Below the pieces are notes generated by a model, which worked only from the letters and a program-made list of their open reading frames with translations, searched no databases and was not told the origin of the DNA. Below are positions 1 through 56,832 of a stretch of DNA of 56,832 bases, in pieces. The stretch spans positions 1 through 56,832 of the forward strand of contig JAHDCW010000002.1 of NCBI GenBank assembly GCA_020629675.1, in the 5' to 3' direction. Positions within the stretch are counted from its first letter, which is position 1. The number at the start of each line of letters is the position of its first letter. The position numbers and the translations under genes are program-made. The stretch is from Minisyncoccota bacterium. GTDB taxonomy: Bacteria; Patescibacteriota; Minisyncoccia; Moranbacterales; GCA-2747515.

Positions 1-1002
1 TTACTTCAATGATTGTTGCCATTTCCACGCGCTTTCTAGAGACTCAGACAGGCTGTGTTGAGGTGACCAGTGAAGTTCTGAAGTGATCTTATCTGTCGAT
101 GCCCATGATGAGGCCACATCACCACTGCGACGCGGGCCGATTGTGTGGGGCACACTTACACCAGTCATTTCCTTAAATCCAGTGATTACCTCTTTTACGC
201 TCGTGCCGCGTCCCGTGCCGACATTAAAAATACTGTAATGTGCTGCGCTTTTCGTGCAGTGCTCGAGTGCTTTGATGTGCGCGTCAGCGAGATCGCATAC
301 GTGGATGTAATCGCGGACGCCCGTACCATCTGGTGTATCATAATCATCGCCGTGAATCGTCAATGGTGGTCGTAATGTGGCAGCTGCTTGTGTGAGGTAG
401 GGAATGAGGTTTGCAGGTGGACCGAGGGGGAGTTCTCCAATACATCCTGAAGCGTGTGCACCAATAGGGTTAAAGTAGCGCAAAACACTAAATGCGCATG
501 ATGACTGCTTACTTACGTCTTCGATGATCATCTCGCCCATAAGTTTGGTATTACCATAGGGGTTGGTTGGTACGCCACGCGACATCTTCTCTGTGAGGGG
601 CGGTGCTTGATCGCCATAAACCGTCGCAGAGGACGAAAACACAAAAGATTTCACCTTCGTGGTCTGGAGAAGGCTAAGTAGGGAGATAAGGTTGCTGATG
701 TTGTTTTGATAGTAGGTAAGTGGCTTCTCAATAGACTCACCGACAGCCTTAAAAGCAGCGAAGTGGATGACGCCTTCTATGTTGGGATGTTCAGCAAAGA
801 TTTGGGACAATACATCAGTATCACCAACTGATCCTTTGTAGAAAAGAGGCTCAGAGCCTGTGATGCGGGCTATCCCTTGGAGAGCACTGAGTTGTGAATT
901 AGAGAGATTATCGACGATGATCGGTGTGTGGCCGTTTTCAGTGAGGGCGACAGTTGTGTGAGAGCCGATATAGCCTGCGCCGCCTGTGACGAGGACTTTC
1001 AT
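1..1002 (-). CDS. galE: UDP-glucose 4-epimerase (SDR family)
   Basis: 333-aa ORF with an N-terminal Rossmann motif VTGGAGYIGSH and a catalytic YxxxK (PYGNTK). It is colinear with GalE over its full length. The stop codon occupies bases 1-3, so the CDS is just complete. Confidence 0.9.
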   Translation of the reverse strand: MKVLVTGGAGYIGSHTTVALTENGHTPIIVDNLSNSQLSALQGIARITGSEPLFYKGSVGDTDVLSQIFAEHPNIEGVIHFAAFKAVGESIEKPLTYYQNNISNLISLLSLLQTTKVKSFVFSSSATVYGDQAPPLTEKMSRGVPTNPYGNTKLMGEMIIEDVSKQSSCAFSVLRYFNPIGAHASGCIGELPLGPPANLIPYLTQAAATLRPPLTIHGDDYDTPDGTGVRDYIHVCDLADAHIKALEHCTKSAAHYSIFNVGTGRGTSVKEVITGFKEMTGVSVPHTIGPRRSGDVASSWASTDKITSELHWSPQHSLSESLESAWKWQQSLK

Positions 1003-1004
1003 AA

Positions 1005-2003
1005 TTATTTTTTTCGGTTGTTACGTTTGGTGCGCCAGCGTAGTGTCGTTAGGTAAGTCTTTTTGATGATGGTGTAGCACACCCCAATCGCGATCACGGT
1101 CGCGAGGATAATCGGAAGACTGGAGATGGACAGTGCGATGAGTTGGTCTATGATTGTCTGAGAGCGTTGGATGAGAGTATTAAAAGAGTCAATTGCGACA
1201 CCTGTCGGATCCCAGTGCGTTTCCTTGATTTCACGAGATGCCTCTGTGATAAAGATGGTGATCGTAGAGTATTCCGTTTTGTCTTTGAGATTGCTGAGGC
1301 GGGTTTCGATGATTTCGATTTCTGCTCTGATGTCACTGAGATACTCTTGAACCTGGATAATCTCCTCTACCGAGGTTGCAAGGGGGAGGACCGTTGCGAG
1401 GATTTGCTCTTCCTGTGCCTTAAGACTCTTAAGGCGAGCTTCTTGATCGACAAACACTTCTGAAACGTCTTCTGTGCTAATTGTTTCATGATGGACTTGA
1501 ATTGCCTCACCGCGGATATGTGCCATGGCGCGCTCAAAATTCTTTACCGGTACACGGATAGAGATAATACCGCTCGTGTTAAAGTTCTGATCTTGGGAAA
1601 TGTCACTATGGACGATTGATGCATCAAAGTCCGCAATCATCAGCTCTATGTCACGTGCGAGGACGTCAATCTCAACCACATCGATATGCATTGTCGCTGT
1701 TTTGATGACATGACGGCCTTCTTGCGTCTCATCTTGACTAATATTGTCGATGACGAGATTGTTTGGTGCTTGGAGAGCGCGTGATTCTGCGGCTGAGCTT
1801 TTGGTGTTGGTATCTGGCTCAATCAGCGGTGCTATTAAGTTATCACCGAGGAATGGCTTGCTTTCTTCGAGGGTGATGGTGTCTGGTGCCGGCTCAGTTG
1901 TGCCAATCATCGCAAGTGCGACGGCGATAAAACTCAGAAAGGCCAAGAGAGGGAAGATGCTTTTACGTTCTTTCGGCTTTGTTTTTTCTTTAGATTCTGA
2001 CAT
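1005..2003 (-). CDS. DUF4349-like membrane-anchored protein
   Basis: N-terminal TM anchor, a central region (RHVIKTATMHIDVVEID...EDVSEVFVDQEARLKSLKAQEEQIL...YSTITIFITE) typical of DUF4349, and a C-terminal TM. The ORF extends to 2039, but the ATG at 2003 (MSESKEK) is the more plausible start. Confidence 0.7.
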   Translation of the reverse strand: MSESKEKTKPKERKSIFPLLAFLSFIAVALAMIGTTEPAPDTITLEESKPFLGDNLIAPLIEPDTNTKSSAAESRALQAPNNLVIDNISQDETQEGRHVIKTATMHIDVVEIDVLARDIELMIADFDASIVHSDISQDQNFNTSGIISIRVPVKNFERAMAHIRGEAIQVHHETISTEDVSEVFVDQEARLKSLKAQEEQILATVLPLATSVEEIIQVQEYLSDIRAEIEIIETRLSNLKDKTEYSTITIFITEASREIKETHWDPTGVAIDSFNTLIQRSQTIIDQLIALSISSLPIILATVIAIGVCYTIIKKTYLTTLRWRTKRNNRKK

Positions 2004-2091
2004 ATATTTTGGTAGCTTAATGATCAAATTATAACACATCGATTGCGATAGGGCTTGATTTACTCTATTATGGAGTTATTAGATTAATGAT

Positions 2092-3033
2092 GTGTTCATG
2101 ACACCAAAAATCAGTATTGTGGTCCCTCTTCTCAATGAGGAGGGAAGTGTCGAGCAGTTGCACCGCCAGATTGTGGCTGCGTGTGCGCAAATGCCACATT
2201 CGTGGGAGATTATTTTTGTTGATGATGGATCTACTGATCAGACAGCTACAATCGCTGCTTCACTATCGCCACTCACGCTCATCCAATTTCGTAAAAACTT
2301 CGGCCAGACAGCGGCTTTTGATGCTGGTTTTAAGCAAGCGCGCGGGGAAATTGTCGTGACTCTTGATGGGGATCTGCAAAATGATCCGGCGGATATTCCC
2401 TTGCTGCTTGCCAAGATGGAAGAGGGCTACGATGTAGTATCTGGTTGGCGTCATAAACGGAAAGACCCGCTTACTAAAAAGATCTCTTCACGCAGCGCTA
2501 ATCTCCTACGCAAGGTCCTTTTGCGTGATAGCATCCAAGATAGTGGTTGTTCACTCAAGGCATACCGCGCGGAGGCTGTTAAAAGCCTCGATCTTTACGG
2601 AGAGATGCACCGTTTTATCCCCGCTCTTTTGGAGGTGGATGGCTGGCGTGTGGGCGAGGTGAAAGTGTCACATCATCCACGTACATCAGGTGTTACCAAG
2701 TATAATTGGAAGCGAGGCGTAAAATCATTTGTCGACATGGTCTTTATTTGGTTTTGGCGCAAATACGCTTCCCGCCCAGCACACCTGTTTGGTGCAGGTG
2801 GAATCGTCTCCATCGTCTCTGGTGGTGGGATACTCGCGTGGATGCTCGCGATCAAACTTTTTTACGGCGCTTCACTTAGTGATCGGATCTGGCCGCTGAT
2901 TGGTGTTTTTTTGGTGATGCTGGGTGTGCAGTTTTTTATCTTTGGACTCATCGCAGATATCGTGATACGCAATTTCTACAAGTCTCATGGGCGCATGAAT
3001 TACACAATTCGCTCTGTTACAGAGAAGAAGTAG
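2092..3033 (+). CDS. GT2 polyprenyl-phosphate glycosyltransferase (GtrB/ArnC/DPM1-like)
   Basis: Motifs ISIVVPLLNEE, FVDDGSTD and DGDLQND (DxD), plus two C-terminal TM helices, match the GtrB/ArnC architecture. An alternative ATG start is at 2098. Confidence 0.85.
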   Translation: MFMTPKISIVVPLLNEEGSVEQLHRQIVAACAQMPHSWEIIFVDDGSTDQTATIAASLSPLTLIQFRKNFGQTAAFDAGFKQARGEIVVTLDGDLQNDPADIPLLLAKMEEGYDVVSGWRHKRKDPLTKKISSRSANLLRKVLLRDSIQDSGCSLKAYRAEAVKSLDLYGEMHRFIPALLEVDGWRVGEVKVSHHPRTSGVTKYNWKRGVKSFVDMVFIWFWRKYASRPAHLFGAGGIVSIVSGGGILAWMLAIKLFYGASLSDRIWPLIGVFLVMLGVQFFIFGLIADIVIRNFYKSHGRMNYTIRSVTEKK

Positions 3034-3063
3034 CTTATCTGATAGAAGTATAGATACTTATAT

Positions 3064-4221
3064 ATGAGCAAAAAGCGCATCCTCTTTCTTAATTATGAAT
3101 TTCCACCTTTGGGTGGTGGAGCAGCAAATGCGACAGAAAAGATTTTCCGTGAGTTTGCCGCACGTGATGATGTGATTGTTGATTTGATCACGAGTTCCCT
3201 CACTGATCAGGGGGAGGTGGTGACGTTTTCGCCTCAGATTACGATTTACCGGATTCCGATTGGAAAGAATGGTCAAAATCTTAATTTTCAGTCACAAAAA
3301 GAACTTCTTGTATATCTTTGGCGATCACTTATTAAGGCGAGATCACTAACAGATACCTATCAGTACGACCTCACACATAGTTTTTTTACAGTGCCTTCGG
3401 GAATTGTTTCGCTTTATTTACTCTTGGCTAGGAACTTGCCATACATTGTATCGCTGCGCGGGGCAGATGTGCCGGGATATAGTGAGCGTTTTCCTTTAAT
3501 TTATAAGCTCTTCACACCACTTATTCGCGTGATTTGGCAAAGAGCTGCGTATGTCGTCACAAATAGCAGAGGATTAACGGAACTTGCCCAACAGACCGCT
3601 CCTGAGCAAGAATTTAAAGAGATATATAATGGTGTATCAGTAAAAAAGTTTAGCCCTCTAACAGAAGGGAAAAAGCGTCCTTTTACGATTTTATTAGCGG
3701 CACGGCTGACACATCGTAAGGGTTTTATTTATGCGATTGATGCTCTGGAAAAACTACTTGAGCAGCATGATGATATTGAGATGATTGTCGCTGGAGGTGA
3801 TGGTGGCGTAATGCGCAAACTTAAAGGTCACGCCCAAGCGTTGAGTATCCACAAGCGCATTACCTTTACAGGGCGCTACGCACACGAGGAAGCTGCTACT
3901 ATTTACCAGCAGGCTGATGTCTTCGTGATGCCATCTCTCAATGAGGGTATGAGTAACAATGCACTAGAAGCGCTCGCAAGCGGTCTCCCGATTATCATGA
4001 CGCCAACTGGTGGGGCGGTGGAGTTGGTGCAGGAAGGGGTTAATGGCTATTTGGTTGCGAGTCGCTCCGGTGCTGCGATCGCGGAGCGTGTCGAGCAGCT
4101 TTATCGGGATCGTGATTTATTGGAGCGTATGTCTGGTGCGAGTCGGCAGCTCGCAGAATCATTTAGCTGGAAAGTAACGAGTGATCAGTATATAGATTTG
4201 TATAACCAGGTACAGAGATGA
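3064..4221 (+). CDS. GT4 (GT-B fold) glycosyltransferase
   Basis: N-terminal FPPLGGGAANA and a C-terminal E-x7-E region (PSLNEGMSNNALEALASGLPII). Confidence 0.85.
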   Translation: MSKKRILFLNYEFPPLGGGAANATEKIFREFAARDDVIVDLITSSLTDQGEVVTFSPQITIYRIPIGKNGQNLNFQSQKELLVYLWRSLIKARSLTDTYQYDLTHSFFTVPSGIVSLYLLLARNLPYIVSLRGADVPGYSERFPLIYKLFTPLIRVIWQRAAYVVTNSRGLTELAQQTAPEQEFKEIYNGVSVKKFSPLTEGKKRPFTILLAARLTHRKGFIYAIDALEKLLEQHDDIEMIVAGGDGGVMRKLKGHAQALSIHKRITFTGRYAHEEAATIYQQADVFVMPSLNEGMSNNALEALASGLPIIMTPTGGAVELVQEGVNGYLVASRSGAAIAERVEQLYRDRDLLERMSGASRQLAESFSWKVTSDQYIDLYNQVQR

Positions 4222-5165
4222 GGACCAAAAGAGCAAAAAGAGCAGCACAAGTCATACTTGTCGTCATCTTGGTAGGGTTTTTGTTGGTGCAGGTGTCATG
4301 GTCAGATGTGCTGGAGTATATCATCCAAGCGAATAAGTATCTTTTGGCTGTTTATGTGGTGCTGTATACGCTAGGCGTCGTACTTTCGTCTTTTAAGTGG
4401 CGCTGGGTTGCGGGTCATGTACATCATGATTCCTTGTCACTGTGGTTTTATGTGCGTGTCTATGTAATAGGTACATTTATAAATAATTTTTTACCCTCTT
4501 TTGTAGGTGGAGATGCCTATCGTATCGTGCGGCATGCCCAAGAATCTGGTGGGTCAGATAGGATATCTCAGTCGGCGCAGATCGTCCTCGCGGACCGGTT
4601 AACAGGACTGTTTGCTCTTGTTTTGTTGGCGAGCGTGTCGGTGGTATTTTATGTAGTGACGCAGGGTATGCCAGATGGACTACTTTTTATTGTTTTTGGA
4701 TCAGTCTTTGTGGTTGGGGTAGGTTCAGTGGCTATTTTTGGTCTATTACAGTTGGATGTGTGTGCACGTTTTTTGGCTGGCTTTCCTGGTAAAGCAGGCT
4801 TATTCGTGGCTGAGCTGGTCCAGTTCCGTCAGATTTCATTTGTTTTGAGAGCGACGTCTTTGGGGGTTTTGTTTGCAGGCATTGGTGTGGCGCTTGCAAA
4901 TTATATGCTGTTTCAGGCGATTGGGGTAGATATCGCAGCGACATCTTATATTAGCGTGATTTTTGTCATTAGTGTTTTATCGTCATTACCTCTGAGTGTG
5001 GGAAACATAGGTGTCAAAGAATGGGTTTATATTCTACTTTTTGGATTATTTGCTATAGATCCAGCTGTGTGTGTGAGTGTCGTTTTGCTATCGCGGTTTT
5101 TGCAGATGATTGTAAGTCTCTTAGCAGCTCCACTTTACCTAATGGATAAAAAATACAATGCATAA
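4218..5165 (+). CDS. Flippase-like polytopic membrane protein (LPG-synthase TM / UPF0104-like)
   Basis: About 8 TM helices and the motif NNFLPSFVGGDAYRI typical of the lysylphosphatidylglycerol-synthase TM-region family. ATGA overlap with the upstream GT4 gene. Confidence 0.65.
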   Translation: MRTKRAKRAAQVILVVILVGFLLVQVSWSDVLEYIIQANKYLLAVYVVLYTLGVVLSSFKWRWVAGHVHHDSLSLWFYVRVYVIGTFINNFLPSFVGGDAYRIVRHAQESGGSDRISQSAQIVLADRLTGLFALVLLASVSVVFYVVTQGMPDGLLFIVFGSVFVVGVGSVAIFGLLQLDVCARFLAGFPGKAGLFVAELVQFRQISFVLRATSLGVLFAGIGVALANYMLFQAIGVDIAATSYISVIFVISVLSSLPLSVGNIGVKEWVYILLFGLFAIDPAVCVSVVLLSRFLQMIVSLLAAPLYLMDKKYNA

Positions 5166-6171
5166 ATTTGAGCACAATATTGAGAATGAGAGAGATCTTG
5201 AAATAGAGCGAATTGCTTGTGATGATTTTTCTGTTGATGGTTTTATTGCGGAACAGAAAGAGGGGGTTGCGCGTGATTTAGTAAGGTATGAGGAATACTA
5301 TAAACAATTTGAATCACATGAGATGCGTGAAAGATGGTCTAAGGTGCGAAGAATTTTAGTCGGTGAAAAAGAAAATCTTCCCGAAAAAAAAGAGATTATT
5401 TCTCGTATGGGTGAAAGCTGTTATTTAGATCGATTTTTTTATAGTCATGAAGGCGAAAAGGTTGAAGTATTTCATGCTCATCCAAAAAAGGATTCTAATA
5501 ACCGTTTGGCAGTCTACCTTACAGGTGGCGCTGCAGGTAATTGCGAGATGGATGATTACAATCTTTTCACGCATAAAACAACGCGTGATTTGCTGGAAAG
5601 AGGATATGGTATTATATCGCCACAATACCCAGGTTCTGGCAAGAGTGAGGGTGTTGATCAGACAGGCGGGTCTGATGTTGCTGTAATCTCAACATTATTT
5701 ACTGCAATCAAAAACGATAGGTCTTTTCAGTCATATGAAAACGCAGGAAAGCCAGTATTTATCGGTGAAAGCCGTGGTGGCATGATGCTGTATCAAGTTA
5801 TGAGGGATTATCCAGAAGTTGTAGGTCAAGGCATTGTGGTAGGAGGACCGGTTGATATGCGGGATGTTTTTGATAAGAGATCAGGTTTTCGAGAGACCTG
5901 CGAAAAGTCTTTTGCGTTAACAGACGAAAATATTCGTCGCAGATCTGCTAATGAATGGTTTGAATCTGTCTCTCGAGATATCCCACTCTACGTACTCCAT
6001 GGAGAACGTGATAAAAATGTGCCGATTCAACAGTTGTATAAATTTAAGCAGAAGATTTCTGCCACGCACCCAAAAGCAACTTTCGTCTTTGATGGTGATA
6101 TGGGTCATATGCCATTAGACCGAGATGACTTGCGAGATCGCTATGTTGATTGGATCGATCGTAATTATTGA
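5158..6171 (+). CDS. Alpha/beta hydrolase (S9 peptidase / dienelactone-hydrolase-like)
   Basis: Nucleophile elbow GESRGG, an acid region LHGERDKNVP, and a C-terminal DMGH histidine. It overlaps the upstream gene by 8 nt. Confidence 0.65.
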   Translation: MHKFEHNIENERDLEIERIACDDFSVDGFIAEQKEGVARDLVRYEEYYKQFESHEMRERWSKVRRILVGEKENLPEKKEIISRMGESCYLDRFFYSHEGEKVEVFHAHPKKDSNNRLAVYLTGGAAGNCEMDDYNLFTHKTTRDLLERGYGIISPQYPGSGKSEGVDQTGGSDVAVISTLFTAIKNDRSFQSYENAGKPVFIGESRGGMMLYQVMRDYPEVVGQGIVVGGPVDMRDVFDKRSGFRETCEKSFALTDENIRRRSANEWFESVSRDIPLYVLHGERDKNVPIQQLYKFKQKISATHPKATFVFDGDMGHMPLDRDDLRDRYVDWIDRNY

Positions 6172-6197
6172 TAATTTGGTAGAGAGCTTTTTTACTG

Positions 6198-6206
6198 TGT
6201 TATAAT
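6198..6206 (+). promoter_or_regulatory. Extended -10 promoter element (TGtTATAAT) upstream of serS
   Basis: TGT+TATAAT at 6198-6206. An AAGGA Shine-Dalgarno lies 6 nt before the serS ATG. No clear -35 element. Confidence 0.4.
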
Positions 6207-6235
6207 ACAACCAATTCAATCTCTAAGGACAGTTT

Positions 6236-7558
6236 ATGCTGGATATTAAATACATACGTGAAAATACGGAAGCGATCAAGGAGGCGGCAAAGAATAAAAA
6301 TATAGACGTTGATATTGATGCGCTGGTTGCGCTAGATAAGGAGCGACGTGAGCTCATCCAGGAGGTAGAGTCGCTCAAATCGATCAAAAATGATCTCAAC
6401 GACATGATCAAGTCTGCCAGTGATGAAGAGCGTGCTGCAATTATTGAAAAGGGAAAAGATGTGAAGCTTAAGCTTGAAACAAAAGAGCCGCTATTGAAGG
6501 ACGTGATAGAACGATTTGATGCGCTCATGGTGCGTGTCCCGACAGTGCCAGCGGCTGATGTGCCAGTGGGCGCAAGCGAGGAGGAAAATGTTGTTGTCTA
6601 CGAAAAAGGTGACAGAAAAGAATTTTCATTTACACCGCGCTCACATGTAGAGCTTGCTGAGATGCTGGATATTATTGATTTTAAAAAAGGAGCAGATATC
6701 TCTGGTTATCGAGGGTATTACCTTAAAGGCGCTGGTGCAGAGCTGCAGATGGCGTTAATGCAGATGGCTCTGGCTAAGATGGCTACAAAAGGTTTTGAGT
6801 TTATGATCCCGCCGACGCTTGTGAAGGGTAGGGCGCTCTTTGGCACGGGGTATTTCTCTGGTCAGGAATATGATGAGAGCGTTGATGAGATTTATCAGGT
6901 TGCATCTTCCGATAAAGAGGTGTCAGGAGAAAAATCAAAAGAAAAGAAATTTTTAGTGGGAACAGCTGAGCCATCTCTTTTGGCGTATTACAGTGACCGT
7001 ATTCTGGATCATACAGAACTACCGCAAAAGGTGTGTGGGTTTTCACAGTGTTATCGTAGTGAGATAGGGAGTCATGGTAAGGATACGACGGGATTGTATC
7101 GCGTGCACGAGTTTATGAAGGTGGAGCAAGTGGTGATTGCTGCGGCAGATCTCGATGCATCTGAGAAGCTGCAGGAAGAAATGGTGAGTATTTCTGAGGA
7201 GATTTTGGTAGATCTCGGTCTGCCGTACCGAAAGCTCGCGATTTGCACGGGGGATATGAGCGCTGGAAAATACCGCATGTTTGACCTCGAGGTGTGGATG
7301 CCAGGACTTGAGCGTTGGGGTGAGTTGGGTAGTGCGTCAAATTTTATGGATTGGCAGTCACGACGCCTTAAGGCGCGTTACCGCGATGAAGATGGTGAGG
7401 TAAAGCCGGTCTACATGCTCAATAATACTGTATTGCCATCACCGCGTGCAATCATCTCAATTATTGAGAATTATCAAAACGAAGACGGAAGTATTACCAT
7501 ACCGACTGCGCTGCAGCCATTTATGGTAGCGGGGACCACTGTGATTACACCGCGATAA
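6236..7558 (+). CDS. serS: Seryl-tRNA synthetase
   Basis: N-terminal coiled-coil arm (MLDIKYIRENTEAIKEAAKNK...) and class II motifs (CYRSEIGSHGKDTTGLYRVHEF; NNTVLPSPRAIISIIENYQ). Confidence 0.95.
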   Translation: MLDIKYIRENTEAIKEAAKNKNIDVDIDALVALDKERRELIQEVESLKSIKNDLNDMIKSASDEERAAIIEKGKDVKLKLETKEPLLKDVIERFDALMVRVPTVPAADVPVGASEEENVVVYEKGDRKEFSFTPRSHVELAEMLDIIDFKKGADISGYRGYYLKGAGAELQMALMQMALAKMATKGFEFMIPPTLVKGRALFGTGYFSGQEYDESVDEIYQVASSDKEVSGEKSKEKKFLVGTAEPSLLAYYSDRILDHTELPQKVCGFSQCYRSEIGSHGKDTTGLYRVHEFMKVEQVVIAAADLDASEKLQEEMVSISEEILVDLGLPYRKLAICTGDMSAGKYRMFDLEVWMPGLERWGELGSASNFMDWQSRRLKARYRDEDGEVKPVYMLNNTVLPSPRAIISIIENYQNEDGSITIPTALQPFMVAGTTVITPR

Positions 7559-7590
7559 AATCTGTCGACATTAATGTGTAATTAAAAAAA

Positions 7591-7995
7591 GTGCTGAAAT
7601 ATATCCTTATACCACTACTGGGCATTGGAGCATTTGTGGGTCTTTTTTATGTGATTGCAAATGGGCAGCAGTACGAGCAGCAGGTGCATAACGTTCACTT
7701 TGACCAATTTTATGAAGCTTTTGATATAGGAGAGGTGCAGGACAATAGTGAGGTATTTGGGTGTAAGCGTGATGTGATTATCAATATCAACGCAGAGCTT
7801 AAAACAGCCCTCGTTTTCTTTGATCCGCATAACTTTGCGACTGTTGAGTTTGAAGAAATTATACCCGTACCAGAGGGGCGTCAGTATCGGAGTTCTCGTG
7901 ATACCTTTACGATTGTGGAGGATGGGGAGAGTACGCTCATTGTAGAAGGTCGTCGCATCGCTGATGGGTGCGTGCGTCGTGGCGAAAGTTTCTAA
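7591..7995 (+). CDS. Hypothetical membrane-anchored or secreted protein
   Basis: GTG start, one N-terminal hydrophobic helix, and a 110-aa domain with 2 Cys. No family recognised. Confidence 0.45.
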   Translation: MLKYILIPLLGIGAFVGLFYVIANGQQYEQQVHNVHFDQFYEAFDIGEVQDNSEVFGCKRDVIININAELKTALVFFDPHNFATVEFEEIIPVPEGRQYRSSRDTFTIVEDGESTLIVEGRRIADGCVRRGESF

Positions 7996-8097
7996 TTTTT
8001 TGTTTTAGAGGAGATCTTCGTCCAATGTGAATGTTAGCTCTTTTTTTGTTGGCTGCTCTTGTGGTACAGTTGAAATAATAATTAACAATTTACTACT

Positions 8098-8331
8098 ATG
8101 TATATACTTTATTACAAGCCAACCTGTCCATACTGCATTCGCGTTGTTGACTTTGCCGAGGAGCAAGGAATTAAGCTAGAGCTCAAAGATATTAACGAGC
8201 CAGCGCTGCGAGAAGAGCTGATTGAAAAAGGCGGTAAGGCGCAAGTGCCATATCTTGTCGATCATGAGGCGGGTAAAGAAATGTATGAGTCAGCAGATAT
8301 TATAGGATATCTGACACTTAGTGGTGCGTAA
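8098..8331 (+). CDS. Glutaredoxin-like protein
   Basis: 77 aa with a CPYC active site after beta-1 (YYKPTCPYCIRV) and a downstream QVPYLV motif. Confidence 0.8.
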   Translation: MYILYYKPTCPYCIRVVDFAEEQGIKLELKDINEPALREELIEKGGKAQVPYLVDHEAGKEMYESADIIGYLTLSGA

Positions 8332-8339
8332 AATAATAT

Positions 8340-9038
8340 ATGCCGACATATCAAGAGGGTTTTTACGTGGTGGATAAGCCGCTGGGTATTTCATCGCAGC
8401 GTGCAGTTCAATTTGTGAAATACTGGGCGCGCCATCACTCTGGAGATAAAAAGATAAAGGTGGGACATGCAGGCACACTTGATCCGCTGGCTTCTGGGGT
8501 TTTAGTGGTGGCAGTAGGACGATCTTTTACGCGAGAGATTGATGATATAGTAAGTGCTGAAAAGGAATATATTGCAGATCTCACATTTGGTGCGTACAGC
8601 GTTACCGATGATGCTGAAGGAGAAAAGGAGGTGGTGACAGATCATCCAAATGTTCGCAGGGCTGATGTGGAGAATGTGTGCGGGACATTTGAGGGGGTAA
8701 TCACGCAAGTGCCGCCAGTGTATAGTGCGATCAAGGTTAATGGACAGGAAGCATATAAGCGAACACGTAAAGGTCAAGTTATAGAAATGCAGCCGCGAGA
8801 AGTTGTAGTCCATGAGATTGAGGTGCTCGCTCATACAGCAGATAGTGCGCAGATTAGGGTGTGCTGCGGGAAGGGTGTTTATATACGTTCGCTTGCGCGC
8901 GATATCGGTGCTGCTCTTGGTGTGGGGTGTTACCTCAGTGGATTGCGGCGCACACGCGTAGGTGATTATGATCTGTCGCAGGCTTACTCTGTTGATGATT
9001 TTGCTTTTACCCGTACGACACAAGAAGAAAAAATATGA
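8340..9038 (+). CDS. truB: tRNA pseudouridine(55) synthase, short form
   Basis: Catalytic motif GHAGTLDPLASGVLVVAVG and YSAIKVNGQEAYK. At 232 aa there is no room for a C-terminal PUA domain. Confidence 0.9.
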   Translation: MPTYQEGFYVVDKPLGISSQRAVQFVKYWARHHSGDKKIKVGHAGTLDPLASGVLVVAVGRSFTREIDDIVSAEKEYIADLTFGAYSVTDDAEGEKEVVTDHPNVRRADVENVCGTFEGVITQVPPVYSAIKVNGQEAYKRTRKGQVIEMQPREVVVHEIEVLAHTADSAQIRVCCGKGVYIRSLARDIGAALGVGCYLSGLRRTRVGDYDLSQAYSVDDFAFTRTTQEEKI

Positions 9039-10156
9039 ACATAGCTATTCATGCTAGAGAGTTGGAATATGAGCGTTTTGACGGGACGCGTAATTATATT
9101 AGTGCCTTATTGAAAAAGTTTGCAGACCTTCGCTCTCCTGATGATCTGATTACGCTCTATCACGCCCATGACTTTAATTCTTCTTTTTGTGTTCCTGAGC
9201 AGCTAGCGCAGTTTGCGCAGGTGGTGCCACACCGGCCGATGTGGACACAGACACAATTTGCACGCGCCCTGTGGCGAGATAAACCTGATGTTCTCTGGAT
9301 GCCTTTTCACAACCTTCCTCTTATACGTCGCCCTTCACTTCGGACGGTCGTTACAATCCATGATCTTGCATTCAAATACTTCCCAGAGACATTTTTGCCA
9401 GCGGATGTGCGGATGCTCAATCTTTGTACTGATTATGCTGTAAAAGCAAGTGACACAATTATAGCTGTCTCTGAATCGACAAAAAAAGATATTATTGACG
9501 TTTATGGTTCCCGCTACGGTGATAAGATAAAAGTGGTTTATCATGGATTTGATCAAAGTCAGTGGTATCGTCGTCAGGATGGGCACGCACTCTCAGTAGT
9601 GAGGGCTCGCTATAAGGTCAGAGCTCCGTACATCATGTATATGGGTGCGATTCAGCCGCGTAAAAACTTAGAGTCTCTGATTGAGGCATTTGAAATACTA
9701 AGAGTTCATGAGCCACAGTTACAGCTGGTGCTCGCTGGCGGAGATGCGTGGCACAGTGAGCAGATCCATCAAAGAGCGGAAGTGTCGTCGTGTGCAGAAG
9801 ATATTATTTTTACGGGCCGCATCGAAACAGCTGATGCAGCGCTACTGATGGAAGGTGCGTCTGTGTTTGTGTATCCATCACTGTATGAGGGTTTTGGCAT
9901 TCCGATTTTGGAAGCTTTTGCGATGGGTGTGCCGGTTGTCACAATGCGCAATTCGTCGCTGCCTGAGGTTGCGGGGGAAGCAGCTTATTATGTGGAGGGT
10001 ATGGGGGCTACCGTGCTCGCAGAAGGCGTTTTGCGCGTTCTCTCGGATGATGTGCTTTCAGCTAATTTGGTAAAAAAGGGGTGTGTGCAGGTAGATCAAT
10101 TTTCATGGAATCAGTCTGCTGCAGCCACATATGATATCCTAACGTCTGATGCTTAG
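9035..10156 (+). CDS. GT4 (GT-B fold) glycosyltransferase
   Basis: E-x7-E region YPSLYEGFGIPILEAFAMGVPVV. ATGA overlap with truB. Confidence 0.85.
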   Translation: MNIAIHARELEYERFDGTRNYISALLKKFADLRSPDDLITLYHAHDFNSSFCVPEQLAQFAQVVPHRPMWTQTQFARALWRDKPDVLWMPFHNLPLIRRPSLRTVVTIHDLAFKYFPETFLPADVRMLNLCTDYAVKASDTIIAVSESTKKDIIDVYGSRYGDKIKVVYHGFDQSQWYRRQDGHALSVVRARYKVRAPYIMYMGAIQPRKNLESLIEAFEILRVHEPQLQLVLAGGDAWHSEQIHQRAEVSSCAEDIIFTGRIETADAALLMEGASVFVYPSLYEGFGIPILEAFAMGVPVVTMRNSSLPEVAGEAAYYVEGMGATVLAEGVLRVLSDDVLSANLVKKGCVQVDQFSWNQSAAATYDILTSDA

Positions 10157-10362
10157 TGTGTACGGCACTTTTGTTGCAGGTATCCGATTAAAAATACACA
10201 GGCAATCGTCGCTAAGATGAGTCCATTGAGGATGGTTGTGATGCTTAAGATTGGCGGTAAAAACACATTGGCAGAGATAAATGCAAGGTCAGCTGTAAGT
10301 AGCAATGCTAAAGCGTCATAAGATGCTTTATGGAGGGCTGTGTGCGTATCGTGAGAGAGCAT
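10153..10362 (-). CDS. Small two-TM hypothetical protein
   Basis: 69-aa ORF with two hydrophobic helices, 9 nt downstream of the 309-aa gene on the same strand. Support is only positional. Confidence 0.35.
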   Translation of the reverse strand: MLSHDTHTALHKASYDALALLLTADLAFISANVFLPPILSITTILNGLILATIACVFLIGYLQQKCRTH

Positions 10363-10371
10363 AGTGTTGGT

Positions 10372-11301
10372 TTAAGGGATGAGTGCTTGGCGGATTGCGG
10401 TCAAGCGTGAAGTAACATTTTGTCGAGAATAGGCTGGTTTGAGCGTGATGGTGATGCGCTCTAATTCGATAGAGCTAGCGTCGCTATGATCAAGTGAAAA
10501 GACATAATCCTTGCCACTAAATGATGTGATCGTGTTGATTGAGGTTGTGCATGAGTAGGTGTCTTGCCGGAAGGCTTTCTTTGTCAGAAGACATGAGTCG
10601 TTGGTTGTGCGACTGAGTGCTTCGACAGCTACGAGAGATCGAAGATCATCTGGTGTGATCTTTGTGAGTGTATTTGTGGAAGAGAGTTGGTAGACGGTGT
10701 TGTTGTTGTCGATTTCTACAAAACGTGTTCCTGGTGGGTGGACGGATTGAAGATTGAGGATGTGGCCGCGGGTATAGCGATTCCAGATACCACTATCAAC
10801 TACTTGTGAGTCGGCAAAATCATAGCCAAGCGCTTCAAATGTCATCACCGTATCAAATGGATGGCGTACGCCGCCAAGAGCTGTTAGTGCATGTCCTGAA
10901 GTGCCCATCATAAGGCTGCCTGGAGATAGGGGGAGATCAGAAGCATCTTTGATGATTGTCTCCTCATAGGGAGTGCTGAGGTAGGCATAATGGCCTTTTT
11001 GGATCGTAATTGACATACCAGAGAGGTCGATGTCAGAGCGTAGTGTGAGAGTGATCTCGTTCGTTGTGCGTCGTGAGGACCCATGAAAGACAGTTGCTGT
11101 ATCTGTAGTTGCAGGTTGGGCGAGGCGAAAGATCGGATCGATATTTTTGTAGCCATAATAAAGTGTTGCTGTCGGAAAAAGAATATGGTGGATAAATGCG
11201 AGAGCAAGAAAAACAGTGACTAAAACGAGTGCCCATCTAAGGCGAGAATATATTTTTCTTTGTTGTGATGTAAGGGTGAGCTTGGGTGTGATGTCCAACA
11301 T
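10372..11301 (-). CDS. Hypothetical N-terminally anchored extracytoplasmic protein
   Basis: Single TM (WALVLVTVFLALAFIHHILF) followed by a ~270-aa domain. It lies 4 nt downstream of the polytopic membrane gene. Confidence 0.6.
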   Translation of the reverse strand: MLDITPKLTLTSQQRKIYSRLRWALVLVTVFLALAFIHHILFPTATLYYGYKNIDPIFRLAQPATTDTATVFHGSSRRTTNEITLTLRSDIDLSGMSITIQKGHYAYLSTPYEETIIKDASDLPLSPGSLMMGTSGHALTALGGVRHPFDTVMTFEALGYDFADSQVVDSGIWNRYTRGHILNLQSVHPPGTRFVEIDNNNTVYQLSSTNTLTKITPDDLRSLVAVEALSRTTNDSCLLTKKAFRQDTYSCTTSINTITSFSGKDYVFSLDHSDASSIELERITITLKPAYSRQNVTSRLTAIRQALIP

Positions 11302-11305
11302 GCTA

Positions 11306-13111
11306 TTACTTGATTTTATAAATAAGCAGATCGTTGCTGCGCTCTGTGAGTTGCGGTAGGCCGGTAAAGGTCGCTTTAGGATCGCGCGTAAGATATTCGG
11401 TTGTCAGTGTGTAAGTGATAGGGTCTTCAGCGTTTTCTGTGAGAGCCTTGTAGCGCTCACTGCTATCAACTGTAGTAATCAGGTGGATATATTTAAAACG
11501 ATCTGTTTTTAATTTTTCATAGTCCTCAGGATTAAAGAAGTAGACCGCATCCAAGTTATTTGTATGCGTAAAGATACCTGGAAGAAGTGACCATGGATCT
11601 GTGCTTGCGTTGCGGTCGATCAGGACGAGATCATGTGGGCCTAGCAGTGATTGTATTTGCTCAACGTGGAGGGGGAGCGCCGCGTGCTCGCGTACTGTCA
11701 TAAAGGAACTGCTGATGGTGAGATTATATATTACAAAAGCGATTGCAAGCGTGATGCCAGTGAGATGATAGCGCTTTTGGTGGAGTGTGTAGATGATATA
11801 AATGAATGCAAAGCATCCGATGGGGAGAAGCCAATAATAGAACCTGCGGAGCATCCAAGGGTGGTCTGCGCTAATCTGTGGATCAAAAAAGTAAAAAAGA
11901 AGTGGTCCAGTGAGTAGCAGGAGTAAGCCAGTGATGTGACGATGATGTCTATCTCGTACGATTACGCGAAAGAGTGCGAGTACGATGGTTAGTATAATAA
12001 TATGCAAACCGTAACCACTATATACAGGCAAGAGAAAATCGTAAAAAAATGCAGCATTGTCGGCATTTTGTGTGGCGGTCTGGGTTGTTTTAGGTGTAGA
12101 GATCAATAGTGATGCTATCGTTTTGTAGAAAGGAAAGCTAATGATAAGTGCAAGGCAGAGAATGCTTACAAAAAGCGAGCTTGGTAGTAGGATCCTGACG
12201 GGGACATCGGACGCAAGCCAGGACCGGACATGAGGCAGGGACAGCGCGAGAAGTGTAAAGATGCCAAAAAACCACACACCTTCAATCCGTGTGAAAAAAA
12301 GCAGACTGGTACTGAGAATAGATAAAACGATTAGGGATGTTTGGTTTTCTTCTTTGGTGCGCAAAAAGAAAAATAGTGTAAATGAGAGTAACAGTAAAAG
12401 GAGGGCGAGGTTTTCGCTGAGTGTGTAACGTGCAAACCACAAGAGGGGAAATGCACTTAGTATAAGTGCACAAAAAATAGATTCGTAGTAAAGAGTGTGC
12501 TTATTAGATAGTGCAGATCTGAGAAGTGTGCCAGCAATGAGTAGGAAAAATCCAACAAGAATCGCATTGGCAATCGGTGCACCGTGAATACCAAAGAGGA
12601 GGTTGAATCCTCCGAGAAAGCTGATGTACGGCAAAGGGAATTGGGCGATTAGTGATCCAGTAGCGCTGTAGTGGAATCCTGGAAAATTAAGTGCTGCGCC
12701 CGCGCCATAAATTTCAAAAAAACTGCTGATTGCGGGTGACTCGGTGTAAGGTGTGCCAGACTCAGCAAGGAGGTGGGCGGCGTATGCAAGTGTTCCTTGA
12801 TCGCGTCCAGTGAAAAACGATCCAGGATGAAAGTGTGAAAAAATGTAAGTACCTACAAGGATTGCCACTAAAAGTGAAAAGAGTGTATTGTGCGGTATTT
12901 TAATTGAAGTGAATGGTGTCACAGAAAGTTTAAGAAGTCCAATAAATAGACATAGTGTAAGAGGCCACAGTGTCCACCAGTAAAAAGTACCTAGAAGTGC
13001 TAGGAGGTATGCGGACCACGCATAAGAAAGAATGAGTGAGCTGCATAAAATGAGAAAATTGTGATTGCGGGTAGTGTCTGATGATGACATGGGATTGCTT
13101 AAATGTAACAC
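11306..13111 (-). CDS. Polytopic membrane protein, possible GT-C-fold glycosyltransferase
   Basis: More than 12 predicted TM helices, an early loop FTGRDQGTLAYAAHLL, and a ~130-aa C-terminal soluble domain. The functional family is not established. An alternative start is at 13090. Confidence 0.7.
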   Translation of the reverse strand: MLHLSNPMSSSDTTRNHNFLILCSSLILSYAWSAYLLALLGTFYWWTLWPLTLCLFIGLLKLSVTPFTSIKIPHNTLFSLLVAILVGTYIFSHFHPGSFFTGRDQGTLAYAAHLLAESGTPYTESPAISSFFEIYGAGAALNFPGFHYSATGSLIAQFPLPYISFLGGFNLLFGIHGAPIANAILVGFFLLIAGTLLRSALSNKHTLYYESIFCALILSAFPLLWFARYTLSENLALLLLLLSFTLFFFLRTKEENQTSLIVLSILSTSLLFFTRIEGVWFFGIFTLLALSLPHVRSWLASDVPVRILLPSSLFVSILCLALIISFPFYKTIASLLISTPKTTQTATQNADNAAFFYDFLLPVYSGYGLHIIILTIVLALFRVIVRDRHHRHITGLLLLLTGPLLFYFFDPQISADHPWMLRRFYYWLLPIGCFAFIYIIYTLHQKRYHLTGITLAIAFVIYNLTISSSFMTVREHAALPLHVEQIQSLLGPHDLVLIDRNASTDPWSLLPGIFTHTNNLDAVYFFNPEDYEKLKTDRFKYIHLITTVDSSERYKALTENAEDPITYTLTTEYLTRDPKATFTGLPQLTERSNDLLIYKIK

Positions 13112-13173
13112 TCTATTATATAGATCTATTATACATCAAACAATACAGTGTTTGTGGTAAAATAATATTATCT

Positions 13174-15636
13174 ATGAAAAATAAAAGATTCTTTTTATTC
13201 TGGTATTACACGGAGGGGTTGCGACTCTTTTTTGAAACACTGCTTCGTGTAGTGCGCTTTATTCCGTATTTTTTTTCGATGCACTTATTGGTGCGAACAC
13301 TCTTTGCACCATGGCATCGCGATGTCTCCCTCAAGTCGTGGAGCGGTTTTGATCCCGTACGTTTGAGCGGATTGGTATTGTGGAATGTATTTTCTCGGGT
13401 GGTGGGAGCCATAGCTCGAGTGAGTTTTTTGCTAGCCGGATCGATCGCGACAGTTGGCTTTTTAATTCTTTCTTTTGCGCTGCTCTTTGTTTATTTGCTT
13501 TTGCCTGCTGTGGTGGTACTCTCGCTGATTTTTGCTGTGGCGGGGTCATACATCGTTGCTGGGGTGCTTTTGTTCTTGAGTGTGATCGTATGTGCTTGGG
13601 CGCGAAATACGTACACCAACACCTCAATCATCCCGTACGAAAAAATGGATTTGGCTGCTTTGGCGCGCGAGCCATGGTTTGAGCGGGTGTGGAATCGTTT
13701 TGGTATAGCGTCACAAGATATCACACCGCGCATATTGGATGATCCGGGGTCGCTTAAGGATTTTTTGCGGCAACAAGATTTGACGATTGAAGAAGCTGAA
13801 TACATTATTGCCTGGGAGCGAGATCGAAAAATAGAAAAGGAGAAAAAACTGCGCCCTTTTAGCGTGGACCGATTGGCACAGTTACAGCCTTTGGCACTAG
13901 GGTGGCACTATGGCTATACGGTGACACTCAACCAATTCACCAAGGATCTAACATTGTCAGATCATAGTCAGTACGAACGAGCACCTTTTTATGGTCATCA
14001 GGATGAATACCGCGCCCTGGAGGCTGCACTCGAGCGTAGCAGTCATAACAACGCTCTAATTATCGGTGAGCCTGGTATCGGTCGCCACATGATTGTCCAT
14101 GAGTTGGCGAGGCGGATACGGACAGATTATTATAATGGCACAGTATTTATGTCGATGCGTGTTTTACAGGCTGATATTGCAGCGGCAGTGGCGCATGCAG
14201 TAGATCGCGGGATTGATCCGGAATTTGCTGTGGATAACTATTTTCATGAAGCAGCCTACGCAGGAAATGTCATCCTTTTTATAGAGAACTTTGAGGAATA
14301 CATGGTGGCGCGTCGTCAATTTTCCTATGTGTCGATTCTTGAAAAATATCTTAAATTGCCATCATTTCGCGTTGTCGCTCTCACGACGGAGTCGGCATTT
14401 CAAGCGCATATTTCAGAGCACGTGAGTATTGTCGAGCAGTTTGAGGTGATTCATATGCGAGAACTTACGGAGGAGCAAACGATGCATACTCTGTTTACAC
14501 TTTTTTACCATTCAGACCGTGCTGTCTTTACGTTTCAGGCTTTACGTGAGATTGTCGCATCATCGACACAATATATGAATACGGCACCGCTTCCGATGCG
14601 TGCGATTACTCTCGCCACGGGAGTAGAACAGCAATGGGAGAGGGGTGGTGCAGTAGGTATGATTATGCCTAATGATGTGCACCGTTATGTGTCTGAAAAA
14701 ACTGGTATCGCGGTGGGTGCTGTTACCGAAGACGAGAAGGAAAAGTTACTCACCCTTGAAGAGCGATTTCATCAGGACATCATCGGGCAAGATGAGGCAG
14801 TGCGAGCAGTCGCACAGGCTATCCGGCGGATGCGTAGTGGTATGACACGACCGGGACGACCCGTAGGAAGCTTCCTTTTTCTTGGCCCCACCGGTGTCGG
14901 TAAAACAGAGATGGCTAAGACGGTCGCCAAGCATTATTTTGGCTCCGTGGATAAATTTGTGCGCCTTGATATGAGTGAATTTCAAGGCGACGAAGCGCTT
15001 GATAAGTTGATTGGTTCGCGTGATACACGTACTAAGGGGCGTCTTACTGAGATCGTTACTGAGCATCCGCATGGGATCATGTTGCTTGATGAGATTGAGA
15101 AGGCGGATACACGTATATTGGATATTTTTTTACAGCTCCTCGATGAGGGTTTTGTGCATAATGCGTATGGTCGTAAACTGCGCTTCCATAACATGATTGT
15201 GATCGCAACGACAAATGCTGGCTCAGATAAAATTGCTTTATTGTTAGGGGAAAGCGCTGATCAAAATGTGCTGAAGGACAAGATTCAGAATATTGTTGTC
15301 AAGGCGCATACTTTCAGACCAGAGTTTCTTAACAGATTTGATGATACGGTAATCTTTTTACCTATTGTAGATGAGCATATCTATGAAGTCACCAAGTTGA
15401 TGCTGCGAAAATTTGCATCACGTCTCGAAGAGGAGCAGAATATCGTCGTGACTTTTGCGGAAGATGTGGTGCTAGAAATCATAGCGCAAGGCTATGAGCA
15501 GAAATTTGGTGCGCGATCACTGCTGCGCTATATTGATTCTACTGTTGCAGATGCACTTGCAAAAAAAATCATTGAAGGGACGGTTCATCGGGGTGAAAAT
15601 GTTTTCTTTAAAGTGGGGGATTTGGATTCTCGCTAA
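13174..15636 (+). CDS. Membrane-anchored Clp/Hsp100-like double AAA+ ATPase (degenerate D1, canonical D2)
   Basis: N-terminal ~150 aa with several TM helices. D1 has GEPGIGRH (Walker A Lys replaced by Arg) and ILFIENFE (no DE). D2 has GPTGVGKTEMAK, MLLDEIEKA, ATTNAG, RPEFLNRFD and GARSLLRYI. The ORF extends to 13081, but the ATG at 13174 (MKNKRFF) avoids overlap with the divergent gene. Confidence 0.85.
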   Translation: MKNKRFFLFWYYTEGLRLFFETLLRVVRFIPYFFSMHLLVRTLFAPWHRDVSLKSWSGFDPVRLSGLVLWNVFSRVVGAIARVSFLLAGSIATVGFLILSFALLFVYLLLPAVVVLSLIFAVAGSYIVAGVLLFLSVIVCAWARNTYTNTSIIPYEKMDLAALAREPWFERVWNRFGIASQDITPRILDDPGSLKDFLRQQDLTIEEAEYIIAWERDRKIEKEKKLRPFSVDRLAQLQPLALGWHYGYTVTLNQFTKDLTLSDHSQYERAPFYGHQDEYRALEAALERSSHNNALIIGEPGIGRHMIVHELARRIRTDYYNGTVFMSMRVLQADIAAAVAHAVDRGIDPEFAVDNYFHEAAYAGNVILFIENFEEYMVARRQFSYVSILEKYLKLPSFRVVALTTESAFQAHISEHVSIVEQFEVIHMRELTEEQTMHTLFTLFYHSDRAVFTFQALREIVASSTQYMNTAPLPMRAITLATGVEQQWERGGAVGMIMPNDVHRYVSEKTGIAVGAVTEDEKEKLLTLEERFHQDIIGQDEAVRAVAQAIRRMRSGMTRPGRPVGSFLFLGPTGVGKTEMAKTVAKHYFGSVDKFVRLDMSEFQGDEALDKLIGSRDTRTKGRLTEIVTEHPHGIMLLDEIEKADTRILDIFLQLLDEGFVHNAYGRKLRFHNMIVIATTNAGSDKIALLLGESADQNVLKDKIQNIVVKAHTFRPEFLNRFDDTVIFLPIVDEHIYEVTKLMLRKFASRLEEEQNIVVTFAEDVVLEIIAQGYEQKFGARSLLRYIDSTVADALAKKIIEGTVHRGENVFFKVGDLDSR

Positions 15637-15728
15637 GAAGGAGGGGTGAGAGCTGAGGGCTATAGTGGTGCATCTGCTTGGGTTATGAAATCGTAGACTT
15701 TCAAAAAGGTGAAAGTTGCATTTTAGAT

Positions 15729-15757
15729 TTGACAAAGTTCACTGTCTATACTAAATT
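15729..15757 (+). promoter_or_regulatory. Sigma70-like promoter candidate (TTGACA-17-TAAATT)
   Basis: An exact TTGACA at 15729-15734, a 17-nt spacer, then TAAATT at 15752-15757. A GGGAG ribosome-binding site and a GTG follow at 15786. Confidence 0.4.
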
Positions 15758-15856
15758 AGACACACATTAATAATGGGAGTACTTTGTGAAAAATCCAGAA
15801 AAATATGATCAAGAATTAGTTTTTGAACGAGAAACAGATTTCTGGGAACTGAAGGT

Positions 15857-16273
15857 GTGGAAGAGTTCTGTGCACCTGGGGACCTCGCATTATCTCGAGA
15901 GGTTCAGGATCAAGCACGAATTCTTGAGGTTTGCGATAGTGTTTTCCGTATCGAGTTCACACTAAAAAAATGCGAGGTAGTAGATATTGATAAGATTGCA
16001 GAAAGTTTATTTCAAGACATTATGCTAACTTTTGATCTGAATCATGAGGATTATGAAGGTGGTCGCCGTCAAGAGTCAGTTATTCTTTTCTCAAAGGGTT
16101 CACTTTTTAGCTTTGGGTATATAGTATCTTCATCTGGGTCACTGCTTCAATGTAATATTGAAAATTTAATTGATTGCATCGACGCCGGTGATGAATGTGC
16201 AGATTTGCTACAGCTTACGAGTAAAGAGTATACTTTTCACGGCTTTGTATTTCCTGTAGTTGTCAGCGTATAG
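15857..16273 (+). CDS. Hypothetical protein (possibly the 3' part of a frameshifted gene starting at 15786)
   Basis: 138-aa ORF with a GTG start and no convincing RBS. An upstream overlapping ORF (15786-15965) has a promoter and RBS. See findings. Confidence 0.4.
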   Translation: MEEFCAPGDLALSREVQDQARILEVCDSVFRIEFTLKKCEVVDIDKIAESLFQDIMLTFDLNHEDYEGGRRQESVILFSKGSLFSFGYIVSSSGSLLQCNIENLIDCIDAGDECADLLQLTSKEYTFHGFVFPVVVSV

Positions 16274-16296
16274 AGTATGAGGTATGCAAGAGATTG

Positions 16297-16327
16297 CTGG
16301 GGGTCATAATTAACCCTCAGTTTTTTT
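16297..16327 (+). terminator. Rho-independent terminator
   Basis: CTGGGGGT / ACCCTCAG stem (one G-U pair), an 8-nt loop, then T7. Confidence 0.6.
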
Positions 16328-16488
16328 AAACTTTTATTTCTATAAAATGAGTTTGATTGTAAAATTGAGCTTATGAATCATTTTTGAAATTTGCTTTTTT
16401 ATCAAAATTATTGTATTTTTAGGTTAGCAAATACGAGCATTGTCTGCTGTCTCCTATTTGTTTTTTATTTGATTGAGAGTTAGATGAC

Positions 16489-17664
16489 GTGAAGATCTTG
16501 ATGATAGCGCCGACACCGTTTTTCTCCCATCGAGGGACGCATATTCGCATCCTTGAGGAGGCGCGTGCACTGGAAAAGCGTGGACACGAGATTAAGATCG
16601 TAACCTACCATATCGGTGATGATATCCATCAGTATGTGGACTCACAGATTGATGTGAGGCGGATCCGGCGATGGCTTTTCTGGTATCACAAGACAGAAGC
16701 TGGTGCTAACTGGCAAAAAATCATCCTCAATTTATTTCTGATACGCAAGACTTTTTATCTGACGCGAACGTGGAAACCCGATGTGATCCACGGTCACCTC
16801 CATGAGGGTGGCGTGATCGGCTGGATGATGAAGAGGTTCTTTTTTTGGCGGAAGTTGGGTTTTGTGGTGGATTTCCATGGATCTCTCGTGGGGGAGATGC
16901 GTTCTCATGGCTATCTTAAAGTTCCAGTGATTGCTTTTGTCTTTAAAAGAATTGAGCGCTGGATAAATGCTATGGGAGACGCGGCTGTTGTCAGCAGCTA
17001 TGATCACGTCAGTGGCATTCGTGAAGCTAGATCAGACCAGAGAGCTTATGTGATCTACGATGGCTGTGATGTGGCAGTTTATGATTCCCTCTATGATCGT
17101 AAGGGAAGTATTCGAGAGTCATATGGTATTCCTACCGATGCATACGTAGTGGGTTATACAGGCGGTCTCGTCAAAGGGAAGGGTGTGACGACGCTATTGG
17201 AATCGCTGATGCATCTCAGAGATGTAGCTGGGCTACACGTGGTGATCGGTGGCTTTCCCGGCGCATGGGTGGAAGAATTTGTCGCACAGCAGGGTCTTAC
17301 TGATATGGTAACTGTGATTTCTCCGCTGAATTATTTTGATTTGCCAGCAGTTAATATCATGATGGACGTATGTGTCGATCCTAAAGGAGTGAGCTCACGA
17401 CAAGCAAGTGGAAAAATCCTAGGCTATATCGCAGCGCGCAAGCGGGTGATCTGTCTCGATCGCGCGACAAATCGTAAATACTTAGGAGAGACAGCGTCTT
17501 ATATAAATACATCCGATCCTATTTTACTAGCGGATGCAATAAAAAAATATCAGGGTGTGTCACTAACGAAAACAGAGGAGGATGTCATTAGAGAAAAGGC
17601 GCTTCATTTTAGTTGGGAGCGTGTAGGAGAGAGGCTTGAGGGTGTCTACATGACCGTCACCTAG
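16489..17664 (+). CDS. GT4 (GT-B fold) glycosyltransferase
   Basis: GTG start. The N-terminus (V)KILMIAPTPFFSHRGTHIRILEEARAL is typical of GT4, with a C-terminal Rossmann half. Confidence 0.75.
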   Translation: MKILMIAPTPFFSHRGTHIRILEEARALEKRGHEIKIVTYHIGDDIHQYVDSQIDVRRIRRWLFWYHKTEAGANWQKIILNLFLIRKTFYLTRTWKPDVIHGHLHEGGVIGWMMKRFFFWRKLGFVVDFHGSLVGEMRSHGYLKVPVIAFVFKRIERWINAMGDAAVVSSYDHVSGIREARSDQRAYVIYDGCDVAVYDSLYDRKGSIRESYGIPTDAYVVGYTGGLVKGKGVTTLLESLMHLRDVAGLHVVIGGFPGAWVEEFVAQQGLTDMVTVISPLNYFDLPAVNIMMDVCVDPKGVSSRQASGKILGYIAARKRVICLDRATNRKYLGETASYINTSDPILLADAIKKYQGVSLTKTEEDVIREKALHFSWERVGERLEGVYMTVT

Positions 17665-17700
17665 AATTATTTAGAGACTTGGTTTACTATTAGTATAAGT

Positions 17701-19857
17701 ATGATACAGCACAGGAAAAAAAGACATATTTTAGCATCTGCCTCGCTTGCGCTAATCAAGTTCTTTTTTGACATGGGTGTGATCTTATTTGTTGCTTTAC
17801 TTGTGATCTTTGTGTATGTATATAACACCTCTATCGATGCGGATGAACTGACCAAGCGACCGGTGCCGCAAACGTCTATTATTTATGACGCAACCGGTGA
17901 GCATGTTCTCTACAAATTACACGGAGAGGAGAACCGTAAGATTGTAGGTCATGATGATATTTCTGATTATTTGAGACATGCGACGATTGCCATCGAAGAT
18001 GAGCGCTTTTACGATCATACAGGGATTGACATTATCGGTATTTTACGCGCTTTTCGCAAGAACTTAGAGGTACAAGCCATGGTTCAGGGTGGAAGTACGA
18101 TCACGCAGCAAGTAGCGCGTAATGCATTTTTGTCACTTGATAAGACGCTGGCGCGTAAGTTCAATGAGGCAGTTCTCGCGATTAAGATTGAGCGTACCTA
18201 CTCTAAAGAGCAGATTCTTGATCTCTACCTTAATCTTGTGCCGTATGGATCAAATACGTATGGAGCGGAAGTTGCAGCGCAGACGTATTTTGGAAAGAAT
18301 GCCAAAGATCTTTCTCTCGATGAGGCAGCAATGATCGCTGCAATTCCTAAGGCGACGACAGCTTATTCACCGTATTCTGGTAACAAAGATGCGCTTCGTG
18401 CACGTCAGCAGACCATCTTGCGTAAAATGGGAGAACTCGGCATGCATAGTGGAGATAAGGTGCGCGCTGCACTCGCACAGGATACGCTCAAAAAAGTGCG
18501 TCCATTTACGGAGGAGATTGATGCGCCGCACTTTGTCTTTTTTGTGCGTGAAGAGCTGAGCAAGCTCTATGATGATGAAATGCTTGAACAAGGTGGATTT
18601 AAAGTATATACAACGCTTGATTTTGAAATGCAAGAGCGAGCTGAGCAGATGGTATCAAGTTACGCAGAACGTCTGCCACAGTATGGCGCTTCTAACGCGT
18701 CTCTTGTGGCGATCAATCCTAAGACAGGTGGCGTGCAGGCAATGGTGGGGAGTGTGAACTATTTTGATCAAGAAAATGACGGAAACGTCAATGTTTCACA
18801 GGAACTTCGGCAGCCAGGCTCCTCGTTTAAGCCGATTATTTATGCTGCAGCATTTGAGCGTGGTTATCAACCAGAGACACTTCTCTACGATGTAAAAACG
18901 AGTTTTGGTCCGGATGGGCGTGGCAAGGAATACATCCCAGACAACTTTGATGGGCGTAAATATGGACTGGTAAGTATGCGTAAGGCAATTCAGGGATCCC
19001 TTAATATTCCAGCGGTAAAAGCACAGTATCTCGTCGGTACTGATAATGCGATTGATTTTGCTGAGAAGTTAGGAATTTCGTCGTTTACAGATCGTAATCG
19101 ATTTGGTTTATCGCTTGTGCTTGGTGGTGGGGAGGTAAAGCTTGTTGAGGCAGTCGGAGCATATAGTGTATTTGCCAATGATGGTGTGCGTGCACCTGTG
19201 CACAGTATCACCAAGATTGTAGATGCACGCGGTAAAGAAACGGTGATGGCACCAGAGCCGGAGCGTGTTATCGATAATCAGGTTGCACGTAAAGTTAATA
19301 GTGTACTCAGCGATCAAGAGGCGCGCGAGTATGTCTTTGGGCGTGTTAATGTGCTCTCCATCCCAAATCGTACTGTCGCAGCGAAGACGGGTACAACCCA
19401 AAATTTTCGTGATGCTTTGACGCTTGGGTATACGCCGTCACTGGCTGTGGGTGTATGGGCTGGTAATAATGATGGCAGCTTTATGGCTGAGGGCGCGCTG
19501 GGATCCAAGGTGGCAGCGCCGTTATGGCGACAGTTTATCGAAAATGAAATCGCAGGCATGCCAGATGAAAACTTCCCTGATTATGAGGTGATCCAAAGCG
19601 ATCTTAGTATGGTTACAGGTAAGCCAGGAGGGTCAAGCGGGCGTATAGAGTATTACTACAAAAAGAATGGCAAAACAGCGAGTGCGCGTAAATATGAAAC
19701 GTTGGGGCCGGATAAGATCGGTACACGGATCGTCGGCGGAAGTGCGCGTCACTCGATACTTCATTATGTAAATCGTGAGAACCCGCTTGATGATAGTTTG
19801 CCGCCTGAGCGCGGTACGCGTATGTATGGTCGCTGGGAGTCTTCCCTAAGAAGGTGA
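17701..19857 (+). CDS. Class A penicillin-binding protein (GT51 transglycosylase + transpeptidase)
   Basis: GT51 motifs EDERFYDHTGID, GGSTITQQ and RKFNEA. Transpeptidase motifs SSFKP (SxxK), SLN and KTGT. N-terminal TM anchor. Confidence 0.92.
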   Translation: MIQHRKKRHILASASLALIKFFFDMGVILFVALLVIFVYVYNTSIDADELTKRPVPQTSIIYDATGEHVLYKLHGEENRKIVGHDDISDYLRHATIAIEDERFYDHTGIDIIGILRAFRKNLEVQAMVQGGSTITQQVARNAFLSLDKTLARKFNEAVLAIKIERTYSKEQILDLYLNLVPYGSNTYGAEVAAQTYFGKNAKDLSLDEAAMIAAIPKATTAYSPYSGNKDALRARQQTILRKMGELGMHSGDKVRAALAQDTLKKVRPFTEEIDAPHFVFFVREELSKLYDDEMLEQGGFKVYTTLDFEMQERAEQMVSSYAERLPQYGASNASLVAINPKTGGVQAMVGSVNYFDQENDGNVNVSQELRQPGSSFKPIIYAAAFERGYQPETLLYDVKTSFGPDGRGKEYIPDNFDGRKYGLVSMRKAIQGSLNIPAVKAQYLVGTDNAIDFAEKLGISSFTDRNRFGLSLVLGGGEVKLVEAVGAYSVFANDGVRAPVHSITKIVDARGKETVMAPEPERVIDNQVARKVNSVLSDQEAREYVFGRVNVLSIPNRTVAAKTGTTQNFRDALTLGYTPSLAVGVWAGNNDGSFMAEGALGSKVAAPLWRQFIENEIAGMPDENFPDYEVIQSDLSMVTGKPGGSSGRIEYYYKKNGKTASARKYETLGPDKIGTRIVGGSARHSILHYVNRENPLDDSLPPERGTRMYGRWESSLRR

Positions 19858-20359
19858 TGGCTATGGGATCTTTGGTGATTATTAGAGGGAACTCTGGTTC
19901 TGGAAAACATCTACAGCATACGAAGTGCGCAAGAGGCTTTTGCAAAGTCATAAGATAGCCATTGTTGAACAAGATCTTTTGAGGCGTTAATTACTTAAAG
20001 AAAAAGACGGTGCAGATAATGATTCGATAGACTTAATTAAGCTAGCAGCACTTTTTGCGCTTGAACGCGGGTATGATGTTATCGTTGAAGGAATTTTGCG
20101 TGCTGATTGGTATGGTGATATGTTGAGGCGGTTAGTTCCTGCCTCAGAAAAATCTCATGTCTTTTATTTAAATACTAGCTTTGAAGAGACGCTTAGACGT
20201 CATACAACCAAACCAAATGCGCACGAATTCGGCGAAAATGAAATGAAAAATTGGTATCAGTTTGAGGATGTCTTAGGTGTTAAGGATGAGGTGATTATCG
20301 GAGAAGATGTTTCGCAGGCAGAGTTGGTTAATCAGATTTGTGGGCTTATTGGAGAATAA
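19857..20359 (+). pseudogene. P-loop kinase / AAA_33-like ATPase pseudogene (frameshift plus in-frame TAA)
   Basis: MAMGSLVIIRGNSGSGK (Walker A) is read from 19857. The sequence continues as TSTAYEVRKRLL... only after a frame change in the A-run at 19904-19907. An in-frame TAA at 19988-19990 precedes the 87-aa ORF at 20096-20359. Confidence 0.6.
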
Positions 20360-20504
20360 AATACATATACCACAAAGGGTTATGATTGTTGTTATTTGTG
20401 ATCGGCATAAAAGGAAAATTGTGATACCTAAGGATTGTCCTGCAATTGTTGTGTATAAGTTATGCAGGTCCGCGACATTTTTATGACCAGCGTTAAAGTC
20501 GGTG

Positions 20505-21491
20505 CTACTGTGTGAGAAACTCTCTGGCGAGTGTGAGGGCTTCTTTTTCATCTTGGATGCGGTGGATGTGAGCCCCTTGCTTTTCCCACCGCTTGATCCA
20601 CGTTAGCTGACGCTTGGCATAATGTTTGATGTCATAACGTAGTTTTTCATGCATTTCTGACTCTGTGATTTGACCGCGGAGGTAGCGTGTGCACCAGCGA
20701 TACTCGAGTCCAAAGTTCTCCAGGCGTGTCCATGACACACCCATGTCAAAATGCAGATTATGTACCTCTTGGAGCATGCCATCATCTAGGCGTCGGTCAA
20801 GCCTCCTCTCTATGCGATCATAAAGGACTTCTTGTGGTGGTGTAATGGCGAGGATGAGGTTGTTTTTATTGAGTGAGGTGTAGTCTGGTTTTGGTGGTTC
20901 TGGGACTTTGCCGTGCGCGGCGATGATTTCTAGTGAGCGGATTATCCTGATCTTGTTATTGATTTCATTACGCTTAATAAGGGATTCTGCGCGGTCAGGA
21001 TCTTTCTTCGTGAGAAGCGCGAAAAGGCCCTCCGTCGATTTTTTCTGCAGCTTTCTACGTAAGACATCATTAGGTGGTACGGAGGCGCCTACGGAGCCTT
21101 CTAGGAGTCCTTGAGCCCAAAAGAGTGTGCCTCCGGCGATGATCGGAAGCTTTTTTCTTTGTATTATTTCCTTTTTGATTCTATGTGCACGGGTAACAAA
21201 TTTATCAGCGCTAAAGATAGTGTTAGGGTGGTGCGTGTCGATGAGGTAGTGTGGTATCCCACTAGAAATATATGCATTGCGTGTAGCGCAGCCGCGTTTT
21301 TTGGAGCGTGTGATTTTGCCGGGCTCTTTGCCGCTGCCGATGTCCATGCCGCGATAAATCTGTCGACTGTCGCATGAGATGACCTCGCCGTTAAATGAAT
21401 GGGCTAGTGTTATAGCGAGATCAGATTTACCAGAGGCAGTAGGTCCGATCACATATATAGATTTTGGTTTTAAATTATCTATTGCGGACAT
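20505..21491 (-). CDS. miaA: tRNA dimethylallyltransferase
   Basis: P-loop IGPTASGKS, then SCDSRQIYRGMDIGSGK. Colinear with MiaA over its full length. Confidence 0.92.
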   Translation of the reverse strand: MSAIDNLKPKSIYVIGPTASGKSDLAITLAHSFNGEVISCDSRQIYRGMDIGSGKEPGKITRSKKRGCATRNAYISSGIPHYLIDTHHPNTIFSADKFVTRAHRIKKEIIQRKKLPIIAGGTLFWAQGLLEGSVGASVPPNDVLRRKLQKKSTEGLFALLTKKDPDRAESLIKRNEINNKIRIIRSLEIIAAHGKVPEPPKPDYTSLNKNNLILAITPPQEVLYDRIERRLDRRLDDGMLQEVHNLHFDMGVSWTRLENFGLEYRWCTRYLRGQITESEMHEKLRYDIKHYAKRQLTWIKRWEKQGAHIHRIQDEKEALTLAREFLTQ

Positions 21492-21915
21492 GCTTGAAGA
21501 GGGTGAAGAGTATTGCGAGGATGAGTACTGTCACAAAAAGACCGAAAACGATCCAATGATAATTTTTAGCAGGATCTTCTTCTGTTTCAAGTGCGGATGG
21601 TATGGCAAAGACACCGTCACTTGTTGCGCTTTGTGGGTTTGGTTGTCCAGTTGTTTGATAGTACCAGTCAGATGCTGTGCAATTTGTTTCCGCTTCTATG
21701 GCGGTGTAACCGGTAGGGCAGACAAAGGGTGGGTCGATTTCACGCCACTCAGCTGATGGAGGTTCACAGCTAAAAAACTCATCACCCCAAAAAAAGTCAG
21801 AACACTGTTTGGTCGTGTCATTTATGATATAGCTTGGTGCAGATGGTGCTGCAAATGCGATTGGTGCATACATAAAACAGACTACAAAAAAAGATGCGAG
21901 GTAATTTTTAAGCAT
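21475..21915 (-). CDS. Hypothetical type I membrane protein (signal peptide, 4-Cys ectodomain, C-terminal TM)
   Basis: Signal-like N-terminus ending AFA, a Cys-containing ectodomain, a hydrophobic stretch WIVFGLFVTVLILAILFTLF and a basic tail. It overlaps the miaA start by 17 nt. Confidence 0.55.
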   Translation of the reverse strand: MLKNYLASFFVVCFMYAPIAFAAPSAPSYIINDTTKQCSDFFWGDEFFSCEPPSAEWREIDPPFVCPTGYTAIEAETNCTASDWYYQTTGQPNPQSATSDGVFAIPSALETEEDPAKNYHWIVFGLFVTVLILAILFTLFKHVRNR

Positions 21916-21993
21916 AGAGATGTGATTATGTAATTTATTTTTTTCTATTGTATCACGCTCATAGTGTTTTATGCAGCCTAAGCTAATTGTTAT

Positions 21994-22026
21994 TTAAAAA
22001 GCGCCTATAGATATAGCTACAGGCAC
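21994..22026 (-). terminator. Rho-independent terminator (minus strand)
   Basis: On the minus strand, GCCUGUAG / CUAUAGGC forms an 8-bp stem with one G-U pair, followed by U5. It lies just after the 82-aa gene. Confidence 0.5.
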
Positions 22027-22037
22027 TTTGCAAGTAA

Positions 22038-22286
22038 TTAAGACATCACCGGCTTACAGACGCGACACCATTCCTGATGGTCGCCAAACCGTTCGCTATT
22101 CATGCAGCCGCCAATCTCTTGCGCGTTATGTGTGCAATAGCGTGGACAGCGTTGATTATGGTCTTCGGGATGAATATGATTAGGATCCCAATTTTTTGGT
22201 ATGTCGTAATTGTTTGAGTTTTGCGCGAATGCGCCATTTGCGCATGAGAGACAAGCTACTATCAATGCTACTACTGTGCGTTTCAT
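22038..22286 (-). CDS. Small secreted Cys/His-rich protein
   Basis: 82 aa with a signal peptide (…CANGAFA/QN). The ~60-aa mature part has 5 Cys and 6 His (CPRYCTH, GGCM, WCRVC). Confidence 0.55.
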   Translation of the reverse strand: MKRTVVALIVACLSCANGAFAQNSNNYDIPKNWDPNHIHPEDHNQRCPRYCTHNAQEIGGCMNSERFGDHQEWCRVCKPVMS

Positions 22287-22355
22287 GTGTTACTCCACTT
22301 GGTAATCACCTCAACGAGGCAGTGTCTTTACTTTACGCGTAAACTGAAGCTAACG

Positions 22356-24098
22356 TCAAATTAGGTTTGTGCAGTAGTTACTTATAAACTCATCGATGGT
22401 GAGTTTGATTTGCTCTTGGTTGTCGCGTGCGCGTACTGTAACTGTCTTATTTTCTACCTCTTCTTTGCCGACGACGAGCATGTACGGTACTTTTTCTTTT
22501 TGTGCGCTGCGGATCCGTTTACCGAGGGTTTCACTGTCATTATCGACGTCTACGCGAACACCGACTTTTTCCAGTTCTTTTTTTACTTCAAATGCATAAT
22601 CATCTATCTCAGATGTGATCGGGAGAATTTTAACTTGAACAGGTGAGAGCCAGAAAGGGAAAGCGCCTGCATAGCGCTCGATAAGAAATGCTATTATGCG
22701 CTCAAGAGCACCGATAGAAGAGCGATGTACGACAACGCACTCCTGATCTTCACCGCTAGCATTTTTGTATTTCAGATCAAACCGCTTTGGCATGACAAAG
22801 TCATATTGTACAGTGAATGCAGTATCCTCTTTTCCGAGTACATTTTTCATCTGAATATCAATTTTTGGGCCATAAAAAGCTGCTTCTCCCTCATTTTCCA
22901 CGTAGTGACAATCGCGCTTCTCCAGCACATTGCGTAAAATATCTTCTGCTGTATCCCAAGCTGCCTCGTCCTTGAAATATTTTTTATCGTCTGTGCGGTC
23001 TCCGAGTGATAGCGAGTACCAATAATCTTCTCCCATCGTCAGTCCAAATTTTTCTGCCACAAAGTCTATGAGGTCAAGTGCACTGCTAATTTCACTTCCT
23101 GCTTGCTCAGGATCAGCGCAAAAGATATGCGCATCTGCCAGGTTAAACGAGCGTACCCGCATGAGTCCTGAGAGTTCACCTGACTGCTCATAGCGATAAA
23201 GCTTTGCTATTTCTGCATACCGTAGGGGGAGGTCTCTGTAACTATGCGGTTTCGATGAAAATAGCTCAAAGTGATGGGGGCATGTCATAGGGCGCAGCAT
23301 AAAGCGTTCACCATCTACGTCGATTGGTGCGTACATCGAGTCTTTATAGTATGGGTAGTGACCTGACTTTTCGTAGAGCTCTACTTTCGCCATATCTTGC
23401 GTATAGACGTGTTTATAGCCGCGCTTAATTTCTTCATCAACGATAAATCGTTCTAAAACGCGCCGCAACACAGCGCCTTTTTCAGTGAGAAGGGGGAGTC
23501 CTGAACCGACTACATCGCTCGTGGTAAAAAGATCGAGTTCTTTGCCTAACTTGCGGTGATCGCGTTTCTTTGCCTCTTCGCGCATTACCATAAAAGCATC
23601 AAGCTCTTCTTTGGTGTTAAAGGCATATCCGTAGATGCGTGTGAGTTGATCGTTATTTTCGTCTCCGCGCCAGTACGCACCAGCAAGCGAGGCGAGGGTA
23701 AAGGCTTTCATGTCTAGCTCTTTTTTGGGCTCTGCTGCATGTCCACCCTCACAGAGGTCCGTGAAATCCCCTGCGGTGTAGAAGGTGATTTCCTGATCAG
23801 CTGCGACGATACCGTCAATGAGCTCGGTTTTGTATTTATTATCTTTAAACTGCGCGCGGGCTTCCTCCTCGCTTACGACACGGACCTCCATGGTCTCCCA
23901 GGTGTTGATTGTTTTTTTCATTTGCTTTTCAATTTTCTTGAGATCAGCATCAGTGATCGGCGTGCTAAAGGCAAAGTCATAGTAAAACCCATTATCAGTT
24001 GGTGGACCGATAGTAGGGCGTGCATCTGGGTATAGCTTGAGTACTGCAGCGGCGAGGAGGTGGGCAAAGGTATGTCGTTTTTTCTGAAGATCGTTCAT
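22356..24098 (-). CDS. thrS: Threonyl-tRNA synthetase lacking the N-terminal TGS domain
   Basis: It starts at MNDLQKKRHTFAHLLAAAV (HxxxH of the editing domain), followed by a class II core and an anticodon-binding domain. The ORF track extends to 24227, but that extension overlaps the T-box leader. Confidence 0.93.
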   Translation of the reverse strand: MNDLQKKRHTFAHLLAAAVLKLYPDARPTIGPPTDNGFYYDFAFSTPITDADLKKIEKQMKKTINTWETMEVRVVSEEEARAQFKDNKYKTELIDGIVAADQEITFYTAGDFTDLCEGGHAAEPKKELDMKAFTLASLAGAYWRGDENNDQLTRIYGYAFNTKEELDAFMVMREEAKKRDHRKLGKELDLFTTSDVVGSGLPLLTEKGAVLRRVLERFIVDEEIKRGYKHVYTQDMAKVELYEKSGHYPYYKDSMYAPIDVDGERFMLRPMTCPHHFELFSSKPHSYRDLPLRYAEIAKLYRYEQSGELSGLMRVRSFNLADAHIFCADPEQAGSEISSALDLIDFVAEKFGLTMGEDYWYSLSLGDRTDDKKYFKDEAAWDTAEDILRNVLEKRDCHYVENEGEAAFYGPKIDIQMKNVLGKEDTAFTVQYDFVMPKRFDLKYKNASGEDQECVVVHRSSIGALERIIAFLIERYAGAFPFWLSPVQVKILPITSEIDDYAFEVKKELEKVGVRVDVDNDSETLGKRIRSAQKEKVPYMLVVGKEEVENKTVTVRARDNQEQIKLTIDEFISNYCTNLI

Positions 24099-24146
24099 GG
24101 CTTTAACTTGAATGATTAAATAAAAAAGTATATAAGTGTAATCAAT

Positions 24147-24340
24147 AAAAAAACTATTCATCACACAAAAGCAAAAAATTTTGCTCTTATGGGACGAATA
24201 GTTCTTTCTATCCGCGGTTCCACCCACATTATCGTGATTTTACAGAGTTATCACGACCACTTTATTTGTATACCTTAAAGCATCTGTGATGCTGCTCCAC
24301 GGAGCGTGTGGTTGGTAATCACACTAATTAGTACATAATT
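24147..24340 (-). promoter_or_regulatory. T-box riboswitch leader of thrS (antiterminator/terminator switch)
   Basis: Minus-strand RNA carries AAUGUGGGUGGAACCGCGG (24212-24230), matching the GGGUGGNACCGCG core. Antiterminator: GUGGG/CCCAU helix, the 7-nt bulge UGGAACC, and an 8-bp A2 helix with loop AAAGAA. Competing terminator: AACUAUUCGUC (24193-24203) pairs with GAUGAAUAGUU (24152-24162), then a U-run. Stem III is UCGUGAU/AUCACGA. Confidence 0.75.
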
Positions 24341-24430
24341 AGATTATTATAAATGTCCATTTTAGTAAAGTGTATTGCTAAATTTATTTTTTTATAGTAA
24401 TGTCTATACGTCTTTATCATGAGGTGAGTA

Positions 24431-24844
24431 ATGATTCACTTAGCATATGTACCTTTTTTAAAGAAGATTTCCAATGCATACGACCTAAACATTAGATTTG
24501 AAAAAGATCAAAGGTGGGAAGGTTATTACTATATACATTTAGATCGGACGAGTGATTGTTATGGTGGTGATTTAAATACCGCTCTCCATGTTTGGAGAGA
24601 CATTCTTACGTATCTCATCAGGCTTACGAAAGAATACCCGGAGCTCGTAAATGCGAAAGCACTTTTGGGTCAGAGTGAGGGAATGAGTTTACCTTGCACT
24701 ATCTTGTTAAAACTCGATAGAAGTGATCTGCATATGGTGAAGGGTGTTTGGGGCTTGTGGGGGTTGCGCACAAGACTCACGCTGATGCAAGCAGTTGTTT
24801 TTTTGAGGAAGTATAAAAAATACCATGTAACGGGTCAGGTATAA
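24431..24844 (+). CDS. Hypothetical protein
   Basis: 137-aa ORF divergent from thrS and followed by a strong terminator. No family recognised. Confidence 0.5.
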   Translation: MIHLAYVPFLKKISNAYDLNIRFEKDQRWEGYYYIHLDRTSDCYGGDLNTALHVWRDILTYLIRLTKEYPELVNAKALLGQSEGMSLPCTILLKLDRSDLHMVKGVWGLWGLRTRLTLMQAVVFLRKYKKYHVTGQV

Positions 24845-24851
24845 ACAGATG

Positions 24852-24879
24852 GCGCTCACAAACTGTGAGCGCTTTTTTT
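24852..24879 (+). terminator. Rho-independent terminator
   Basis: Perfect 9-bp stem GCGCTCACA/TGTGAGCGC, a 3-nt loop, then T7. Confidence 0.75.
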
Positions 24880-27800
24880 ATGGCTTGAGAACGCTTTCAA
24901 TTTTATCTTTGTCTACATCAGAGAGATAGATGATATAAGAGGTTTTGATGCGAGTGCCGTTGTGGAGGAGGTAAATGGTAGTCGTGCCTTCTTCGCAACT
25001 ATCAAGTACTTTTTTGATTTTATCGATGATATCGACGTTGCCCGCAGCAGGCAGTTCGATGGTGTAGGTGTCATTTGGGTCCACCTTACGTGCAGGTATA
25101 TCATCCTCATCTTCGGTTGTAACCTCATCTTTTTTGTAGCGCTTTTTTGTCTTAGCGATACGTTTAGCTTGCGTGTTGTCATCAGGAGAAATTTCCTCGA
25201 TATGATCTGCGATAAATTTAAGCTCATCATCTTTTCCAGTAAATTTACCACGCACAACAATGGGCTCACCATCTCGTAGGAGGGGCGAGAATTCTTCGTA
25301 AAGCTTTGGGAAGACTAAACACTCGATGGAGCCAGTGCCGTCTTCAAGCGTCACAAAAGCCATGGTTTTACCCGACTTTAAGAGGATGGTAGTTGTCGCC
25401 ATGACGATCCCACCGATTGTCTCTGCTACCTCATCAAGCTCACGGGCGCGGTCTTCGGTAAAGTCCTTGAGGTGGGCGCACATACTCGAAAAATATGACT
25501 CGTAGGCACGTGCGGGGTGATCGCTAACATAAAGTCCGAGGAGAGCCTTCTCCCATTCGAGTGTTGTTTTCTTTTTAGCAGGTGGAGAGGCTTTGAGTTG
25601 CACAGTGGCGCGTGCGAGCTGACCGGCACCAAAGAGGGAGTCTTGAGCTGATTCATCTTGCTGTGTACTCTTGACAAAAGCGAGAATGTTAGGCATGTTT
25701 TGGAGGATTTGGTTGCGCTCAGCAAGTCCTTCAAAACCGCCCACCATAGCCAGTGCTTCGATGGAGCGTTTGTTGAGATCTTTACTGCTAATGCGCTCGA
25801 AAAAATCGGTAAAATCCGTGAAGGGACCATTTTTCTTGCGCTCTTCAACGATTTCATAGGCGACTGCATGACCAACATTTTTGATCGCGTTAAGCCCAAA
25901 GCGAATACGTGGAAATTCTTTTTTTGTATCACCTTCATCATAAATCACGGCAAACTCTTCAAAACTCTCATTGATGTGTGGTGGAAGAACCTCAATGCCC
26001 ATTTCACGGCATTCATAAGCGTCAATGGCGATACGATCTGTATTACCTTGGTCACTGGTCATGAGGGCTGCCATGAACTCTGCTGGGTAGTGCGCTTTGA
26101 GGAAGGCTGTTTGGTAGCCGATAAGTCCATAACATGCTGCATGCGAGCGGTTAAAGCCGTATCCTGCAAAAGGCTCGATAAAGGCAAAGACGTCTTCAGC
26201 AATTTGCTTTTCGATACCATGCTCGACGCAACCTGCAACAAATTTAATTTTTTGCTCCTTAATAAGTTCGAGGATTTTTTTACCCATCGCCTTACGCAAA
26301 ATATCCGCCTCTCCGAGGGTGAAGCCAGCGAGGTCCTGTGCGATACGCATCACCTGTTCTTGGTACACGGCAACACCATATGTATCAGAAAGAATCGCCT
26401 CGAGTTTTGGATCGAGGTAGGTGACTTCTTTGCGTCCGTGCTTACCATCGATGAAATCAGGGATCCATTCCATCGGACCAGGGCGGTAGAGTGCAACCAT
26501 CGCGATGATATCCTCAAGGATTGTCGGTTTGAGTTGCTTGAGGTAGCGCTTCATACCACTGGACTCCAGCTGAAACACACCCGTTGTTTGGCCTTTTTGG
26601 AGGAGTTCAAATGCTTTTTGATCATCGAGATCAATGTGTTCAATGTCAATTTCTACTCCATGGATGCGCTTAACAATTTTGATAGTGTTCTGGATGATTG
26701 TTAAGTTCTTGAGGCCGAGGAAATCCATCTTGAGCAGGCCGATTTTTTCCACTGCGGAAAATTTGGTACTCGAGGCGTACTGCGTGACGAGTGCCTCGTC
26801 ATCGCCGCTGACGCGTTGGAGGGCGGTGTACTCTACGACAGGCTTATCTGTGATCACCACGCCACACGCGTGGATCGAGGAGTGACGGTTGAGACCTTCG
26901 AGTTTATGCGCAGCATCGATGAGGGTGCGTGCGTCGACGTTTTCTTCATAGAGTCTTTTGAAATCGGGCACTTCATCGAGTGTCTTTTGCATCGAGTAAA
27001 ACATCGGGATGAGCTTGGAGATTTTGTCACAGAAATCATACGGAAAACCAAGTGCGCGACCAGCGTCACGCACAGCAGCCCGCGCTGCCATAGTACCAAA
27101 GGTGATGATCTGCGCGACGTGATCAGAGCCGTATGTGTCACGACAGTACTGCAAGACATCATCACGCCGAATATCAGCGAAGTCCATATCCACATCAGGC
27201 ATCGAGACGCGTTCTGGGTTAAGAAAGCGCTCAAAAAGGAGTTTGTACTCGATCGGGTCCATGTTGGTGATTTTGACCAAGTAGGAGACAAATGAACCAG
27301 CTGCACTACCACGTCCAGGACCGACGACGATGCCATTGTCACGGGACCAGTTGGTAAAGTCTTGCACGATGAGGAAGTATGACGCGTAGCCCGTGCGTTT
27401 GATGATGTCGAGCTCGTAGTCCATCCGCTCGCGGTGAAGATCGGTGATATTTTCAGCTGAGCCATAGCGCTCGAGAAGACCCTCTTCGCACATATCGCGG
27501 AGGTGCTCATCTGCAGTCTTGCCTTCGGGTAGCGGGTAGTAGGGGAGTTTGGTATTACCGACTTCCATCTCAAACTGACAGCGATCTGCGATGATACCGG
27601 TATTGTCGATCGCTTCTGGGACGTCTTTGAATGCTTCACGTATAAATTCTTCCGAGCGAAACGACAGATCGAGGTGGTTGTAGTTAGGGCGGTCGCCTTC
27701 GTCGACTTTGCGGTTCATGCCGATGCAGATCAGGATGTCATGCGACTCACGATCTTCGGGGGTGATGTAGTAGATATCACCGCAGGCAACGAGGGGTATG

Positions 27801-28396
27801 TCGGTTTTTTTACTCAGTGCAATGATGCCATCATTTATTTTATTTTGGTCGGGATAGTCAGGGTGATGGTTAATTTCTAGAAAGAAATTTTCTTTACCAA
27901 AAATTTCTTCATACAATCGCGCCTTTTTTTCTGCTTGATCTGGTGCATCATGGAGGATGTTTTCAGCTACTTCTCCATACTGATTACCAGACAGTGCGAT
28001 GATGCCTTCGCTGTGCTTTTTGAGCACATCGTAGTCGACACGAGGTTTGTAATAAAAACCTTCAAGTTGCCCGATAGTGATAATTTTGAGGATGTTCTTG
28101 TAGCCGGCTTCATTTTCTGCGAGGAGGACAATCTGGTTGGTTTTACGGTCAGTAGGGGATGTGCCCTTGTTCATCATGCCGCCTGGTGCCACGAGAACCT
28201 CTGCACCAACAATTGGCTTAATGCCTTGATCTTTGGCAGCTACACAAAAGTCAACCGCGCCATAAATCGCGTAGCGATCCGTGAGTGCGAGGGCTGTCAT
28301 ATTGTTTTTTTTGGTTTCGGCGAGAAGGTCGTCTATCTTTGCTAATCCCTGGAGGAGGCTGAAATCAGAGTGGACATGGAGATGTGTAAAAGCCAT
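24878..28396 (-). CDS. dnaE: DNA polymerase III alpha subunit
   Basis: 1172 aa with an N-terminal PHP domain (FTHLHVHSDFSLLQG), a polymerase core (PDVDMDF, GLLKMDFLGL) and an OB fold. Colinear with DnaE over its full length. Confidence 0.96.
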   Translation of the reverse strand: MAFTHLHVHSDFSLLQGLAKIDDLLAETKKNNMTALALTDRYAIYGAVDFCVAAKDQGIKPIVGAEVLVAPGGMMNKGTSPTDRKTNQIVLLAENEAGYKNILKIITIGQLEGFYYKPRVDYDVLKKHSEGIIALSGNQYGEVAENILHDAPDQAEKKARLYEEIFGKENFFLEINHHPDYPDQNKINDGIIALSKKTDIPLVACGDIYYITPEDRESHDILICIGMNRKVDEGDRPNYNHLDLSFRSEEFIREAFKDVPEAIDNTGIIADRCQFEMEVGNTKLPYYPLPEGKTADEHLRDMCEEGLLERYGSAENITDLHRERMDYELDIIKRTGYASYFLIVQDFTNWSRDNGIVVGPGRGSAAGSFVSYLVKITNMDPIEYKLLFERFLNPERVSMPDVDMDFADIRRDDVLQYCRDTYGSDHVAQIITFGTMAARAAVRDAGRALGFPYDFCDKISKLIPMFYSMQKTLDEVPDFKRLYEENVDARTLIDAAHKLEGLNRHSSIHACGVVITDKPVVEYTALQRVSGDDEALVTQYASSTKFSAVEKIGLLKMDFLGLKNLTIIQNTIKIVKRIHGVEIDIEHIDLDDQKAFELLQKGQTTGVFQLESSGMKRYLKQLKPTILEDIIAMVALYRPGPMEWIPDFIDGKHGRKEVTYLDPKLEAILSDTYGVAVYQEQVMRIAQDLAGFTLGEADILRKAMGKKILELIKEQKIKFVAGCVEHGIEKQIAEDVFAFIEPFAGYGFNRSHAACYGLIGYQTAFLKAHYPAEFMAALMTSDQGNTDRIAIDAYECREMGIEVLPPHINESFEEFAVIYDEGDTKKEFPRIRFGLNAIKNVGHAVAYEIVEERKKNGPFTDFTDFFERISSKDLNKRSIEALAMVGGFEGLAERNQILQNMPNILAFVKSTQQDESAQDSLFGAGQLARATVQLKASPPAKKKTTLEWEKALLGLYVSDHPARAYESYFSSMCAHLKDFTEDRARELDEVAETIGGIVMATTTILLKSGKTMAFVTLEDGTGSIECLVFPKLYEEFSPLLRDGEPIVVRGKFTGKDDELKFIADHIEEISPDDNTQAKRIAKTKKRYKKDEVTTEDEDDIPARKVDPNDTYTIELPAAGNVDIIDKIKKVLDSCEEGTTTIYLLHNGTRIKTSYIIYLSDVDKDKIESVLKP

Positions 28397-28456
28397 GGTG
28401 ATTGGAGAGTCTATTTCTTTTTAGTATACTTTCAATATATCACATCACATTCTTCT

Positions 28457-29113
28457 ATGCAGATTCCCACATTTCAAACTGAGCAAGAGCTTAACCAAAA
28501 GTATCCTGACGCGATTCTTATCGGCGTCGATGAAGTTGGTCGTGGTCCGCTAGCTGGACCGGTTGTAGCGGCTGCATGCGCGCTTCACCCTGAGATTGAT
28601 CAGTCTTTACCAGAATGGGATTTTGTACGTGACAGTAAAAAAGTGACTGAAAAGCGACGCGAATCGACGTGCGAATTCATAAAGCAAAATGCGGACTACG
28701 GTATTGGGATAATAGCATCAGACACGATTGATCGTGTAAATATACTCGAGGCGACATTTCTCGCTATGAAGGCTGCGCTATCAGAATTGCGTGCGCGTAG
28801 CAGCAGGGTGGGCTTAGCGCAGGAGTTGATTTTGCTCGTTGACGGTGCGCAGAAAATTCCTCATATATCACATACACAGATTACTTTTACGTCCGGAGAT
28901 GCACGTGTAAAAAGCATTGCAGCAGCCTCGATTTTAGCTAAAGTCACGCGTGATAGCATGATGGTCGACTATGATAAGCTCTTTCCAGGGTATGGGTTTG
29001 GCGCACATAAAGGCTATGGCACCAAACAGCACATGGAGGCACTGCGGGAAAAGGGCGTGACGCCAATTCACAGACATAGTTTTGCACCTGTTAAGAAATG
29101 CGCACGTAAATAA
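28457..29113 (+). CDS. rnhB: Ribonuclease HII
   Basis: GVDEVGRGPLAGPVVAAA active-site motif and a C-terminal HKGYGT. The ATG at 28457 is preferred over the ORF maximum (28370), which overlaps dnaE. Confidence 0.9.
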   Translation: MQIPTFQTEQELNQKYPDAILIGVDEVGRGPLAGPVVAAACALHPEIDQSLPEWDFVRDSKKVTEKRRESTCEFIKQNADYGIGIIASDTIDRVNILEATFLAMKAALSELRARSSRVGLAQELILLVDGAQKIPHISHTQITFTSGDARVKSIAAASILAKVTRDSMMVDYDKLFPGYGFGAHKGYGTKQHMEALREKGVTPIHRHSFAPVKKCARK

Positions 29114-29124
29114 AGGAGATTTAA

Positions 29125-29160
29125 TAAAGCTCATCTTGTTATAAAGATGAGCTTTTAATT
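29125..29160 (+). terminator. Terminator hairpin between convergent genes
   Basis: 12-bp perfect stem AAAGCTCATCTT/AAGATGAGCTTT, a 6-nt loop, and a T-rich tail. Confidence 0.6.
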
Positions 29161-29469
29161 TTATCGCGGATAGTTAATTACTGCGCCTTTTTTCTGTCTG
29201 AATTTGCCACATTTAAACTCTTCAATATATCCACGTTCGAGTAGTGATTGAATGCCTTGTTCGGTCCACTTTCTTACGAGACTTTCACCATTAAGGTTAT
29301 ACTCAGCAACCATCTTTTTTTTGATGCTATCAATATCCAGGGGTGGGTAATCAAATGTTGGGATATGTTGAAATACTTTATTACCCCATGAAACTGCCTG
29401 TGCTTTATCATCATGACTGGAGATTGGCTCCATCTCCGTAGAAATACTTACTGGTGTATTGCCGTTCAT
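29161..29469 (-). CDS. Hypothetical protein
   Basis: 102 aa from the ATG at 29469 (the ORF maximum is 29529). No family recognised. Confidence 0.45.
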   Translation of the reverse strand: MNGNTPVSISTEMEPISSHDDKAQAVSWGNKVFQHIPTFDYPPLDIDSIKKKMVAEYNLNGESLVRKWTEQGIQSLLERGYIEEFKCGKFRQKKGAVINYPR

Positions 29470-29540
29470 TGTTTTGTCTCCCAAAAAGAACACAACCTTA
29501 ACGTAACACTTAGTAGTGCTAAAGGTCAATTATATATTAC

Positions 29541-31151
29541 TTACTGTAGGAGGGGGAAAGTGGCTTTTTCAAAAGGGAATACAATTGAGCGGAGAATTGG
29601 AAAATCATCAGAGTCAAATTTATCTGTGAAATAGAGGATGTGATCATTTTTATTCATCACAACATTTTGGTCTGCGAGGTTGCGGGTGAGAATGTTTGTT
29701 TCTTGAAATCCACCACGATGATCGATGCCTACCAGGTTGAGAGTGTCGCCTATGACGGTGATGACATGTTCGTAGTCGCTGATCCATAAAACTGAAGTGA
29801 TACCATTAGCAGAGGCTGTAACTTCCTTAATAGTATTAAAGTCTCGCTGTGGTTGGGCGATCCAATCACGTACAAAATAGACAAAAACTTTATTTGAACT
29901 GTAGAAAAGTAATTTTTTTCCATCATCGGAGAACTGTGCATCGATGATGCCTGTTTCTAGGCGACGGGTAACTTCTTGCTCATTAGTTGTGTCCAAGTTG
30001 TACACCGTTAAATCACCTGTGTTGGTTGTGATATGCGCGATACGGTTTTCGTCGTAAGCGATCAGGCGTACGCTACCAGGCTGATCTTTACTAGATGGAA
30101 AAAATGTAATTTCAGTAAGGTCTTCTGTGAGAGAAAAGGATGATGAGCCGAAGAGTCGACCGCTCTGGTCGAGGATATAGAGCCCATCGTCTGCAAAGTC
30201 ATACGCAACGACATTTTCTGCGATTTTCTTCGCTTCTTCTTGTACGCTGTCTTCTTCTGTGCTCACGGTTAGCTCATAAAGACTGCCATCTGCGATAAAG
30301 AAGACGACATCTGTACGGCGCGGGTGCCAGCGCACATGGGAAAGAGAGTCAAAGTTGAGAGGCTTAAGCGTTCCTGGATCAAAATCAGGGAGAATCTCTG
30401 ATATGTAGACGTAGTATTCGCTTTCTGGATCGATTCGGGTGATTACATAGTCTTTACGTGGGGTTGAGATGTCATCATTTGCCGATTGATTCTCGATTGA
30501 TTCATTTACTAATCTTTCCACAGGTATAATCAGGCTTTCCTGTGACGGTGACCACTCGATGTTTTCATGGGGTGCTCCAGCAAAAGCTGTATCTGTAAAG
30601 GAGAGTGTGTTTATGGCAGTGCCATCAGCTATGGAAATGACAGGTACAAATAGCGTTTGCGTATCATCAGTAACCGTCTGTGGATAAGCGAGAAAGGCAA
30701 GATCAGCTGAGAAGTAGGTTTTCTGCGGCGCAACTACAGATGGATGACGTGTTTGCTCATACTTCTCTCTCACGAGGGGTACGTTCCAAAAATCAGTTGT
30801 AATACCGCTGCGAACTCGCACAGTCTTTTCCCAGGGCTTGTACCCAGAGGCCTCTATACGCACATCATGGAGTCCGTGGCGAACGCCAGTGATGTGATAG
30901 GTGCCATTGATAAAATTGAGGCGTTGCGCGCCTGGTATGCGCCCATCAATTGTGACAGTGACATCACGAGGCTCTGATTTGTACTTGATAGAGCCAGTGT
31001 AAATCAGGGTCATGATGTTATCGGTCACACTAACGCGGTAGCCGAGGGATAAGAAGATCACGGTGCACGTGACGAGAATACATGAACATGCCATCACCCA
31101 AAAAAAGATGATGCGTGAGAGGGGATTAGCAGTCGGTCTTTTAGGTCTCAT
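29541..31151 (-). CDS. Membrane-anchored PEGA-domain protein with putative TolB-like beta-propeller
   Basis: N-terminal TM and a PEGA-like segment (VTVTIDGR...GTYHITGVRHGLHDVRIEASGYKPWEKTVRV). This is followed by repeated DG-x-x-L/hydrophobic strand motifs. The ATG at 31151 is preferred. Confidence 0.65.
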   Translation of the reverse strand: MRPKRPTANPLSRIIFFWVMACSCILVTCTVIFLSLGYRVSVTDNIMTLIYTGSIKYKSEPRDVTVTIDGRIPGAQRLNFINGTYHITGVRHGLHDVRIEASGYKPWEKTVRVRSGITTDFWNVPLVREKYEQTRHPSVVAPQKTYFSADLAFLAYPQTVTDDTQTLFVPVISIADGTAINTLSFTDTAFAGAPHENIEWSPSQESLIIPVERLVNESIENQSANDDISTPRKDYVITRIDPESEYYVYISEILPDFDPGTLKPLNFDSLSHVRWHPRRTDVVFFIADGSLYELTVSTEEDSVQEEAKKIAENVVAYDFADDGLYILDQSGRLFGSSSFSLTEDLTEITFFPSSKDQPGSVRLIAYDENRIAHITTNTGDLTVYNLDTTNEQEVTRRLETGIIDAQFSDDGKKLLFYSSNKVFVYFVRDWIAQPQRDFNTIKEVTASANGITSVLWISDYEHVITVIGDTLNLVGIDHRGGFQETNILTRNLADQNVVMNKNDHILYFTDKFDSDDFPILRSIVFPFEKATFPLLQ

Positions 31152-31219
31152 AGTTGCTTCTTTTAATACAAACATGATACCATTTTTATGCATAAAGATA
31201 AATATTGTTTCGCTATAAA

Positions 31220-31663
31220 ATGGTACGCTCACTTACACTGGTTACTGTCGGTAAGCCACAGCTTGACTATGCTTGCGAGGGGCTATCTTTTTATGACGTG
31301 CGGCTTCGTCAGCATGTGCAGTTTGAGATAAAGGCGATGCGCGATAATGTGAAATGTGCTGAAGAGTTACAAAGAGAAAAACACCGTGGTAGTAGAATCT
31401 TTGGTTTTGATGAAAAGGGAAAGCGATATACGAGCAGGTCTTTCTCTAAGACCTTGGACGAGTTAGCAATCAGAGGGACGTCGCATGCTGTGTTTGTGAT
31501 CGGAGGACCAGATGGTCTCAGCACTGATATGCGCGCGTGCTGTGATGCTTTTATTTCGTTGAGTGACTTTACTTTTCCGCATGACTTGGCGCAAGTGATG
31601 GCGGCGGAGATGCTCTATAGGAGCGTTTTAATATCAAAAGGTCATCCGTATCATCGTGGTTAA
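31220..31663 (+). CDS. rlmH: 23S rRNA (pseudouridine1915-N3)-methyltransferase
   Basis: SPOUT fold with VIGGPDGLS and SLSDFTFPHDLAQVMAAEMLYR, and HPYHRG at the C-terminus. Confidence 0.9.
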   Translation: MVRSLTLVTVGKPQLDYACEGLSFYDVRLRQHVQFEIKAMRDNVKCAEELQREKHRGSRIFGFDEKGKRYTSRSFSKTLDELAIRGTSHAVFVIGGPDGLSTDMRACCDAFISLSDFTFPHDLAQVMAAEMLYRSVLISKGHPYHRG

Positions 31664-31664
31664 T

Positions 31665-32429
31665 ATGTCTTTGACTCAAGAGGAGATAAATTTTTACCAA
31701 AAGGCGCGTCGCGGGAAAGGCGACCTCGTTATTGTGGATGGGTTTCATGCACTTAAGCATGGATTGCGGTTTGATGCTGTGATCGAAAAAATCTATATGC
31801 GGGAAGGTGTGGACTTGTCACAACTAGGAGAGACTGTGGTAGATCAGGCGGTGGTAGACAAAGTGGCATCAGGCGCTGTGACATTGAATGAAGATGCATT
31901 TGAAAAATTGACGACAGCGCACGTACGTACAGGTGTGACAGCTGTGATGCGTAAGCCTGGTTATAGTTTGGAAGACATCATTGATAGACCCGGTAGTAAG
32001 GTTATTTTGGAACATCCGCGAGATCTCGATAATGTGGGTGCGTGTATTAGGGTGGCTGCTGCAGCTGATTGCGCAGCTTTACTGGTCGTGGGTGATATGA
32101 ATCCATGGCATGTACGTGCTATCAGGGCAGCTGCAGGATGTCAGTGGGCGTTACCAGTGCTGCAGGTTTCAGAAGTGGAATTTGATTGTATTATTAAAAA
32201 ATATATTACCTATGCCTGCACCGATGAAGGTGGGACTGTCTATGATGTGCCATTAGAAAATGATGCATTTTACATCTTTGGCACGGAGCGTGATGGGATC
32301 ACACAGGCAGTGCGAGAACGCGCGACGAAAAAAATTAGCCTACCGATGCGTGCTGGAGTGGCAAGTCTCAATCTAGCAACATCTGTAAGTGGGATACTGT
32401 ACGCACAAAAAAATGATCAGCTTCAATGA
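31665..32429 (+). CDS. TrmH/SpoU-family RNA 2'-O-methyltransferase
   Basis: SpoU motifs LEHPRDLDNVGACIRVAAA, IFGTERDGI and SLNLATSVSGILY. Confidence 0.85.
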   Translation: MSLTQEEINFYQKARRGKGDLVIVDGFHALKHGLRFDAVIEKIYMREGVDLSQLGETVVDQAVVDKVASGAVTLNEDAFEKLTTAHVRTGVTAVMRKPGYSLEDIIDRPGSKVILEHPRDLDNVGACIRVAAAADCAALLVVGDMNPWHVRAIRAAAGCQWALPVLQVSEVEFDCIIKKYITYACTDEGGTVYDVPLENDAFYIFGTERDGITQAVRERATKKISLPMRAGVASLNLATSVSGILYAQKNDQLQ

Positions 32430-32437
32430 GCTGATCA
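32412..32437 (+). terminator. Hairpin spanning the stop codon (weak terminator candidate)
   Basis: 10-bp perfect stem ATGATCAGCT/AGCTGATCAT with a 6-nt loop. The downstream tail is only moderately T-rich. Confidence 0.3.
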
Positions 32438-32455
32438 TCTAATTTATTATTGTGC

Positions 32456-32776
32456 TTATTTTTTTTCTACTTTTTTGCGCCAAGCCTCTGTTGCTAAAAG
32501 CTTTAATAGCGACGATAGGATGATGATCGGTTTGCAGCTAAAATAAGAGTTTGTGGGATGACGTTTTACCTTTAAGCACTGCTGAGACCACGCTTTTAAA
32601 AATATGAAGCTAAGTGCAAATAAGGTAGTTAGAAACACAGCGGGGGAGGTTGGATTTGTGAGCATTTGATACACAGCCATGATAATCCATATTTGGGCCG
32701 CTCCAGTGGAGGAGCTTACAAAGGCCATTTTGTTATCGATGTTGTAGCGGTCTTGAAGGTACTCATGTATATCCAT
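32456..32776 (-). CDS. Small hypothetical membrane protein
   Basis: 106-aa ORF with 2-3 hydrophobic helices and a basic C-terminus. Confidence 0.4.
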   Translation of the reverse strand: MDIHEYLQDRYNIDNKMAFVSSSTGAAQIWIIMAVYQMLTNPTSPAVFLTTLFALSFIFLKAWSQQCLKVKRHPTNSYFSCKPIIILSSLLKLLATEAWRKKVEKK

Positions 32777-32917
32777 GGATGCAATTCCTTGTTTGGATTG
32801 GATTATTTAAGATGGTAACAGTGGTTAATTTTTTGGTCAATCAATGTATTGGTATTGTTATTGTAGGTGGGTGTTGCTATAGTAGATAAACGTTTTTCTC
32901 GAGGAGGAGGTCGGAAA

Positions 32918-33808
32918 ATGTTGCGTGTTTTTGTTCCTTTTGAAATTGAAAAAAAATTCAATAACTATAAGTTGAAAAGGGAGGTTGATGAGCGGGGTGA
33001 TAGTGTGCATGGGCCTATTATTTTTATGCTTACTGGTTTCCGTGACTGCGTTAGCTCTCGAAGTAATTGGATTGATCTTGTAAGACCCTGTGTTTCACGA
33101 GTGATGGGAATGTCGCTACCGCAATTTGGTAAGCAGATGATTTTTAATGGCTATGATCAGAGTTATTTTACACTACACATGGGTGTACATTTCTGTGAGT
33201 TGCTGGCGCAAGATTTTTATCAAATTATACGTGATGAGCCGCATCGAAAATTGATAATCTTCGCTCATAGTGCTGGAGTAAGTTTTGCATTGAAGGCATT
33301 TACATATCTAGATAGGCAGGAAATGGAATCAATTCGACTTATTGGAATTAGTCCAGCATTTTTTGTTGATCACAATGTTCCTGATTTCATAAGGCGTCTC
33401 GCACCAATTGCTGGTAGGTGTCCTGTCAGAATAAATATGCCTTTTACACCTGAGGGAATTACAGCGTCTGTAGAGGCGCAAAAGTTAATCGGTGCCGATG
33501 CTCAAATCTATAAAGGTGATCCCTATTTGCCTACACTCTATACGATAAAAGTTCTTGGTCATGAGGCTTGGGAGATTGTGGTAGAGCGTCAGGGTAGGAT
33601 TGATGGATTGCAAGTGCCAATGTCTTTTTATATCGGTAGTGCTGACAGTATATCTCCGATTCCTTCCACGTTTCGAAACTTCATGGAAGGTGAGGTAAAA
33701 TTTTATGTAGTTTCTGGCTTGCATGACCCTACACTGCAGGAGCATGACGATTTGCAAGCTACCATCAATCATATTCTTCGGACTAAAATCAAACAATATG
33801 CTTATTGA
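32918..33808 (+). CDS. Alpha/beta hydrolase
   Basis: GGAGGAGG Shine-Dalgarno 7 nt before the ATG at 32918. Nucleophile elbow AHSAG, a late GSAD acid and a GLHD histidine. Confidence 0.65.
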   Translation: MLRVFVPFEIEKKFNNYKLKREVDERGDSVHGPIIFMLTGFRDCVSSRSNWIDLVRPCVSRVMGMSLPQFGKQMIFNGYDQSYFTLHMGVHFCELLAQDFYQIIRDEPHRKLIIFAHSAGVSFALKAFTYLDRQEMESIRLIGISPAFFVDHNVPDFIRRLAPIAGRCPVRINMPFTPEGITASVEAQKLIGADAQIYKGDPYLPTLYTIKVLGHEAWEIVVERQGRIDGLQVPMSFYIGSADSISPIPSTFRNFMEGEVKFYVVSGLHDPTLQEHDDLQATINHILRTKIKQYAY

Positions 33809-33821
33809 ATTTATAAGCTTG

Positions 33822-33851
33822 ACCTACCATCGCTATGGTAGGTTTTTTTTA
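33822..33851 (+). terminator. Rho-independent terminator
   Basis: Perfect 9-bp stem ACCTACCAT/ATGGTAGGT, a 4-nt loop, then T8. Confidence 0.75.
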
Positions 33852-33950
33852 AAAACAAGAAGTATTTAACTTGTAAAGAAGAGGGGAAAATGCTTGATAA
33901 TTTATTTATTTTGAATTAGCATATTGAAACCTAAAAAAAGAGTACTTTAA

Positions 33951-34094
33951 ATGAATGATATGCAAAAAGCGAACGTTGTTATCTCAACAGCTTCTTTTGG
34001 CAACACTGCTCGTTTCTGGGACTTGGAAGGACGCTGTCTACAGGTCATTGAGGGTCACGCCGGCTGGGTGGTATCAGCTATCATCGTAAGGTAA
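33951..34094 (+). other. 47-codon ORF encoding a single WD40-repeat-like unit (gene relic or micro-protein)
   Basis: MNDMQKANVVISTASFGNTARFWDLEGRCLQVIEGHAGWVVSAIIVR matches the WD40 pattern (x-T-x-R-x-WD ... GH..V.S). A TTGATA-17-TAGCAT promoter-like site is at 33894-33922 and a terminator follows. Confidence 0.4.
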
Positions 34095-34116
34095 AAGTAG
34101 GGAAAAACGTTCAAAT

Positions 34117-34149
34117 ACACATCTCATATCATTATGAGGTGTGTTTTTA
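34117..34149 (+). terminator. Rho-independent terminator
   Basis: 11-bp stem ACACATCTCAT/ATGAGGTGTGT (one G-U pair), a 6-nt loop, then TTTTTATTTT. Confidence 0.6.
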
Positions 34150-34161
34150 TTTTAACCTAAA

Positions 34162-34770
34162 CTATTTTTTGAAAACGAGAAACTTATACCCAAGAAAGTT
34201 CCATACAATCACAGAGATCGAAGCGATAACAGCTGAGATTGTAGCCCAGATGCGTGGATCGATGGCGACGAACTGACCGATGATATTATTCATAAAGGAT
34301 GCAACAGAAACGTTGAGGACAAACCCAAGACCACTGATCGTCATAAACTTTGCGAGCTCGCGGTTTATGTCAGAATCTGCTCGGTCGCCAAAAGACCAAT
34401 ATTTGTTCCATGCATAGCTGTTAAGCGTCGCTACTACGAAGGCGATTGCTTTAAACATTCCAAATTCAAACCCTCGGGTCACACCTGTGATTACGATGAA
34501 GAGATTAAGTACGCCAAGGTCGATGGCAAAATTGGCTGCTCCGGTGGCGCAAAATTTCGACAACTGAAAAAAGAAAGGCTTGATATGATATAGAACATAA
34601 CCAACCAGGATGCCAGAAATTGCAACAGCAGAGAAAGTGAGTCCAGATAGGATGAGTGATATCTCAACAGATAAACTCGCCTTAGCGACAATGGGGACCA
34701 TTAAGCCAAAGATAAATCCATTGACGCCTGCAAAGAGCAGGTCATAAGGTGAGAGGATTGATTTTTGCAT
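34162..34770 (-). CDS. GtrA-family membrane protein (long form)
   Basis: GtrA-like core (AANFAIDLGVLNLF...NSYAWNKYWSF) with two extra N-terminal TM helices. Confidence 0.75.
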   Translation of the reverse strand: MQKSILSPYDLLFAGVNGFIFGLMVPIVAKASLSVEISLILSGLTFSAVAISGILVGYVLYHIKPFFFQLSKFCATGAANFAIDLGVLNLFIVITGVTRGFEFGMFKAIAFVVATLNSYAWNKYWSFGDRADSDINRELAKFMTISGLGFVLNVSVASFMNNIIGQFVAIDPRIWATISAVIASISVIVWNFLGYKFLVFKK

Positions 34771-34772
34771 GT

Positions 34773-35738
34773 TTAGAATTGCTGTGACTGTTGAGGGGTG
34801 TTCATTTCAGAACGGATTTCGCGCTCGATTTCGTCTATGTCTGGTACCCACTCACCGACGATGTCTTGTGATGGCTGGGGTTGCGGCTGCCTCTCTGTGT
34901 GTGTATCAATAGTTGCTGCTTCTTCGTGAATTGCTGATTCAGGATGGACTTGTGGTGAGATCTCGGCCTCAGGTTCTGCTGCTGTGTCTTGGTAGGGGTC
35001 AGCGATCGTATTTTCTTGTGGTTCTTCTTCTGGTGTCGGATCTACAGGTGGGGTGTCCTGATTGATCTCCTCAGTGATCTCTGACATTTGCATGTGATCG
35101 TCTTCTTTGCCGCCGAGGATGCCACTAGCGGTAACAGGCTTTACAGCTTCTTCAGTTGTAGTTGGTATTGACGCATATGCTGGCGGCTGCACTTCATGGT
35201 TGTGTTGCAGGACACTTTCGATCGACGCCCACGTTGCATCAGTGCCTTGTGAGGTTACGATAGCAACTTCATCTCCTGGCTCCGCTTTAAAATATGTCGC
35301 AGACGCAAGGAGGATGCGATAGTTTTTTCCATCAGCAACTACGATATAGTTTCCAGAAGGGTCTTGCGTGACGATGCCGATTTTGTTTTGTCGTGGGACA
35401 GGGCCAATTTGTTTGTAAATAAAGAAGCCCTCAGGGGAGATGGTGAGCTTGAGGAGGTCACCTTCAACGAGTTTTGATTTGCTGGCATAGTTAGCTGGGA
35501 TAGGGTACTGCTTTCCGTCAGTACCAATCATAACCTGGCCATCAAAAGTGCCTTGGACAACTTGACCTTCACTGTCATCAACTTTTTTCTTACGTCCTGC
35601 CTTTTTCTTGCCCTCAATCTGCAGGAGCATTGCTTTCGCGCCATGGATCGTACGTTCAGCGCTCGTGATCATGTCACGCAAAGACTGGATTTTTTGTGAG
35701 CGTTCCTCTTCGGAGAGGCTGTCAATGTTGTCTGTCAT
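34773..35738 (-). CDS. Hypothetical protein with coiled-coil N-terminus, duplicated beta-rich module and acidic Pro/Glu-rich tail
   Basis: 321 aa. Two similar ~50-aa modules (G..V.GT.DG.QY.I...KLVEGDLLKL and IGIVTQDPSGNYIVVADGKNYRIL...GDEVAIV) are followed by a low-complexity acidic tail. Confidence 0.65.
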   Translation of the reverse strand: MTDNIDSLSEEERSQKIQSLRDMITSAERTIHGAKAMLLQIEGKKKAGRKKKVDDSEGQVVQGTFDGQVMIGTDGKQYPIPANYASKSKLVEGDLLKLTISPEGFFIYKQIGPVPRQNKIGIVTQDPSGNYIVVADGKNYRILLASATYFKAEPGDEVAIVTSQGTDATWASIESVLQHNHEVQPPAYASIPTTTEEAVKPVTASGILGGKEDDHMQMSEITEEINQDTPPVDPTPEEEPQENTIADPYQDTAAEPEAEISPQVHPESAIHEEAATIDTHTERQPQPQPSQDIVGEWVPDIDEIEREIRSEMNTPQQSQQF

Positions 35739-35887
35739 AGTTTTTGTTTGGACTACACACGAACTGCACCCATATTGATTTTTGGGAGGTGTGTGTAGTT
35801 TCCCCCTTTATTTTTATATCTATTAACATGATACGTGAAAGCACAAAATTGAGCAATCGGCGAGAGCTGTGGATAGATTGACAAAGC

Positions 35888-35917
35888 GTGATGTAAGGTG
35901 ATAAATTAATGACCTAC
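35888..35917 (+). promoter_or_regulatory. Sigma70-like promoter (TTGACA, extended -10 TGaTAAATT)
   Basis: An exact TTGACA at 35888-35893, a 17/18-nt spacer, then TG-a-TAAATT. A GGAGGA SD precedes the ATG at 35959. Confidence 0.5.
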
Positions 35918-35958
35918 ATTTTTGTAGAAATTGCTAAACATGTCGGAGGAAGAGTGAG

Positions 35959-36327
35959 ATGACATTTGAGGATTTTGCGCTTGTTGTATATGTATTGGCC
36001 TATCACTGCGATCAGTACGCAAGTGTGCAAGGAGGATTCGAGGGTTATAAAGAAGTCAGTTGTCCTGAGGTTCGAGGGGCGGTACTGCGTATACATGTAA
36101 ATGCAGTCAAGGAGGACTGTCGTGTTTATGTGACGATTGTACGCGTTGAGGGAGAAGAGAGGAAGACAATCTGCAATAAGAAATCTGTGGATCTCGAGAC
36201 TCTTTTGCTTGTCTTGCTGTTTGGGAAGCTGTCTGGTTCTCCGGGAGAGAAAGGAACGGCGCAAATGCATATAGCAACCTTTCGAGCGCAGTATATGGTC
36301 TCACATACACAGCATCAAGCAGCGTGA
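35959..36327 (+). CDS. Hypothetical protein
   Basis: 122-aa ORF with a GGAGGA SD 8 nt upstream and a promoter upstream. It is preferred over the antisense 118-aa ORF. Confidence 0.5.
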   Translation: MTFEDFALVVYVLAYHCDQYASVQGGFEGYKEVSCPEVRGAVLRIHVNAVKEDCRVYVTIVRVEGEERKTICNKKSVDLETLLLVLLFGKLSGSPGEKGTAQMHIATFRAQYMVSHTQHQAA

Positions 36328-36334
36328 GGTTTCC

Positions 36335-36547
36335 GTGCGAAAAAAATTACAAGAAAACTTATTTGTTTTGAGTGGTTTATTATGTATTTGCATTGCACTG
36401 GCTAGTTTCTTAGGGCGACGGCATATTGATGTGGTCTGTGATGGGTGCTCACCTTATATTGGCGGCGGCGCGATGATACTATTTTTGTGCATAGCGTTTC
36501 TCGCATGTCTGAGGGAGTACAACTCATCCAATAGGGAAAAAGTGTAA
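36335..36547 (+). CDS. Small two-TM Cys-rich hypothetical protein
   Basis: 70 aa with a GTG start, 7 nt after the previous gene. Two hydrophobic helices flank a CDGCSPY loop. Confidence 0.35.
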   Translation: MRKKLQENLFVLSGLLCICIALASFLGRRHIDVVCDGCSPYIGGGAMILFLCIAFLACLREYNSSNREKV

Positions 36548-36636
36548 GTATGAGAGTGATAGCGCATTGTCGTTATCGCTCTTTTAATTTGATATTTACG
36601 CAACCTTGTAGGATAATAAAAGAAAACAAAATCATC

Positions 36637-38715
36637 ATGAAATCATCATTTAAAAAACTTTTTTCACCCCGCTCTGTCGCCATCGTGGGCGCGAGTAACA
36701 AGCCGGGAAAAGTTGGTAATATGCTCGCTGCTAATATCTTGGCAGGGGATTATCAGGGTGATGTTTATTTTGTAAATCATAAGGGTCGTCGTATCTGTGG
36801 ACGTGATAGCTATCTGACATTGTCACTTATTGGCACAGCCGTAGATCTCGCGATTATCGCTGTGCCTGCTGCTTATGTGGAAGAGGTTATTCTGGCAGCA
36901 AAAGATGTGTGTAGGCGCTATATTGTGATCTCGGCCGGCTTTGGCGAAAGTGATATCGCGGGGCAAAACCGAGAGGTGCGCCTCCAAAAAATCGCCACGG
37001 AAAACAATCTAACAATTTTAGGTCCTAACTGCCTAGGGTTACTCATCCCTTCGCTCAAACTCAACGCATCTTTTGCGCCTACTTTGCCTGCCTCTGGTGA
37101 TGTGGCCTTTATTTCTCAGTCAGGCGCTTTGGCGGTGGCTGCAATAGACCGGGCACCACTCTTTAACATTGGGTTTTCTGCGGTTGTCAGTGTGGGTAAT
37201 AAAATGCAGGTAGATGCAGCGCAACTTATTGATCATTTCGCGCGTGACAAGAAAACGCACGTCATAGCGCTCTATCTCGAAAGTATCGACGATGGAGCGG
37301 CATTTCGCCAAGCTGTGCGCGCCGCACACGTAAATGGTAAGCAAATAGTATTACTCAAGGCAGGACGGTCACAAAAGGCGCAAAGTGCGATTTCACTTCA
37401 TACCGGATCACTGGCGGGGGATGATGCTGTGATTGATTCTTTCTGTGAGCGCTACGGTATTTCACGCGTGTCGTCTTTTGCGGACCTGTTTAACGTGATC
37501 AGAGTCGCACGCGTAGCACGGTCACTCTCGACGCGGCCGATTGCGCGGGCTGCTGTCGTTACTAATGCGGGTGGTTTCGGTGTCATCTTGACTGATATGA
37601 TCACTGCTGCAGCTACGCTAGAAATCGCATCACTGCCAAAACATCTGAGAGGTCAGCTTATGGAAAGTCTTCCGGCTGCAGCGAGTGCGCATAATCCTGT
37701 AGACCTACTTGGCGATGCAGGGCTTGCGCGGTACGAGTCGGCCCTTCAATTATTAACCGACTATGATCGACTTGATGTTATTTTTGTGGTGTTAACACCA
37801 CAAAAAGACACGCCAGCCAAGGCGATCGCTCGGGCGATCGTATCACTTCAAAAAAAGACTGCGAAAGATATAGTTGTTACTTTTGTGGGTGGATCACATG
37901 TGGCGGAAGCACGGGAATATCTTCTCAAGCATGACATTCTCTTTTTTGACACGCCGGACGAAGCAGTGCGTGCGTGTGACTTGCTGACACATACGCAACC
38001 ACCAAAGTTAAAGCACTTTCCACTGGACGATGAGAGAGCTCAAAAAGCACAGAAGTTCGTAGGTGCATTTCATGCACATGGTGTGCGTGATCTTTACTAC
38101 GGTGAGGTGATGAAGTTAGCACGTCTTTATAAACTTCCCCTCGATCGTTTTTTTGATGTGACGGAGGGTTTAGGTGCTAAGACGCTGACGACATACCCGT
38201 GTGTCGTTAAGGTTGATAATCCAATAATTCAACATAAAAGTGATCGTGGTGGTGTGGTTTTGCCGATCCATGGAGCAGCTGCACTTGAGGATGCACGAAA
38301 AGAGCTTATCAAAAAATTTCCCGAACAAGGAACGCGGGTGATCGCACAAAAACTACATGACATTAAAGTGGAGCTTATCATCGGCATGAAGCGTGATCCA
38401 CTATTTGGGCCGGTGTGTGTCGTCGGAATGGGTGGTATTTATACAGAGATTTTAAATGCTAAAGAGTTATTTGTTATGCCGATGAGTCAGGAGGACGTGT
38501 TGCGTCGGTTGGTGTGCTCGGAGACACTGGGATTTTTATTTGTGGAGACGCGTGGGCAGCGACCCTATGATGCGGAGCGTGTGGCTCATGTCGTCATGTC
38601 ACTTGCAGCACTCGCAACTGAGGTGGAGCACATCATGGCAATCGATATAAATCCTTTTCTTATATATAACGAGGGTACACGTGATATAATCGTAGATATG
38701 AAAATAGCCTTCTAA
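36637..38715 (+). CDS. ADP-forming acetyl-CoA synthetase (fused alpha/beta; acetate--CoA ligase family)
   Basis: CoA-binding N-terminus (PRSVAIVGASNKPGKVG), a phosphohistidine loop (SLHTGSLAGDD) and a C-terminal ATP-grasp domain. The ATG at 36637 is preferred over the ORF maximum at 36550. Confidence 0.88.
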   Translation: MKSSFKKLFSPRSVAIVGASNKPGKVGNMLAANILAGDYQGDVYFVNHKGRRICGRDSYLTLSLIGTAVDLAIIAVPAAYVEEVILAAKDVCRRYIVISAGFGESDIAGQNREVRLQKIATENNLTILGPNCLGLLIPSLKLNASFAPTLPASGDVAFISQSGALAVAAIDRAPLFNIGFSAVVSVGNKMQVDAAQLIDHFARDKKTHVIALYLESIDDGAAFRQAVRAAHVNGKQIVLLKAGRSQKAQSAISLHTGSLAGDDAVIDSFCERYGISRVSSFADLFNVIRVARVARSLSTRPIARAAVVTNAGGFGVILTDMITAAATLEIASLPKHLRGQLMESLPAAASAHNPVDLLGDAGLARYESALQLLTDYDRLDVIFVVLTPQKDTPAKAIARAIVSLQKKTAKDIVVTFVGGSHVAEAREYLLKHDILFFDTPDEAVRACDLLTHTQPPKLKHFPLDDERAQKAQKFVGAFHAHGVRDLYYGEVMKLARLYKLPLDRFFDVTEGLGAKTLTTYPCVVKVDNPIIQHKSDRGGVVLPIHGAAALEDARKELIKKFPEQGTRVIAQKLHDIKVELIIGMKRDPLFGPVCVVGMGGIYTEILNAKELFVMPMSQEDVLRRLVCSETLGFLFVETRGQRPYDAERVAHVVMSLAALATEVEHIMAIDINPFLIYNEGTRDIIVDMKIAF

Positions 38716-38732
38716 AATAAAAATAGAAAAAT

Positions 38733-39509
38733 ATGAGTCTATCAGATAAAGATCAGCAGATGCAATTTGGTGCCTCTACATCAGGGGAGTTGTGGCGTAA
38801 TATTTCTGGAAAATATAACAAGGCTGATTCCGCAGACGGTACAGAAGAGGTTGTTGTGGATGCTGACAAAATTGAGGAGGTGCTTGAGGAGATGACGGCA
38901 GCAACACAGAAGCCGCAAACAACTGTAAAATCCTCTTTTGCTGAAGATACTGTGCACCGTATTGTGCCTGGGCAGCCAGTGCTTGTGATCGTGGATGATA
39001 ACCATAAAATCCGTTCTGAGTACGCGGAGATTTTTGGGCGCTCTGGATTTAGTGTTGTTGAGGCTAATGATGGTTTAGAAGGTCTTGATCGGATCAAGAA
39101 GATGAAACCTGATGCGATTTTGACGGGTATCGATATGCCGCGGATGGATGGTTATACACTAGTGGAGTCAGTTAAAAAAGATGTGGAGTTATCACGTATT
39201 CCGATCTTTGTTTGCTCACATCAAGGTGATATGCGAGATCGCGAAAAAATGCAATCACTGGGCGTGCGGGACTTTATATTGCATGGCTACATGTCCCGCG
39301 AAGAGATTATCGACCGGATTGCAGTTGCAATCGAAGAATCTGAGGGGTATATCGTACGTATTGACGGTAGTGATCATATTACACAACACTTTATAAAAGA
39401 GCATGTTAATGCGGTGATCTGCCCAGAGGAGCATACCTTTGCCCTCTCTCTTAAGCGCAAGGAGGCAGGAGCGGGGTTTGATGCGCATGTGATTTGCGTT
39501 CCTAAATAA
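38733..39509 (+). CDS. Atypical single-domain response-regulator-like protein (receiver + unknown C-terminal module)
   Basis: The receiver has IVDD, a phospho-acceptor D in TGIDMP and the Ser of VCSHQG. The conserved Lys position reads His (DFILHGY). There is an acidic ~80-aa N-terminal extension and a ~60-aa C-terminal module. Confidence 0.75.
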   Translation: MSLSDKDQQMQFGASTSGELWRNISGKYNKADSADGTEEVVVDADKIEEVLEEMTAATQKPQTTVKSSFAEDTVHRIVPGQPVLVIVDDNHKIRSEYAEIFGRSGFSVVEANDGLEGLDRIKKMKPDAILTGIDMPRMDGYTLVESVKKDVELSRIPIFVCSHQGDMRDREKMQSLGVRDFILHGYMSREEIIDRIAVAIEESEGYIVRIDGSDHITQHFIKEHVNAVICPEEHTFALSLKRKEAGAGFDAHVICVPK

Positions 39510-39552
39510 ACTGCCTACGGTAATTGCGATGGGTCTGCTATGATAATGATAT

Positions 39553-41268
39553 ATGGAATGGACGCTGCATGAACGAGGGCGACACATCGCCGATAAAGAT
39601 ATCTCTATTGATGAGATTCTAGAAATTTTAATGGCAATTAGAGGAGTGGACGCAGAACAAGCCGCTTCTTTTTTGTCTCCTGATTATGACCGTGACACAC
39701 ACGACCCTTTCTTGTTTCAAGAGATGGAAGCCGTGGTGGAGCGACTACGCGCAGCAAGTGAGAAGGGTGAAATGGTTGGTGTGTTTGGTGATCATGATGT
39801 AGATGGTGTGAGTGCGACGACATTGATGGTTGAGGGTCTCGAGATGATCGGTATTCAGGCACAGTCCTATATTCCTTGCAAAAACGAAGAGGGTCATGGG
39901 GTAAATAAAGCAGCGATTGATCAGTTTGCGGAGGTAGGTGTTACGCTTATGGTCACTGTGGACTGCGGTATCGGAGATGTGGAAATGGTCGCGTACGCGC
40001 GCTCATGTGACATAGAAACAATTATTGTCGACCATCATCAGATCCCAGAACGACTACCAGAGGCGTATGCGATAATTAACCCTCACCTTGCGGATAGTGG
40101 GTACCCATTTAAGGATTTGTGTGGCGCTGCATGTGCCTTTAAGGTGGTGCATGCACTTTGTGTACGGCTAGCTCCAGAGAAGGTAGAGCAGCTTAAATGG
40201 CTACTGGATATCGTGGCAATTGCGACTGTAGCAGACTGCATGCCACTTATAGGTGAAAATCGGGCGTTTGTTGTTTATGGATTACTGGTGCTCTCCAAGA
40301 CGCGGAGGGTTAGTTTGCAGCAAATGATTAGTGTGGGGGAGATGGATATTGGTCCGCATAACATGCCAGATGCGCACACGATTGGCTTTCACATTGGACC
40401 ACGACTCAATGCAGCTGGTCGAATGAGTCATGCGCGCGAAGCATATGATTTTCTCGCAGAAAAAGATCCTGCGATGGCGCGTGTGCGAGCACTTGACCTT
40501 GAAGAAAAAAATAAAGAGCGCCGTAAATTAACAGATAAAATTCTTCGGCATGCTACTAAACAGATTGATGCGCTACTCGCAGAGGATGAGAGCATTGCTT
40601 TTTTGTGCATTAAAGATGAGAGTTACCCGATTGGTATTGTAGGTATTGTAGCTGGACGGCTCACGCGACAGTATGGCCGGCCGGTTGGTATTTTTCGCGA
40701 GGAAGGAAAGGTGGTGCGAGGTTCATTTCGTTCTGTGGAAGGCCTTGATGTGGTGAGGATTCTCCACAACGCTAAGGATTTTCTGGATAAATATGGTGGT
40801 CATGAGGCGGCTGCAGGTGCACAACTTTCCGTTGATCAGTTTGAGGGTTTTTGTGAGTGTGTCGATCAGGCGACACGTGCATTATTGGATGATCAGGCTG
40901 ATTTTGCCCCAGTACATGTAGTGGATATGAGGCTGTCAGCTCATGTGATTTCAGAGGCGCTTGTTGATGTGATCGAAAAAATGGCACCTTATGGTGAAGG
41001 TAATGTAGAGCCTTTGATATGGTTTGAGGGGTTGACGGTCCAGTCTGCGCGTCCAGTGGGAAAAACAGGAAAGCATCTTAAATTGGTCTGTGGTGTCATT
41101 AACACACCGGTCGTCATCGATGTGATTGGATTTGATTTTGGCAAGGATGCCGATGAACTCTTGCCAGGTGTTACAGTTGAGGTTCTGGGCGGTCTCTCGT
41201 ACAATGAATGGCAAGGGCGCCGTACGATCCAAATTATGATGCGAGACTGGCGTCATGTGAACACATAA
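39553..41268 (+). CDS. recJ: Single-stranded-DNA-specific exonuclease RecJ
   Basis: DHH motifs (GDHDVDGVSA, TVDCG, VDHH) and DHHA1 (GGHEAAAG). Confidence 0.92.
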   Translation: MEWTLHERGRHIADKDISIDEILEILMAIRGVDAEQAASFLSPDYDRDTHDPFLFQEMEAVVERLRAASEKGEMVGVFGDHDVDGVSATTLMVEGLEMIGIQAQSYIPCKNEEGHGVNKAAIDQFAEVGVTLMVTVDCGIGDVEMVAYARSCDIETIIVDHHQIPERLPEAYAIINPHLADSGYPFKDLCGAACAFKVVHALCVRLAPEKVEQLKWLLDIVAIATVADCMPLIGENRAFVVYGLLVLSKTRRVSLQQMISVGEMDIGPHNMPDAHTIGFHIGPRLNAAGRMSHAREAYDFLAEKDPAMARVRALDLEEKNKERRKLTDKILRHATKQIDALLAEDESIAFLCIKDESYPIGIVGIVAGRLTRQYGRPVGIFREEGKVVRGSFRSVEGLDVVRILHNAKDFLDKYGGHEAAAGAQLSVDQFEGFCECVDQATRALLDDQADFAPVHVVDMRLSAHVISEALVDVIEKMAPYGEGNVEPLIWFEGLTVQSARPVGKTGKHLKLVCGVINTPVVIDVIGFDFGKDADELLPGVTVEVLGGLSYNEWQGRRTIQIMMRDWRHVNT

Positions 41269-41277
41269 CAATTTCCT

Positions 41278-42075
41278 ATGTATATATTATTATCACCTGC
41301 AAAATCACTCGACTATACGCGAGAGCACGAACTTAATGCGGTGGGTCAGATCGCGTCTTTTATGGAGAAGACTGCGCAGCTTCATGAAGTGCTTCGAGCG
41401 TACTCGGCATCTGAGTTAGAGCAGCTTTTTCACGTGTCACCAAAGATTGCAGAGCTTAACTATAATCGTTTTCGCGATTGGTCGACTGATTTTTCATCAC
41501 AGTCCCTTGAGGGAGGCGAGTATCCTTTTTTGCCAGCAATTCTTGCGTTTACGGGCGATGTTTATCGTTCTTTTGATCTTTCTTTGCTGACTTGTGTAAA
41601 AAAAGAGGTATACGATCGAAGGGTTGGGATTCTGTCTGGGTACTATGGCATCCTCAGACCTTTTGATTTTATGAAGCCGTACCGACTTGAAATGGGGACG
41701 CGAATGAGTTTTGATATTGCTGGAGATCATTATGGTAATTTATATGATTTTTGGCGTTCGCATGTCAGTACTGCAGTGGAAAGGCACGCCGGTAAGGATG
41801 GAGTCATTAATCTCGCATCACAAGAGTACAGTAAAGTGGTTGATCGAGAGGTGATATCTGGACCCTTTGTGGATGTTGATTTTAAAGTGGATAAAAATGG
41901 CGCGCTTAAAACAATCGGTATATATGCAAAAAAAGCGCGTGGATTGATGGCACAGTGGCTTGTGGAGAATGATTGCATGGATGTCACGTCAGCATCGGCA
42001 TTTGCTGAAGATGGGTGGCACTATAGTGAGGATGATAGTGGTGTGCATAAAATGGTATTTATTAAGAAAGTTTAA
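41278..42075 (+). CDS. yaaA: Peroxide stress protein YaaA (UPF0246)
   Basis: N-terminus MYILLSPAKSLDY and the central GDVYRSF and LRPFD motifs typical of YaaA. Confidence 0.88.
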   Translation: MYILLSPAKSLDYTREHELNAVGQIASFMEKTAQLHEVLRAYSASELEQLFHVSPKIAELNYNRFRDWSTDFSSQSLEGGEYPFLPAILAFTGDVYRSFDLSLLTCVKKEVYDRRVGILSGYYGILRPFDFMKPYRLEMGTRMSFDIAGDHYGNLYDFWRSHVSTAVERHAGKDGVINLASQEYSKVVDREVISGPFVDVDFKVDKNGALKTIGIYAKKARGLMAQWLVENDCMDVTSASAFAEDGWHYSEDDSGVHKMVFIKKV

Positions 42076-42077
42076 AT

Positions 42078-42527
42078 ATGGAGAATATTGATATCTATAC
42101 AGACGGTGGGTCGCGTGGTAATCCTGGAATTGGTGCTTGGGGTGCAGCTTTTTTTGAGGGTGATGTACTTACCGAAACACTTTCGGGAGGCGAGCAACTT
42201 ACAACAAATAACCGCATGGAGCTCACAGCAGCTATCGAAGGGTTGCGTGCAGTGAAAGATGATAGAGGGATACATCTCTACACGGACTCTACATATGTGC
42301 GCGATGGTATAACAAAATGGATTATTGGCTGGAAGCGCAATGGGTGGCGCACTGCTAACAAGAAACCAGTTAAGAATCAAGATTTGTGGCAGGCACTCGA
42401 CGTTCTCGCCAGCGCGAAGCAAGTTGAATGGCACTGGGTTAAAGGTCATGCAGGGGAGCGCGGCAATGAAAAAGCTGACGAGCTATGTAATGAGTATATG
42501 GATAAATTAGAGTCAAAATATAGTTAA
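42078..42527 (+). CDS. rnhA: Ribonuclease HI
   Basis: DEDD residues in IYTDGGSRGNPG, NNRMELTA, YTDSTYV and NEKADEL, plus the basic-protrusion region WKRNGWRT. Confidence 0.92.
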   Translation: MENIDIYTDGGSRGNPGIGAWGAAFFEGDVLTETLSGGEQLTTNNRMELTAAIEGLRAVKDDRGIHLYTDSTYVRDGITKWIIGWKRNGWRTANKKPVKNQDLWQALDVLASAKQVEWHWVKGHAGERGNEKADELCNEYMDKLESKYS

Positions 42528-42545
42528 AAGGAGCAATCTGTATTC

Positions 42546-42577
42546 AGAGGCGCTCATCATGCGCCTCTTTTATTTTT
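42546..42577 (+). terminator. Rho-independent terminator
   Basis: 8-bp GC-rich stem AGAGGCGC/GCGCCTCT, a 7-nt loop, then TTTTATTTTT. Confidence 0.75.
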
Positions 42578-42607
42578 GGTGAGAAATGGCTATTGTATTA
42601 CAATCTA

Positions 42608-42635
42608 TTGACAAAATGAGTAAAAATGTTATAAT
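42608..42635 (+). promoter_or_regulatory. Near-consensus sigma70 promoter (TTGACA-16-TGtTATAAT)
   Basis: Exact TTGACA (42608-42613), a 16-nt spacer with extended -10 TG, and exact TATAAT (42630-42635). A GGAGG SD lies 4 nt before the ATG at 42662. Confidence 0.7.
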
Positions 42636-42661
42636 GATCTGTTATTAGTTTAGGAGGCATC

Positions 42662-43402
42662 ATGTCAAATTGTGATCTAACAATTGTTATACCGACATTT
42701 AATGAAGCGCACAACGTGCGAAATCTTTATCATGCGCTCAATTCCACTCTTGAAATAGAGGAATCTCTGGAGTATTTATTTGTAGATGACAGTACAGATG
42801 AGTTGACGCGGGAGATCATCGAAGAGCTGGCGCAGGAGGATCCGCGCGTACGCTTTATTTTTCGTGAGACCAACTCTGGACTGGCAACTGCAATTGCAGA
42901 GGGGATGGAGGCAGCAAGAGGTGACTATGTTTGTTCTATGGATGCAGATTTACAGCATCCTCCACAGTATATCAACGACCTCTACCGCGCTGTTCGCTTT
43001 GACGGTGCTGATATTGCGGTGGGTTCACGCTATACGAACAATGGATCAGCGCAAGGTCTGACGACTTTTTATCGTCGCATCTCATCACATATTTGCCGTT
43101 ATGCGGCTTACGCCTTACTGCCATCTACCCGTAAGACGACAGATCCGGGGAGTGGTTTTTATATGACGACCAAAAAGGCTGTAGATGCCAAAAAGTTGGG
43201 AAGAATGTTCGGATATAAGATATTGATTGAGATTTTAGTGCGTAATCCTGAGTTAAAGGTAGCTGATGTAGGGTATACCTTTGTGGGGCGTCAATATGAC
43301 ATAAGTAAATCGACATTTCGGCAGGGCTTGCTTTATTTTAAGCATATTGTATTACTAGCCTTGAGTCAGCGTCGGTTGCTTGCTAAAAAAACAAATTTGT
43401 AG
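42662..43402 (+). CDS. GT2 polyprenyl/dolichyl-phosphate hexosyltransferase (Dpm1-like)
   Basis: Motifs IVIPTFNEAHN, FVDDSTD and MDADLQHPP (DxD). At 246 aa it is soluble or peripheral, the Dpm1/PpmA-like size. Confidence 0.82.
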   Translation: MSNCDLTIVIPTFNEAHNVRNLYHALNSTLEIEESLEYLFVDDSTDELTREIIEELAQEDPRVRFIFRETNSGLATAIAEGMEAARGDYVCSMDADLQHPPQYINDLYRAVRFDGADIAVGSRYTNNGSAQGLTTFYRRISSHICRYAAYALLPSTRKTTDPGSGFYMTTKKAVDAKKLGRMFGYKILIEILVRNPELKVADVGYTFVGRQYDISKSTFRQGLLYFKHIVLLALSQRRLLAKKTNL

Positions 43403-43467
43403 TAAGGTAACATATATAAGTTTGATGTCTCGGGTGAGGCAGGTTTTAAATTGTTAAGTCATCAAAG

Positions 43468-45102
43468 ATGAAGAATCTTTCATTAATTAGCATCTTGTTT
43501 GTACCGCTGTTTTTCGTGGTCAACTTTGCAGATGCAACAGATGTCTCTGTGGGGGGACAATTTCAAAATACAAGTCCTGACGAAGGAACGTCAGTCGTGT
43601 ATGAGTTAGATGTGCAAAACATTGGTCCAGATGAGTCGCGCATTGACTTGGATTTTACCGTGGGTAATCACTTAACCTACGCATCACATATTATCAACGG
43701 TGGGTGTGCGTCAGGTGGCTCAGGGGCATCTACGACAGCGAATGGATTTTCAGTCTCGCAAATCAATGCAGGACTTGGATGTTCATTTAAGGTACTTGTG
43801 ACATTTAATATCTCTGCAAATTCATGCAGTGAAAATACAAATGTAAGCGTCAGTGCTAACTCAACGGTAGATATCGCGCAGTGCTCTCTTGAACTTAACT
43901 GCACTAATAAATCTGGCCTTACCTGTCTCGTAGATGAGCTTAATGAGTTTGGTCAATGTACAGGAACGTTTTGTACAGCGACGGCAACCTCAGCATATGA
44001 TAGTTGTTATTTGCCAACACAAGGAGCGTGTAATGGTGACGCCCAGTGTCTTGAAGATCTCCAGGAAACATGTTACGACGAAGCGCTCGCAGCTGCTCAC
44101 GTGTGCTTGCAAGGTGCGACAATTCCGACAACACCAAGCGTTACAACTGCCACTGATACTGCATCCCTAACCATCAATGATTGTATTCCAATTTCTGTGT
44201 GTGGCGATGGTTTGCCTGGAGCGGGTGAACAATGTGACGATGGTAACAATGTAGACGGTGATGGTTGTAGTGCTAGTTGCCAAATTGAAGTGCCAGTTTG
44301 TGGTGACGGTAAAATAAATCAATCATCTGAGCAGTGCGATGATGGAAATACGGTGAGTGGTGATAAATGTAGTGCCACCTGTGAGATCGAGCAAACAACG
44401 CCAGCTCCAATCTGTGGTGATGGTCAGGTAAACCAGTCATCTGAACAATGCGATGATGGTAATACAGTTAATGACGACAAATGTAGCAATACATGTCAGA
44501 ACGTTGTTGAGCCAACGCCAATGTGTGGCGACGGAACAGTTGATGCAGGAGAGACTTGTGATGATGGTAATACAGTAAATGGAGATGGTTGTAGTGCAAC
44601 ATGTGCAGTAGAGAATGATCAGGTTGATCCCTCTGGCGAACTAGAACAGGCAGAGACATGTTCAGTTGATGACTACGCTGATATTGAGGGTGAGGTGTGG
44701 ATCGATGAGAACAATAACGGTAAGCGAGACAAGGGTGAGCCTGGGATTGAAGACGTCACAGTTTATCTTACAGACCTTGATGGAAACGAGATTGACTCAG
44801 ATGAGACCAATGACGACGGTGAATTTGAATTTAAAAACTATGCACCAGGAGAATATTATGTTGACCTCCAGGAAAGTGATAAGGATCTTGATGGCCTTAA
44901 ATTAAAAGTTGAGGAGGATACAACGCTCAATGGAAAGGATCGTTTTGAGCTGGAGTGTGATGAAGATTACGACGATGCAACATTTGGGTATGTAAGCGAG
45001 GAAAAGAAAGTACACACAGAGCGTCCTCGAACACTTGCAAAAACCGGTGGACCACAGACTGCGTGGGAGCATGTCATGGCACTGATTGCTGCGATTTTCT
45101 AA
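43468..45102 (+). CDS. Secreted Cys-rich repeat surface protein (DUF11-like + 4x DUF4215-type Cys repeats + SdrD-B/CnaB-like domain, LAKTG tail)
   Basis: Signal peptide, four CGDG-x6-E-x-CDDGN-x4-D-x-CS-x-x-C repeats, GEVWIDENNNGKRDKGEPGIEDVTVYL...GEFEFKNYAPGEYYV, and a C-terminal LAKTGG followed by a short hydrophobic end. Confidence 0.8.
   Translation: MKNLSLISILFVPLFFVVNFADATDVSVGGQFQNTSPDEGTSVVYELDVQNIGPDESRIDLDFTVGNHLTYASHIINGGCASGGSGASTTANGFSVSQINAGLGCSFKVLVTFNISANSCSENTNVSVSANSTVDIAQCSLELNCTNKSGLTCLVDELNEFGQCTGTFCTATATSAYDSCYLPTQGACNGDAQCLEDLQETCYDEALAAAHVCLQGATIPTTPSVTTATDTASLTINDCIPISVCGDGLPGAGEQCDDGNNVDGDGCSASCQIEVPVCGDGKINQSSEQCDDGNTVSGDKCSATCEIEQTTPAPICGDGQVNQSSEQCDDGNTVNDDKCSNTCQNVVEPTPMCGDGTVDAGETCDDGNTVNGDGCSATCAVENDQVDPSGELEQAETCSVDDYADIEGEVWIDENNNGKRDKGEPGIEDVTVYLTDLDGNEIDSDETNDDGEFEFKNYAPGEYYVDLQESDKDLDGLKLKVEEDTTLNGKDRFELECDEDYDDATFGYVSEEKKVHTERPRTLAKTGGPQTAWEHVMALIAAIF
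44197..44615 (+). repeat. Four tandem ~100-120-nt coding repeats (Cys-rich repeat units)
   Basis: The strings GATGATGGTAATACAGT and TCATCTGA(G/A)CA(G/A)TGCGATGATGG recur. At the protein level there are 4 repeat units. Confidence 0.8.
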
Positions 45103-45140
45103 ATCCTCGACCGATAGACGTATACCGATAAACTGAAGGG

Positions 45141-45178
45141 AAAATCATCACAAGGGAATTGTTGATGATTTTTTCTTC
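45141..45178 (+). terminator. Rho-independent terminator
   Basis: 10-bp stem AAAATCATCA/TGATGATTTT, a 12-nt loop, and a T-rich tail. Confidence 0.55.
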
Positions 45179-45201
45179 TCTTTTAAGATAAGAATGACAT
45201 C

Positions 45202-47376
45202 ATGGTGAAAAAGACAGACAATAGAAGAGGTATTAGGATAATTGCAGTGTTGCTGTTGACTGGTGCGCTCACCGTAGCGGCATGTTGGTTTGGGTATGCG
45301 TACCTTACAGGCTCTAGTATTCCATCGGAGGATTTTACTGAGCAGGTTGTGGGAGCCAATCCAAGTGATGTGCTAGGTGAAAAAGATGATCCTGCAACAA
45401 CTGACAATACCCCCAAAGAAATAGATGTTATGGACGTATCAACACTTAAGCAGGAAACTGCTTTCACAGAAGGCGTTTACAGTGCACACGCAGGGCCTAT
45501 TGCTACCAACCAATGGTTTACCTCAAACTACTTTCGGCAAGGTTCGGAGAACTTCTTTGGATTTCCGCTAGCGTATAATGTCAGTGAAAACGCTTTTCGT
45601 ATTTCTTACCCGCGGATAAATGTACAGCCCCAAATTATTTTTGGTTCCTTTTCACAAGATGTAGCGCTTGTTTTTGATCGTCCAATAGTGTCTCGCGTAA
45701 AAGCGTACAGTGAGCTTTCTGTTACTTTGGAGCTCAGCAGCGTAGGGACAGAGGAATTGCTTGCAACGATTTATCTGACGCGTGGCTCACTTTATGTAAA
45801 TATATCTTTGACAGAAGCTGGAAGTGGAGTGCTGTGGGAGACACCGGGGACAATCGAACTAACAGGAACAGAGCAAAAGAAGTACCTTACACGCAACAAT
45901 GACACGAAGTTTGCGATTTATGCGCTCGATAATCTTATACTGACCGGCTCTGAAGATCGCAATCAGATTGCTGTTGGAAGTGATTTTGCTGTCGATGGAG
46001 AGCGCTTAGTGGTAGGTGTGTTACCTGAAGGTATGACGTGGGCACAACTTGATCGTTACGCTGCTCAATTTAATATGTCATCAGATTTTACGCTCACATC
46101 AACAGAGGCATCGCGTGTAGATTTTGACAAGGAGACGTACTGGGCTATCTTGCCACATCACCAACAGTCAATTCGTGGCGCTCTCTGCAACCAAGACATG
46201 CGTTTCCAGACAATTCGTGGGGCGATGATTGTCTGTGAGGGAAAGAGTTTTGATTTTATATCAGAGGCCACTGTCCCAGCGGAGCAGATTAACGTAGGCA
46301 CATTCACTGAGGAAGAAAAAGAGGTCCTGCGTCGCCTTGTGCGCGAGGAGACAGAGGCTTTTGCGGATTTTGCAGCTCCTGACACTTATTTTAGAGGAAA
46401 AGAGATCTTGCGTCTGGCGTATCTCTATGATCTGGCAGTTCAGCTAACGATGGATGCCACCTCGGACTCGCTCAAGAGCACTTTGCGACGTGAGTTTGCA
46501 AACTGGCGCACTAATACGATCGTTGCGCCGGATGGACTAAATGGGGAGCAGTACTTTGTTTACGATAATATTATTCGTGGTGTCGTGGGTCACAAGACGA
46601 GCTTTGGCTCTGAGCGCTTTAATGATCACCACTTTCATTATGGCTATTTTGTACATGCTGCAGCGATCATAGCGCGTCATGATGAGAGTTTTGTTGCAGA
46701 TAATGGGGATTTTGTGAATACGCTGGTGAGCGATTATGCAAATATCAACGCATCTAACCAAGACTTCTCATTGGTACGAAGCTTTGATTTTTATGAGGGG
46801 CATAGCTGGGCAGCTGGTGAGTCACTTTTTGGGGATGGAAATAATCAGGAGTCAACATCAGAAGCAATTCAGGCTTATTATGCGGCGTACCTTTGGGCAC
46901 GGACAATTGGTGCAGATGCATTAGCTAATAAAAACTTATGGCTCTTTAATCAAGAAACAGCAAGTGCGCGCATGTACTGGCTTTTGTCAGGTGAAGGTGC
47001 GCCAACGTACGAAGGTTATGAGCCAAGTGCTGTTTCGCTCCTATGGGGTGGTAAGGCTGAGTGGGCAACGTGGTTTAGTGGGGAGCCGGAGGCAAAGCTT
47101 GGGATTCAGCTGATTCCATTTACGCCGGGGAGTACATACCTCAACAAGATTAGTAATGAAAACATCAAACGTCATTTAGCGGAAACAGCTTTTCCAGAGC
47201 AGAAGCTATTCTATGACTTACTTCTCATGTACTACGCAGTAGCTGACCCACAGGATGCAGAGCGCATATTTAGAACCCAGGAAGCAGCAGGTTTATTAGA
47301 GCTGGATGGTGGAAACTCAAAAAGCTACCTATTTGCATGGATTCTTTTTCAAAAGTATGTAGAGAAAAATGATTAA
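45202..47376 (+). CDS. Membrane-anchored GH81 endo-beta-1,3-glucanase
   Basis: N-terminal TM. GH81 signature blocks FNDHHFHYGYFVHAAA, YEGHSWAAG and GNNQESTSEAIQAYY (E-x3-E catalytic pair). Confidence 0.82.
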   Translation: MVKKTDNRRGIRIIAVLLLTGALTVAACWFGYAYLTGSSIPSEDFTEQVVGANPSDVLGEKDDPATTDNTPKEIDVMDVSTLKQETAFTEGVYSAHAGPIATNQWFTSNYFRQGSENFFGFPLAYNVSENAFRISYPRINVQPQIIFGSFSQDVALVFDRPIVSRVKAYSELSVTLELSSVGTEELLATIYLTRGSLYVNISLTEAGSGVLWETPGTIELTGTEQKKYLTRNNDTKFAIYALDNLILTGSEDRNQIAVGSDFAVDGERLVVGVLPEGMTWAQLDRYAAQFNMSSDFTLTSTEASRVDFDKETYWAILPHHQQSIRGALCNQDMRFQTIRGAMIVCEGKSFDFISEATVPAEQINVGTFTEEEKEVLRRLVREETEAFADFAAPDTYFRGKEILRLAYLYDLAVQLTMDATSDSLKSTLRREFANWRTNTIVAPDGLNGEQYFVYDNIIRGVVGHKTSFGSERFNDHHFHYGYFVHAAAIIARHDESFVADNGDFVNTLVSDYANINASNQDFSLVRSFDFYEGHSWAAGESLFGDGNNQESTSEAIQAYYAAYLWARTIGADALANKNLWLFNQETASARMYWLLSGEGAPTYEGYEPSAVSLLWGGKAEWATWFSGEPEAKLGIQLIPFTPGSTYLNKISNENIKRHLAETAFPEQKLFYDLLLMYYAVADPQDAERIFRTQEAAGLLELDGGNSKSYLFAWILFQKYVEKND

Positions 47377-50062
47377 GCGAAGGTTGCAAAATAAGGGGGA
47401 GCGTGCAGAGATGGCTGGCATTAAGAGACCGCGACGTGCTGGTGTTTTTCGTGCTGTGCATGAACGTGGTGATGTGCTACCTAAGCACAACCAGGCGCTC
47501 AAAAAGAGAGCGATGCCAACGCAAGCGCAAAAGTCTAGCGGGTCGGGTGATCATTTGATCGATGTGATGGATGCAAGCTACATGCAGGAAATCTACCAAG
47601 AAGTAAAGGGAGAGGCACGTCGTCAAGCTGTGGAACAGCAAGTGAGTCACATGCAGCAGACTGCAGGAAGACCTTCTGACACAGGGGGGCAGCAGACTGG
47701 GGTGCAGCAGAGAAATTCGACTGTGCAACCGACGCCTATTGCAAATCCATACAAGCGCACACACGCGGCAAATCCTGTACGGTCATTTGCATTTGATACG
47801 GTTGCAGCACCGGGGCGTGCGCAGAGTCACGCATCGTCAGCACCTTCGCCGCTCGAACGTGCTCAAGCCTTTTTTGTCGGTGATGCTGCAGCTGATCTAC
47901 ATAAAAATGAGGGTGAGACGGAGTATGACTTTTCTGACAAGGATAATCGTGAAGTGCGCCAACCGTTTGTGATACGGATGATTGCAGAAATGATGTTTCT
48001 ATTCTTGATTTATACAACGGGTTGGTTTTTGATTGGCTATTATCTCGAAGGAGAATTTCTCTCAACAAACTACCAAGACTGGATCTACCACGCATGGCGC
48101 ATAGATACGCTACAAGAACATCAGATGATTACATCTTGGGATCACCAATGGACCAGCGGAATTAACCATTGGCGCTCCTATCAGTACATTCAGCATGTCC
48201 TCGTCCTAGGCGTTGTACAGCTCACAGGATTATCGATCACCAAAGCGATGATCTTGTTGACTGTCGTGATTTATATCGGTATTCGTTTTCTGATATATGG
48301 TGTGCTGCGTAGCTTTGGCGTAGGTGCCTTGGCAAGTTTTATAGCGGTACTTTTTTCCTTTACATACGTCCAGCAGTGGATCGCAATTAGTGATTTTTCT
48401 ATTTTTATCGCTTTCATCATCGTACCGTTTTACATACTGCTATGGAAAAACATCTACGAGCGCCATGCGCTACGTAAAGATCTAGATGGGAATGCGCTTG
48501 TGGTGGAGCATAGGAAAAGGCGTCGTGCAGAGTATTTCTTAGCACTGCTGACAGGTGCGACGTGGATTTTGCATCCGATTATTGCAAACGTCTTTGCTGG
48601 GATTTTCTTTTATACGATTGGATTTCGTTCGCTTAAGATCTCACTTACATATGCACTAAGTATTTTGGCGGTGTATATCATAGGGGCGCTCGCTTTCTTT
48701 TTGCCATATTTTTCGGCGGGATACCATTTTGCTAATCCTGTGTTTACGACAACCGGATTTGTGACGGATACGATTGCTGGAGAGTATTTTGGCCTTAGCT
48801 TCTTTTTTTGGGGGTTTACAGGGTTCGCGATTGTGGTGAGTATGCTGATGCCGAGTGTGGCACCTGCGTGGGCTAGACGGCTCCTAGGTTACTCCATTTT
48901 GTATTTCATTTTGATTTACTTTGCACAAAATGGTTATGTGCCTAAAATTATTACACAGCTTCAGATTTCTCGTGTCATACCAGTGTTGGCGCTTTTGATT
49001 ATCTTTGCGTTTGCTGGCATCCTAGATGGATTTCTCAAAAGCTTCAAGATGGCGCGACCGTTTATTGTGATTCTTGCGATATTTGCAGCTATTTCAATTA
49101 TTGAGTCAGTGAAAATTGGGACAGCTTTTACGAGTCAACCACGAACATCTCTGGATGACCCTGTGTCTCTCTATTTTAATGGTAAGGAGGACCCGAAGGG
49201 GAGTATCTATGTGCGTGATGTCTCATCTGCGAGTTACTTTTCTGAGGGGGATGTACGCTTTATAAATTCATACAATGAGCACTTGCTACCAAATCCTTTA
49301 TCTGTACGTTTTGGATTCTTTATGCGATCTGAAATTGCATATACGGGTGTGTCACGCACACATGAAAAGCTTATTCGGGATTATTCTACGGTTATGGGGC
49401 TTGAATATATTGTTTTGCCGCAATCGTCACCGCTCATTCGTTCATTGACCCAAAAAGATGAAGGGCAAGAGCGGGCGGATTTTGAATTTGTCGAAACTTT
49501 AAGTTCGTTTAATGGGGTATACACGATCATTCGTCGCACTGCGGAAATACATAATGCATATCTGATCAATCAAGATGATCGTGTATTGACGTGGGATCAG
49601 ACATTGGAAAATCCTACAATTGAAGCTAATTCGTATCAGCAGTGGGATCGCAAGGTGAGTATTCTGGCAGAAAAAATGCGTAATGGTGAGATGATACCGC
49701 TGGATACATCATTTACGCGTCAGGATCAGATCGCCATCGATCTGACTGATCAAGATCTTAGCGGAAAGGCTCTTTTTGTGGCACAAAGCTATGATCCATA
49801 CTGGTCTATAGTAGGTCGTCGTGATGTTGTTAAACCTTCAGAAATTAGAATGATTCATGTAGAGCCCGCTGCGCTTTCAGATGAATTGGTAACTCGTCAA
49901 GATGGGCGTGTACGTATTGTGCTTGAGAATAACTGGCCATGGTGGCACTGGCCGCTCCAGTTCTTTGCTCTCGGTGCGATTGGACTCATTTTTGTGGCGG
50001 GACTCTTCAGCTTGCGAGGGCAGCGTGTTGGAAGTATAAGTCGTAAACGTAAGCAGCGATAG
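47369..50062 (+). CDS. Large polytopic membrane protein, YfhO-like GT-C architecture (putative glycosyltransferase)
   Basis: ~195-aa basic/Gln-rich N-terminal region, ~12 TM helices, an early loop YQDWIYHAWRID, a ~330-aa extracytoplasmic domain and a final TM. It overlaps the GH81 gene by 8 nt. Confidence 0.75.
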   Translation: MIKRRLQNKGERAEMAGIKRPRRAGVFRAVHERGDVLPKHNQALKKRAMPTQAQKSSGSGDHLIDVMDASYMQEIYQEVKGEARRQAVEQQVSHMQQTAGRPSDTGGQQTGVQQRNSTVQPTPIANPYKRTHAANPVRSFAFDTVAAPGRAQSHASSAPSPLERAQAFFVGDAAADLHKNEGETEYDFSDKDNREVRQPFVIRMIAEMMFLFLIYTTGWFLIGYYLEGEFLSTNYQDWIYHAWRIDTLQEHQMITSWDHQWTSGINHWRSYQYIQHVLVLGVVQLTGLSITKAMILLTVVIYIGIRFLIYGVLRSFGVGALASFIAVLFSFTYVQQWIAISDFSIFIAFIIVPFYILLWKNIYERHALRKDLDGNALVVEHRKRRRAEYFLALLTGATWILHPIIANVFAGIFFYTIGFRSLKISLTYALSILAVYIIGALAFFLPYFSAGYHFANPVFTTTGFVTDTIAGEYFGLSFFFWGFTGFAIVVSMLMPSVAPAWARRLLGYSILYFILIYFAQNGYVPKIITQLQISRVIPVLALLIIFAFAGILDGFLKSFKMARPFIVILAIFAAISIIESVKIGTAFTSQPRTSLDDPVSLYFNGKEDPKGSIYVRDVSSASYFSEGDVRFINSYNEHLLPNPLSVRFGFFMRSEIAYTGVSRTHEKLIRDYSTVMGLEYIVLPQSSPLIRSLTQKDEGQERADFEFVETLSSFNGVYTIIRRTAEIHNAYLINQDDRVLTWDQTLENPTIEANSYQQWDRKVSILAEKMRNGEMIPLDTSFTRQDQIAIDLTDQDLSGKALFVAQSYDPYWSIVGRRDVVKPSEIRMIHVEPAALSDELVTRQDGRVRIVLENNWPWWHWPLQFFALGAIGLIFVAGLFSLRGQRVGSISRKRKQR

Positions 50063-50063
50063 T

Positions 50064-51548
50064 ATGAAAGCAGGAAAAATTTTCGCAAAAAAGATACCAG
50101 CTGTTACATTTCTCTTCTTGGCAGCATCTCCACTCGTTGTGATTTGGTACGCAGCGTATATTTTTAATGTTAACAATGCTGACAATCTCTTTTTGTATAG
50201 CATTCAGATTATCGCAGACTCAATTGCGATGATGGTGCTCTTGGGTCTGTGGTTGACTGTATTGATTGACACTCTGATAGAGCGTCATCACCGTACTTTT
50301 GAGCGTGTAAATTTCTCGCTTCTTAGTGATGATAATGTTCCTACAGTGGATGTATTTATCACTGTATATGGTGAGCCACTTAGCGTGATCGAAAAAACAG
50401 CACGTGCAGCGCGGGACATGCGTGTACTGCATAATACTTATGTATTGGATGATGGAAACAGTTTTGAGGTGCGCTATTTTTGTGAGCAAAACGGCATCAA
50501 GTATATCGCTCGAGAAAAAAATGATCATGCGAAGGCCGGTAATGTAAACAATGCACTTTCAGAGACAGATGCAGAATTTTTTGCCATCATAGATGCGGAT
50601 CACGTACCAGAGCCAGAGTTTCTTGAGGTGCTTTTGCCCTACATGGAAGACAAAAATTTGGCTATGGTGCAGTCACCACAACATTACCGCAACATCGAAA
50701 ACTTTATTGCCTCCGGAACAGCGCAGGCACAGGAGGTATTTTACCGCTACGTATGTCCTGCTAAAAATATCTCAAACTCTGCTTTTTCTGTGGGAACAAA
50801 TGTGCTGTTTCGTCGTAGTGCGATTGACCAGATTGGCGGTATAGCACTTAACAACTCTGAGGATATTTGGACATCGTTCTTGCTTCATAAAAATGGTTGG
50901 CGTACGATCTTTGTTAACCAGGTATTGGCAATTGGTGTGGCGCCAGATACGATTATTTCTTTTTTCAAGCAACAGCGTCGCTGGGCTAAGGGTGGTCTTG
51001 ATATACTTATCAATGAAAGTCCGATGCGCAATGAGGGTCTTGAGCTTGATCAGCGCATCCAATATTTTATCTCAAGTACATTTTTCTTGGTAGGTATTCC
51101 GATTCTTGTTTATATTGTGATGCCGATTATCTATTTGCTTTTTGATGAGAAGCCGCTTCTTATTACTAATGGAACGGTCTGGCTGATCCATTACCTGCCG
51201 TATTTCTTTTTGTATTTTGCGATTACGTTCTTGTTGCTCCGACAGAAACTTCGTATCTCTACGATGGCGACAGCGCTCGCTAACTTTTACCCGTACCTCC
51301 TTGGTCTTTTCTCAGTGATTTTTGATACAGAGCAAGAGTGGGTAGCGACGACATCAAAGAAGAATAGTGTTGATCCGATTATGAAGTGGATTTGGCCGCA
51401 TGTGTTCTTGTTGGTATTGTCAATATTGAGTTTGATTGTGGGGTGGTACAATCCAACAGAATTCTGGGCATCGTTTTTTAATTCTATGTGGGTGGGTCTT
51501 AATATCTTTTTGTTGAGTACGTTCTTGACCCGTGCACGTTATAAGTAG
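50064..51548 (+). CDS. Processive GT2 beta-glycan synthase (BcsA/CrdS/BgsA-like), no PilZ domain
   Basis: Two N-terminal TM helices. D,D,D,QxxRW signature: VLDDGN, IIDADHVP, SEDIWTS (TED-like) and QQRRWAKG. Also QSPQHY and 4-5 C-terminal TM helices. It starts 1 nt after the upstream stop. Confidence 0.82.
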   Translation: MKAGKIFAKKIPAVTFLFLAASPLVVIWYAAYIFNVNNADNLFLYSIQIIADSIAMMVLLGLWLTVLIDTLIERHHRTFERVNFSLLSDDNVPTVDVFITVYGEPLSVIEKTARAARDMRVLHNTYVLDDGNSFEVRYFCEQNGIKYIAREKNDHAKAGNVNNALSETDAEFFAIIDADHVPEPEFLEVLLPYMEDKNLAMVQSPQHYRNIENFIASGTAQAQEVFYRYVCPAKNISNSAFSVGTNVLFRRSAIDQIGGIALNNSEDIWTSFLLHKNGWRTIFVNQVLAIGVAPDTIISFFKQQRRWAKGGLDILINESPMRNEGLELDQRIQYFISSTFFLVGIPILVYIVMPIIYLLFDEKPLLITNGTVWLIHYLPYFFLYFAITFLLLRQKLRISTMATALANFYPYLLGLFSVIFDTEQEWVATTSKKNSVDPIMKWIWPHVFLLVLSILSLIVGWYNPTEFWASFFNSMWVGLNIFLLSTFLTRARYK

Positions 51549-51566
51549 ATCTAGTAATATAAGTAT

Positions 51567-52370
51567 ATGAGTCAAAAAAATTTTTCATTTCGTGAGTGGC
51601 TATTTAACACTTTTATGGTGGTGTTTGTTTTTCTGATTGCGCTTATGATTTCATCACAGGCATTGACGCGTAAGGTGAACTCTTTTCAGAGCATCACGAG
51701 CCCAGTGTTTTTTGAGGTTGACAAAAAAGACCTCGTTATCAATGCGCAGGTAGAGGGGCGTGTCAAAACGATCAATGTAACCTCGGGACAAAGTGTAAAA
51801 GCGGGGGAGTTGATCGTAGAACTCGACTCAACAGCGTTTGAGAGGCGTGTGAGCCTACTCGAAGAGGTGGCTGATCAAAACCTCTCAGCACGGACGGAGT
51901 TGAGTGTTCTTCGAGAGGATGCAGATAGCTTTAAAATTTATGCGCCACAGGATGGTGTGATTGATGATATTAATATCTCAGAAGGGTCCTATGTGAACCG
52001 TGAGGCGCGCGTGCTGACGATGTTCTCTGACACGGATACAAGGCTTACGAGTTTTGTGACACCGGATCAGTATAGTGAGATCCAGAATAGCGGCAGTGTA
52101 AATGTTTACAGTGATCGTCTGGAGCAGACCTTTAAGGCAAAACTTGATGGTGTGCGACAGGCAACACGTGGTGCAGGCAATCAAGGCTTTAATCAAAATA
52201 CGGGTGATAGTTTTTTTGAGCTTATCTTTCGCTTTGAAAATGCTGAAGATGGAGCGATCTTTATCGAGAAAGAATCACTTCAGTTGATCAACCCAGCCGA
52301 AGAAGAGTCTATTACGCGACCAAGTGATCGTCTTGCGCGAATTTGGAACGCACTAATCCTTGGACGCTAA
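51567..52370 (+). CDS. HlyD-type membrane-fusion/adaptor protein (single TM + barrel-sandwich hybrid)
   Basis: N-terminal TM. Lipoyl-like halves INAQVEGRVKTINVTSGQSVKAGELIVELD and IYAPQDGVIDDINISEGSYVNREARVLTMF are joined by a very short alpha-hairpin. Confidence 0.7.
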   Translation: MSQKNFSFREWLFNTFMVVFVFLIALMISSQALTRKVNSFQSITSPVFFEVDKKDLVINAQVEGRVKTINVTSGQSVKAGELIVELDSTAFERRVSLLEEVADQNLSARTELSVLREDADSFKIYAPQDGVIDDINISEGSYVNREARVLTMFSDTDTRLTSFVTPDQYSEIQNSGSVNVYSDRLEQTFKAKLDGVRQATRGAGNQGFNQNTGDSFFELIFRFENAEDGAIFIEKESLQLINPAEEESITRPSDRLARIWNALILGR

Positions 52371-52380
52371 CACATAGCTT

Positions 52381-52827
52381 ATGCATCAATTTAGAGATTT
52401 CGTACATCGTATCTATGACGTCATCTTTCCGTTTGCGCTGATGCAGCGTTATAAGCGGGTCTTGATGTATCTTTTTTTTGGATCGATGGCGGCTATTGTA
52501 GATGTTGGTGTGTATATAATCCTATTTAATTTCTTCGGTTTTGCAGCGCTTTATGCAAATTCTGTATCTCAGGCGCTTGCGATCCTTTGTGGTTTTTTCC
52601 TAAATGGGTTTATTACCTTTAAGGTAAGTGATAAATATAAACGGCGACTCTTGCTTTTTATTCTCGTAAGTCTAACAGGTTACCTGGTGACTTCTGTGAT
52701 TCTATATCTCTTTCATGATATGCTAAGATTCGATGGTAATCTCGTGAAGATACTATCGCTGCCGCTTATTTTTGTGCTACAGTATACATTAAATTCATTG
52801 ATTACATTTCGTTCATCATCTCGTTAA
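52381..52827 (+). CDS. GtrA-family membrane protein
   Basis: 148 aa with 4 TM helices and GtrA-like motifs (FGSMAAIVDVGVYIILF; NGFITFKV; NSLITF). Confidence 0.8.
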   Translation: MHQFRDFVHRIYDVIFPFALMQRYKRVLMYLFFGSMAAIVDVGVYIILFNFFGFAALYANSVSQALAILCGFFLNGFITFKVSDKYKRRLLLFILVSLTGYLVTSVILYLFHDMLRFDGNLVKILSLPLIFVLQYTLNSLITFRSSSR

Positions 52828-52836
52828 TTATTTCTT

Positions 52837-54159
52837 ATGTCGCAAGATACTAAAAAAATTGCTGTCATCGGTGCTGGTTTTACAGGACTGACTGCAGCAT
52901 ACCGACTGGCTCTCCAGGGTTACCACGTAACTGTTCTTGAAAAAGAAGCTGTTTTAGGAGGTTTGGTAGCTGGTTTTGAGATGCATAATCAACCGATTGA
53001 AAAGGTGTATCACTTTCTTTATATGACAGACGCAGATGCATTGGGGTTGCTTGAGGACCTTGGTGTGCGGGATAAGCTAACTTTTTATGATAGCTCTGTC
53101 TCAACGTACTATGATGGGACGCTCTTCCCGTTTATGACACCGAAAGATCTATTAACCTTTACACCTCTCTCATTACTCGACAGAATCCGCACAGGTGCAG
53201 TAGCGTTTTATCTTCAGCGCTGCAAAAATTGGAAACCGCTGACAAAGATCACAGCTTATGACTGGATGAAGAAATATGCAGGCAAGCACGCTACACGCAT
53301 CATCTGGGAGCCCCTCCTCAAGGGTAAATTTGGTAAGTTTTACGACAAGGTTACAATGTCATGGTTGTGGTCGCGTATTCATGTGCGCGCAAACTCTAAG
53401 GAGTCTGGTTCGACAGGGGAGAAGCTTGGATATATCGAGGGTAGCTTTGCCATTGTCATTGAGGCGCTGGAGCGCGCGATCACAGAGCGTGGCGGTCGTA
53501 TCATCACGTCTTGTAATATCGAGGCGATTGATGGTGCGGAGGGTGAGAAGTCAAAAATTACTTATAATGGCACACACGAAGAATTTGATGCGATTTTGGC
53601 GACAGTCCCAACGCATGTTTTTGATACATTGACAGCGCATAACCCGCTGGTAAAAAAGGCTCCACAGCGTGATCATATTGATTATATTGGTGCGATCGTT
53701 GGTATTTTTAGTAGCACGCAGGAGATCTCAGAATATTACTGGCACAACATTAACGATGACAGTATTCCATTTTTGGTATTCTTGTCTGAGACAGCCCTGA
53801 CTGGTACTGATTTATTTGAAGGTCGTCATGTTTACTATATAGGAGTGTATGTTGAACATGAGCATCCCTATTTTGATATGCCGGATAAGGCAATTTTGGA
53901 TGAGTGGTTTGGTGGGCTTAAAAAAATGTTTCCAGACTTTGATGTGGAGCAGATCATGGAAAAACATCTTTTCAAGTTCCGCAACGCGCAACATATAGTT
54001 GATATCGGTTATGAAGATAAGATGCCACCATATAAAAGTGTTTTACCTGGTGTTTATCTCGCAAACTTTTCACAGATTTTCCCTGATGATCGCGGCATCA
54101 ACTATGCTGTACAAGAAGGTAATAAGCTTGCAGCTATGATTGATAGGGATCTTGCGTAA
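52837..54159 (+). CDS. FAD/NAD(P)-binding oxidoreductase (amine-oxidase / phytoene-desaturase / PPOX-like fold)
   Basis: The N-terminal dinucleotide-binding motif KIAVIGAGFTGLTAAYRLALQGYHVTVLEKEAVLGGL and a C-terminal YLANFSQIFPDDRGINYAV are typical of this superfamily. Confidence 0.78.
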   Translation: MSQDTKKIAVIGAGFTGLTAAYRLALQGYHVTVLEKEAVLGGLVAGFEMHNQPIEKVYHFLYMTDADALGLLEDLGVRDKLTFYDSSVSTYYDGTLFPFMTPKDLLTFTPLSLLDRIRTGAVAFYLQRCKNWKPLTKITAYDWMKKYAGKHATRIIWEPLLKGKFGKFYDKVTMSWLWSRIHVRANSKESGSTGEKLGYIEGSFAIVIEALERAITERGGRIITSCNIEAIDGAEGEKSKITYNGTHEEFDAILATVPTHVFDTLTAHNPLVKKAPQRDHIDYIGAIVGIFSSTQEISEYYWHNINDDSIPFLVFLSETALTGTDLFEGRHVYYIGVYVEHEHPYFDMPDKAILDEWFGGLKKMFPDFDVEQIMEKHLFKFRNAQHIVDIGYEDKMPPYKSVLPGVYLANFSQIFPDDRGINYAVQEGNKLAAMIDRDLA

Positions 54160-54179
54160 AGGATGGTTTGGAGTTTTCT

Positions 54180-56066
54180 TTACTCCTTTGCATAAGGATT
54201 ATCGCCTGCGATGTTAGATTCTTTGGCACTGTAGATATGGAGTGCACTGCGCTCACTTTGTGAGCGCTTTATTGTGTGGAGAGGAATGTTAACTTTTGTG
54301 TAAAGCTGCTCAAAATTATAGACGCCGATGCGTGGAGCTGCTCTACGTTTGAGCTCACTCTTACTTTCTCGGATAACTTGATGAGCTCGATCAGGTGTTG
54401 TGACAAAATACTGAAAGACAAGCTTGTCTTCTAGGATGCGATCGTGTTTAACCGTTGTCGTGCAGCTACCTACAAAAGCACGGCATACGCCTGATTTGTC
54501 GGACCAAATACTTAGATTCTCAGCATAGGGAAGACTGTTAAGATACGCGGCTGCATGATAGCTACCATCACCCATGTTTTTGTAGTCAAAGAGGTGGTTG
54601 GTAGGTAAGAATGAGTTGTGATAACTAAGATAAAATGGTGTACTGGTATAAAGACTCGCAATGAGGGTAATGGTAAGACCGCCATAAAGAAATCTCTTGG
54701 CTACTACTTGTGATGGGAGTAGTAGTCGCTGCCCTAGAATAAAGGTGCCACATGCGCATACAAAAAATACGAGAGGGAATAAGCCTATCTGGTAACGCAG
54801 CGTGGGCGCGACACCGCCTATTGCAGAGCCAAGGTAGTACACTACGATAAATAGAAGTGATCCTGTGATAAATAGTTGCTGCTTCTTGGTTGCGATCAAT
54901 GGTGTTACAAGGCATGTCACGAGAAAAAGTGCGAGCATGAGCGGGTGCAAGCCAAAGGTAATGTTATAAAAACCTGAGAGAAATGTTGTCAAAAAATCAG
55001 TGTTGCTCAGTGCACTTTTCGGTGATTGAAGAGCGAGTTGAAAGTTGTGGAGCGGGTTATTGAGGATGGTACTCAAAAGCACATAAAGAGTAGCCATAAA
55101 AACTGTGATTGCGCTAAAAATCGTAATCACCCTGTGGTACGGACGCAGGTAAAAGAGTATCGTGCTAAATAAAGGTCTTCTACTTAGAAAGGTGTCAGTC
55201 ACGAAAAAAAACATGAGTCCGACGTAAATGCCCCAGATAGCTATAAAAGCTTCTGAGAAGAGCGTTCCCCTAAGGATATCGATTGGTCTAATCCATGTAC
55301 TCGGTAACATGAGGATATATACTGCTAATGCAATAAAGGTGATACTCATATAAACGATGATATGTCGCTTGAGTTGACTTTGGATGAGGGTGATATCTTT
55401 CTTACGGTCATATATCACAATTAAGGCGCTAAGTAACGGCATCATTACGAAAATAAGATTTGCAATATATTTTGTCAGAAGTCCTAGCCCTAGGATGGTA
55501 CCGGCATAAATTACAGTGGTACGCGACGGAAACAAGAGTGCGCGCCATATAAGAAAAAAACTTAATGGTAAGAGAATCCATAAAAGCGCATCAGGATTAA
55601 TAATACGTGCGATGCCGAGTAGGTGCGGGGATAATGCAATCATGAGAACTGATGCGAGTGCAATTTCTTGGTTAGTGAGCCGGCGGACGACAAAAAAGAG
55701 GAGTAAAAGCAAAATCGCACCAGCAGCTAAGATGGGTAGACGCATAAGTGCCGTGAGATGTTCATGTTCCTCAGGTGTGATCGACTCTTGGATCGTGCTA
55801 GGGTAAGCGTGAGCGAGGCGAGAGGGTGTGCCGAGGATGGCAATTGTGATACCTGGCTTGTCATTAATGCGTGTGCCAAGGAGATCGCCACTTAAGAAAG
55901 AGGCGCTGTATGATTCGATACGATCAAAAATCCATAAAGGCTCATCAACCATTGCTTGTTTGCCGATATCTCGTGCACCGATTACAAAAAAACAAAAACA
56001 CAGCAAAAAAGCAAGTGCTGTATAAAAAGATGAATAATGCTCCTGTGAGCGAGAAAAAATTTGCAT
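54180..56066 (-). CDS. GT-C glycosyltransferase, ArnT/PMT (GT39/GT83)-like
   Basis: First periplasmic loop MVDEPLWIFDR...NDKPG (DE motif), more than 12 TM helices and a ~130-aa C-terminal soluble domain. The ATG at 56066 is preferred. Confidence 0.75.
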   Translation of the reverse strand: MQIFSRSQEHYSSFYTALAFLLCFCFFVIGARDIGKQAMVDEPLWIFDRIESYSASFLSGDLLGTRINDKPGITIAILGTPSRLAHAYPSTIQESITPEEHEHLTALMRLPILAAGAILLLLLFFVVRRLTNQEIALASVLMIALSPHLLGIARIINPDALLWILLPLSFFLIWRALLFPSRTTVIYAGTILGLGLLTKYIANLIFVMMPLLSALIVIYDRKKDITLIQSQLKRHIIVYMSITFIALAVYILMLPSTWIRPIDILRGTLFSEAFIAIWGIYVGLMFFFVTDTFLSRRPLFSTILFYLRPYHRVITIFSAITVFMATLYVLLSTILNNPLHNFQLALQSPKSALSNTDFLTTFLSGFYNITFGLHPLMLALFLVTCLVTPLIATKKQQLFITGSLLFIVVYYLGSAIGGVAPTLRYQIGLFPLVFFVCACGTFILGQRLLLPSQVVAKRFLYGGLTITLIASLYTSTPFYLSYHNSFLPTNHLFDYKNMGDGSYHAAAYLNSLPYAENLSIWSDKSGVCRAFVGSCTTTVKHDRILEDKLVFQYFVTTPDRAHQVIRESKSELKRRAAPRIGVYNFEQLYTKVNIPLHTIKRSQSERSALHIYSAKESNIAGDNPYAKE

Positions 56067-56122
56067 GAAAGTAACATTTACTATATCTCTATTGTACCTG
56101 AAAAACATGTTAAAATAAAAGC

Positions 56123-56832
56123 ATGAATATTACCAAGGGATTATCGTGGATCCTCCTTTTGATTATTATTGTAATCGGCTTTGTTCTGCGTTTCACGGCG
56201 CTCGGTGAGACGACACTTGTCAGTGATGAGTTTTTAGATGTCAATGCGACATATGGGTATTCCCAGACAGGCGCATGGCAGGCCTGGGACTGGAATCAAG
56301 AGGCGCCGAGTGTACGGCAAAATCAGGCCAGTGATGAGCGTGCGTGGCTCTATCGTATTCAGGTGTCATGGTTATATGAGTTTTTGCCACCAACGGTAGA
56401 AAATATCCGCCTCATAAGTGTTTTATGGGGTGTGGTAACGATTGTGGTCATATATGGAGTCTCACTTTCTTTTTTTTGTAGTCGTGTAATTGCTCTGATG
56501 GCTGCATTTTTATGGGCTGTAAGTATCCCTGCGATTGAGGTTAATCGTACGATTAGGATGTACAGCATGTTTGCACCCGTGTTTCTGCTCTTCATATGGT
56601 CGTTTTACAGTCTTATGGAGCGTGGACGACGTCACGCCGATGCGCTTTGGCGAGGTTTTTTTGATCTGAATTGGTGGTTTTTTGTGCCTACGCTTTTACT
56701 TGGGCTGCTCTCACTTCATTTACATCTTCTCACTCTTAATATCGCTATTGCATTTCTCTTTTATTGTATCTTTAGAAGTATTCAGACAAGCGATTGGCGA
56801 CCGTGGGCTTTTGGGCGTTGGTCGTATTACTT
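56123..56832 (+). CDS. GT-C glycosyltransferase, ArnT/PMT-like (3' partial, runs off the window)
   Basis: Not in the supplied ORF track. My translation from the ATG at 56123 is MNITKGLSWILLLIIIVIGFVLRFTALGETTLVSDEFLDVNATYGY...DERAWLYRIQV..., open to the window end. TM pattern and DE-type first loop resemble ArnT/PMT_2 proteins. Confidence 0.65.
   Translation, partial: MNITKGLSWILLLIIIVIGFVLRFTALGETTLVSDEFLDVNATYGYSQTGAWQAWDWNQEAPSVRQNQASDERAWLYRIQVSWLYEFLPPTVENIRLISVLWGVVTIVVIYGVSLSFFCSRVIALMAAFLWAVSIPAIEVNRTIRMYSMFAPVFLLFIWSFYSLMERGRRHADALWRGFFDLNWWFFVPTLLLGLLSLHLHLLTLNIAIAFLFYCIFRSIQTSDWRPWAFGRWSYY

Follow-up and report, generated by a model that had tools for sequence, protein, structure and literature searches.

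A predicted T-box attenuation leader with a small junction domain upstream of thrS in a Minisyncoccota bacterium

The thrS gene of a Minisyncoccota bacterium is preceded by a leader which we take, with high confidence, to be a real T-box. Very probably it is a transcription-attenuation leader of the T-box family that couples thrS expression to the charging of tRNA-Thr(GGU), tRNA binding and read-through being predicted from the sequence. The 3' half of the leader is a textbook T-box, in which every feature of the discriminator was found. For the leader as a whole the evidence tips slightly in favour of a T-box class with a structure of its own, hitherto undescribed, which would be confined to thrS and distributed across Patescibacteria. 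Its four-way junction of about 67 nt would do the decoding in place of the long Stem I with its platform, the K-turn, Stem II with its S-turn and the F-box pseudoknot.

Locus and 3' half of the leader

The window, i.e. the whole stretch of 56,832 nt that was analysed, is contig C5 in an assembly of 958 kb (43.5% GC, 89% completeness). All features of the original prediction lie on the minus strand in a 335-nt gap between a divergent ORF (start 24431) and the next gene. That this next gene is thrS, as had been proposed, was borne out by the match of its product to TIGR00418 (648.6 bits, cut-off 383.65). The product also contains the Pfam class II core and anticodon-binding domain, and its top match among solved structures was the S. 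aureus ThrRS 1nyq. The nearest named relatives of the gene came from Candidatus Moranbacteria/Moraniibacteriota MAGs, which places the bacterium in the CPR/Patescibacteria. The source community was an algae-associated metagenome, and the sequencing runs containing the thrS-leader locus were DNA metagenomes only. The coordinates of the leader elements were set by exact string look-up. Those of the locus and of the 3' half are as follows.

24335-24147, minus strand: T-box leader of thrS
22356-24098, minus strand: thrS, 580 aa, ATG at 24098-24096
24258-24262, minus strand: purine string AAGUG (RRRxG motif), 5' of Stem III (sequence)
24231-24257, minus strand: Stem III, (G)UCGUGAU/AUCACGA(U) (fold of -8.5 kcal/mol, z -3.4)
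24189-24227, minus strand: antiterminator (MFE of the segment, covariation, Rfam alignment, uniqueness of the motif in the window)
24227-24223 with 24193-24189, minus strand: helix A1, GUGGG/CCCAU
24225-24213, minus strand: T-box core GGGUGGAACCGCG (motif search)
24222-24216, minus strand: T-box bulge UGGAACC, 7 nt
24215-24194, minus strand: helix A2, GCGGAUAG/CUAUUCGU, with loop AAAGAA
24147-24208, minus strand: intrinsic terminator, 28-bp hairpin ending in U7 (RNAfold)
24153-24147, minus strand: U7 run of the terminator

The 13-mer GGGUGGAACCGCG, which the original prediction had named as the T-box core, was located at the position listed and was the sole match in the 56.8 kb at up to one mismatch, 0.07 matches being expected from shuffled sequences. 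The antiterminator, proposed to consist of A1, the UGGAACC bulge and A2, was the MFE structure of its isolated segment (-14.2 kcal/mol), and both helices covary among relatives (see below). Stem III, another element of that prediction, folded at 24257-24231 with -8.5 kcal/mol. It is followed on its 3' side by UAAU, which holds the conserved AA. The T-box discriminator motif has been given as 5'-RRRxG-Stem III-AA-3' (Li et al. 2019, as described in PMC7583486), and this motif is present in the leader as AAGUG, Stem III and UAAU.

The 11-bp pairing AACUAUUCGUC/GAUGAAUAGUU, put forward earlier as a terminator, exists and belongs to the longer hairpin of 28 bp, whose folding energy is -32.6 kcal/mol (z -11.6 relative to shuffles). 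The 5' arm of this hairpin overlaps the 3' strands of A2 and A1. The two structures share strands, in agreement with the proposed mutual exclusion, and the distance to the start codon, estimated before at about 50 nt, was measured as 48 nt from the end of the U-run to the thrS ATG (24098). A comparison of energies, which the original prediction had recommended, gave -32.6 kcal/mol for the terminator against -14.2 kcal/mol for the antiterminator. The complete leader folded in the terminator form. When the leader was cut ahead of the 3' arm of the terminator (24334-24187), the MFE structure was the antiterminator form and contained P1, the specifier hairpin, hairpins B and C, Stem III and the bulged antiterminator. 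The terminator hairpin, though clear in RNAfold, escaped a generic scan for promoters and terminators, presumably because the U-run lies partly within the stem.

When the entire window was searched with Rfam at gathering scores there were no family matches, and the T-box surfaced only with an E-value threshold. The match to RF00230 (24400-24187, minus strand, full length) scored 43 bits with an E-value of 2.8e-8, the gathering score being 93. The original prediction had named a cmsearch score below the gathering threshold as evidence against itself, and formally the score is of that kind. We do not consider it decisive, given that in a control search of well-known genomes the cut-off was reached in only 2 of the 5-6 genomes with any T-box match (Thermus, Deinococcus and Corynebacterium were among the control genomes with matches). 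The alignment to RF00230 was near-perfect from AAAGUG ahead of Stem III through the end of A1, and 18 nt stood in for 65 model positions of Stem I. The score falls below the gathering value because the canonical elements, i.e. the K-turn, the platform, the S-turn Stem II and the F-box pseudoknot, are missing.

The 5' domain and its relatives

The leader had been described as complete and textbook. This holds for the 3' half and fails for the 5' half, where a P1-closed four-way junction of 67 nt, carrying the specifier hairpin and two small hairpins, stands in place of the canonical Stem I. The elements of this domain, and the probable promoter element before it, are the following.

24346-24351, minus strand: probable -10 box TATAAT (judged from the promoters of relatives)
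24330-24335, minus strand: P1 5' strand UGUACU, pairing with GGUAUA at 24274-24269 (MFE, covariation)
24325-24329, minus strand: junction strand J1, AAUUA (consensus GAUUG)
24306-24324, minus strand: specifier hairpin with stem GUGUG/CACAC and terminal loop AUUACCAAC (MFE, covariation)
24316-24314, minus strand: specifier ACC, followed by A24313
24294-24305, minus strand: hairpin B, GCUC-CGUG-GAGC (MFE)
24279-24293, minus strand: hairpin C, AGCAUC-ACA-GAUGCU (MFE)
24269-24278, minus strand: J2, UUAA (consensus CUAA), at 24278-24275, then the P1 3' strand GGUAUA at 24274-24269

Neither the folds nor the Rfam alignment revealed a K-turn, an AG bulge/distal-loop elbow platform (IDTM) or an internal specifier loop in the 5' domain. 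No Stem II with an S-turn and no IIA/B pseudoknot were seen by eye or in the folds, hairpins B and C being without internal loops or conserved sequence, and inspection of 17 aligned leaders by eye found no conserved copy of the F-box CCGUYA. The three short hairpins that make up the domain have no internal loops from which an S-turn, an AG bulge or a distal T-loop platform could arise. Reading J1/J2 (GAUUG/CUAA) as a K-turn was considered and rejected by eye, as the tandem G.A/A.G arrangement cannot be drawn. Folded alone, the specifier hairpin of the window has little stability (-3.7 kcal/mol, z -1.7), and the position that closes its loop is an A.C mismatch. An alternative, non-conserved hairpin, CUAAUUA/UAAUUAG (approximately 24341-24323), could compete with P1.

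The thrS gene was present in 41 of 41 relatives from the genus, family and order of this bacterium, and the 500 nt upstream of it were taken from 35 of them. GUGGAACC occurred upstream of thrS in 22 of these 35 same-order relatives, the fourth base of the bulge always being A. The T-box motif was also found at about 20 of 80 named thrS loci from the genome collection, labelled Komeilibacteria, Parcubacteria, Paceibacterota, Doudnabacteria, Daviesbacteria and 'Patescibacteria group', among others. In a sample of 121 Patescibacteria genomes, 41 matched RF00230 at E <= 1e-4 and five exceeded the gathering score. T-boxes are common in Patescibacteria, and some of them are canonical.

The thrS leaders of the relatives fall into two designs. 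In the design of the window, represented by 18 leaders, the order of elements is P1, GAUUG, specifier hairpin, hairpin B, hairpin C, CUAA and the 3' strand of P1; the specifier hairpin has a 6-bp stem and a 7-nt loop with the consensus CUACCAA. A hairpin occupies the position of B in all group A relatives, its sequence not being conserved, and most relatives have a short hairpin of 2-6 bp, weak in several, at the position of C. The second design, which occurs in other genera of the family and in other lineages, has a textbook K-turn (GAU-GA...GA) beneath a hairpin of 5 bp whose loop contains the codon.

Covariation was analysed in two MAFFT alignments, both made without regard to structure. 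One contained 13 whole leaders, of which the well-aligned ends were used, the middle (B, C, J2, P1b and Stem III) being misaligned; the other contained 17 5' domains alone. For the specifier stem and helices A1 and A2 in the whole-leader alignment, 94.6% of the cells were paired versus 39-48% when the 3' partner was slid. Both sides varied in 14 of the 17 pairs, and the observed values were reached in none of 500 shuffles. In the alignment of 5' domains, P1, the specifier stem and the J1/J2 pair together had 95.0% of their cells paired versus 25-43% when slid, with changes on both sides in 13 of 13 pairs, and all six pairs of the specifier stem covaried. In P1 both-sided changes were found in six of six pairs and 93% of the cells were paired across 17 relatives, in a test that is not wholly unbiased, as the position of J2 had been picked among CUAA-like motifs by the best flanking pairing. 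The base that ends J1 pairs with the one that opens J2, as G-C in 16 leaders and as A-U in the window, which amounts to a single compensatory event. The A-U-U of J1 is invariant in 17 leaders. The pattern of covariation supports the predicted helices P1, specifier stem, A1 and A2.

A covariance model of the 5' domain (R1) gave one match per genome in 6 of the 41 relatives, always the thrS leader, and in the window's own genome it had no match beyond the thrS leader. The model found 18 of 99 thrS upstream regions. In these searches of relatives and thrS upstream regions, the sub-type found in the window is specific to thrS.

The probable promoter in the window reads TACACT-17-TATAAT, with a weak -35 element, and its -10 box stops 10 nt short of P1. 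Of the 18 leaders of the same design, 13 have a sigma70-type promoter (at least 10 of 12 positions matching) whose end lies 5-14 nt ahead of the 5' strand of P1; in three of these 13 the match is perfect. The generic scan detected no minus-strand promoter at this place. Since the promoters of relatives abut P1 and the -10 box of the window lies 10 nt upstream of it, the transcript most likely starts near 24339.

Specifier and tRNA match

The genome contains three tRNA-Thr genes, with anticodons CGU, GGU and UGU. The UGGA bulge had led to the prediction of a tRNA-Thr with discriminator base U73, and U73 was found in all three genes. This base is complementary to the A of UGGA, and the anticodon GGU is complementary to ACC. 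In relatives of both designs the conserved loop position is occupied by the triplet ACC or ACU, and the base after it is a purine, namely A in most leaders and G in a few. Since ACC/ACU occupies one loop position in the relatives, the specifier of the window is assigned to the first ACC, at 24316-24314, with A24313. The original prediction had left the specifier among several candidates: the first ACC of UUACCAACC was retained by the loop position in relatives, and ACA-A near 24268 was rejected as it falls in the P1 3' strand and the linker. The second ACC (24312-24310) was also rejected; it sits at the border of loop and stem.

Three further T-box-like leaders were found in the genome, upstream of the ileS operon (contig C1), glyS (C15) and aspS (C42), and each ends in a hairpin with a U-run. 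In the glyS leader the bulge is UGGA and tRNA-Gly has U73; in the ileS leader the bulge is UGGU and tRNA-Ile has A73; in the aspS leader UGGU would face G73 of tRNA-Asp as a wobble pair. By eye, the short hairpin loops of the ileS, glyS and aspS leaders contain AUC, GGC and AAC, respectively, each followed by A. The comparison of codon with amino-acid class rests on these K-turn-type leaders of the same genome, the sub-type of the window having been found only at thrS.

Predicted mechanism and relation to known T-boxes

The core of the original prediction, a T-box leader for tRNA-Thr that chooses between antiterminator and terminator at thrS, stood up: gene, U73, specifier and covariation agree, tRNA sensing being the predicted part. 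Most likely the leader serves to attenuate transcription of thrS, with uncharged tRNA-Thr(GGU) as the signal. The RNA would begin near 24339, and its first 67 nt would form the P1-closed junction, which presents ACC, then A, in a terminal hairpin loop for pairing with the GGU anticodon of tRNA-Thr. About 85 nt downstream comes what reads as the canonical discriminator: AAGUG, Stem III, AA, A1, the UGGAACC bulge and A2. UGGA in the bulge would pair with the free 3' end, U73-C-C-A, of uncharged tRNA; this pairing would stabilise the weak antiterminator (-14 kcal/mol) and allow the polymerase to read into thrS. A charged tRNA would not be accommodated, and the 3' strands of A2 and A1 would be captured by the stronger terminator (-33 kcal/mol, U7), so that termination would fall 48 nt ahead of the ATG. 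A possible role of hairpins B and C is to brace the codon-anticodon helix, offsetting the absent elbow platform and Stem II S-turn.

A canonical class I T-box would require an upstream long Stem I, complete with K-turn, internal specifier loop and elbow platform, that had merely failed to fold. The 3' half is indeed canonical, and the Rfam alignment formally covers model positions 1-219, reaching 24400. The coverage is bought, however, by compressing 65 model positions into 18 nt, and the 5' part of the alignment is AU-rich promoter DNA, with TATAAT located 10 nt before P1 and promoters 5-14 nt before P1 in 13 of 18 relatives. Moreover, the structure that covaries is P1 plus a hairpin with the specifier in its terminal loop, and the divergent gene starting at 24431 leaves no space for a long Stem I, all of which makes this reading very unlikely. 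It is also very unlikely that the leader is a translational, class II-like T-box whose downstream hairpin sequesters the ribosome binding site instead of terminating transcription. A short Stem I with the codon near its top is so far known from translational ileS T-boxes of Actinobacteria (PMC7583486, PMC11297988), but the hairpin of the window, with U7 at its end, lies 48 nt upstream of the ATG and leaves the start region and the Shine-Dalgarno sequence uncovered. Relatives keep both hairpin and U-run, as do the other three T-box leaders of the genome.

The specifier hairpin of the relatives, with its 6-bp stem and 7-nt loop, has the shape of an anticodon arm, and the regulated gene is thrS. 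Both would suit an operator of the E. coli thrS type, in which an anticodon-arm mimic binds ThrRS for autoregulation and the T-box-like sequence is incidental. ThrRS recognises the Thr anticodon NGU, as in the E. coli thrS operator. The loop, however, holds the codon ACC/ACU, the complement of the anticodon, and the hairpin is approximately 215 nt away from the start codon, not beside the ribosome-binding site. A T-box accounts for the discriminator, the UGGN/N73 match and the terminator, which an operator of this type does not, and we give such an operator hardly any credence. We find it equally hard to credit that the likeness to a T-box arose by chance or that the leader is a decayed T-box without function, views for which the sub-gathering Rfam score and the reduced genome might speak: against them stand the E-value of 2.8e-8, helices that are all intact with compensatory changes over 13-18 genomes, the invariant bulge, a codon and a discriminator that both fit the cognate tRNA, and the z-score of -11.6 of the terminator.

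A T-box attenuator responding to tRNA-Thr is the reading that we favour, and it shares with class I T-boxes (RF00230; B. subtilis thrS, tyrS, glyQS) the discriminator RRRxG-Stem III-AA, A1 and A2, the 7-nt UGGN bulge complementary to N73-CCA, the specifier codon followed by a purine, the mutually exclusive intrinsic terminator and an aminoacyl-tRNA synthetase gene as target. Unlike these T-boxes, the leader in the window has no long Stem I, K-turn, S-turn internal specifier loop or IDTM platform, and neither Stem II nor the IIA/B pseudoknot. Stem II and the IIA/B pseudoknot with the F-box are absent from glycine T-boxes. A further difference is the position of the codon, in a terminal hairpin loop within a P1-closed junction, and the score is 43 bits against the gathering value of 93.

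With the actinobacterial ileS T-boxes of Mycobacterium and Nocardia the leader has in common a truncated decoding stem without the elbow platform and an identical discriminator. The Stem I of those T-boxes is 'ultrashort' or intermediate (Sherwood et al. 2015, as cited in PMC7583486). They act on translation via a Shine-Dalgarno sequestrator, whereas the leader in the window has a terminator and a U-run. Their codon-anticodon helix also needs the support of a Stem II with an S-turn and of an F-box pseudoknot; instead of these, the leader has two plain short hairpins and the closing P1, and no F-box. The elbow platform has been described as required for transcriptional T-boxes, intermediate and ultrashort Stem I being found in translational ones (PMC7583486; PMC11297988 agrees on Stem I length). 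In actinobacterial T-boxes that naturally lack the platform, the Stem II domain is essential (PMC7583486).

T-boxes are a model system for RNA-RNA recognition of tRNA. An undescribed class of the kind suggested here, if real, would contradict the view that transcriptional T-boxes need contact with the tRNA elbow, and its small junction would have to capture tRNA fast enough during transcription to beat a 28-bp terminator. If the mechanism works as proposed, the leader would be the smallest natural co-transcriptional tRNA sensor and could serve as a compact scaffold for engineering. The predicted leaders also suggest that CPR/Patescibacteria retain tRNA-charging feedback on synthetase genes despite their reduced genomes. 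Annotation at the Rfam gathering score overlooks these leaders. A literature search combining T-box with Patescibacteria, CPR, Saccharibacteria or Parcubacteria, in a coverage that excluded most subscription journals, found no paper linking them.

The leader also resembles the ileS, glyS and aspS leaders of the same genome and the thrS leaders of group B, which belong to the same phylum and likewise have a short hairpin with the codon in its loop and a terminator with a U-run. At the foot of that hairpin, these leaders retain a K-turn of textbook form (GAU-GA...GA), and in group B a pseudoknot lies 3' of the hairpin. The type found in the window differs from the K-turn types by its GAUUG/CUAA junction and by a P1 helix that encloses three hairpins.

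Terminator pairing in the K-turn-type thrS leaders

An alternative terminator pairing was found in thrS leaders of the K-turn type, the second design, with the codon in the terminal loop of a K-turn hairpin (L041-L049, L058-L060, L064, L065 and L068; L numbers denote leaders upstream of thrS in related genomes). The partner of the terminator's 3' arm is not the 3' strands of A1 and A2; it is the conserved AAAGAGCGCC purine string together with the 5' half of Stem III. The resulting helix encloses the entire T-box. Examples of such pairings are ACAACAA/UUGUUGU, ACAAUAA/UUAUUGU and CAAAUAAUUUC/GAAAUUAUUU. The terminator helix comprised 17 bp in the minimum free energy structure of L049, and duplexes computed for other leaders extended up to about 20 bp. 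Duplex energies were better than those of shuffled sequences in all six correctly anchored leaders, clearly so in five, and the pairing was assessed by eye in 7 further leaders. The K-turn-type thrS leaders would represent a different switching topology.

Variable elements of the relatives' leaders

In seven leaders (L041, L043, L058, L064, L065, L068 and L069) inspection by eye revealed that the 3-5 nt immediately 3' of the short Stem I could base-pair with the loop of the hairpin that follows. The segments CGU, CGC, CGUA, CGCC and CAUGU face the loops ACG, GCG, UACG, GGCG and ACAUG, respectively, a covarying, pseudoknot-like pairing which may stand in for Stem IIA/B.

In L078, L096 and L124 a branched insertion of 40-50 nt is present in helix A2 of the antiterminator, recalling the 'stem Sa' insertion in glyS T-boxes of staphylococci. 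Although Stem III has been described as indispensable for the discriminator, it is missing from two leaders of the window type, with a P1-closed junction (L082 and L097); in these the AAGAG string is connected to the T-box by a linker that reads ...AAGAGAACAAAGUUGGG.

About 60-90 nt 5' of leaders L038-L042, L047 and L048 the word (A/T)TGTCAATA(T/C)T... recurs, overlapping the thrS promoter at its -35 region and in some cases forming the palindrome TGTCAAT-N-TTGACA. This word may be a protein operator acting in addition to the T-box.

ThrRS and the surroundings of the leader

Since the alignments of the window ThrRS (22356-24098, minus strand) to the S. aureus (1nyq) and E. coli enzymes begin at residues 70 and 69, respectively, the protein does not have the N-terminal TGS domain. 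A longer thrS reading frame with a GTG start, reaching to 24227, is not credible, as it extends into the leader. The divergent 137-aa ORF beside the leader (24431-24844, plus strand) had no Pfam match. In the whole window (1-56832) ARAGORN detected no tRNA genes, and no Rfam family reached its gathering score.

T-box leaders on other contigs of the genome

Three further leaders lie on other contigs of the same assembly:

C1, about 12606-12775, minus strand: ileS-operon T-box leader; K-turn, terminal-loop specifier AUC-A, hairpin and U-run terminator
C15, about 9006-9266, minus strand: glyS T-box leader; K-turn, terminal-loop specifier GGC-A, hairpin and U-run terminator
C42, around 1650-1900, plus strand: aspS T-box leader, outside the window; UGGU bulge, terminator

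The UGGU bulge of the ileS-operon leader matches A73 of the genome's tRNA-Ile, and the UGGA bulge of the glyS leader matches U73 of its tRNA-Gly. The loop CCAACA on the K-turn-based hairpin of the aspS leader displays AAC-A, AAC being a codon for asparagine, not aspartate. The assembly (89% complete) contains no tRNA-Asn gene. The AspRS gene therefore seems tuned to the charging of tRNA-Asn via the indirect pathway: its leader carries an Asn codon, no AsnRS scored above the cut-off in the assembly, and gatB is present (522 bits).

Follow-up and report, generated by a model that had tools for sequence, protein, structure and literature searches.

A conserved Moranbacteria gene cluster with a probable role in making, exporting, decorating and trimming a beta-1,3-type glucan

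Six tightly spaced genes on one strand, encoding a beta-1,3-glucanase, two glycosyltransferases, an export adaptor, a GtrA-family protein and an FAD oxidoreductase, raise the question of whether they form a single glucan machine and, if so, which genes belong to it. We analysed a stretch of 56,832 nucleotides from a Minisyncoccota bacterium, referred to here as the window, for which the first-pass annotation had proposed a six-gene operon that makes, exports and trims a beta-1,3- or mixed-linkage glucan and may graft it onto an envelope polymer. The ORF list holds exactly that set of six plus-strand ORFs at 45202-54159, with the same junctions (-8, +1, 18, 10 and 9 nt, in order), and the convergent gene said to bound them downstream is likewise present.

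Gene layout and transcription signals

The features discussed are:

42608-42635, plus strand: promoter-like site ahead of the small GT2 gene (consensus match)
42662-43402, plus strand: small soluble GT2, 246 aa, candidate polyprenyl-phosphate-sugar synthase, GtrB/DPM1/PpgS-like (PF00535, 2e-33)
43468-45102, plus strand: intervening secreted Cys-rich repeat protein, 544 aa (DUF4215/TIGR02232 repeats, SdrD_B matches)
45135-45178, plus strand: A+T-rich hairpin followed by a T-rich tract, intrinsic-terminator-like, upstream of the GH81 gene
45202-47376, plus strand: GH81 endo-beta-1,3-glucanase with N-terminal membrane anchor, 724 aa (Pfam, PDB sequence matches)
47369-50062, plus strand: GT-C-fold membrane glycosyltransferase, 897 aa (AF2 model, Foldseek)
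50064-51548, plus strand: BcsA-like processive GT2 glucan synthase, 494 aa (PF03552, TIGR03030, BcsA alignment)
51567-52370, plus strand: short HlyD-type membrane-fusion adaptor, 267 aa (PF13533, PF13437, PF16576)
52381-52827, plus strand: GtrA-family small membrane protein, 148 aa (PF04138, 9e-21)
52837-54159, plus strand: FAD-dependent oxidoreductase (FADox), 440 aa, PRK07233 type, protoporphyrinogen-oxidase/CrtI-like fold (NCBIfam)
54180-56108, minus strand: convergent PMT_2/ArnT-like GT-C, 642 aa (PF13231, 3e-11; PF02366, 6e-9)
54249-54267, plus strand: terminator-like G+C-rich hairpin with T tract, 90 nt downstream of the FADox stop codon

The upstream terminator placed by the first-pass annotation at 45141-45178 corresponds to a real hairpin (45135-45178) with a T-rich tract after it; its folding energy is -20.7 kcal/mol (z = -3.9), which none of 200 shuffles matches. 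A scan for G+C-rich consensus terminators missed this hairpin because it is A+T-rich. The ATG of the GH81 gene lies only ~24 nt downstream, and a consensus promoter scan found no separate promoter for GH81. The promoter-like site farther upstream (TTGACA-16-TATAAT, extended TG) matches the consensus at 12 of 12 positions and may drive the whole plus-strand array, with a terminator-like hairpin at 42546-42568 lying between it and upstream housekeeping genes. At the other end, the hairpin at 54249-54267 sits within the 3' end of the convergent gene. We infer that the genes of the system are co-transcribed; for the small GT2 with GH81 onward, co-transcription is uncertain because a strong hairpin separates the upstream genes from GH81. 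The intervening Cys-rich protein, which has an N-terminal hydrophobic segment and ends in LAKTG followed by a hydrophobic tail, has no counterpart in the related loci examined and probably lies outside the system.

Synthase, glucanase and adaptor

The 494-aa GT2 matches the Cellulose_synt profile (PF03552) and TIGR03030 (CelA), the latter at 255 bits, which is below the equivalog cut-off of 699. It matches BcsA in PDB entries 7lby (1e-52) and 4hg6 (2e-47); with the latter, the alignment pairs its residues 20-487 with BcsA 72-568, covering both the glycosyltransferase domain and the membrane channel, as expected for a processive enzyme rather than a member of a non-processive clade. The GT2 motifs already quoted for it are all in place (VLDDGN, 127-132; IDADH, 176-180; SED, 265-267; QQRRW, 303-307), a gating-loop equivalent is present, and DDG, DxD, SED, QQxRW and WxAT are invariant across 118 homologs. 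No PilZ or other C-terminal regulatory domain was found, and the chain ends directly after the last TM helix. Identity is 30-33% to Sinorhizobium BgsA and 28-34% to BcsA, so BgsA is no closer.

These features bear on an alternative in which the six genes form an indivisible operon for three-component surface glycosylation, with the 494-aa GT2 as a GtrB/CsbB-like lipid-sugar synthase and no free glucan. The tight same-strand junctions and the presence of both GtrA and a GT-C would suit such an arrangement, but GtrB-like enzymes lack the BcsA-type channel region, QQxRW and gating-loop equivalent seen here, most related loci have neither GtrA nor FADox, and a separate GtrB-like GT2 is encoded at 42662-43402. 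We regard this alternative as very improbable and treat the 494-aa protein below as a putative glucan synthase.

The 724-aa protein contains both GH81 domains (PF17652, 5e-64; PF03639, 8e-9), and its best PDB sequence matches are 6fop (1e-55) and BhGH81 (5t49, 5e-48). Its motifs agree with those reported earlier (NDHHFHYGY, 474-482; GHSWAAG, 533-539; NNQESTSEA, 547-555), and the catalytic residues D475, E550 and E554 are present and retained in 10 of 10 orthologs. The characterised GH81 enzymes in CAZy are all known as endo-beta-1,3-glucanases. Because this partner cuts beta-1,3 linkages, the polymer would include stretches of beta-1,3-glucan, like curdlan or laminarin.

The adaptor, whose HlyD assignment also held, consists of an N-terminal anchor (TM 12-30), a lipoyl domain and a beta-barrel with almost no alpha-hairpin; its lipoyl halves are ~30 residues apart, versus ~160-200 in BgsB, and its best PDB match is MacA (4dk0, 2e-5). 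GH81 likewise has an N-terminal TM segment (13-31), and both proteins are therefore predicted to lie outside the membrane.

The GT-C protein, gene order and a proposed donor cassette

Described at first as a YfhO-like GT-C, the 897-aa protein matched no Pfam or NCBIfam model, YfhO included, but the GT-C part of that description stands. The AF2 (AlphaFold) model (pLDDT 80.5, pTM 0.82) comprises an N-terminal extension of ~196 aa, ~10 TM helices, an outer domain of ~270 aa and a C-terminal TM helix, and its top 14 Foldseek matches are all GT-C enzymes at probability 1.00, with AftA, DPY19, ALG12, PglB, AftD, AglB and ALG9 among the enzymes matched. By predicted structure the protein is clearly a GT-C; structure comparison gave no informative fold match for the outer domain. 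The family is small, with only 145 representatives among 1.84 billion proteins, and its distant members adjoin ordinary small GT2s. Conservation is strongest in the catalytic first loop: D237, which lies in this outer loop, shows 96% conservation among 103 representatives, and His402 and Arg535 are conserved too.

Genes for the GT-C, the synthase and the adaptor are clustered in 15 independent related loci, mostly Candidatus Moranbacteria where the relatives are named, and GH81 is adjacent in 14 of them; the only exception, L011, stops at a contig end. The cluster is thus kept in many relatives, through four gene orders and with identities down to 23% (GT-C) and 36% (GT2). GtrA and FADox are missing from most of these loci and lie upstream or downstream in others. 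Judged from synteny, the constant unit comprises GH81, GT-C, GT2 and adaptor, four genes and not six, and GtrA and FADox are a separable pair.

The same data help to weigh a simpler reading: a Bcs/Bgs-type locus for cellulose (beta-1,4) or an alternating mixed-linkage glucan, with GH81 put to another use, e.g., on environmental or host beta-1,3-glucan, and the GT-C serving as a non-catalytic BcsB-like partner. The products of BcsA-like enzymes are cellulose, mixed-linkage glucan or curdlan, among which neither sequence nor structure discriminates (PMC10374906). BcsA and BgsA are the best family and structure matches of the synthase, JGI labels its homologs 'cellulose synthase (UDP-forming)', and the GT-C recalls BcsB in having a C-terminal TM helix after its outer domain. 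Several observations nevertheless make this reading rather unlikely: (i) The glucanase that stays beside the synthase through four rearrangements is a GH81 with its beta-1,3 specificity, not a GH8, GH5 or GH9 cellulase. (ii) GH81 is membrane-anchored, not freely secreted. (iii) Conservation of the GT-C peaks in the catalytic loop, and in one relative a GT-C is fused to a donor-making GT2, which favours an active transferase. (iv) The acceptor-site motifs of the synthase are unlike those of BcsA (SED for TED, FCVGTN for FFCGS). We thus prefer a beta-1,3-type glucan synthase with an active GT-C.

Where would the GT-C obtain its donor? The first-pass annotation had invoked a CsbB/GtrB + GtrA + YfhO route, of which GtrA and the GT-C survive; the YfhO family match fails, and the 494-aa GT2 is not the GtrB-like member. 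The putative GtrB-like member is instead the 246-aa GT2 at 42662-43402, outside the interval first considered; P0018, a protein of a related locus, fuses a homologue of this small GT2 to a GT-C of the same family (41% identity over P0018 residues 6-238). No TM segment was found in the small GT2, and its NCBIfam matches (PgfS, ArnC-like, PpgS-like) all fall under their cut-offs; an ortholog (44% identity) comes after GtrA-FADox in L005. The GtrA and FAD oxidoreductase calls were borne out, the latter by a PRK07233 score of 440 bits against a cut-off of 252 (best PDB match 1sez, 9e-10). GtrA is fused to the FAD enzyme in ~14 of the 120 best homologs. The convergent PMT_2 GT-C, with 11 hydrophobic segments, is a possible second consumer of polyprenyl-phosphate-sugar; PMT_2 proteins also come after GtrA-FADox in other genomes.

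These genes could also be chance neighbours, i.e., a glucan synthase module beside a cassette (small GT2, GtrA, FADox, PMT_2 GT-C) for general glycosylation of proteins or the wall, with the synthase-module GT-C using a donor from elsewhere or a different donor. The GtrA-FADox pair is widespread (1755 FADox homologs at E<=1e-60, including many fused to GtrA), occurs with other GT2/GT-C systems and serves GT2/PMT_2-GH8 systems; an adjacent cassette is lacking at most synthase loci, and in the window a hairpin and an unrelated gene intervene between the small GT2 and GH81. Against this, cassette and synthase module lie side by side in the window, in L001/L002, in L005 and in L025, which count as four independent arrangements, and in L025, the locus of P0018, the order is GtrA-FADox-[GT2::GT-C]-synthase-adaptor-GH81 with junctions of 10, 5, -8, 10 and 10 nt, the small GT2 being covalently joined to the same GT-C family. 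We consider chance neighbourhood unlikely, and a functional link between cassette and GT-C, for which one fusion and four adjacencies are the main evidence, appears preferable.

Known systems and a proposed glucan machine

Five known systems offer partial parallels. The best plasmid-borne relative of the synthase is Sinorhizobium BgsA, encoded beside the HlyD protein BgsB, and for this mixed-linkage beta-glucan synthase of S. meliloti a tripartite exporter of BgsA, BgsB and TolC is proposed (PMC13438883, PMC5567048). The window shares with it a PilZ-less BcsA-like GT2 adjoining a HlyD-type membrane-fusion protein. It differs in that its GT2 has no C-terminal c-di-GMP-binding domain, its adaptor is 267 aa rather than the 410 aa of BgsB (25% identity over 81 residues only), TolC is not expected, and a GT-C and a glucanase, both absent from Bgs, are present. 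Bcs operons (BcsA-BcsB-BcsZ-BcsC) likewise combine a processive GT2 having its own channel with an endoglucanase of matching specificity, which for cellulose is, as is well established, BcsZ (GH8; PMC8892547). However, the window has no BcsB, BcsC or PilZ, its CelA score is far below cut-off, its hydrolase is GH81 rather than GH8, and it adds the GT-C and adaptor.

The curdlan synthase locus crdASC of Agrobacterium, in which a PilZ-less BcsA-like GT2 makes a linear beta-1,3-glucan, resembles the window by description in the polymer that GH81 implies, but CrdA and CrdC are unrelated accessory proteins, and crd is not known to contain GH81, a GT-C or a HlyD adaptor. In Streptomyces, the CslA-GlxA-CslZ tip glucan system similarly places a monoderm cellulose-synthase-like GT2 with an oxidase and an endoglucanase acting on the same surface glucan; there the oxidase is a copper radical enzyme, the glucanase is GH6, and no GT-C, adaptor or GtrA is known.

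Three-component glycosylation is known as GtrA/GtrB/GtrC in O-antigen phages, CsbB-GtcA-YfhO in Firmicutes and PpgS-Rv3632 in mycobacteria. Its parts, a small GT2 making polyprenyl-phosphate-sugar, a GtrA-family protein and an outer-face GT-C, recur here, and such wiring is supported because P0018 fuses GT2 and GT-C. In the window, however, the GT-C lies within a processive synthase module and under the YfhO Pfam threshold, and GtrA is tied to an FAD oxidoreductase, often as a fusion in homologs.

Because the BcsA alignment, the GH81 residues and the gene order all hold, the proposed coupling of a glucan synthase to a matching beta-1,3-glucanase, an adaptor and a GT-C appears well supported, and the make, export and trim reading of the first-pass annotation survives in part, with three corrections. 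From the families, folds, catalytic motifs, synteny and fusions observed, we infer the sugar, the linkage type, the GT-C acceptor and the role of the FAD enzyme as follows. The 494-aa GT2 would use a nucleotide sugar, presumably UDP-glucose, to build up a beta-glucan and thread this polymer across the membrane via its own channel. In a host cell that, like CPR bacteria in general, probably has no outer membrane, the adaptor with its one-helix anchor would form a collar or conduit around the exit site, through the wall zone, and membrane-anchored GH81 would trim, release or remodel the polymer by cutting beta-1,3 linkages. At the outer face, the GT-C would use a polyprenyl-phosphate-sugar donor, made and possibly flipped by the small GT2 together with GtrA as its membrane partner, to add side residues to the glucan or to link it to an acceptor; the FAD oxidoreductase may modify the lipid-linked sugar or its lipid.

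We hold it reasonably probable that the region encodes such a synthase-dependent beta-(1,3)-type glucan machine, a hybrid with a GT-C and a donor cassette. The literature searched yielded no description of this gene cluster, and the pairing of a cellulose-synthase-like enzyme with a lipid-sugar-dependent glycosyltransferase is previously undescribed there. In this probable Moranbacteria genome, from the candidate phyla radiation, the conserved cluster probably serves to make, export, decorate and trim a beta-1,3-type glucan.

Gene layout and conservation of the locus

All six of the plus-strand ORFs proposed in the first-pass annotation were found, together with a hairpin farther downstream:

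45202–47376, + strand: predicted GH81 glucanase (724 aa)
47369–50062, + strand: GT-C protein (897 aa)
50064–51548, + strand: BcsA-like processive GT2 synthase (494 aa)
51567–52370, + strand: HlyD-type adaptor (267 aa)
52381–52827, + strand: GtrA
52837–54159, + strand: FAD oxidoreductase (FADox)
54249–54267, + strand: terminator-like hairpin

The junctions among the six ORFs are −8, +1, 18, 10 and 9 nt, exactly as claimed, and the convergent gene said to bound the array downstream is present as a 642-aa ORF (54180–56108). The proposed upstream terminator corresponds to a real hairpin at 45135–45178 that is followed by a T-rich tract and has a folding energy of −20.7 kcal/mol (z = −3.9). This A+T-rich hairpin escaped the scan for G+C-rich consensus terminators. 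Across the window, the numbers of consensus promoters and terminators were those expected by chance (29 found versus 30.5 expected, and 11 versus 11.8, respectively). The hairpin leaves no room for a recognizable promoter before GH81, and the consensus scan could place none between it and the GH81 start codon. The array may be co-transcribed. An Rfam scan of the window returned no RNA family and no riboswitch, c-di-GMP riboswitches included.

The remainder of the window is ordinary chromosome, encoding DnaE, a class A PBP, tRNA synthetases, RNase H and RecJ, and many further glycosyltransferase genes are found elsewhere in it. One GT2, three GT4 and one LPG_synthase_TM protein lie among housekeeping genes (2092–5165, 9035–10156 and 16489–17664), and the density of envelope-glycan genes is high for a 57-kb stretch. 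On the minus strand, a further gene of the GtrA family (202 aa) adjoins a 321-aa ORF that has no Pfam match (34162–35738), and neither of two neighbouring ORFs (309 and 601 aa; 10372–13111) matches Pfam at E ≤ 1e-5. A secreted 544-aa protein (43468–45102) combines an SdrD B-like domain with four Cys-rich DUF4215/TIGR02232 repeats. At the C-terminus, LAKTG and the hydrophobic tail behind it resemble an LPXTG-like sortase sorting signal. This signal would fit a Gram-positive-type envelope and is consistent with a cell that lacks an outer membrane.

Related loci in other genomes (numbered L001 onwards) were gathered through a genome scan and by looking up exact proteins. By tblastn with the window proteins, the order GH81–GT-C–GT2–adaptor is colinear in L001/L002, L003, L005, L006, L007, L008, L009, L010 and L012. 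The order is GT-C–GT2–adaptor–GH81 in L004 and L021 and also on the 1.2-Mb contig of L020, where GH81 is on the opposite strand. In L019 it is GH81–GT2–adaptor–GT-C, with identities falling to 36% (GT2) and 23% (GT-C). L011, which is cut by a contig end, retains GT-C, GT2 and adaptor. From these gene orders, the conserved unit consists of four genes, i.e., GH81, GT-C, GT2 and adaptor, and the earlier view of all six genes as one invariant unit is rejected on synteny. GtrA and FADox adjoin this unit only in the window, in L001/L002 (on its upstream side), in L005 (on its downstream side) and in L025. In L005, GtrA–FADox is followed by an ortholog of a small 246-aa GT2 that is also encoded in the window.

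Among the named relatives, MAGs of Candidatus Moranbacteria or Moraniibacteriota predominate. The MAGs of L009 and L011 are labelled Bdellovibrionales and Gammaproteobacteria, the other labelled loci of the genome scan being Moranbacteria; these two labels may come from mis-binning or mislabelling. In L004, the regions flanking the module (6204–9953 and 16204–20910) encode a 733-aa GT2, a 515-aa protein with a weak CBM_5_12 match and a 1568-aa multi-domain GT2/GT4 protein, so the core may lie within larger glycan islands. Two divergent loci encode a DUF3048 protein beside the module or close to it (L019, 4918–6084; L020, 19128–19518).

Synthase, glucanase and adaptor

All of the motifs quoted for the GH81 and GT2 proteins are present. 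For the 494-aa protein, the processive GT2 assignment is borne out by D129/D130, D177xD179, SED (265–267), QQRRW (303–307) and a gating-loop equivalent, WVATTSK (426–432). The D, D, D, QxxRW motifs and the gating-loop equivalent are invariant or nearly so in 118 homologs, among which DDG, KxGN, DxD, QxPQ, F[C/S]VGTN, SEDxW, QQxRW and WxAT are invariant. Residues 20–487 align to residues 72–568 of BcsA (PDB entry 4hg6), from the second N-terminal helix through the end of the channel region (1e-52 against BcsA in entry 7lby). The GT domain is flanked by TM segments, and the channel region is contiguous with it. The protein ends at residue 494, directly past the last TM helix, and because it stops at the end of the channel region, it has neither a PilZ domain nor a BgsA-type C-terminal domain. 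Identity as BcsA proper was rejected on the scores against the CelA equivalog model TIGR03030 (255 bits versus a cut-off of 699) and PRK11498 (208 versus 992). The TED and FFCGS motifs of BcsA are replaced by SED and FCVGTN, and no BcsB-like gene is present at the locus. Given the absence of these C-terminal domains and the CelA equivalog score below the cut-off, we regard the protein as a BcsA-like synthase rather than BcsA itself.

BgsA, the mixed-linkage glucan synthase of Sinorhizobium meliloti, carries a C-terminal c-di-GMP-binding domain (PMC5567048). The GT2 has a HlyD-type gene adjacent to it. The C-terminal domain is absent: the two proteins differ in length (494 versus 664 aa), the alignment stops at BgsA residue 523, and the identity is only 30%. 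Assigning the linkage type by similarity failed, the identities to BgsA (30–33%) and BcsA (28–34%) not being separable. BcsA-like models are compatible with either product, which is not readable from sequence (PMC10374906).

The 724-aa protein is, by sequence, a predicted GH81 endo-beta-1,3-glucanase, in agreement with the first-pass annotation. Both its N-terminal beta-sandwich (PF03639; 35.5 bits, cut-off 25.6) and its C-terminal (alpha/alpha)6 domain (PF17652; 217.2 bits, cut-off 25.6) exceed the Pfam gathering scores, and it matches the solved GH81 enzymes 6fop (1e-55) and BhGH81 (5e-48). The catalytic residues D475 (in DHHFHYGY), E550 and E554 (in NNQExxxE) align with those of solved GH81 enzymes and are kept in 10/10 orthologs. 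The only hydrophobic helix is N-terminal (residues 13–31), and the protein is therefore predicted to be a membrane-anchored ectoenzyme. To our knowledge, characterized GH81 enzymes are endo-beta-1,3-glucanases, which implies that the polymer contains beta-1,3 runs. The same logic holds for Bcs cellulose operons, in which BcsZ matches the polymer.

The 267-aa protein is a HlyD-type adaptor, as proposed, with matches to PF13533, PF13437 and PF16576 all above their cut-offs, lipoyl (barrel-sandwich) and beta-barrel signatures, and a TM segment (12–30) that serves as an N-terminal anchor. Judging from its sequence, it lacks the long TolC-docking alpha-hairpin: the lipoyl halves are only ~30 residues apart (88–120), whereas those of BgsB, the HlyD partner of BgsA, are ~160–200 residues apart. 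No TolC gene is present within the window.

The GT-C protein and a candidate donor cassette

The 897-aa protein had been described as a YfhO-like GT-C. The GT-C fold is upheld by Foldseek; membership in the YfhO family is not, there being no PF09586 match at E ≤ 0.01. No Pfam or NCBIfam model matches the protein. YfhO matches appear only below threshold or faintly, in distant members of its family, of which the most remote also show some similarity to PTPS_related and DUF6541, two Pfam families of GT-C type. A search of an index of 5.8 billion proteins yielded only 14 homologs, all of them 660–705 aa long and without the first ~196 residues. When 1.84 billion representatives were searched with a profile, the family proved to be sharply bounded, with only 145 members.

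An AF2 model built from the homolog alignment (pLDDT 80.5, pTM 0.82) was compared with the PDB using Foldseek. The top 14 matches are all GT-C proteins (AftA, DPY19, ALG12, PglB, AftD, AglB and ALG9), with E from 2e-5 to 7e-3, probability 1.00 and moderate TM-scores of 0.31–0.42; the next fold class begins at E = 0.04. On the basis of this model, the 897-aa protein has a GT-C fold. GT-C enzymes carry a catalytic acid in the first outer loop, and it is in this loop that conservation of the family peaks. D237 (in YQDWIYH), just past TM1, is invariant in the 14 close homologs and 96% conserved over 103 representatives, in which W238, R244, W257, G264, H402 and R535 are also conserved. A search of PDB sequences with the family profile gave only spurious GPCR matches (E ≥ 0.009). 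A separate AF2 model of the outer C-terminal domain (pLDDT 79) had no significant match in the PDB (best E 0.09), and a weak 86-column match of this domain to a soluble domain of AftD offers no clue to the acceptor.

The N-terminal extension of ~196 residues (47369–47956), in which Q, A, R and S are abundant, has no family match and is missing from almost all homologs. It is probably translated, since the ORF runs uninterrupted through these ~590 nt and shares 8 nt with the end of the GH81 gene. At the same position, a 945-aa protein of L025 (P0018; 5086–7923) has a GT2 domain.

The remaining two assignments in the array are sound: GtrA is a clear member of PF04138, and FADox is a clear member of PRK07233 with a protoporphyrinogen-oxidase-like fold. 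At E ≤ 1e-60, 1755 homologs of FADox were counted; fusion with GtrA into one protein, often seen and 580–616 aa long, occurs in about 14 of the best 120. In other genomes (loci L022, L023 and L024), the pair or fusion precedes a double GT2 of ~690–705 aa and then two tandem PMT_2 GT-C + GH8 proteins of ~880–1000 aa. These contexts argue that GtrA–FADox is a general cassette accompanying GT-C enzymes.

The GtrA/GtrB/GT-C set is co-encoded in the window (GtrA, 52381–52827; small GT2, 42662–43402, + strand; GT-C, 47369–50062). The small GT2 has no membrane helix and is closest to polyprenyl-phosphate glycosyltransferases (PgfS, ArnC, PpgS and DPM-type). In L025 the three are contiguous, with the GT2 and GT-C fused, in the order GtrA–FADox–[GT2::GT-C]–synthase–adaptor–GH81 (junctions of 10, 5, −8, 10 and 10 nt). 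The fused protein, P0018, is a near relative within the GT-C family: its residues 284–942 are 35% identical to the GT-C of the window, and its residues 6–238 are 41% identical to the small GT2 there. Distant members of the family outside synthase loci adjoin ordinary small GT2 genes. By its name, PF04138 is presumably a membrane domain common to GtrA and DPM synthases. From the fusion in L025, the GT2 neighbours, the resemblance of the small GT2 and the PF04138 name, we infer that the small GT2 and GtrA form a split lipid-sugar synthase feeding the GT-C. Indirectly, then, the GT-C may use a polyprenyl-phosphate-linked sugar donor.

Proposed pathway and implications

On the basis of homology to BcsA and BgsA, the 494-aa GT2 would polymerize and translocate a glucan. 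CPR bacteria are not known to have an outer membrane, and the hairpin-less adaptor would fit a cell without one, as predicted here. The adaptor would form an extracytoplasmic collar; precedents for this role are BgsB, with BgsA and TolC, and cellulose systems of cyanobacteria to which the same paper refers (PMC13438883). With a lipid-linked donor, the GT-C could add sugar to the polymer; alternatively, it could join the polymer to an acceptor. FADox, as a guess, might oxidize the lipid-linked sugar or the lipid. As a tentative and, taken whole, somewhat doubtful proposal, Moranbacteria would use a hitherto unrecognized hybrid pathway to make a beta-1,3-glucan layer with a structural or adhesive role. 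In this pathway, a processive, channel-forming synthase would be obligatorily coupled to an outer-face GT-C fed by the split donor cassette (small GT2, GtrA and FADox); the GT-C would branch the emerging polymer or anchor it covalently to the envelope, and the membrane-bound GH81 would remodel it or separate cells.

Several elements are already known: a synthase with an adaptor (Bgs and the cyanobacterial Xcs system), a synthase with a matching glycanase (Bcs), and the GtrA/GT2/GT-C route. Our literature searches turned up nothing relevant on cellulose-synthase-like genes accompanied by GH81 or GT-C, or on systems of this kind in Moranbacteria or Patescibacteria, and no account of a processive BcsA-like synthase in constant association with both a GT-C and a GH81.

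Synthase-dependent and polyprenol-dependent routes are normally treated as alternatives, and the hybrid pathway, if true, would merge them. The locus suggests that lipid-linked-sugar transferases can work together with processive synthases, provides a first functional context for an un-annotated GT-C family and brings to notice a very widespread GtrA–FAD oxidoreductase unit. It also predicts a bacterial beta-1,3-type glucan beyond the few known curdlan producers. CPR/Patescibacteria genomes are tiny, and since a whole lineage nevertheless keeps this multi-gene machine, the polymer is probably central to the envelope or to host or surface attachment.

Follow-up and report, generated by a model that had tools for sequence, protein, structure and literature searches.

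Two adjacent genes in the 56,832-nt stretch of DNA analysed here (the window) encode a predicted BcsA-like GT2 glucan synthase and a single-TM membrane-fusion protein (MFP). We found that this pairing is real, conserved and not due to chance, and that it forms the core of a larger operon, which encodes a GH81 hydrolase, a GT-C protein of a new family, the synthase, the MFP, a GtrA-family protein and an FAD oxidoreductase. With moderate confidence, we propose that the two genes form the heart of a cassette by which one-membrane bacteria secrete a beta-glucan in a synthase-dependent manner, working by the mechanism described below. To our knowledge, only two-membrane bacteria have so far been found to pair a polysaccharide synthase with an adaptor of the efflux-pump type. 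There, such an adaptor is taken to extend to a duct in the outer membrane. Here, the pairing appears to be conserved in cells without an outer membrane, with little or nothing left of the docking hairpin, which suggests that the adaptor must act at the synthase itself, independently of any duct. This bears on the roles of CrdA, BgsB, XcsB, and Alg44. A survey of the searchable papers found no published description of the cassette.

The gene pair and its operon

The features of the locus, in coordinates of the window, are:

42608..42635, + strand: putative sigma-70-type promoter consensus, TTGACA-16-TATAAT with TG extension (12/12 matches)
42662..43402, + strand: Dpm1/GtrB-like GT2, accessory, candidate polyprenyl-phosphate-sugar synthase (PF00535, 1.9e-33)
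45202..47376, + strand: predicted membrane-anchored GH81 endo-beta-1,3-glucanase (Glyco_hydro81C, 5e-64; GH81 N-domain, 8e-9)
47369..50062, + strand: predicted GT-C-fold glycosyltransferase of a new family, 897 aa (AlphaFold2 model, Foldseek)
50064..51548, + strand: predicted BcsA-like processive GT2 glucan synthase without PilZ, 494 aa (Pfam, NCBIfam, PDB matches, motif alignment)
51567..52370, + strand: single-TM membrane-fusion (HlyD/MexA-type) adaptor with a very short hairpin, 267 aa (Pfam, AlphaFold2, Foldseek)
52381..52827, + strand: GtrA-family small membrane protein, accessory, candidate lipid-linked-sugar flippase (PF04138, 8.6e-21)
52837..54159, + strand: FAD oxidoreductase of the amine-oxidase/protoporphyrinogen-oxidase fold, accessory (Amino_oxidase, 5.5e-25)
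54249..54267, + strand: terminator-like hairpin past the last gene, a pattern match (8 pairs, 6 of them G-C, then a T run)

The reading frames of the synthase and the MFP are those given by the first-pass annotation, and a gap of 18 nt separates them. Upstream, the GT-C gene overlaps the GH81 gene by 8 nt, and the ATG of the synthase lies 1 nt past the GT-C stop codon (TAG-T-ATG). Judged from this tight spacing, the GH81, GT-C, GT2, and MFP genes are predicted to form an operon with translational coupling. The first-pass annotation had described a minimal two-gene module; the pair instead belongs to a densely packed operon and is always linked to GH81 and, in this order, to the GT-C gene. The putative promoter is a possible start of the transcription unit and lies after a hairpin that resembles a terminator (42546-42568). 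No relevant match came from scanning the window for Rfam families and tRNAs.

Both GH81 models scored above their cut-offs in the hydrolase (PF17652, 217 bits; PF03639, 35.5 bits), and PDB matches included 6fop (1e-55) and BH0236 (5e-48). The signature motifs NDHHFHYGYF and NNQESTSEA, which we take to hold the catalytic residues of the family, were found and point to GH81 membership. The protein has a single N-terminal TM helix at residues 13-31.

The 897-aa protein matched no Pfam or NCBIfam model. Membership in the YfhO family was considered and rejected, as all 21 of the 21 family members lacked a Pfam match at E <= 1; the GT-C fold alone is supported. The AlphaFold2 model of residues 196-897 (pLDDT 86, pTM 0.88) was matched by Foldseek to AftA (1.7e-6) and also to STT3, PglB, AglB, ArnT, ALG9, and Pmt4, with E values from 1.7e-6 to 6e-3 for AftA, STT3, PglB, AglB, and ArnT. 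Consistent with this fold, the Asp of YxDWIYH in the first outer loop is invariant. The protein also carries a low-complexity cytoplasmic N-extension of ~195 aa and a C-terminal TM anchor, and its orthologues in another family of the order have a fused polyprenyl-P-sugar-synthase-like GT2 domain.

Among the accessory genes, the Dpm1/GtrB-like GT2 gave mixed NCBIfam matches, all under cut-off (PgfS best, PgaC next; also ArnC, PpgS, and AglJ), and similar genes lie near the cassette at several loci. The GtrA gene begins 10 nt past the MFP gene and adjoins the cassette at seven loci, the window included. It is accompanied across loci by the FAD oxidoreductase gene, whose product scored above the cut-off of NCBIfam PRK07233 (1e-131) and had weak PDB matches (best 1sez, 9e-10).

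Architecture of the synthase and the adaptor

The synthase matched the Pfam families Glyco_trans_2_3, Glycos_transf_2, and Cellulose_synt, and the Pfam search gave no PilZ match in it. Residues 27-487 aligned with positions 73-559 of 714 of the NCBIfam CelA model TIGR03030 (1.1e-75). The score of 255 bits was far under the cut-off of 699.1, and PRK11498 scored 208 against a cut-off of 992, placing the protein outside both UDP-forming cellulose synthase (CelA/BcsA) models. Among individual proteins, residues 20-487 aligned with residues 72-568 of Rhodobacter sphaeroides BcsA (solved structure 4hg6; 2e-47), and residues 92-485 aligned with residues 272-683 of E. coli BcsA (1e-52). As the published PilZ domain of BcsA spans residues 584-676, the match ends before PilZ. 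In a multiple alignment, BcsA, BgsA, and CrdS-like proteins extended ~130-200 residues beyond the end of the synthase and of all its CPR relatives. Pfam and alignment thus agree with the earlier description of a 494-aa synthase that stops right past its last membrane helix, with neither PilZ nor any other C-terminal domain. Its assignment as BcsA-like, and not chitin- or hyaluronan-synthase-like, was also borne out (CelA 1e-75 versus NodC 7e-11; Chitin_synth_2 under its cut-off).

The catalytic motifs DDG, DAD, SED, and QQRRW are intact: VLDDG, IIDADH, SEDIWTS, and FKQQRRWAKG line up with the motifs of BcsA, BgsA, and CrdS, as in a BcsA-type GT2. Hydrophobic segments were found at residues 16-34, 42-60, 341-359, 374-392, and 442-460, and alignment to 4hg6 placed the GT domain between TM helices, the channel arrangement of BcsA-type enzymes. 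At the gating-loop position, the synthase has W-V-A-T-T-S-K where FxVTxK would be expected, retaining the Thr and a Lys that is one position off, which suggests that gating may work differently from that of BcsA.

In the adaptor, Biotin_lipoyl_2 (residues 58-87), HlyD_3 (123-201), and HlyD_D23 matched above their Pfam cut-offs. The AlphaFold2 model (pLDDT 78) consists of an N-terminal helix (8-43) with a hydrophobic core (12-30), a lipoyl/barrel-sandwich domain and a beta-barrel (148-241). The lipoyl domain is split by an alpha-hairpin, as is typical of the adaptor family, and this hairpin has only 13 + 17 residues (H89-101, H106-122). A membrane-proximal domain is absent from the model, which ends in two short helices past the beta-barrel (low confidence there, pLDDT 52-57). 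Foldseek gave MexA as the best match (2.5e-11), followed by MacA, AcrA, EmrA, Spr0693, and BesA, and 69 PDB chains matched at E <= 0.001. Pfam, the structural model and Foldseek therefore agree that the 267-aa protein has the single-TM HlyD-type fold with a very short hairpin, as first annotated. The hairpin is shorter still or gone in other lineages, which fits with there being no outer-membrane partner. Per-region conservation of the MFP was flat (0.59-0.76 over structured regions; lower in the N-tail and one loop) and revealed no outstanding interface region, and was therefore uninformative on the putative contact between GT2 and MFP.

Distribution, mechanism and the probable product

Among 201 genomes of the order, GH81, the GT-C family, the MFP family and a close GT2 all occur in the same 11, and their genes are neighbours in each; at every close orthologue locus, the MFP gene again follows that of GT2. 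This co-occurrence and the kept order confirmed the earlier view of synthase and MFP as a genuine pair. All 11 GH81 genes of the 201 genomes fall in the cassette and none elsewhere. Across the phylum, a short MFP (213-300 aa) lies directly downstream of the GT2 at 20 of 21 loci where a GT2 stands beside GH81; the other GH81-linked locus (L112) has no detectable MFP. In contrast, loci with a GT2 beside GH8, the BcsZ cellulase family, have an MFP at 0/11 and a PMT_2-type GT-C at 11/11. The GH8-linked GT2s form a single clade (support 100/100), and the GH81-linked GT2s form one group with moderate support (82/87; 80/37 with more sequences added). From this contrast, the hydrolase family appears to track the synthase lineage, as would be expected if each hydrolase fits the product of its own synthase. 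A search of contigs with the MFP profile returned only two Moraniibacteriota relatives and generic lipoyl-domain matches.

Since co-occurrence ties the MFP as closely to GH81 as to GT2, the adaptor might serve GH81 or the GT-C protein, for example as a scaffold for the hydrolase at the exit site, or a transporter encoded elsewhere, and not the synthase. We consider this very unlikely. The MFP gene always lies directly downstream of GT2, while the GH81 gene is on either side of GT2 or on the opposite strand, depending on the locus, and three loci (L019, L101, and L102) retain the MFP without GT-C. No transporter gene that could partner the adaptor is present in the cassette operon, and the other two MFPs of the genome (343 and 374 aa) adjoin transporter-type partners of their own, an ABC/FtsX set and an RND-size protein; the cassette MFP is therefore not required for a transporter. 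In Rhizobiaceae, HlyD-family genes likewise adjoin the synthase: bgsB insertions abolish the polymer, and crdA insertions stop curdlan too, though a polar effect on crdS is possible.

We favour a mechanism in which the adaptor works for the synthase. Given its homology and intact catalytic motifs, GT2 would polymerise glucose from UDP-glucose at the cytoplasmic face, and the growing chain would thread through the enzyme's own membrane channel, as in BcsA. Lacking PilZ or another cytoplasmic receptor, GT2 would either be constitutively active after its synthesis or be regulated through transcription or by its partners. The short adaptor, anchored by one helix next to the synthase, would place its lipoyl domain and beta-barrel as a collar over the channel exit. 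There it could serve as co-polymerase or guide the chain, a function presumed for BcsB, CrdA, BgsB, and Alg44, with no docking to an outer-membrane duct. Outside the cell, the membrane-anchored GH81 would trim or release the product. In this lineage, GT-C may glycosylate the polymer or its acceptor at the outer face, using a polyprenyl-phosphate sugar that would be made by the Dpm1-like GT2 and flipped by GtrA.

GH81 enzymes are endo-beta-1,3-glucanases. As this family is inseparable from the synthase, the product is most likely a beta-1,3-glucan, a curdlan-like surface polymer. The GH81 linkage points away from a mixed-linkage product such as that of BgsBA. Linkage type is not readable from GT2 sequence, and its prediction from GT2 motifs was dropped as unreliable (PMC6821405); the SED and F-x-V-G-T motifs that the synthase has in common with a CrdS-like protein are only suggestive for linkage.

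The synthase could instead make cellulose or a mixed-linkage (1,3;1,4) glucan, with GH81 linked for another reason, for instance to remodel a mixed polymer at its 1,3 bonds only, or to digest host or prey glucans. Cellulose synthases are the best family and structure matches of GT2, BgsBA as the best-studied GT2 and MFP pair makes a mixed-linkage glucan, as does a Gram-positive BcsA-like enzyme (PMC10374906), and the unpredictability of linkage from sequence also favours this reading. However, it is unlikely in view of the hydrolase. GH81 was never apart from the synthase in 201 genomes, an argument that its substrate is the polymer this synthase makes, and among the solved GH81 structures that it matched in the PDB (BH0236; Rhizomucor, 4k35) are entries deposited under the name endo-beta-1,3-glucanase. 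Moreover, the separate GH8-linked GT2 clade in CPR is a natural cellulose candidate.

A beta-1,3-glucan product would make the cassette a candidate for the curdlan genes of Gram-positive bacteria, and the GH81 link, set against the GH8-linked sister cluster type, offers a testable marker for bacterial beta-1,3-glucan synthesis outside Proteobacteria. A surface glucan of ultra-small, probably host-attached CPR bacteria could matter for adhesion or protection. We also put forward, tentatively and with more doubt than belief, that the MFP is a linkage-specific co-polymerase: beta-1,3 GT2 synthases would need an MFP collar whatever the envelope, whereas beta-1,4 synthases would use BcsB or nothing. 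If true, outer-membrane bridging by CrdA and BgsB would be secondary.

Envelope, c-di-GMP and known systems

The host, of Moranbacteria type with a tiny genome, looks like a one-membrane cell: its genome (89% complete) gave no match to TolC/OEP or Omp85 and encodes three sortases. These findings support the earlier suggestion that in a monoderm host the adaptor would have no outer-membrane duct to bridge to.

Searches of this genome and of a second cassette carrier (G187) gave neither GGDEF nor PilZ. In the order as a whole, GGDEF genes occur in 94/201 genomes, including 9 of the 11 cassette genomes, and PilZ genes in 12/201, with 0/11 among cassette genomes. Given the GGDEF counts and a genome that is 89% complete, the absence of GGDEF here is weak evidence, and we dropped it as proof of c-di-GMP independence. 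BgsA is activated by c-di-GMP (PMC13438883) and, as published, binds it without a PilZ motif; hence likeness to BgsBA is no argument for independence. For the c-di-GMP-independent module of the first-pass annotation, no receptor domain is present, yet most cassette genomes have GGDEF; independence of the pair is no more than plausible. Since PilZ is so rare in the order, other c-di-GMP receptors must exist there, and the pair might still be controlled via an unrecognised one: a site on the MFP, the N-terminal extension of GT-C, or a separate protein. This is quite improbable, as GT2 has no cytoplasmic domain past its last TM helix, only ~11 residues of the MFP are cytoplasmic, the C-terminal regions of BgsA and CrdS have no homologue in the genome, and two carriers of the cassette appear to have neither GGDEF nor PilZ.

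The proposed BgsBA-like pairing held for architecture. In BgsB-BgsA of Sinorhizobium meliloti, a PilZ-less BcsA-like GT2 also adjoins an HlyD-family MFP, to which the cassette MFP has marginal similarity (E 4e-5, five-sequence search), and both proteins are needed for a published mixed-linkage beta-glucan containing 1,3 bonds. It did not hold for lineage or adaptor length. In trees, the cassette GT2 fell outside the proteobacterial BcsA/BgsA/CrdS clade, BgsA grouping with CrdS-like and pAt GT2s (98-100% support) apart from the CPR clade, and BgsB (410 aa) has ~150 more coiled-coil residues than the cassette MFP. Furthermore, the gene order is reversed, with the MFP gene first; BgsA carries a C-terminal c-di-GMP-binding region of ~170 aa that the cassette GT2 lacks; BgsB, in a two-membrane cell, has TolC as its proposed docking partner, whereas this genome gave no OEP; and the BgsBA locus examined has no adjoining hydrolase or GT-C gene.

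For crdASC, we used a crdASC-like locus of A. tumefaciens (L007) as proxy. It likewise combines a GT2 with an HlyD_3-matching product and has no PilZ; the gene for this CrdA-like protein (24.3 bits, cut-off 22.2) precedes the GT2 synthase of linear beta-1,3-glucan. The CrdS-like and cassette GT2s have SED and F-C-V-G-T where BcsA has TED and FFCGS. However, the CrdA-like protein is 484 aa long, the host is a two-membrane cell, GH81 is missing from the operon, and CrdS, which belongs to a different GT2 clade, has a C-terminal domain of ~150 aa that is absent from the cassette GT2. CrdC has no homologue in this genome, leaving only the general layout in common. No function has been assigned to CrdA or CrdC (PMC10819609). 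BgsB-BgsA and the crdASC-like locus are a Rhizobiaceae precedent for pairing a PilZ-less GT2 with an HlyD-family protein for beta-1,3-containing glucans.

Cyanobacterial XcsA-XcsB-XcsC (type IV bcs) joins a synthase, an HlyD-like adaptor and an endoglucanase in one operon (PMC12430437; PMC8892547), by description the same three-part logic as the cassette, but XcsA has PilZ, the adaptor is proposed to join a TolC-like duct and the product is cellulose. Alg8-Alg44 is described as pairing a GT2 polymerase, as here, with a single-TM protein whose outer part is MexA/HlyD-like and which is a co-polymerase and not a pump adaptor (PMC8892547); Alg44 differs in its N-terminal PilZ sensing c-di-GMP, its polymannuronate polymer and its two-membrane host. 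BcsA-BcsB-BcsZ shares the homologous GT2 catalytic and channel core and a dedicated endoglucanase in the operon, but the cassette is without PilZ, its hydrolase is GH81 and not GH8, and this genome has no BcsB homologue.

A GH81 gene at a Streptomyces plasmid locus had no adjoining GT2. The closest named relatives of the cassette GT2 are actinobacterial (Nakamurella and Kineosporia), and the Nakamurella GT2 and a CPR GT2 form a sister pair with 100/100 support. The cassette thus appears to have been transferred between Actinobacteria and CPR bacteria, and this link offers culturable hosts for studying the linkage-specific co-polymerase idea.

The synthase-adaptor pair and its operon

The GT2 and MFP genes are part of a tight operon on the forward strand that also includes a GH81 gene. 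Its features are as follows.

Features of the cassette (coordinates, strand, description)
42608-42635, +, predicted consensus promoter, perfect match with extended -10, upstream of a Dpm1-like GT2 and a Cys-rich surface protein
45202-47376, +, GH81 gene, membrane-anchored product, operon member
47369-50062, +, 897-aa polytopic protein with a GT-C fold, overlapping the GH81 gene by 8 nt
50064-51548, +, GT2 synthase, 494 aa, BcsA-like family-2 glycosyltransferase
51567-52370, +, MFP, 267 aa, matching Biotin_lipoyl_2, HlyD_3 and HlyD_D23, each above cut-off
10 nt after the MFP gene (start), +, GtrA gene, operon member
9 nt after the GtrA gene (start), +, FAD oxidoreductase gene, operon member
3' of the last operon gene, terminator-like hairpin (pattern match)

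The GT2 ATG lies 1 nt past the stop codon of the 897-aa protein gene, and 18 nt separate the GT2 and MFP ORFs. The stretch 43468-45102, immediately before the cassette, encodes a surface protein of 544 aa that has Cys-rich repeats (DUF4215/SdrD-B) and ends in a sortase-like LAKTG tail; this gene and that of the Dpm1-like GT2 may share the cassette transcript. Beyond the operon lie divergent genes at 54180-56108 (-), with a PMT_2/PMT (GT-C) match, and at 56123-56830 (+), membrane-rich and cut by the window end. The genome region around the cassette is dense in outer-face glycosylation genes.

The 494-aa GT2 matched Glyco_trans_2_3, Glycos_transf_2 and Cellulose_synt in Pfam, and the NCBIfam CelA model TIGR03030 at 1.1e-75; this last match spans positions 73-559 of the 714 in the model, and its score of 255 bits stays below the curated cut-off of 699. 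Among solved structures, Rhodobacter BcsA (72-568) aligned with residues 20-487 of the GT2, and E. coli BcsA (272-683) with residues 92-485. Since the PilZ domain of BcsA comprises residues 584-676 (PMC10374906), the window synthase stops where PilZ would start. A multiple alignment showed that BcsA, BgsA and CrdS-like proteins extend roughly 130-200 residues further than the window GT2, which, like all its CPR relatives, continues for no more than about 30 residues beyond the last membrane helix. The ORF is thus exactly as the first-pass annotation had described it, a synthase without PilZ that ends after its last transmembrane segment. The catalytic motifs DDG, DAD, SED and QQRRW were intact in the alignment, and the gating-loop motif reads W-V-A-T-T-S-K versus FxVTxK.

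The same annotation had described the product of the next gene as an N-terminally anchored, lipoyl-like adaptor with an extremely short hairpin. Consistent with the Pfam matches, an AlphaFold2 model (pLDDT 78) showed the HlyD/lipoyl fold, with a single N-terminal membrane helix, a split lipoyl domain, a beta-barrel and a hairpin of 13 + 17 residues, but no membrane-proximal domain. Foldseek matched this model to MexA (2.5e-11), MacA, AcrA, EmrA, the Gram-positive Spr0693 and the hairpin-less BesA. Two further MFPs are encoded in the window genome: one of 343 aa (contig C35:9871-14153), whose neighbours are two FtsX-like permeases and an ABC ATPase, and one of 374 aa (contig C45:5954-10455) beside a 1122-aa RND-size protein. 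Ordinary pump adaptors are therefore present in the cell, and the 267-aa MFP, tied to the synthase, is the exception.

A single N-terminal segment anchors the GH81 protein in the membrane; the protein carries the signature motifs, and its matches to solved bacterial GH81 enzymes reached 1e-55 and 5e-48. The 897-aa protein had no match in Pfam or NCBIfam, nor did any of 20 aligned relatives match Pfam. Its model (pLDDT 86, pTM 0.88) showed a GT-C glycosyltransferase fold, matched by Foldseek to AftA, STT3, PglB, AglB, ArnT, ALG9 and Pmt4, and one Asp is invariant in the first outer loop of the family. In another family of the same order, GT-C orthologues carry a fused N-terminal GT2 domain, whose best matches are the polyprenyl-phosphate-sugar synthases ArnC, PpgS, AglJ and Dol-P-hexose transferase. 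The GT-C and its fused-domain relatives fit a decoration pathway of the GtrA/GtrB/GT-C type on the membrane's outer face. The window protein has a cytoplasmic, low-complexity N-terminal extension of ~195 aa rich in K/R/Q/A/P (47369-47953); it is absent in most orthologues (~680-700 aa), and the fused GT2 domain takes its position in that other family.

Conservation and two cluster types

The comparison of close GT2 orthologues (at least 53% identical) covered 15 loci, drawn from public assemblies and from the order's own genomes. The gene order GT-C, GT2, MFP was invariant in all of them; the GH81 gene flanks this trio on either side depending on the locus, and GtrA and oxidoreductase genes adjoin the cassette in seven loci. 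In two loci (L001 and L002; GCA_037201605.1 and GCA_037975565.1), the GT-C, GH81 and MFP reading frames are in pieces, probably through frameshift or assembly errors and not decay.

Co-occurrence of the parts was strict. In a sample of 201 species-level genomes from the order, 11 genomes in three families carried the close GT2, and it was these same genomes that had the MFP family, the GT-C family and GH81; none of the 201 had a GH81 gene outside the cassette. The window's genus is represented by three more genomes, all without the cassette, which is thus an accessory, all-or-none unit.

The survey of GT2 homologues was also extended to the class (151 genomes) and the phylum (401 genomes); typing the fetched surroundings of these homologues by neighbour genes revealed two types of cluster.

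GT2 clusters across the phylum (window and compared loci of other genomes)
Type A: GH8 (PF01270), GT2, PMT_2-type GT-C, often a Dpm1-like GT2, without MFP; L020-L023, L103-L109
Type B: GT2, 213-300-aa MFP immediately downstream, GH81, with or without GT-C; window, L001-L005, L008-L017, L019, L099-L102

At the type B locus L112, GH81 was present and an MFP was not detectable. At L099, the GT2 lies between two HlyD-like genes: the downstream one (L099:7349-7990) encodes a short form of 213 aa, the upstream one (L099:9535-11280) a long form of 581 aa. In the tree, type A GT2s formed one clade (100/100 support), and type B GT2s formed a single group with moderate support (82/87), apart from type A and from proteobacterial references.

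The hydrolase family follows the synthase lineage, and the MFP is found only with the GH81 type. This dichotomy is the strongest argument that GH81 would act on the product of its own synthase, which would accordingly contain beta-1,3 bonds. PF01270 is the family of the cellulase BcsZ, and the type A cluster is likely the cellulose-type counterpart of the GH81 cassette in CPR bacteria. The Rhizobiaceae systems for 1,3-containing glucans (BgsBA, and the crdASC-like locus, whose first gene matches HlyD_3) have an HlyD-family partner, as in type B, whereas bcsB adjoins bcsA in the E. coli locus fetched for comparison.

Type B MFPs across the phylum were only 14-18% identical to the window MFP. 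Outside the order, the hairpin was even shorter or absent in 4 of 5 MFPs compared, which fits the absence of any duct for docking.

c-di-GMP and the cell envelope

The pair had also been proposed to work independently of c-di-GMP. A search of the window genome (958 kb, 45 contigs, 89% complete; the window is contig 5) for cyclases and PilZ proteins returned no GGDEF and no PilZ match. GGDEF genes occur in 94 of the 201 genomes of the order, in 9 of the 11 cassette genomes and in 2 of 3 same-genus genomes, so their absence here is weak evidence. PilZ genes were confined to 12 of the 201, all in two genera, and the 11 cassette genomes had none; c-di-GMP receptors of the order are thus largely unaccounted for by PilZ. 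Neither the GT2 nor the MFP has room for a cytoplasmic receptor domain, and the window genome showed no homologue of the C-terminal region of either BgsA or CrdS. It is on this architecture, and not on the genome-wide absence, that the proposal stands: as judged from sequence, the synthase-adaptor pair would likely be independent of c-di-GMP.

Named relatives of the window proteins and loci belong to Candidatus Moranbacteria / Moraniibacteriota. No TolC-type (OEP) or Omp85 genes were found in the 89% complete genome, and three sortase genes were present; as far as gene content shows, the envelope looks single-membrane, the monoderm case considered in the first-pass annotation.

Relation to known synthases and a proposed mechanism

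Three trees each placed BcsA and BgsA in a well-supported proteobacterial clade together with the CrdS-like protein and a pAt-encoded GT2. Within it, BgsA and the CrdS-like protein were the closer pair, with BcsA more distant, in agreement with published work (PMC6821405). The window GT2 fell inside this clade in none of the trees. Moreover, a profile of Moranbacteria MFPs gave only a marginal match to BgsB, and aligned segments showed about 150 additional residues, a long coiled coil, between the BgsB lipoyl halves. The suggested BgsBA likeness therefore holds for the arrangement, an HlyD-family partner beside a PilZ-less synthase, but not for BgsA kinship.

We propose that the GT2 uses UDP-glucose to build a glucan and moves the chain across the membrane, and that the MFP, anchored beside the synthase, would form a short collar over the channel exit. 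In a role comparable to that of BcsB, CrdA, BgsB or Alg44, the MFP may serve as a co-polymerase or guide the chain across the wall zone. GH81 would trim or release the beta-1,3-linked product, and the GT-C, GtrA and polyprenyl-P-sugar synthase could decorate the polymer or an acceptor.

Synthase-MFP pairing has precedents in BgsBA, crdASC, Alg8/Alg44 and the cyanobacterial Xcs system; among the papers listed by full-text searches, none tied CPR bacteria to cellulose/glucan synthases, GH81 or HlyD. What the window adds is the order-wide count showing all-or-none occurrence, the comparison with GH8 clusters as a control, and the caveat on c-di-GMP. New here are the one-membrane setting of such a pair, hairpin loss in a synthase-linked MFP, GH81 as its obligatory partner, an undescribed GT-C family and a separate GT2 lineage that Actinobacteria share.

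A search of 1.84 billion representative proteins placed actinobacterial proteins among the best full-length relatives of the window GT2, including those of Kineosporia sp. R_H_3 (WP_088316932.1, P0152; 41% identity, 1.6e-112) and Nakamurella multipartita (WP_015747126.1, P0317; 38%, 3.4e-92), neither with PilZ. The Kineosporia GT2 fell within the type B group. The Nakamurella GT2 was sister (100/100, 54% identity) to the CPR type B GT2 L101:7964-9643, on a contig of 44% G+C; this pairing suggests transfer between Actinobacteria and CPR bacteria. According to one paper (PMC3544764), cellulomonads make curdlan and have two GT2s 35-39% identical to CrdS, as well as GH81; it gives no adjacency. 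Another relative, P0033, 59% identical to the window GT2, carries the NCBI name 'Undibacterium sp.' and probably represents a mis-binned CPR contig.
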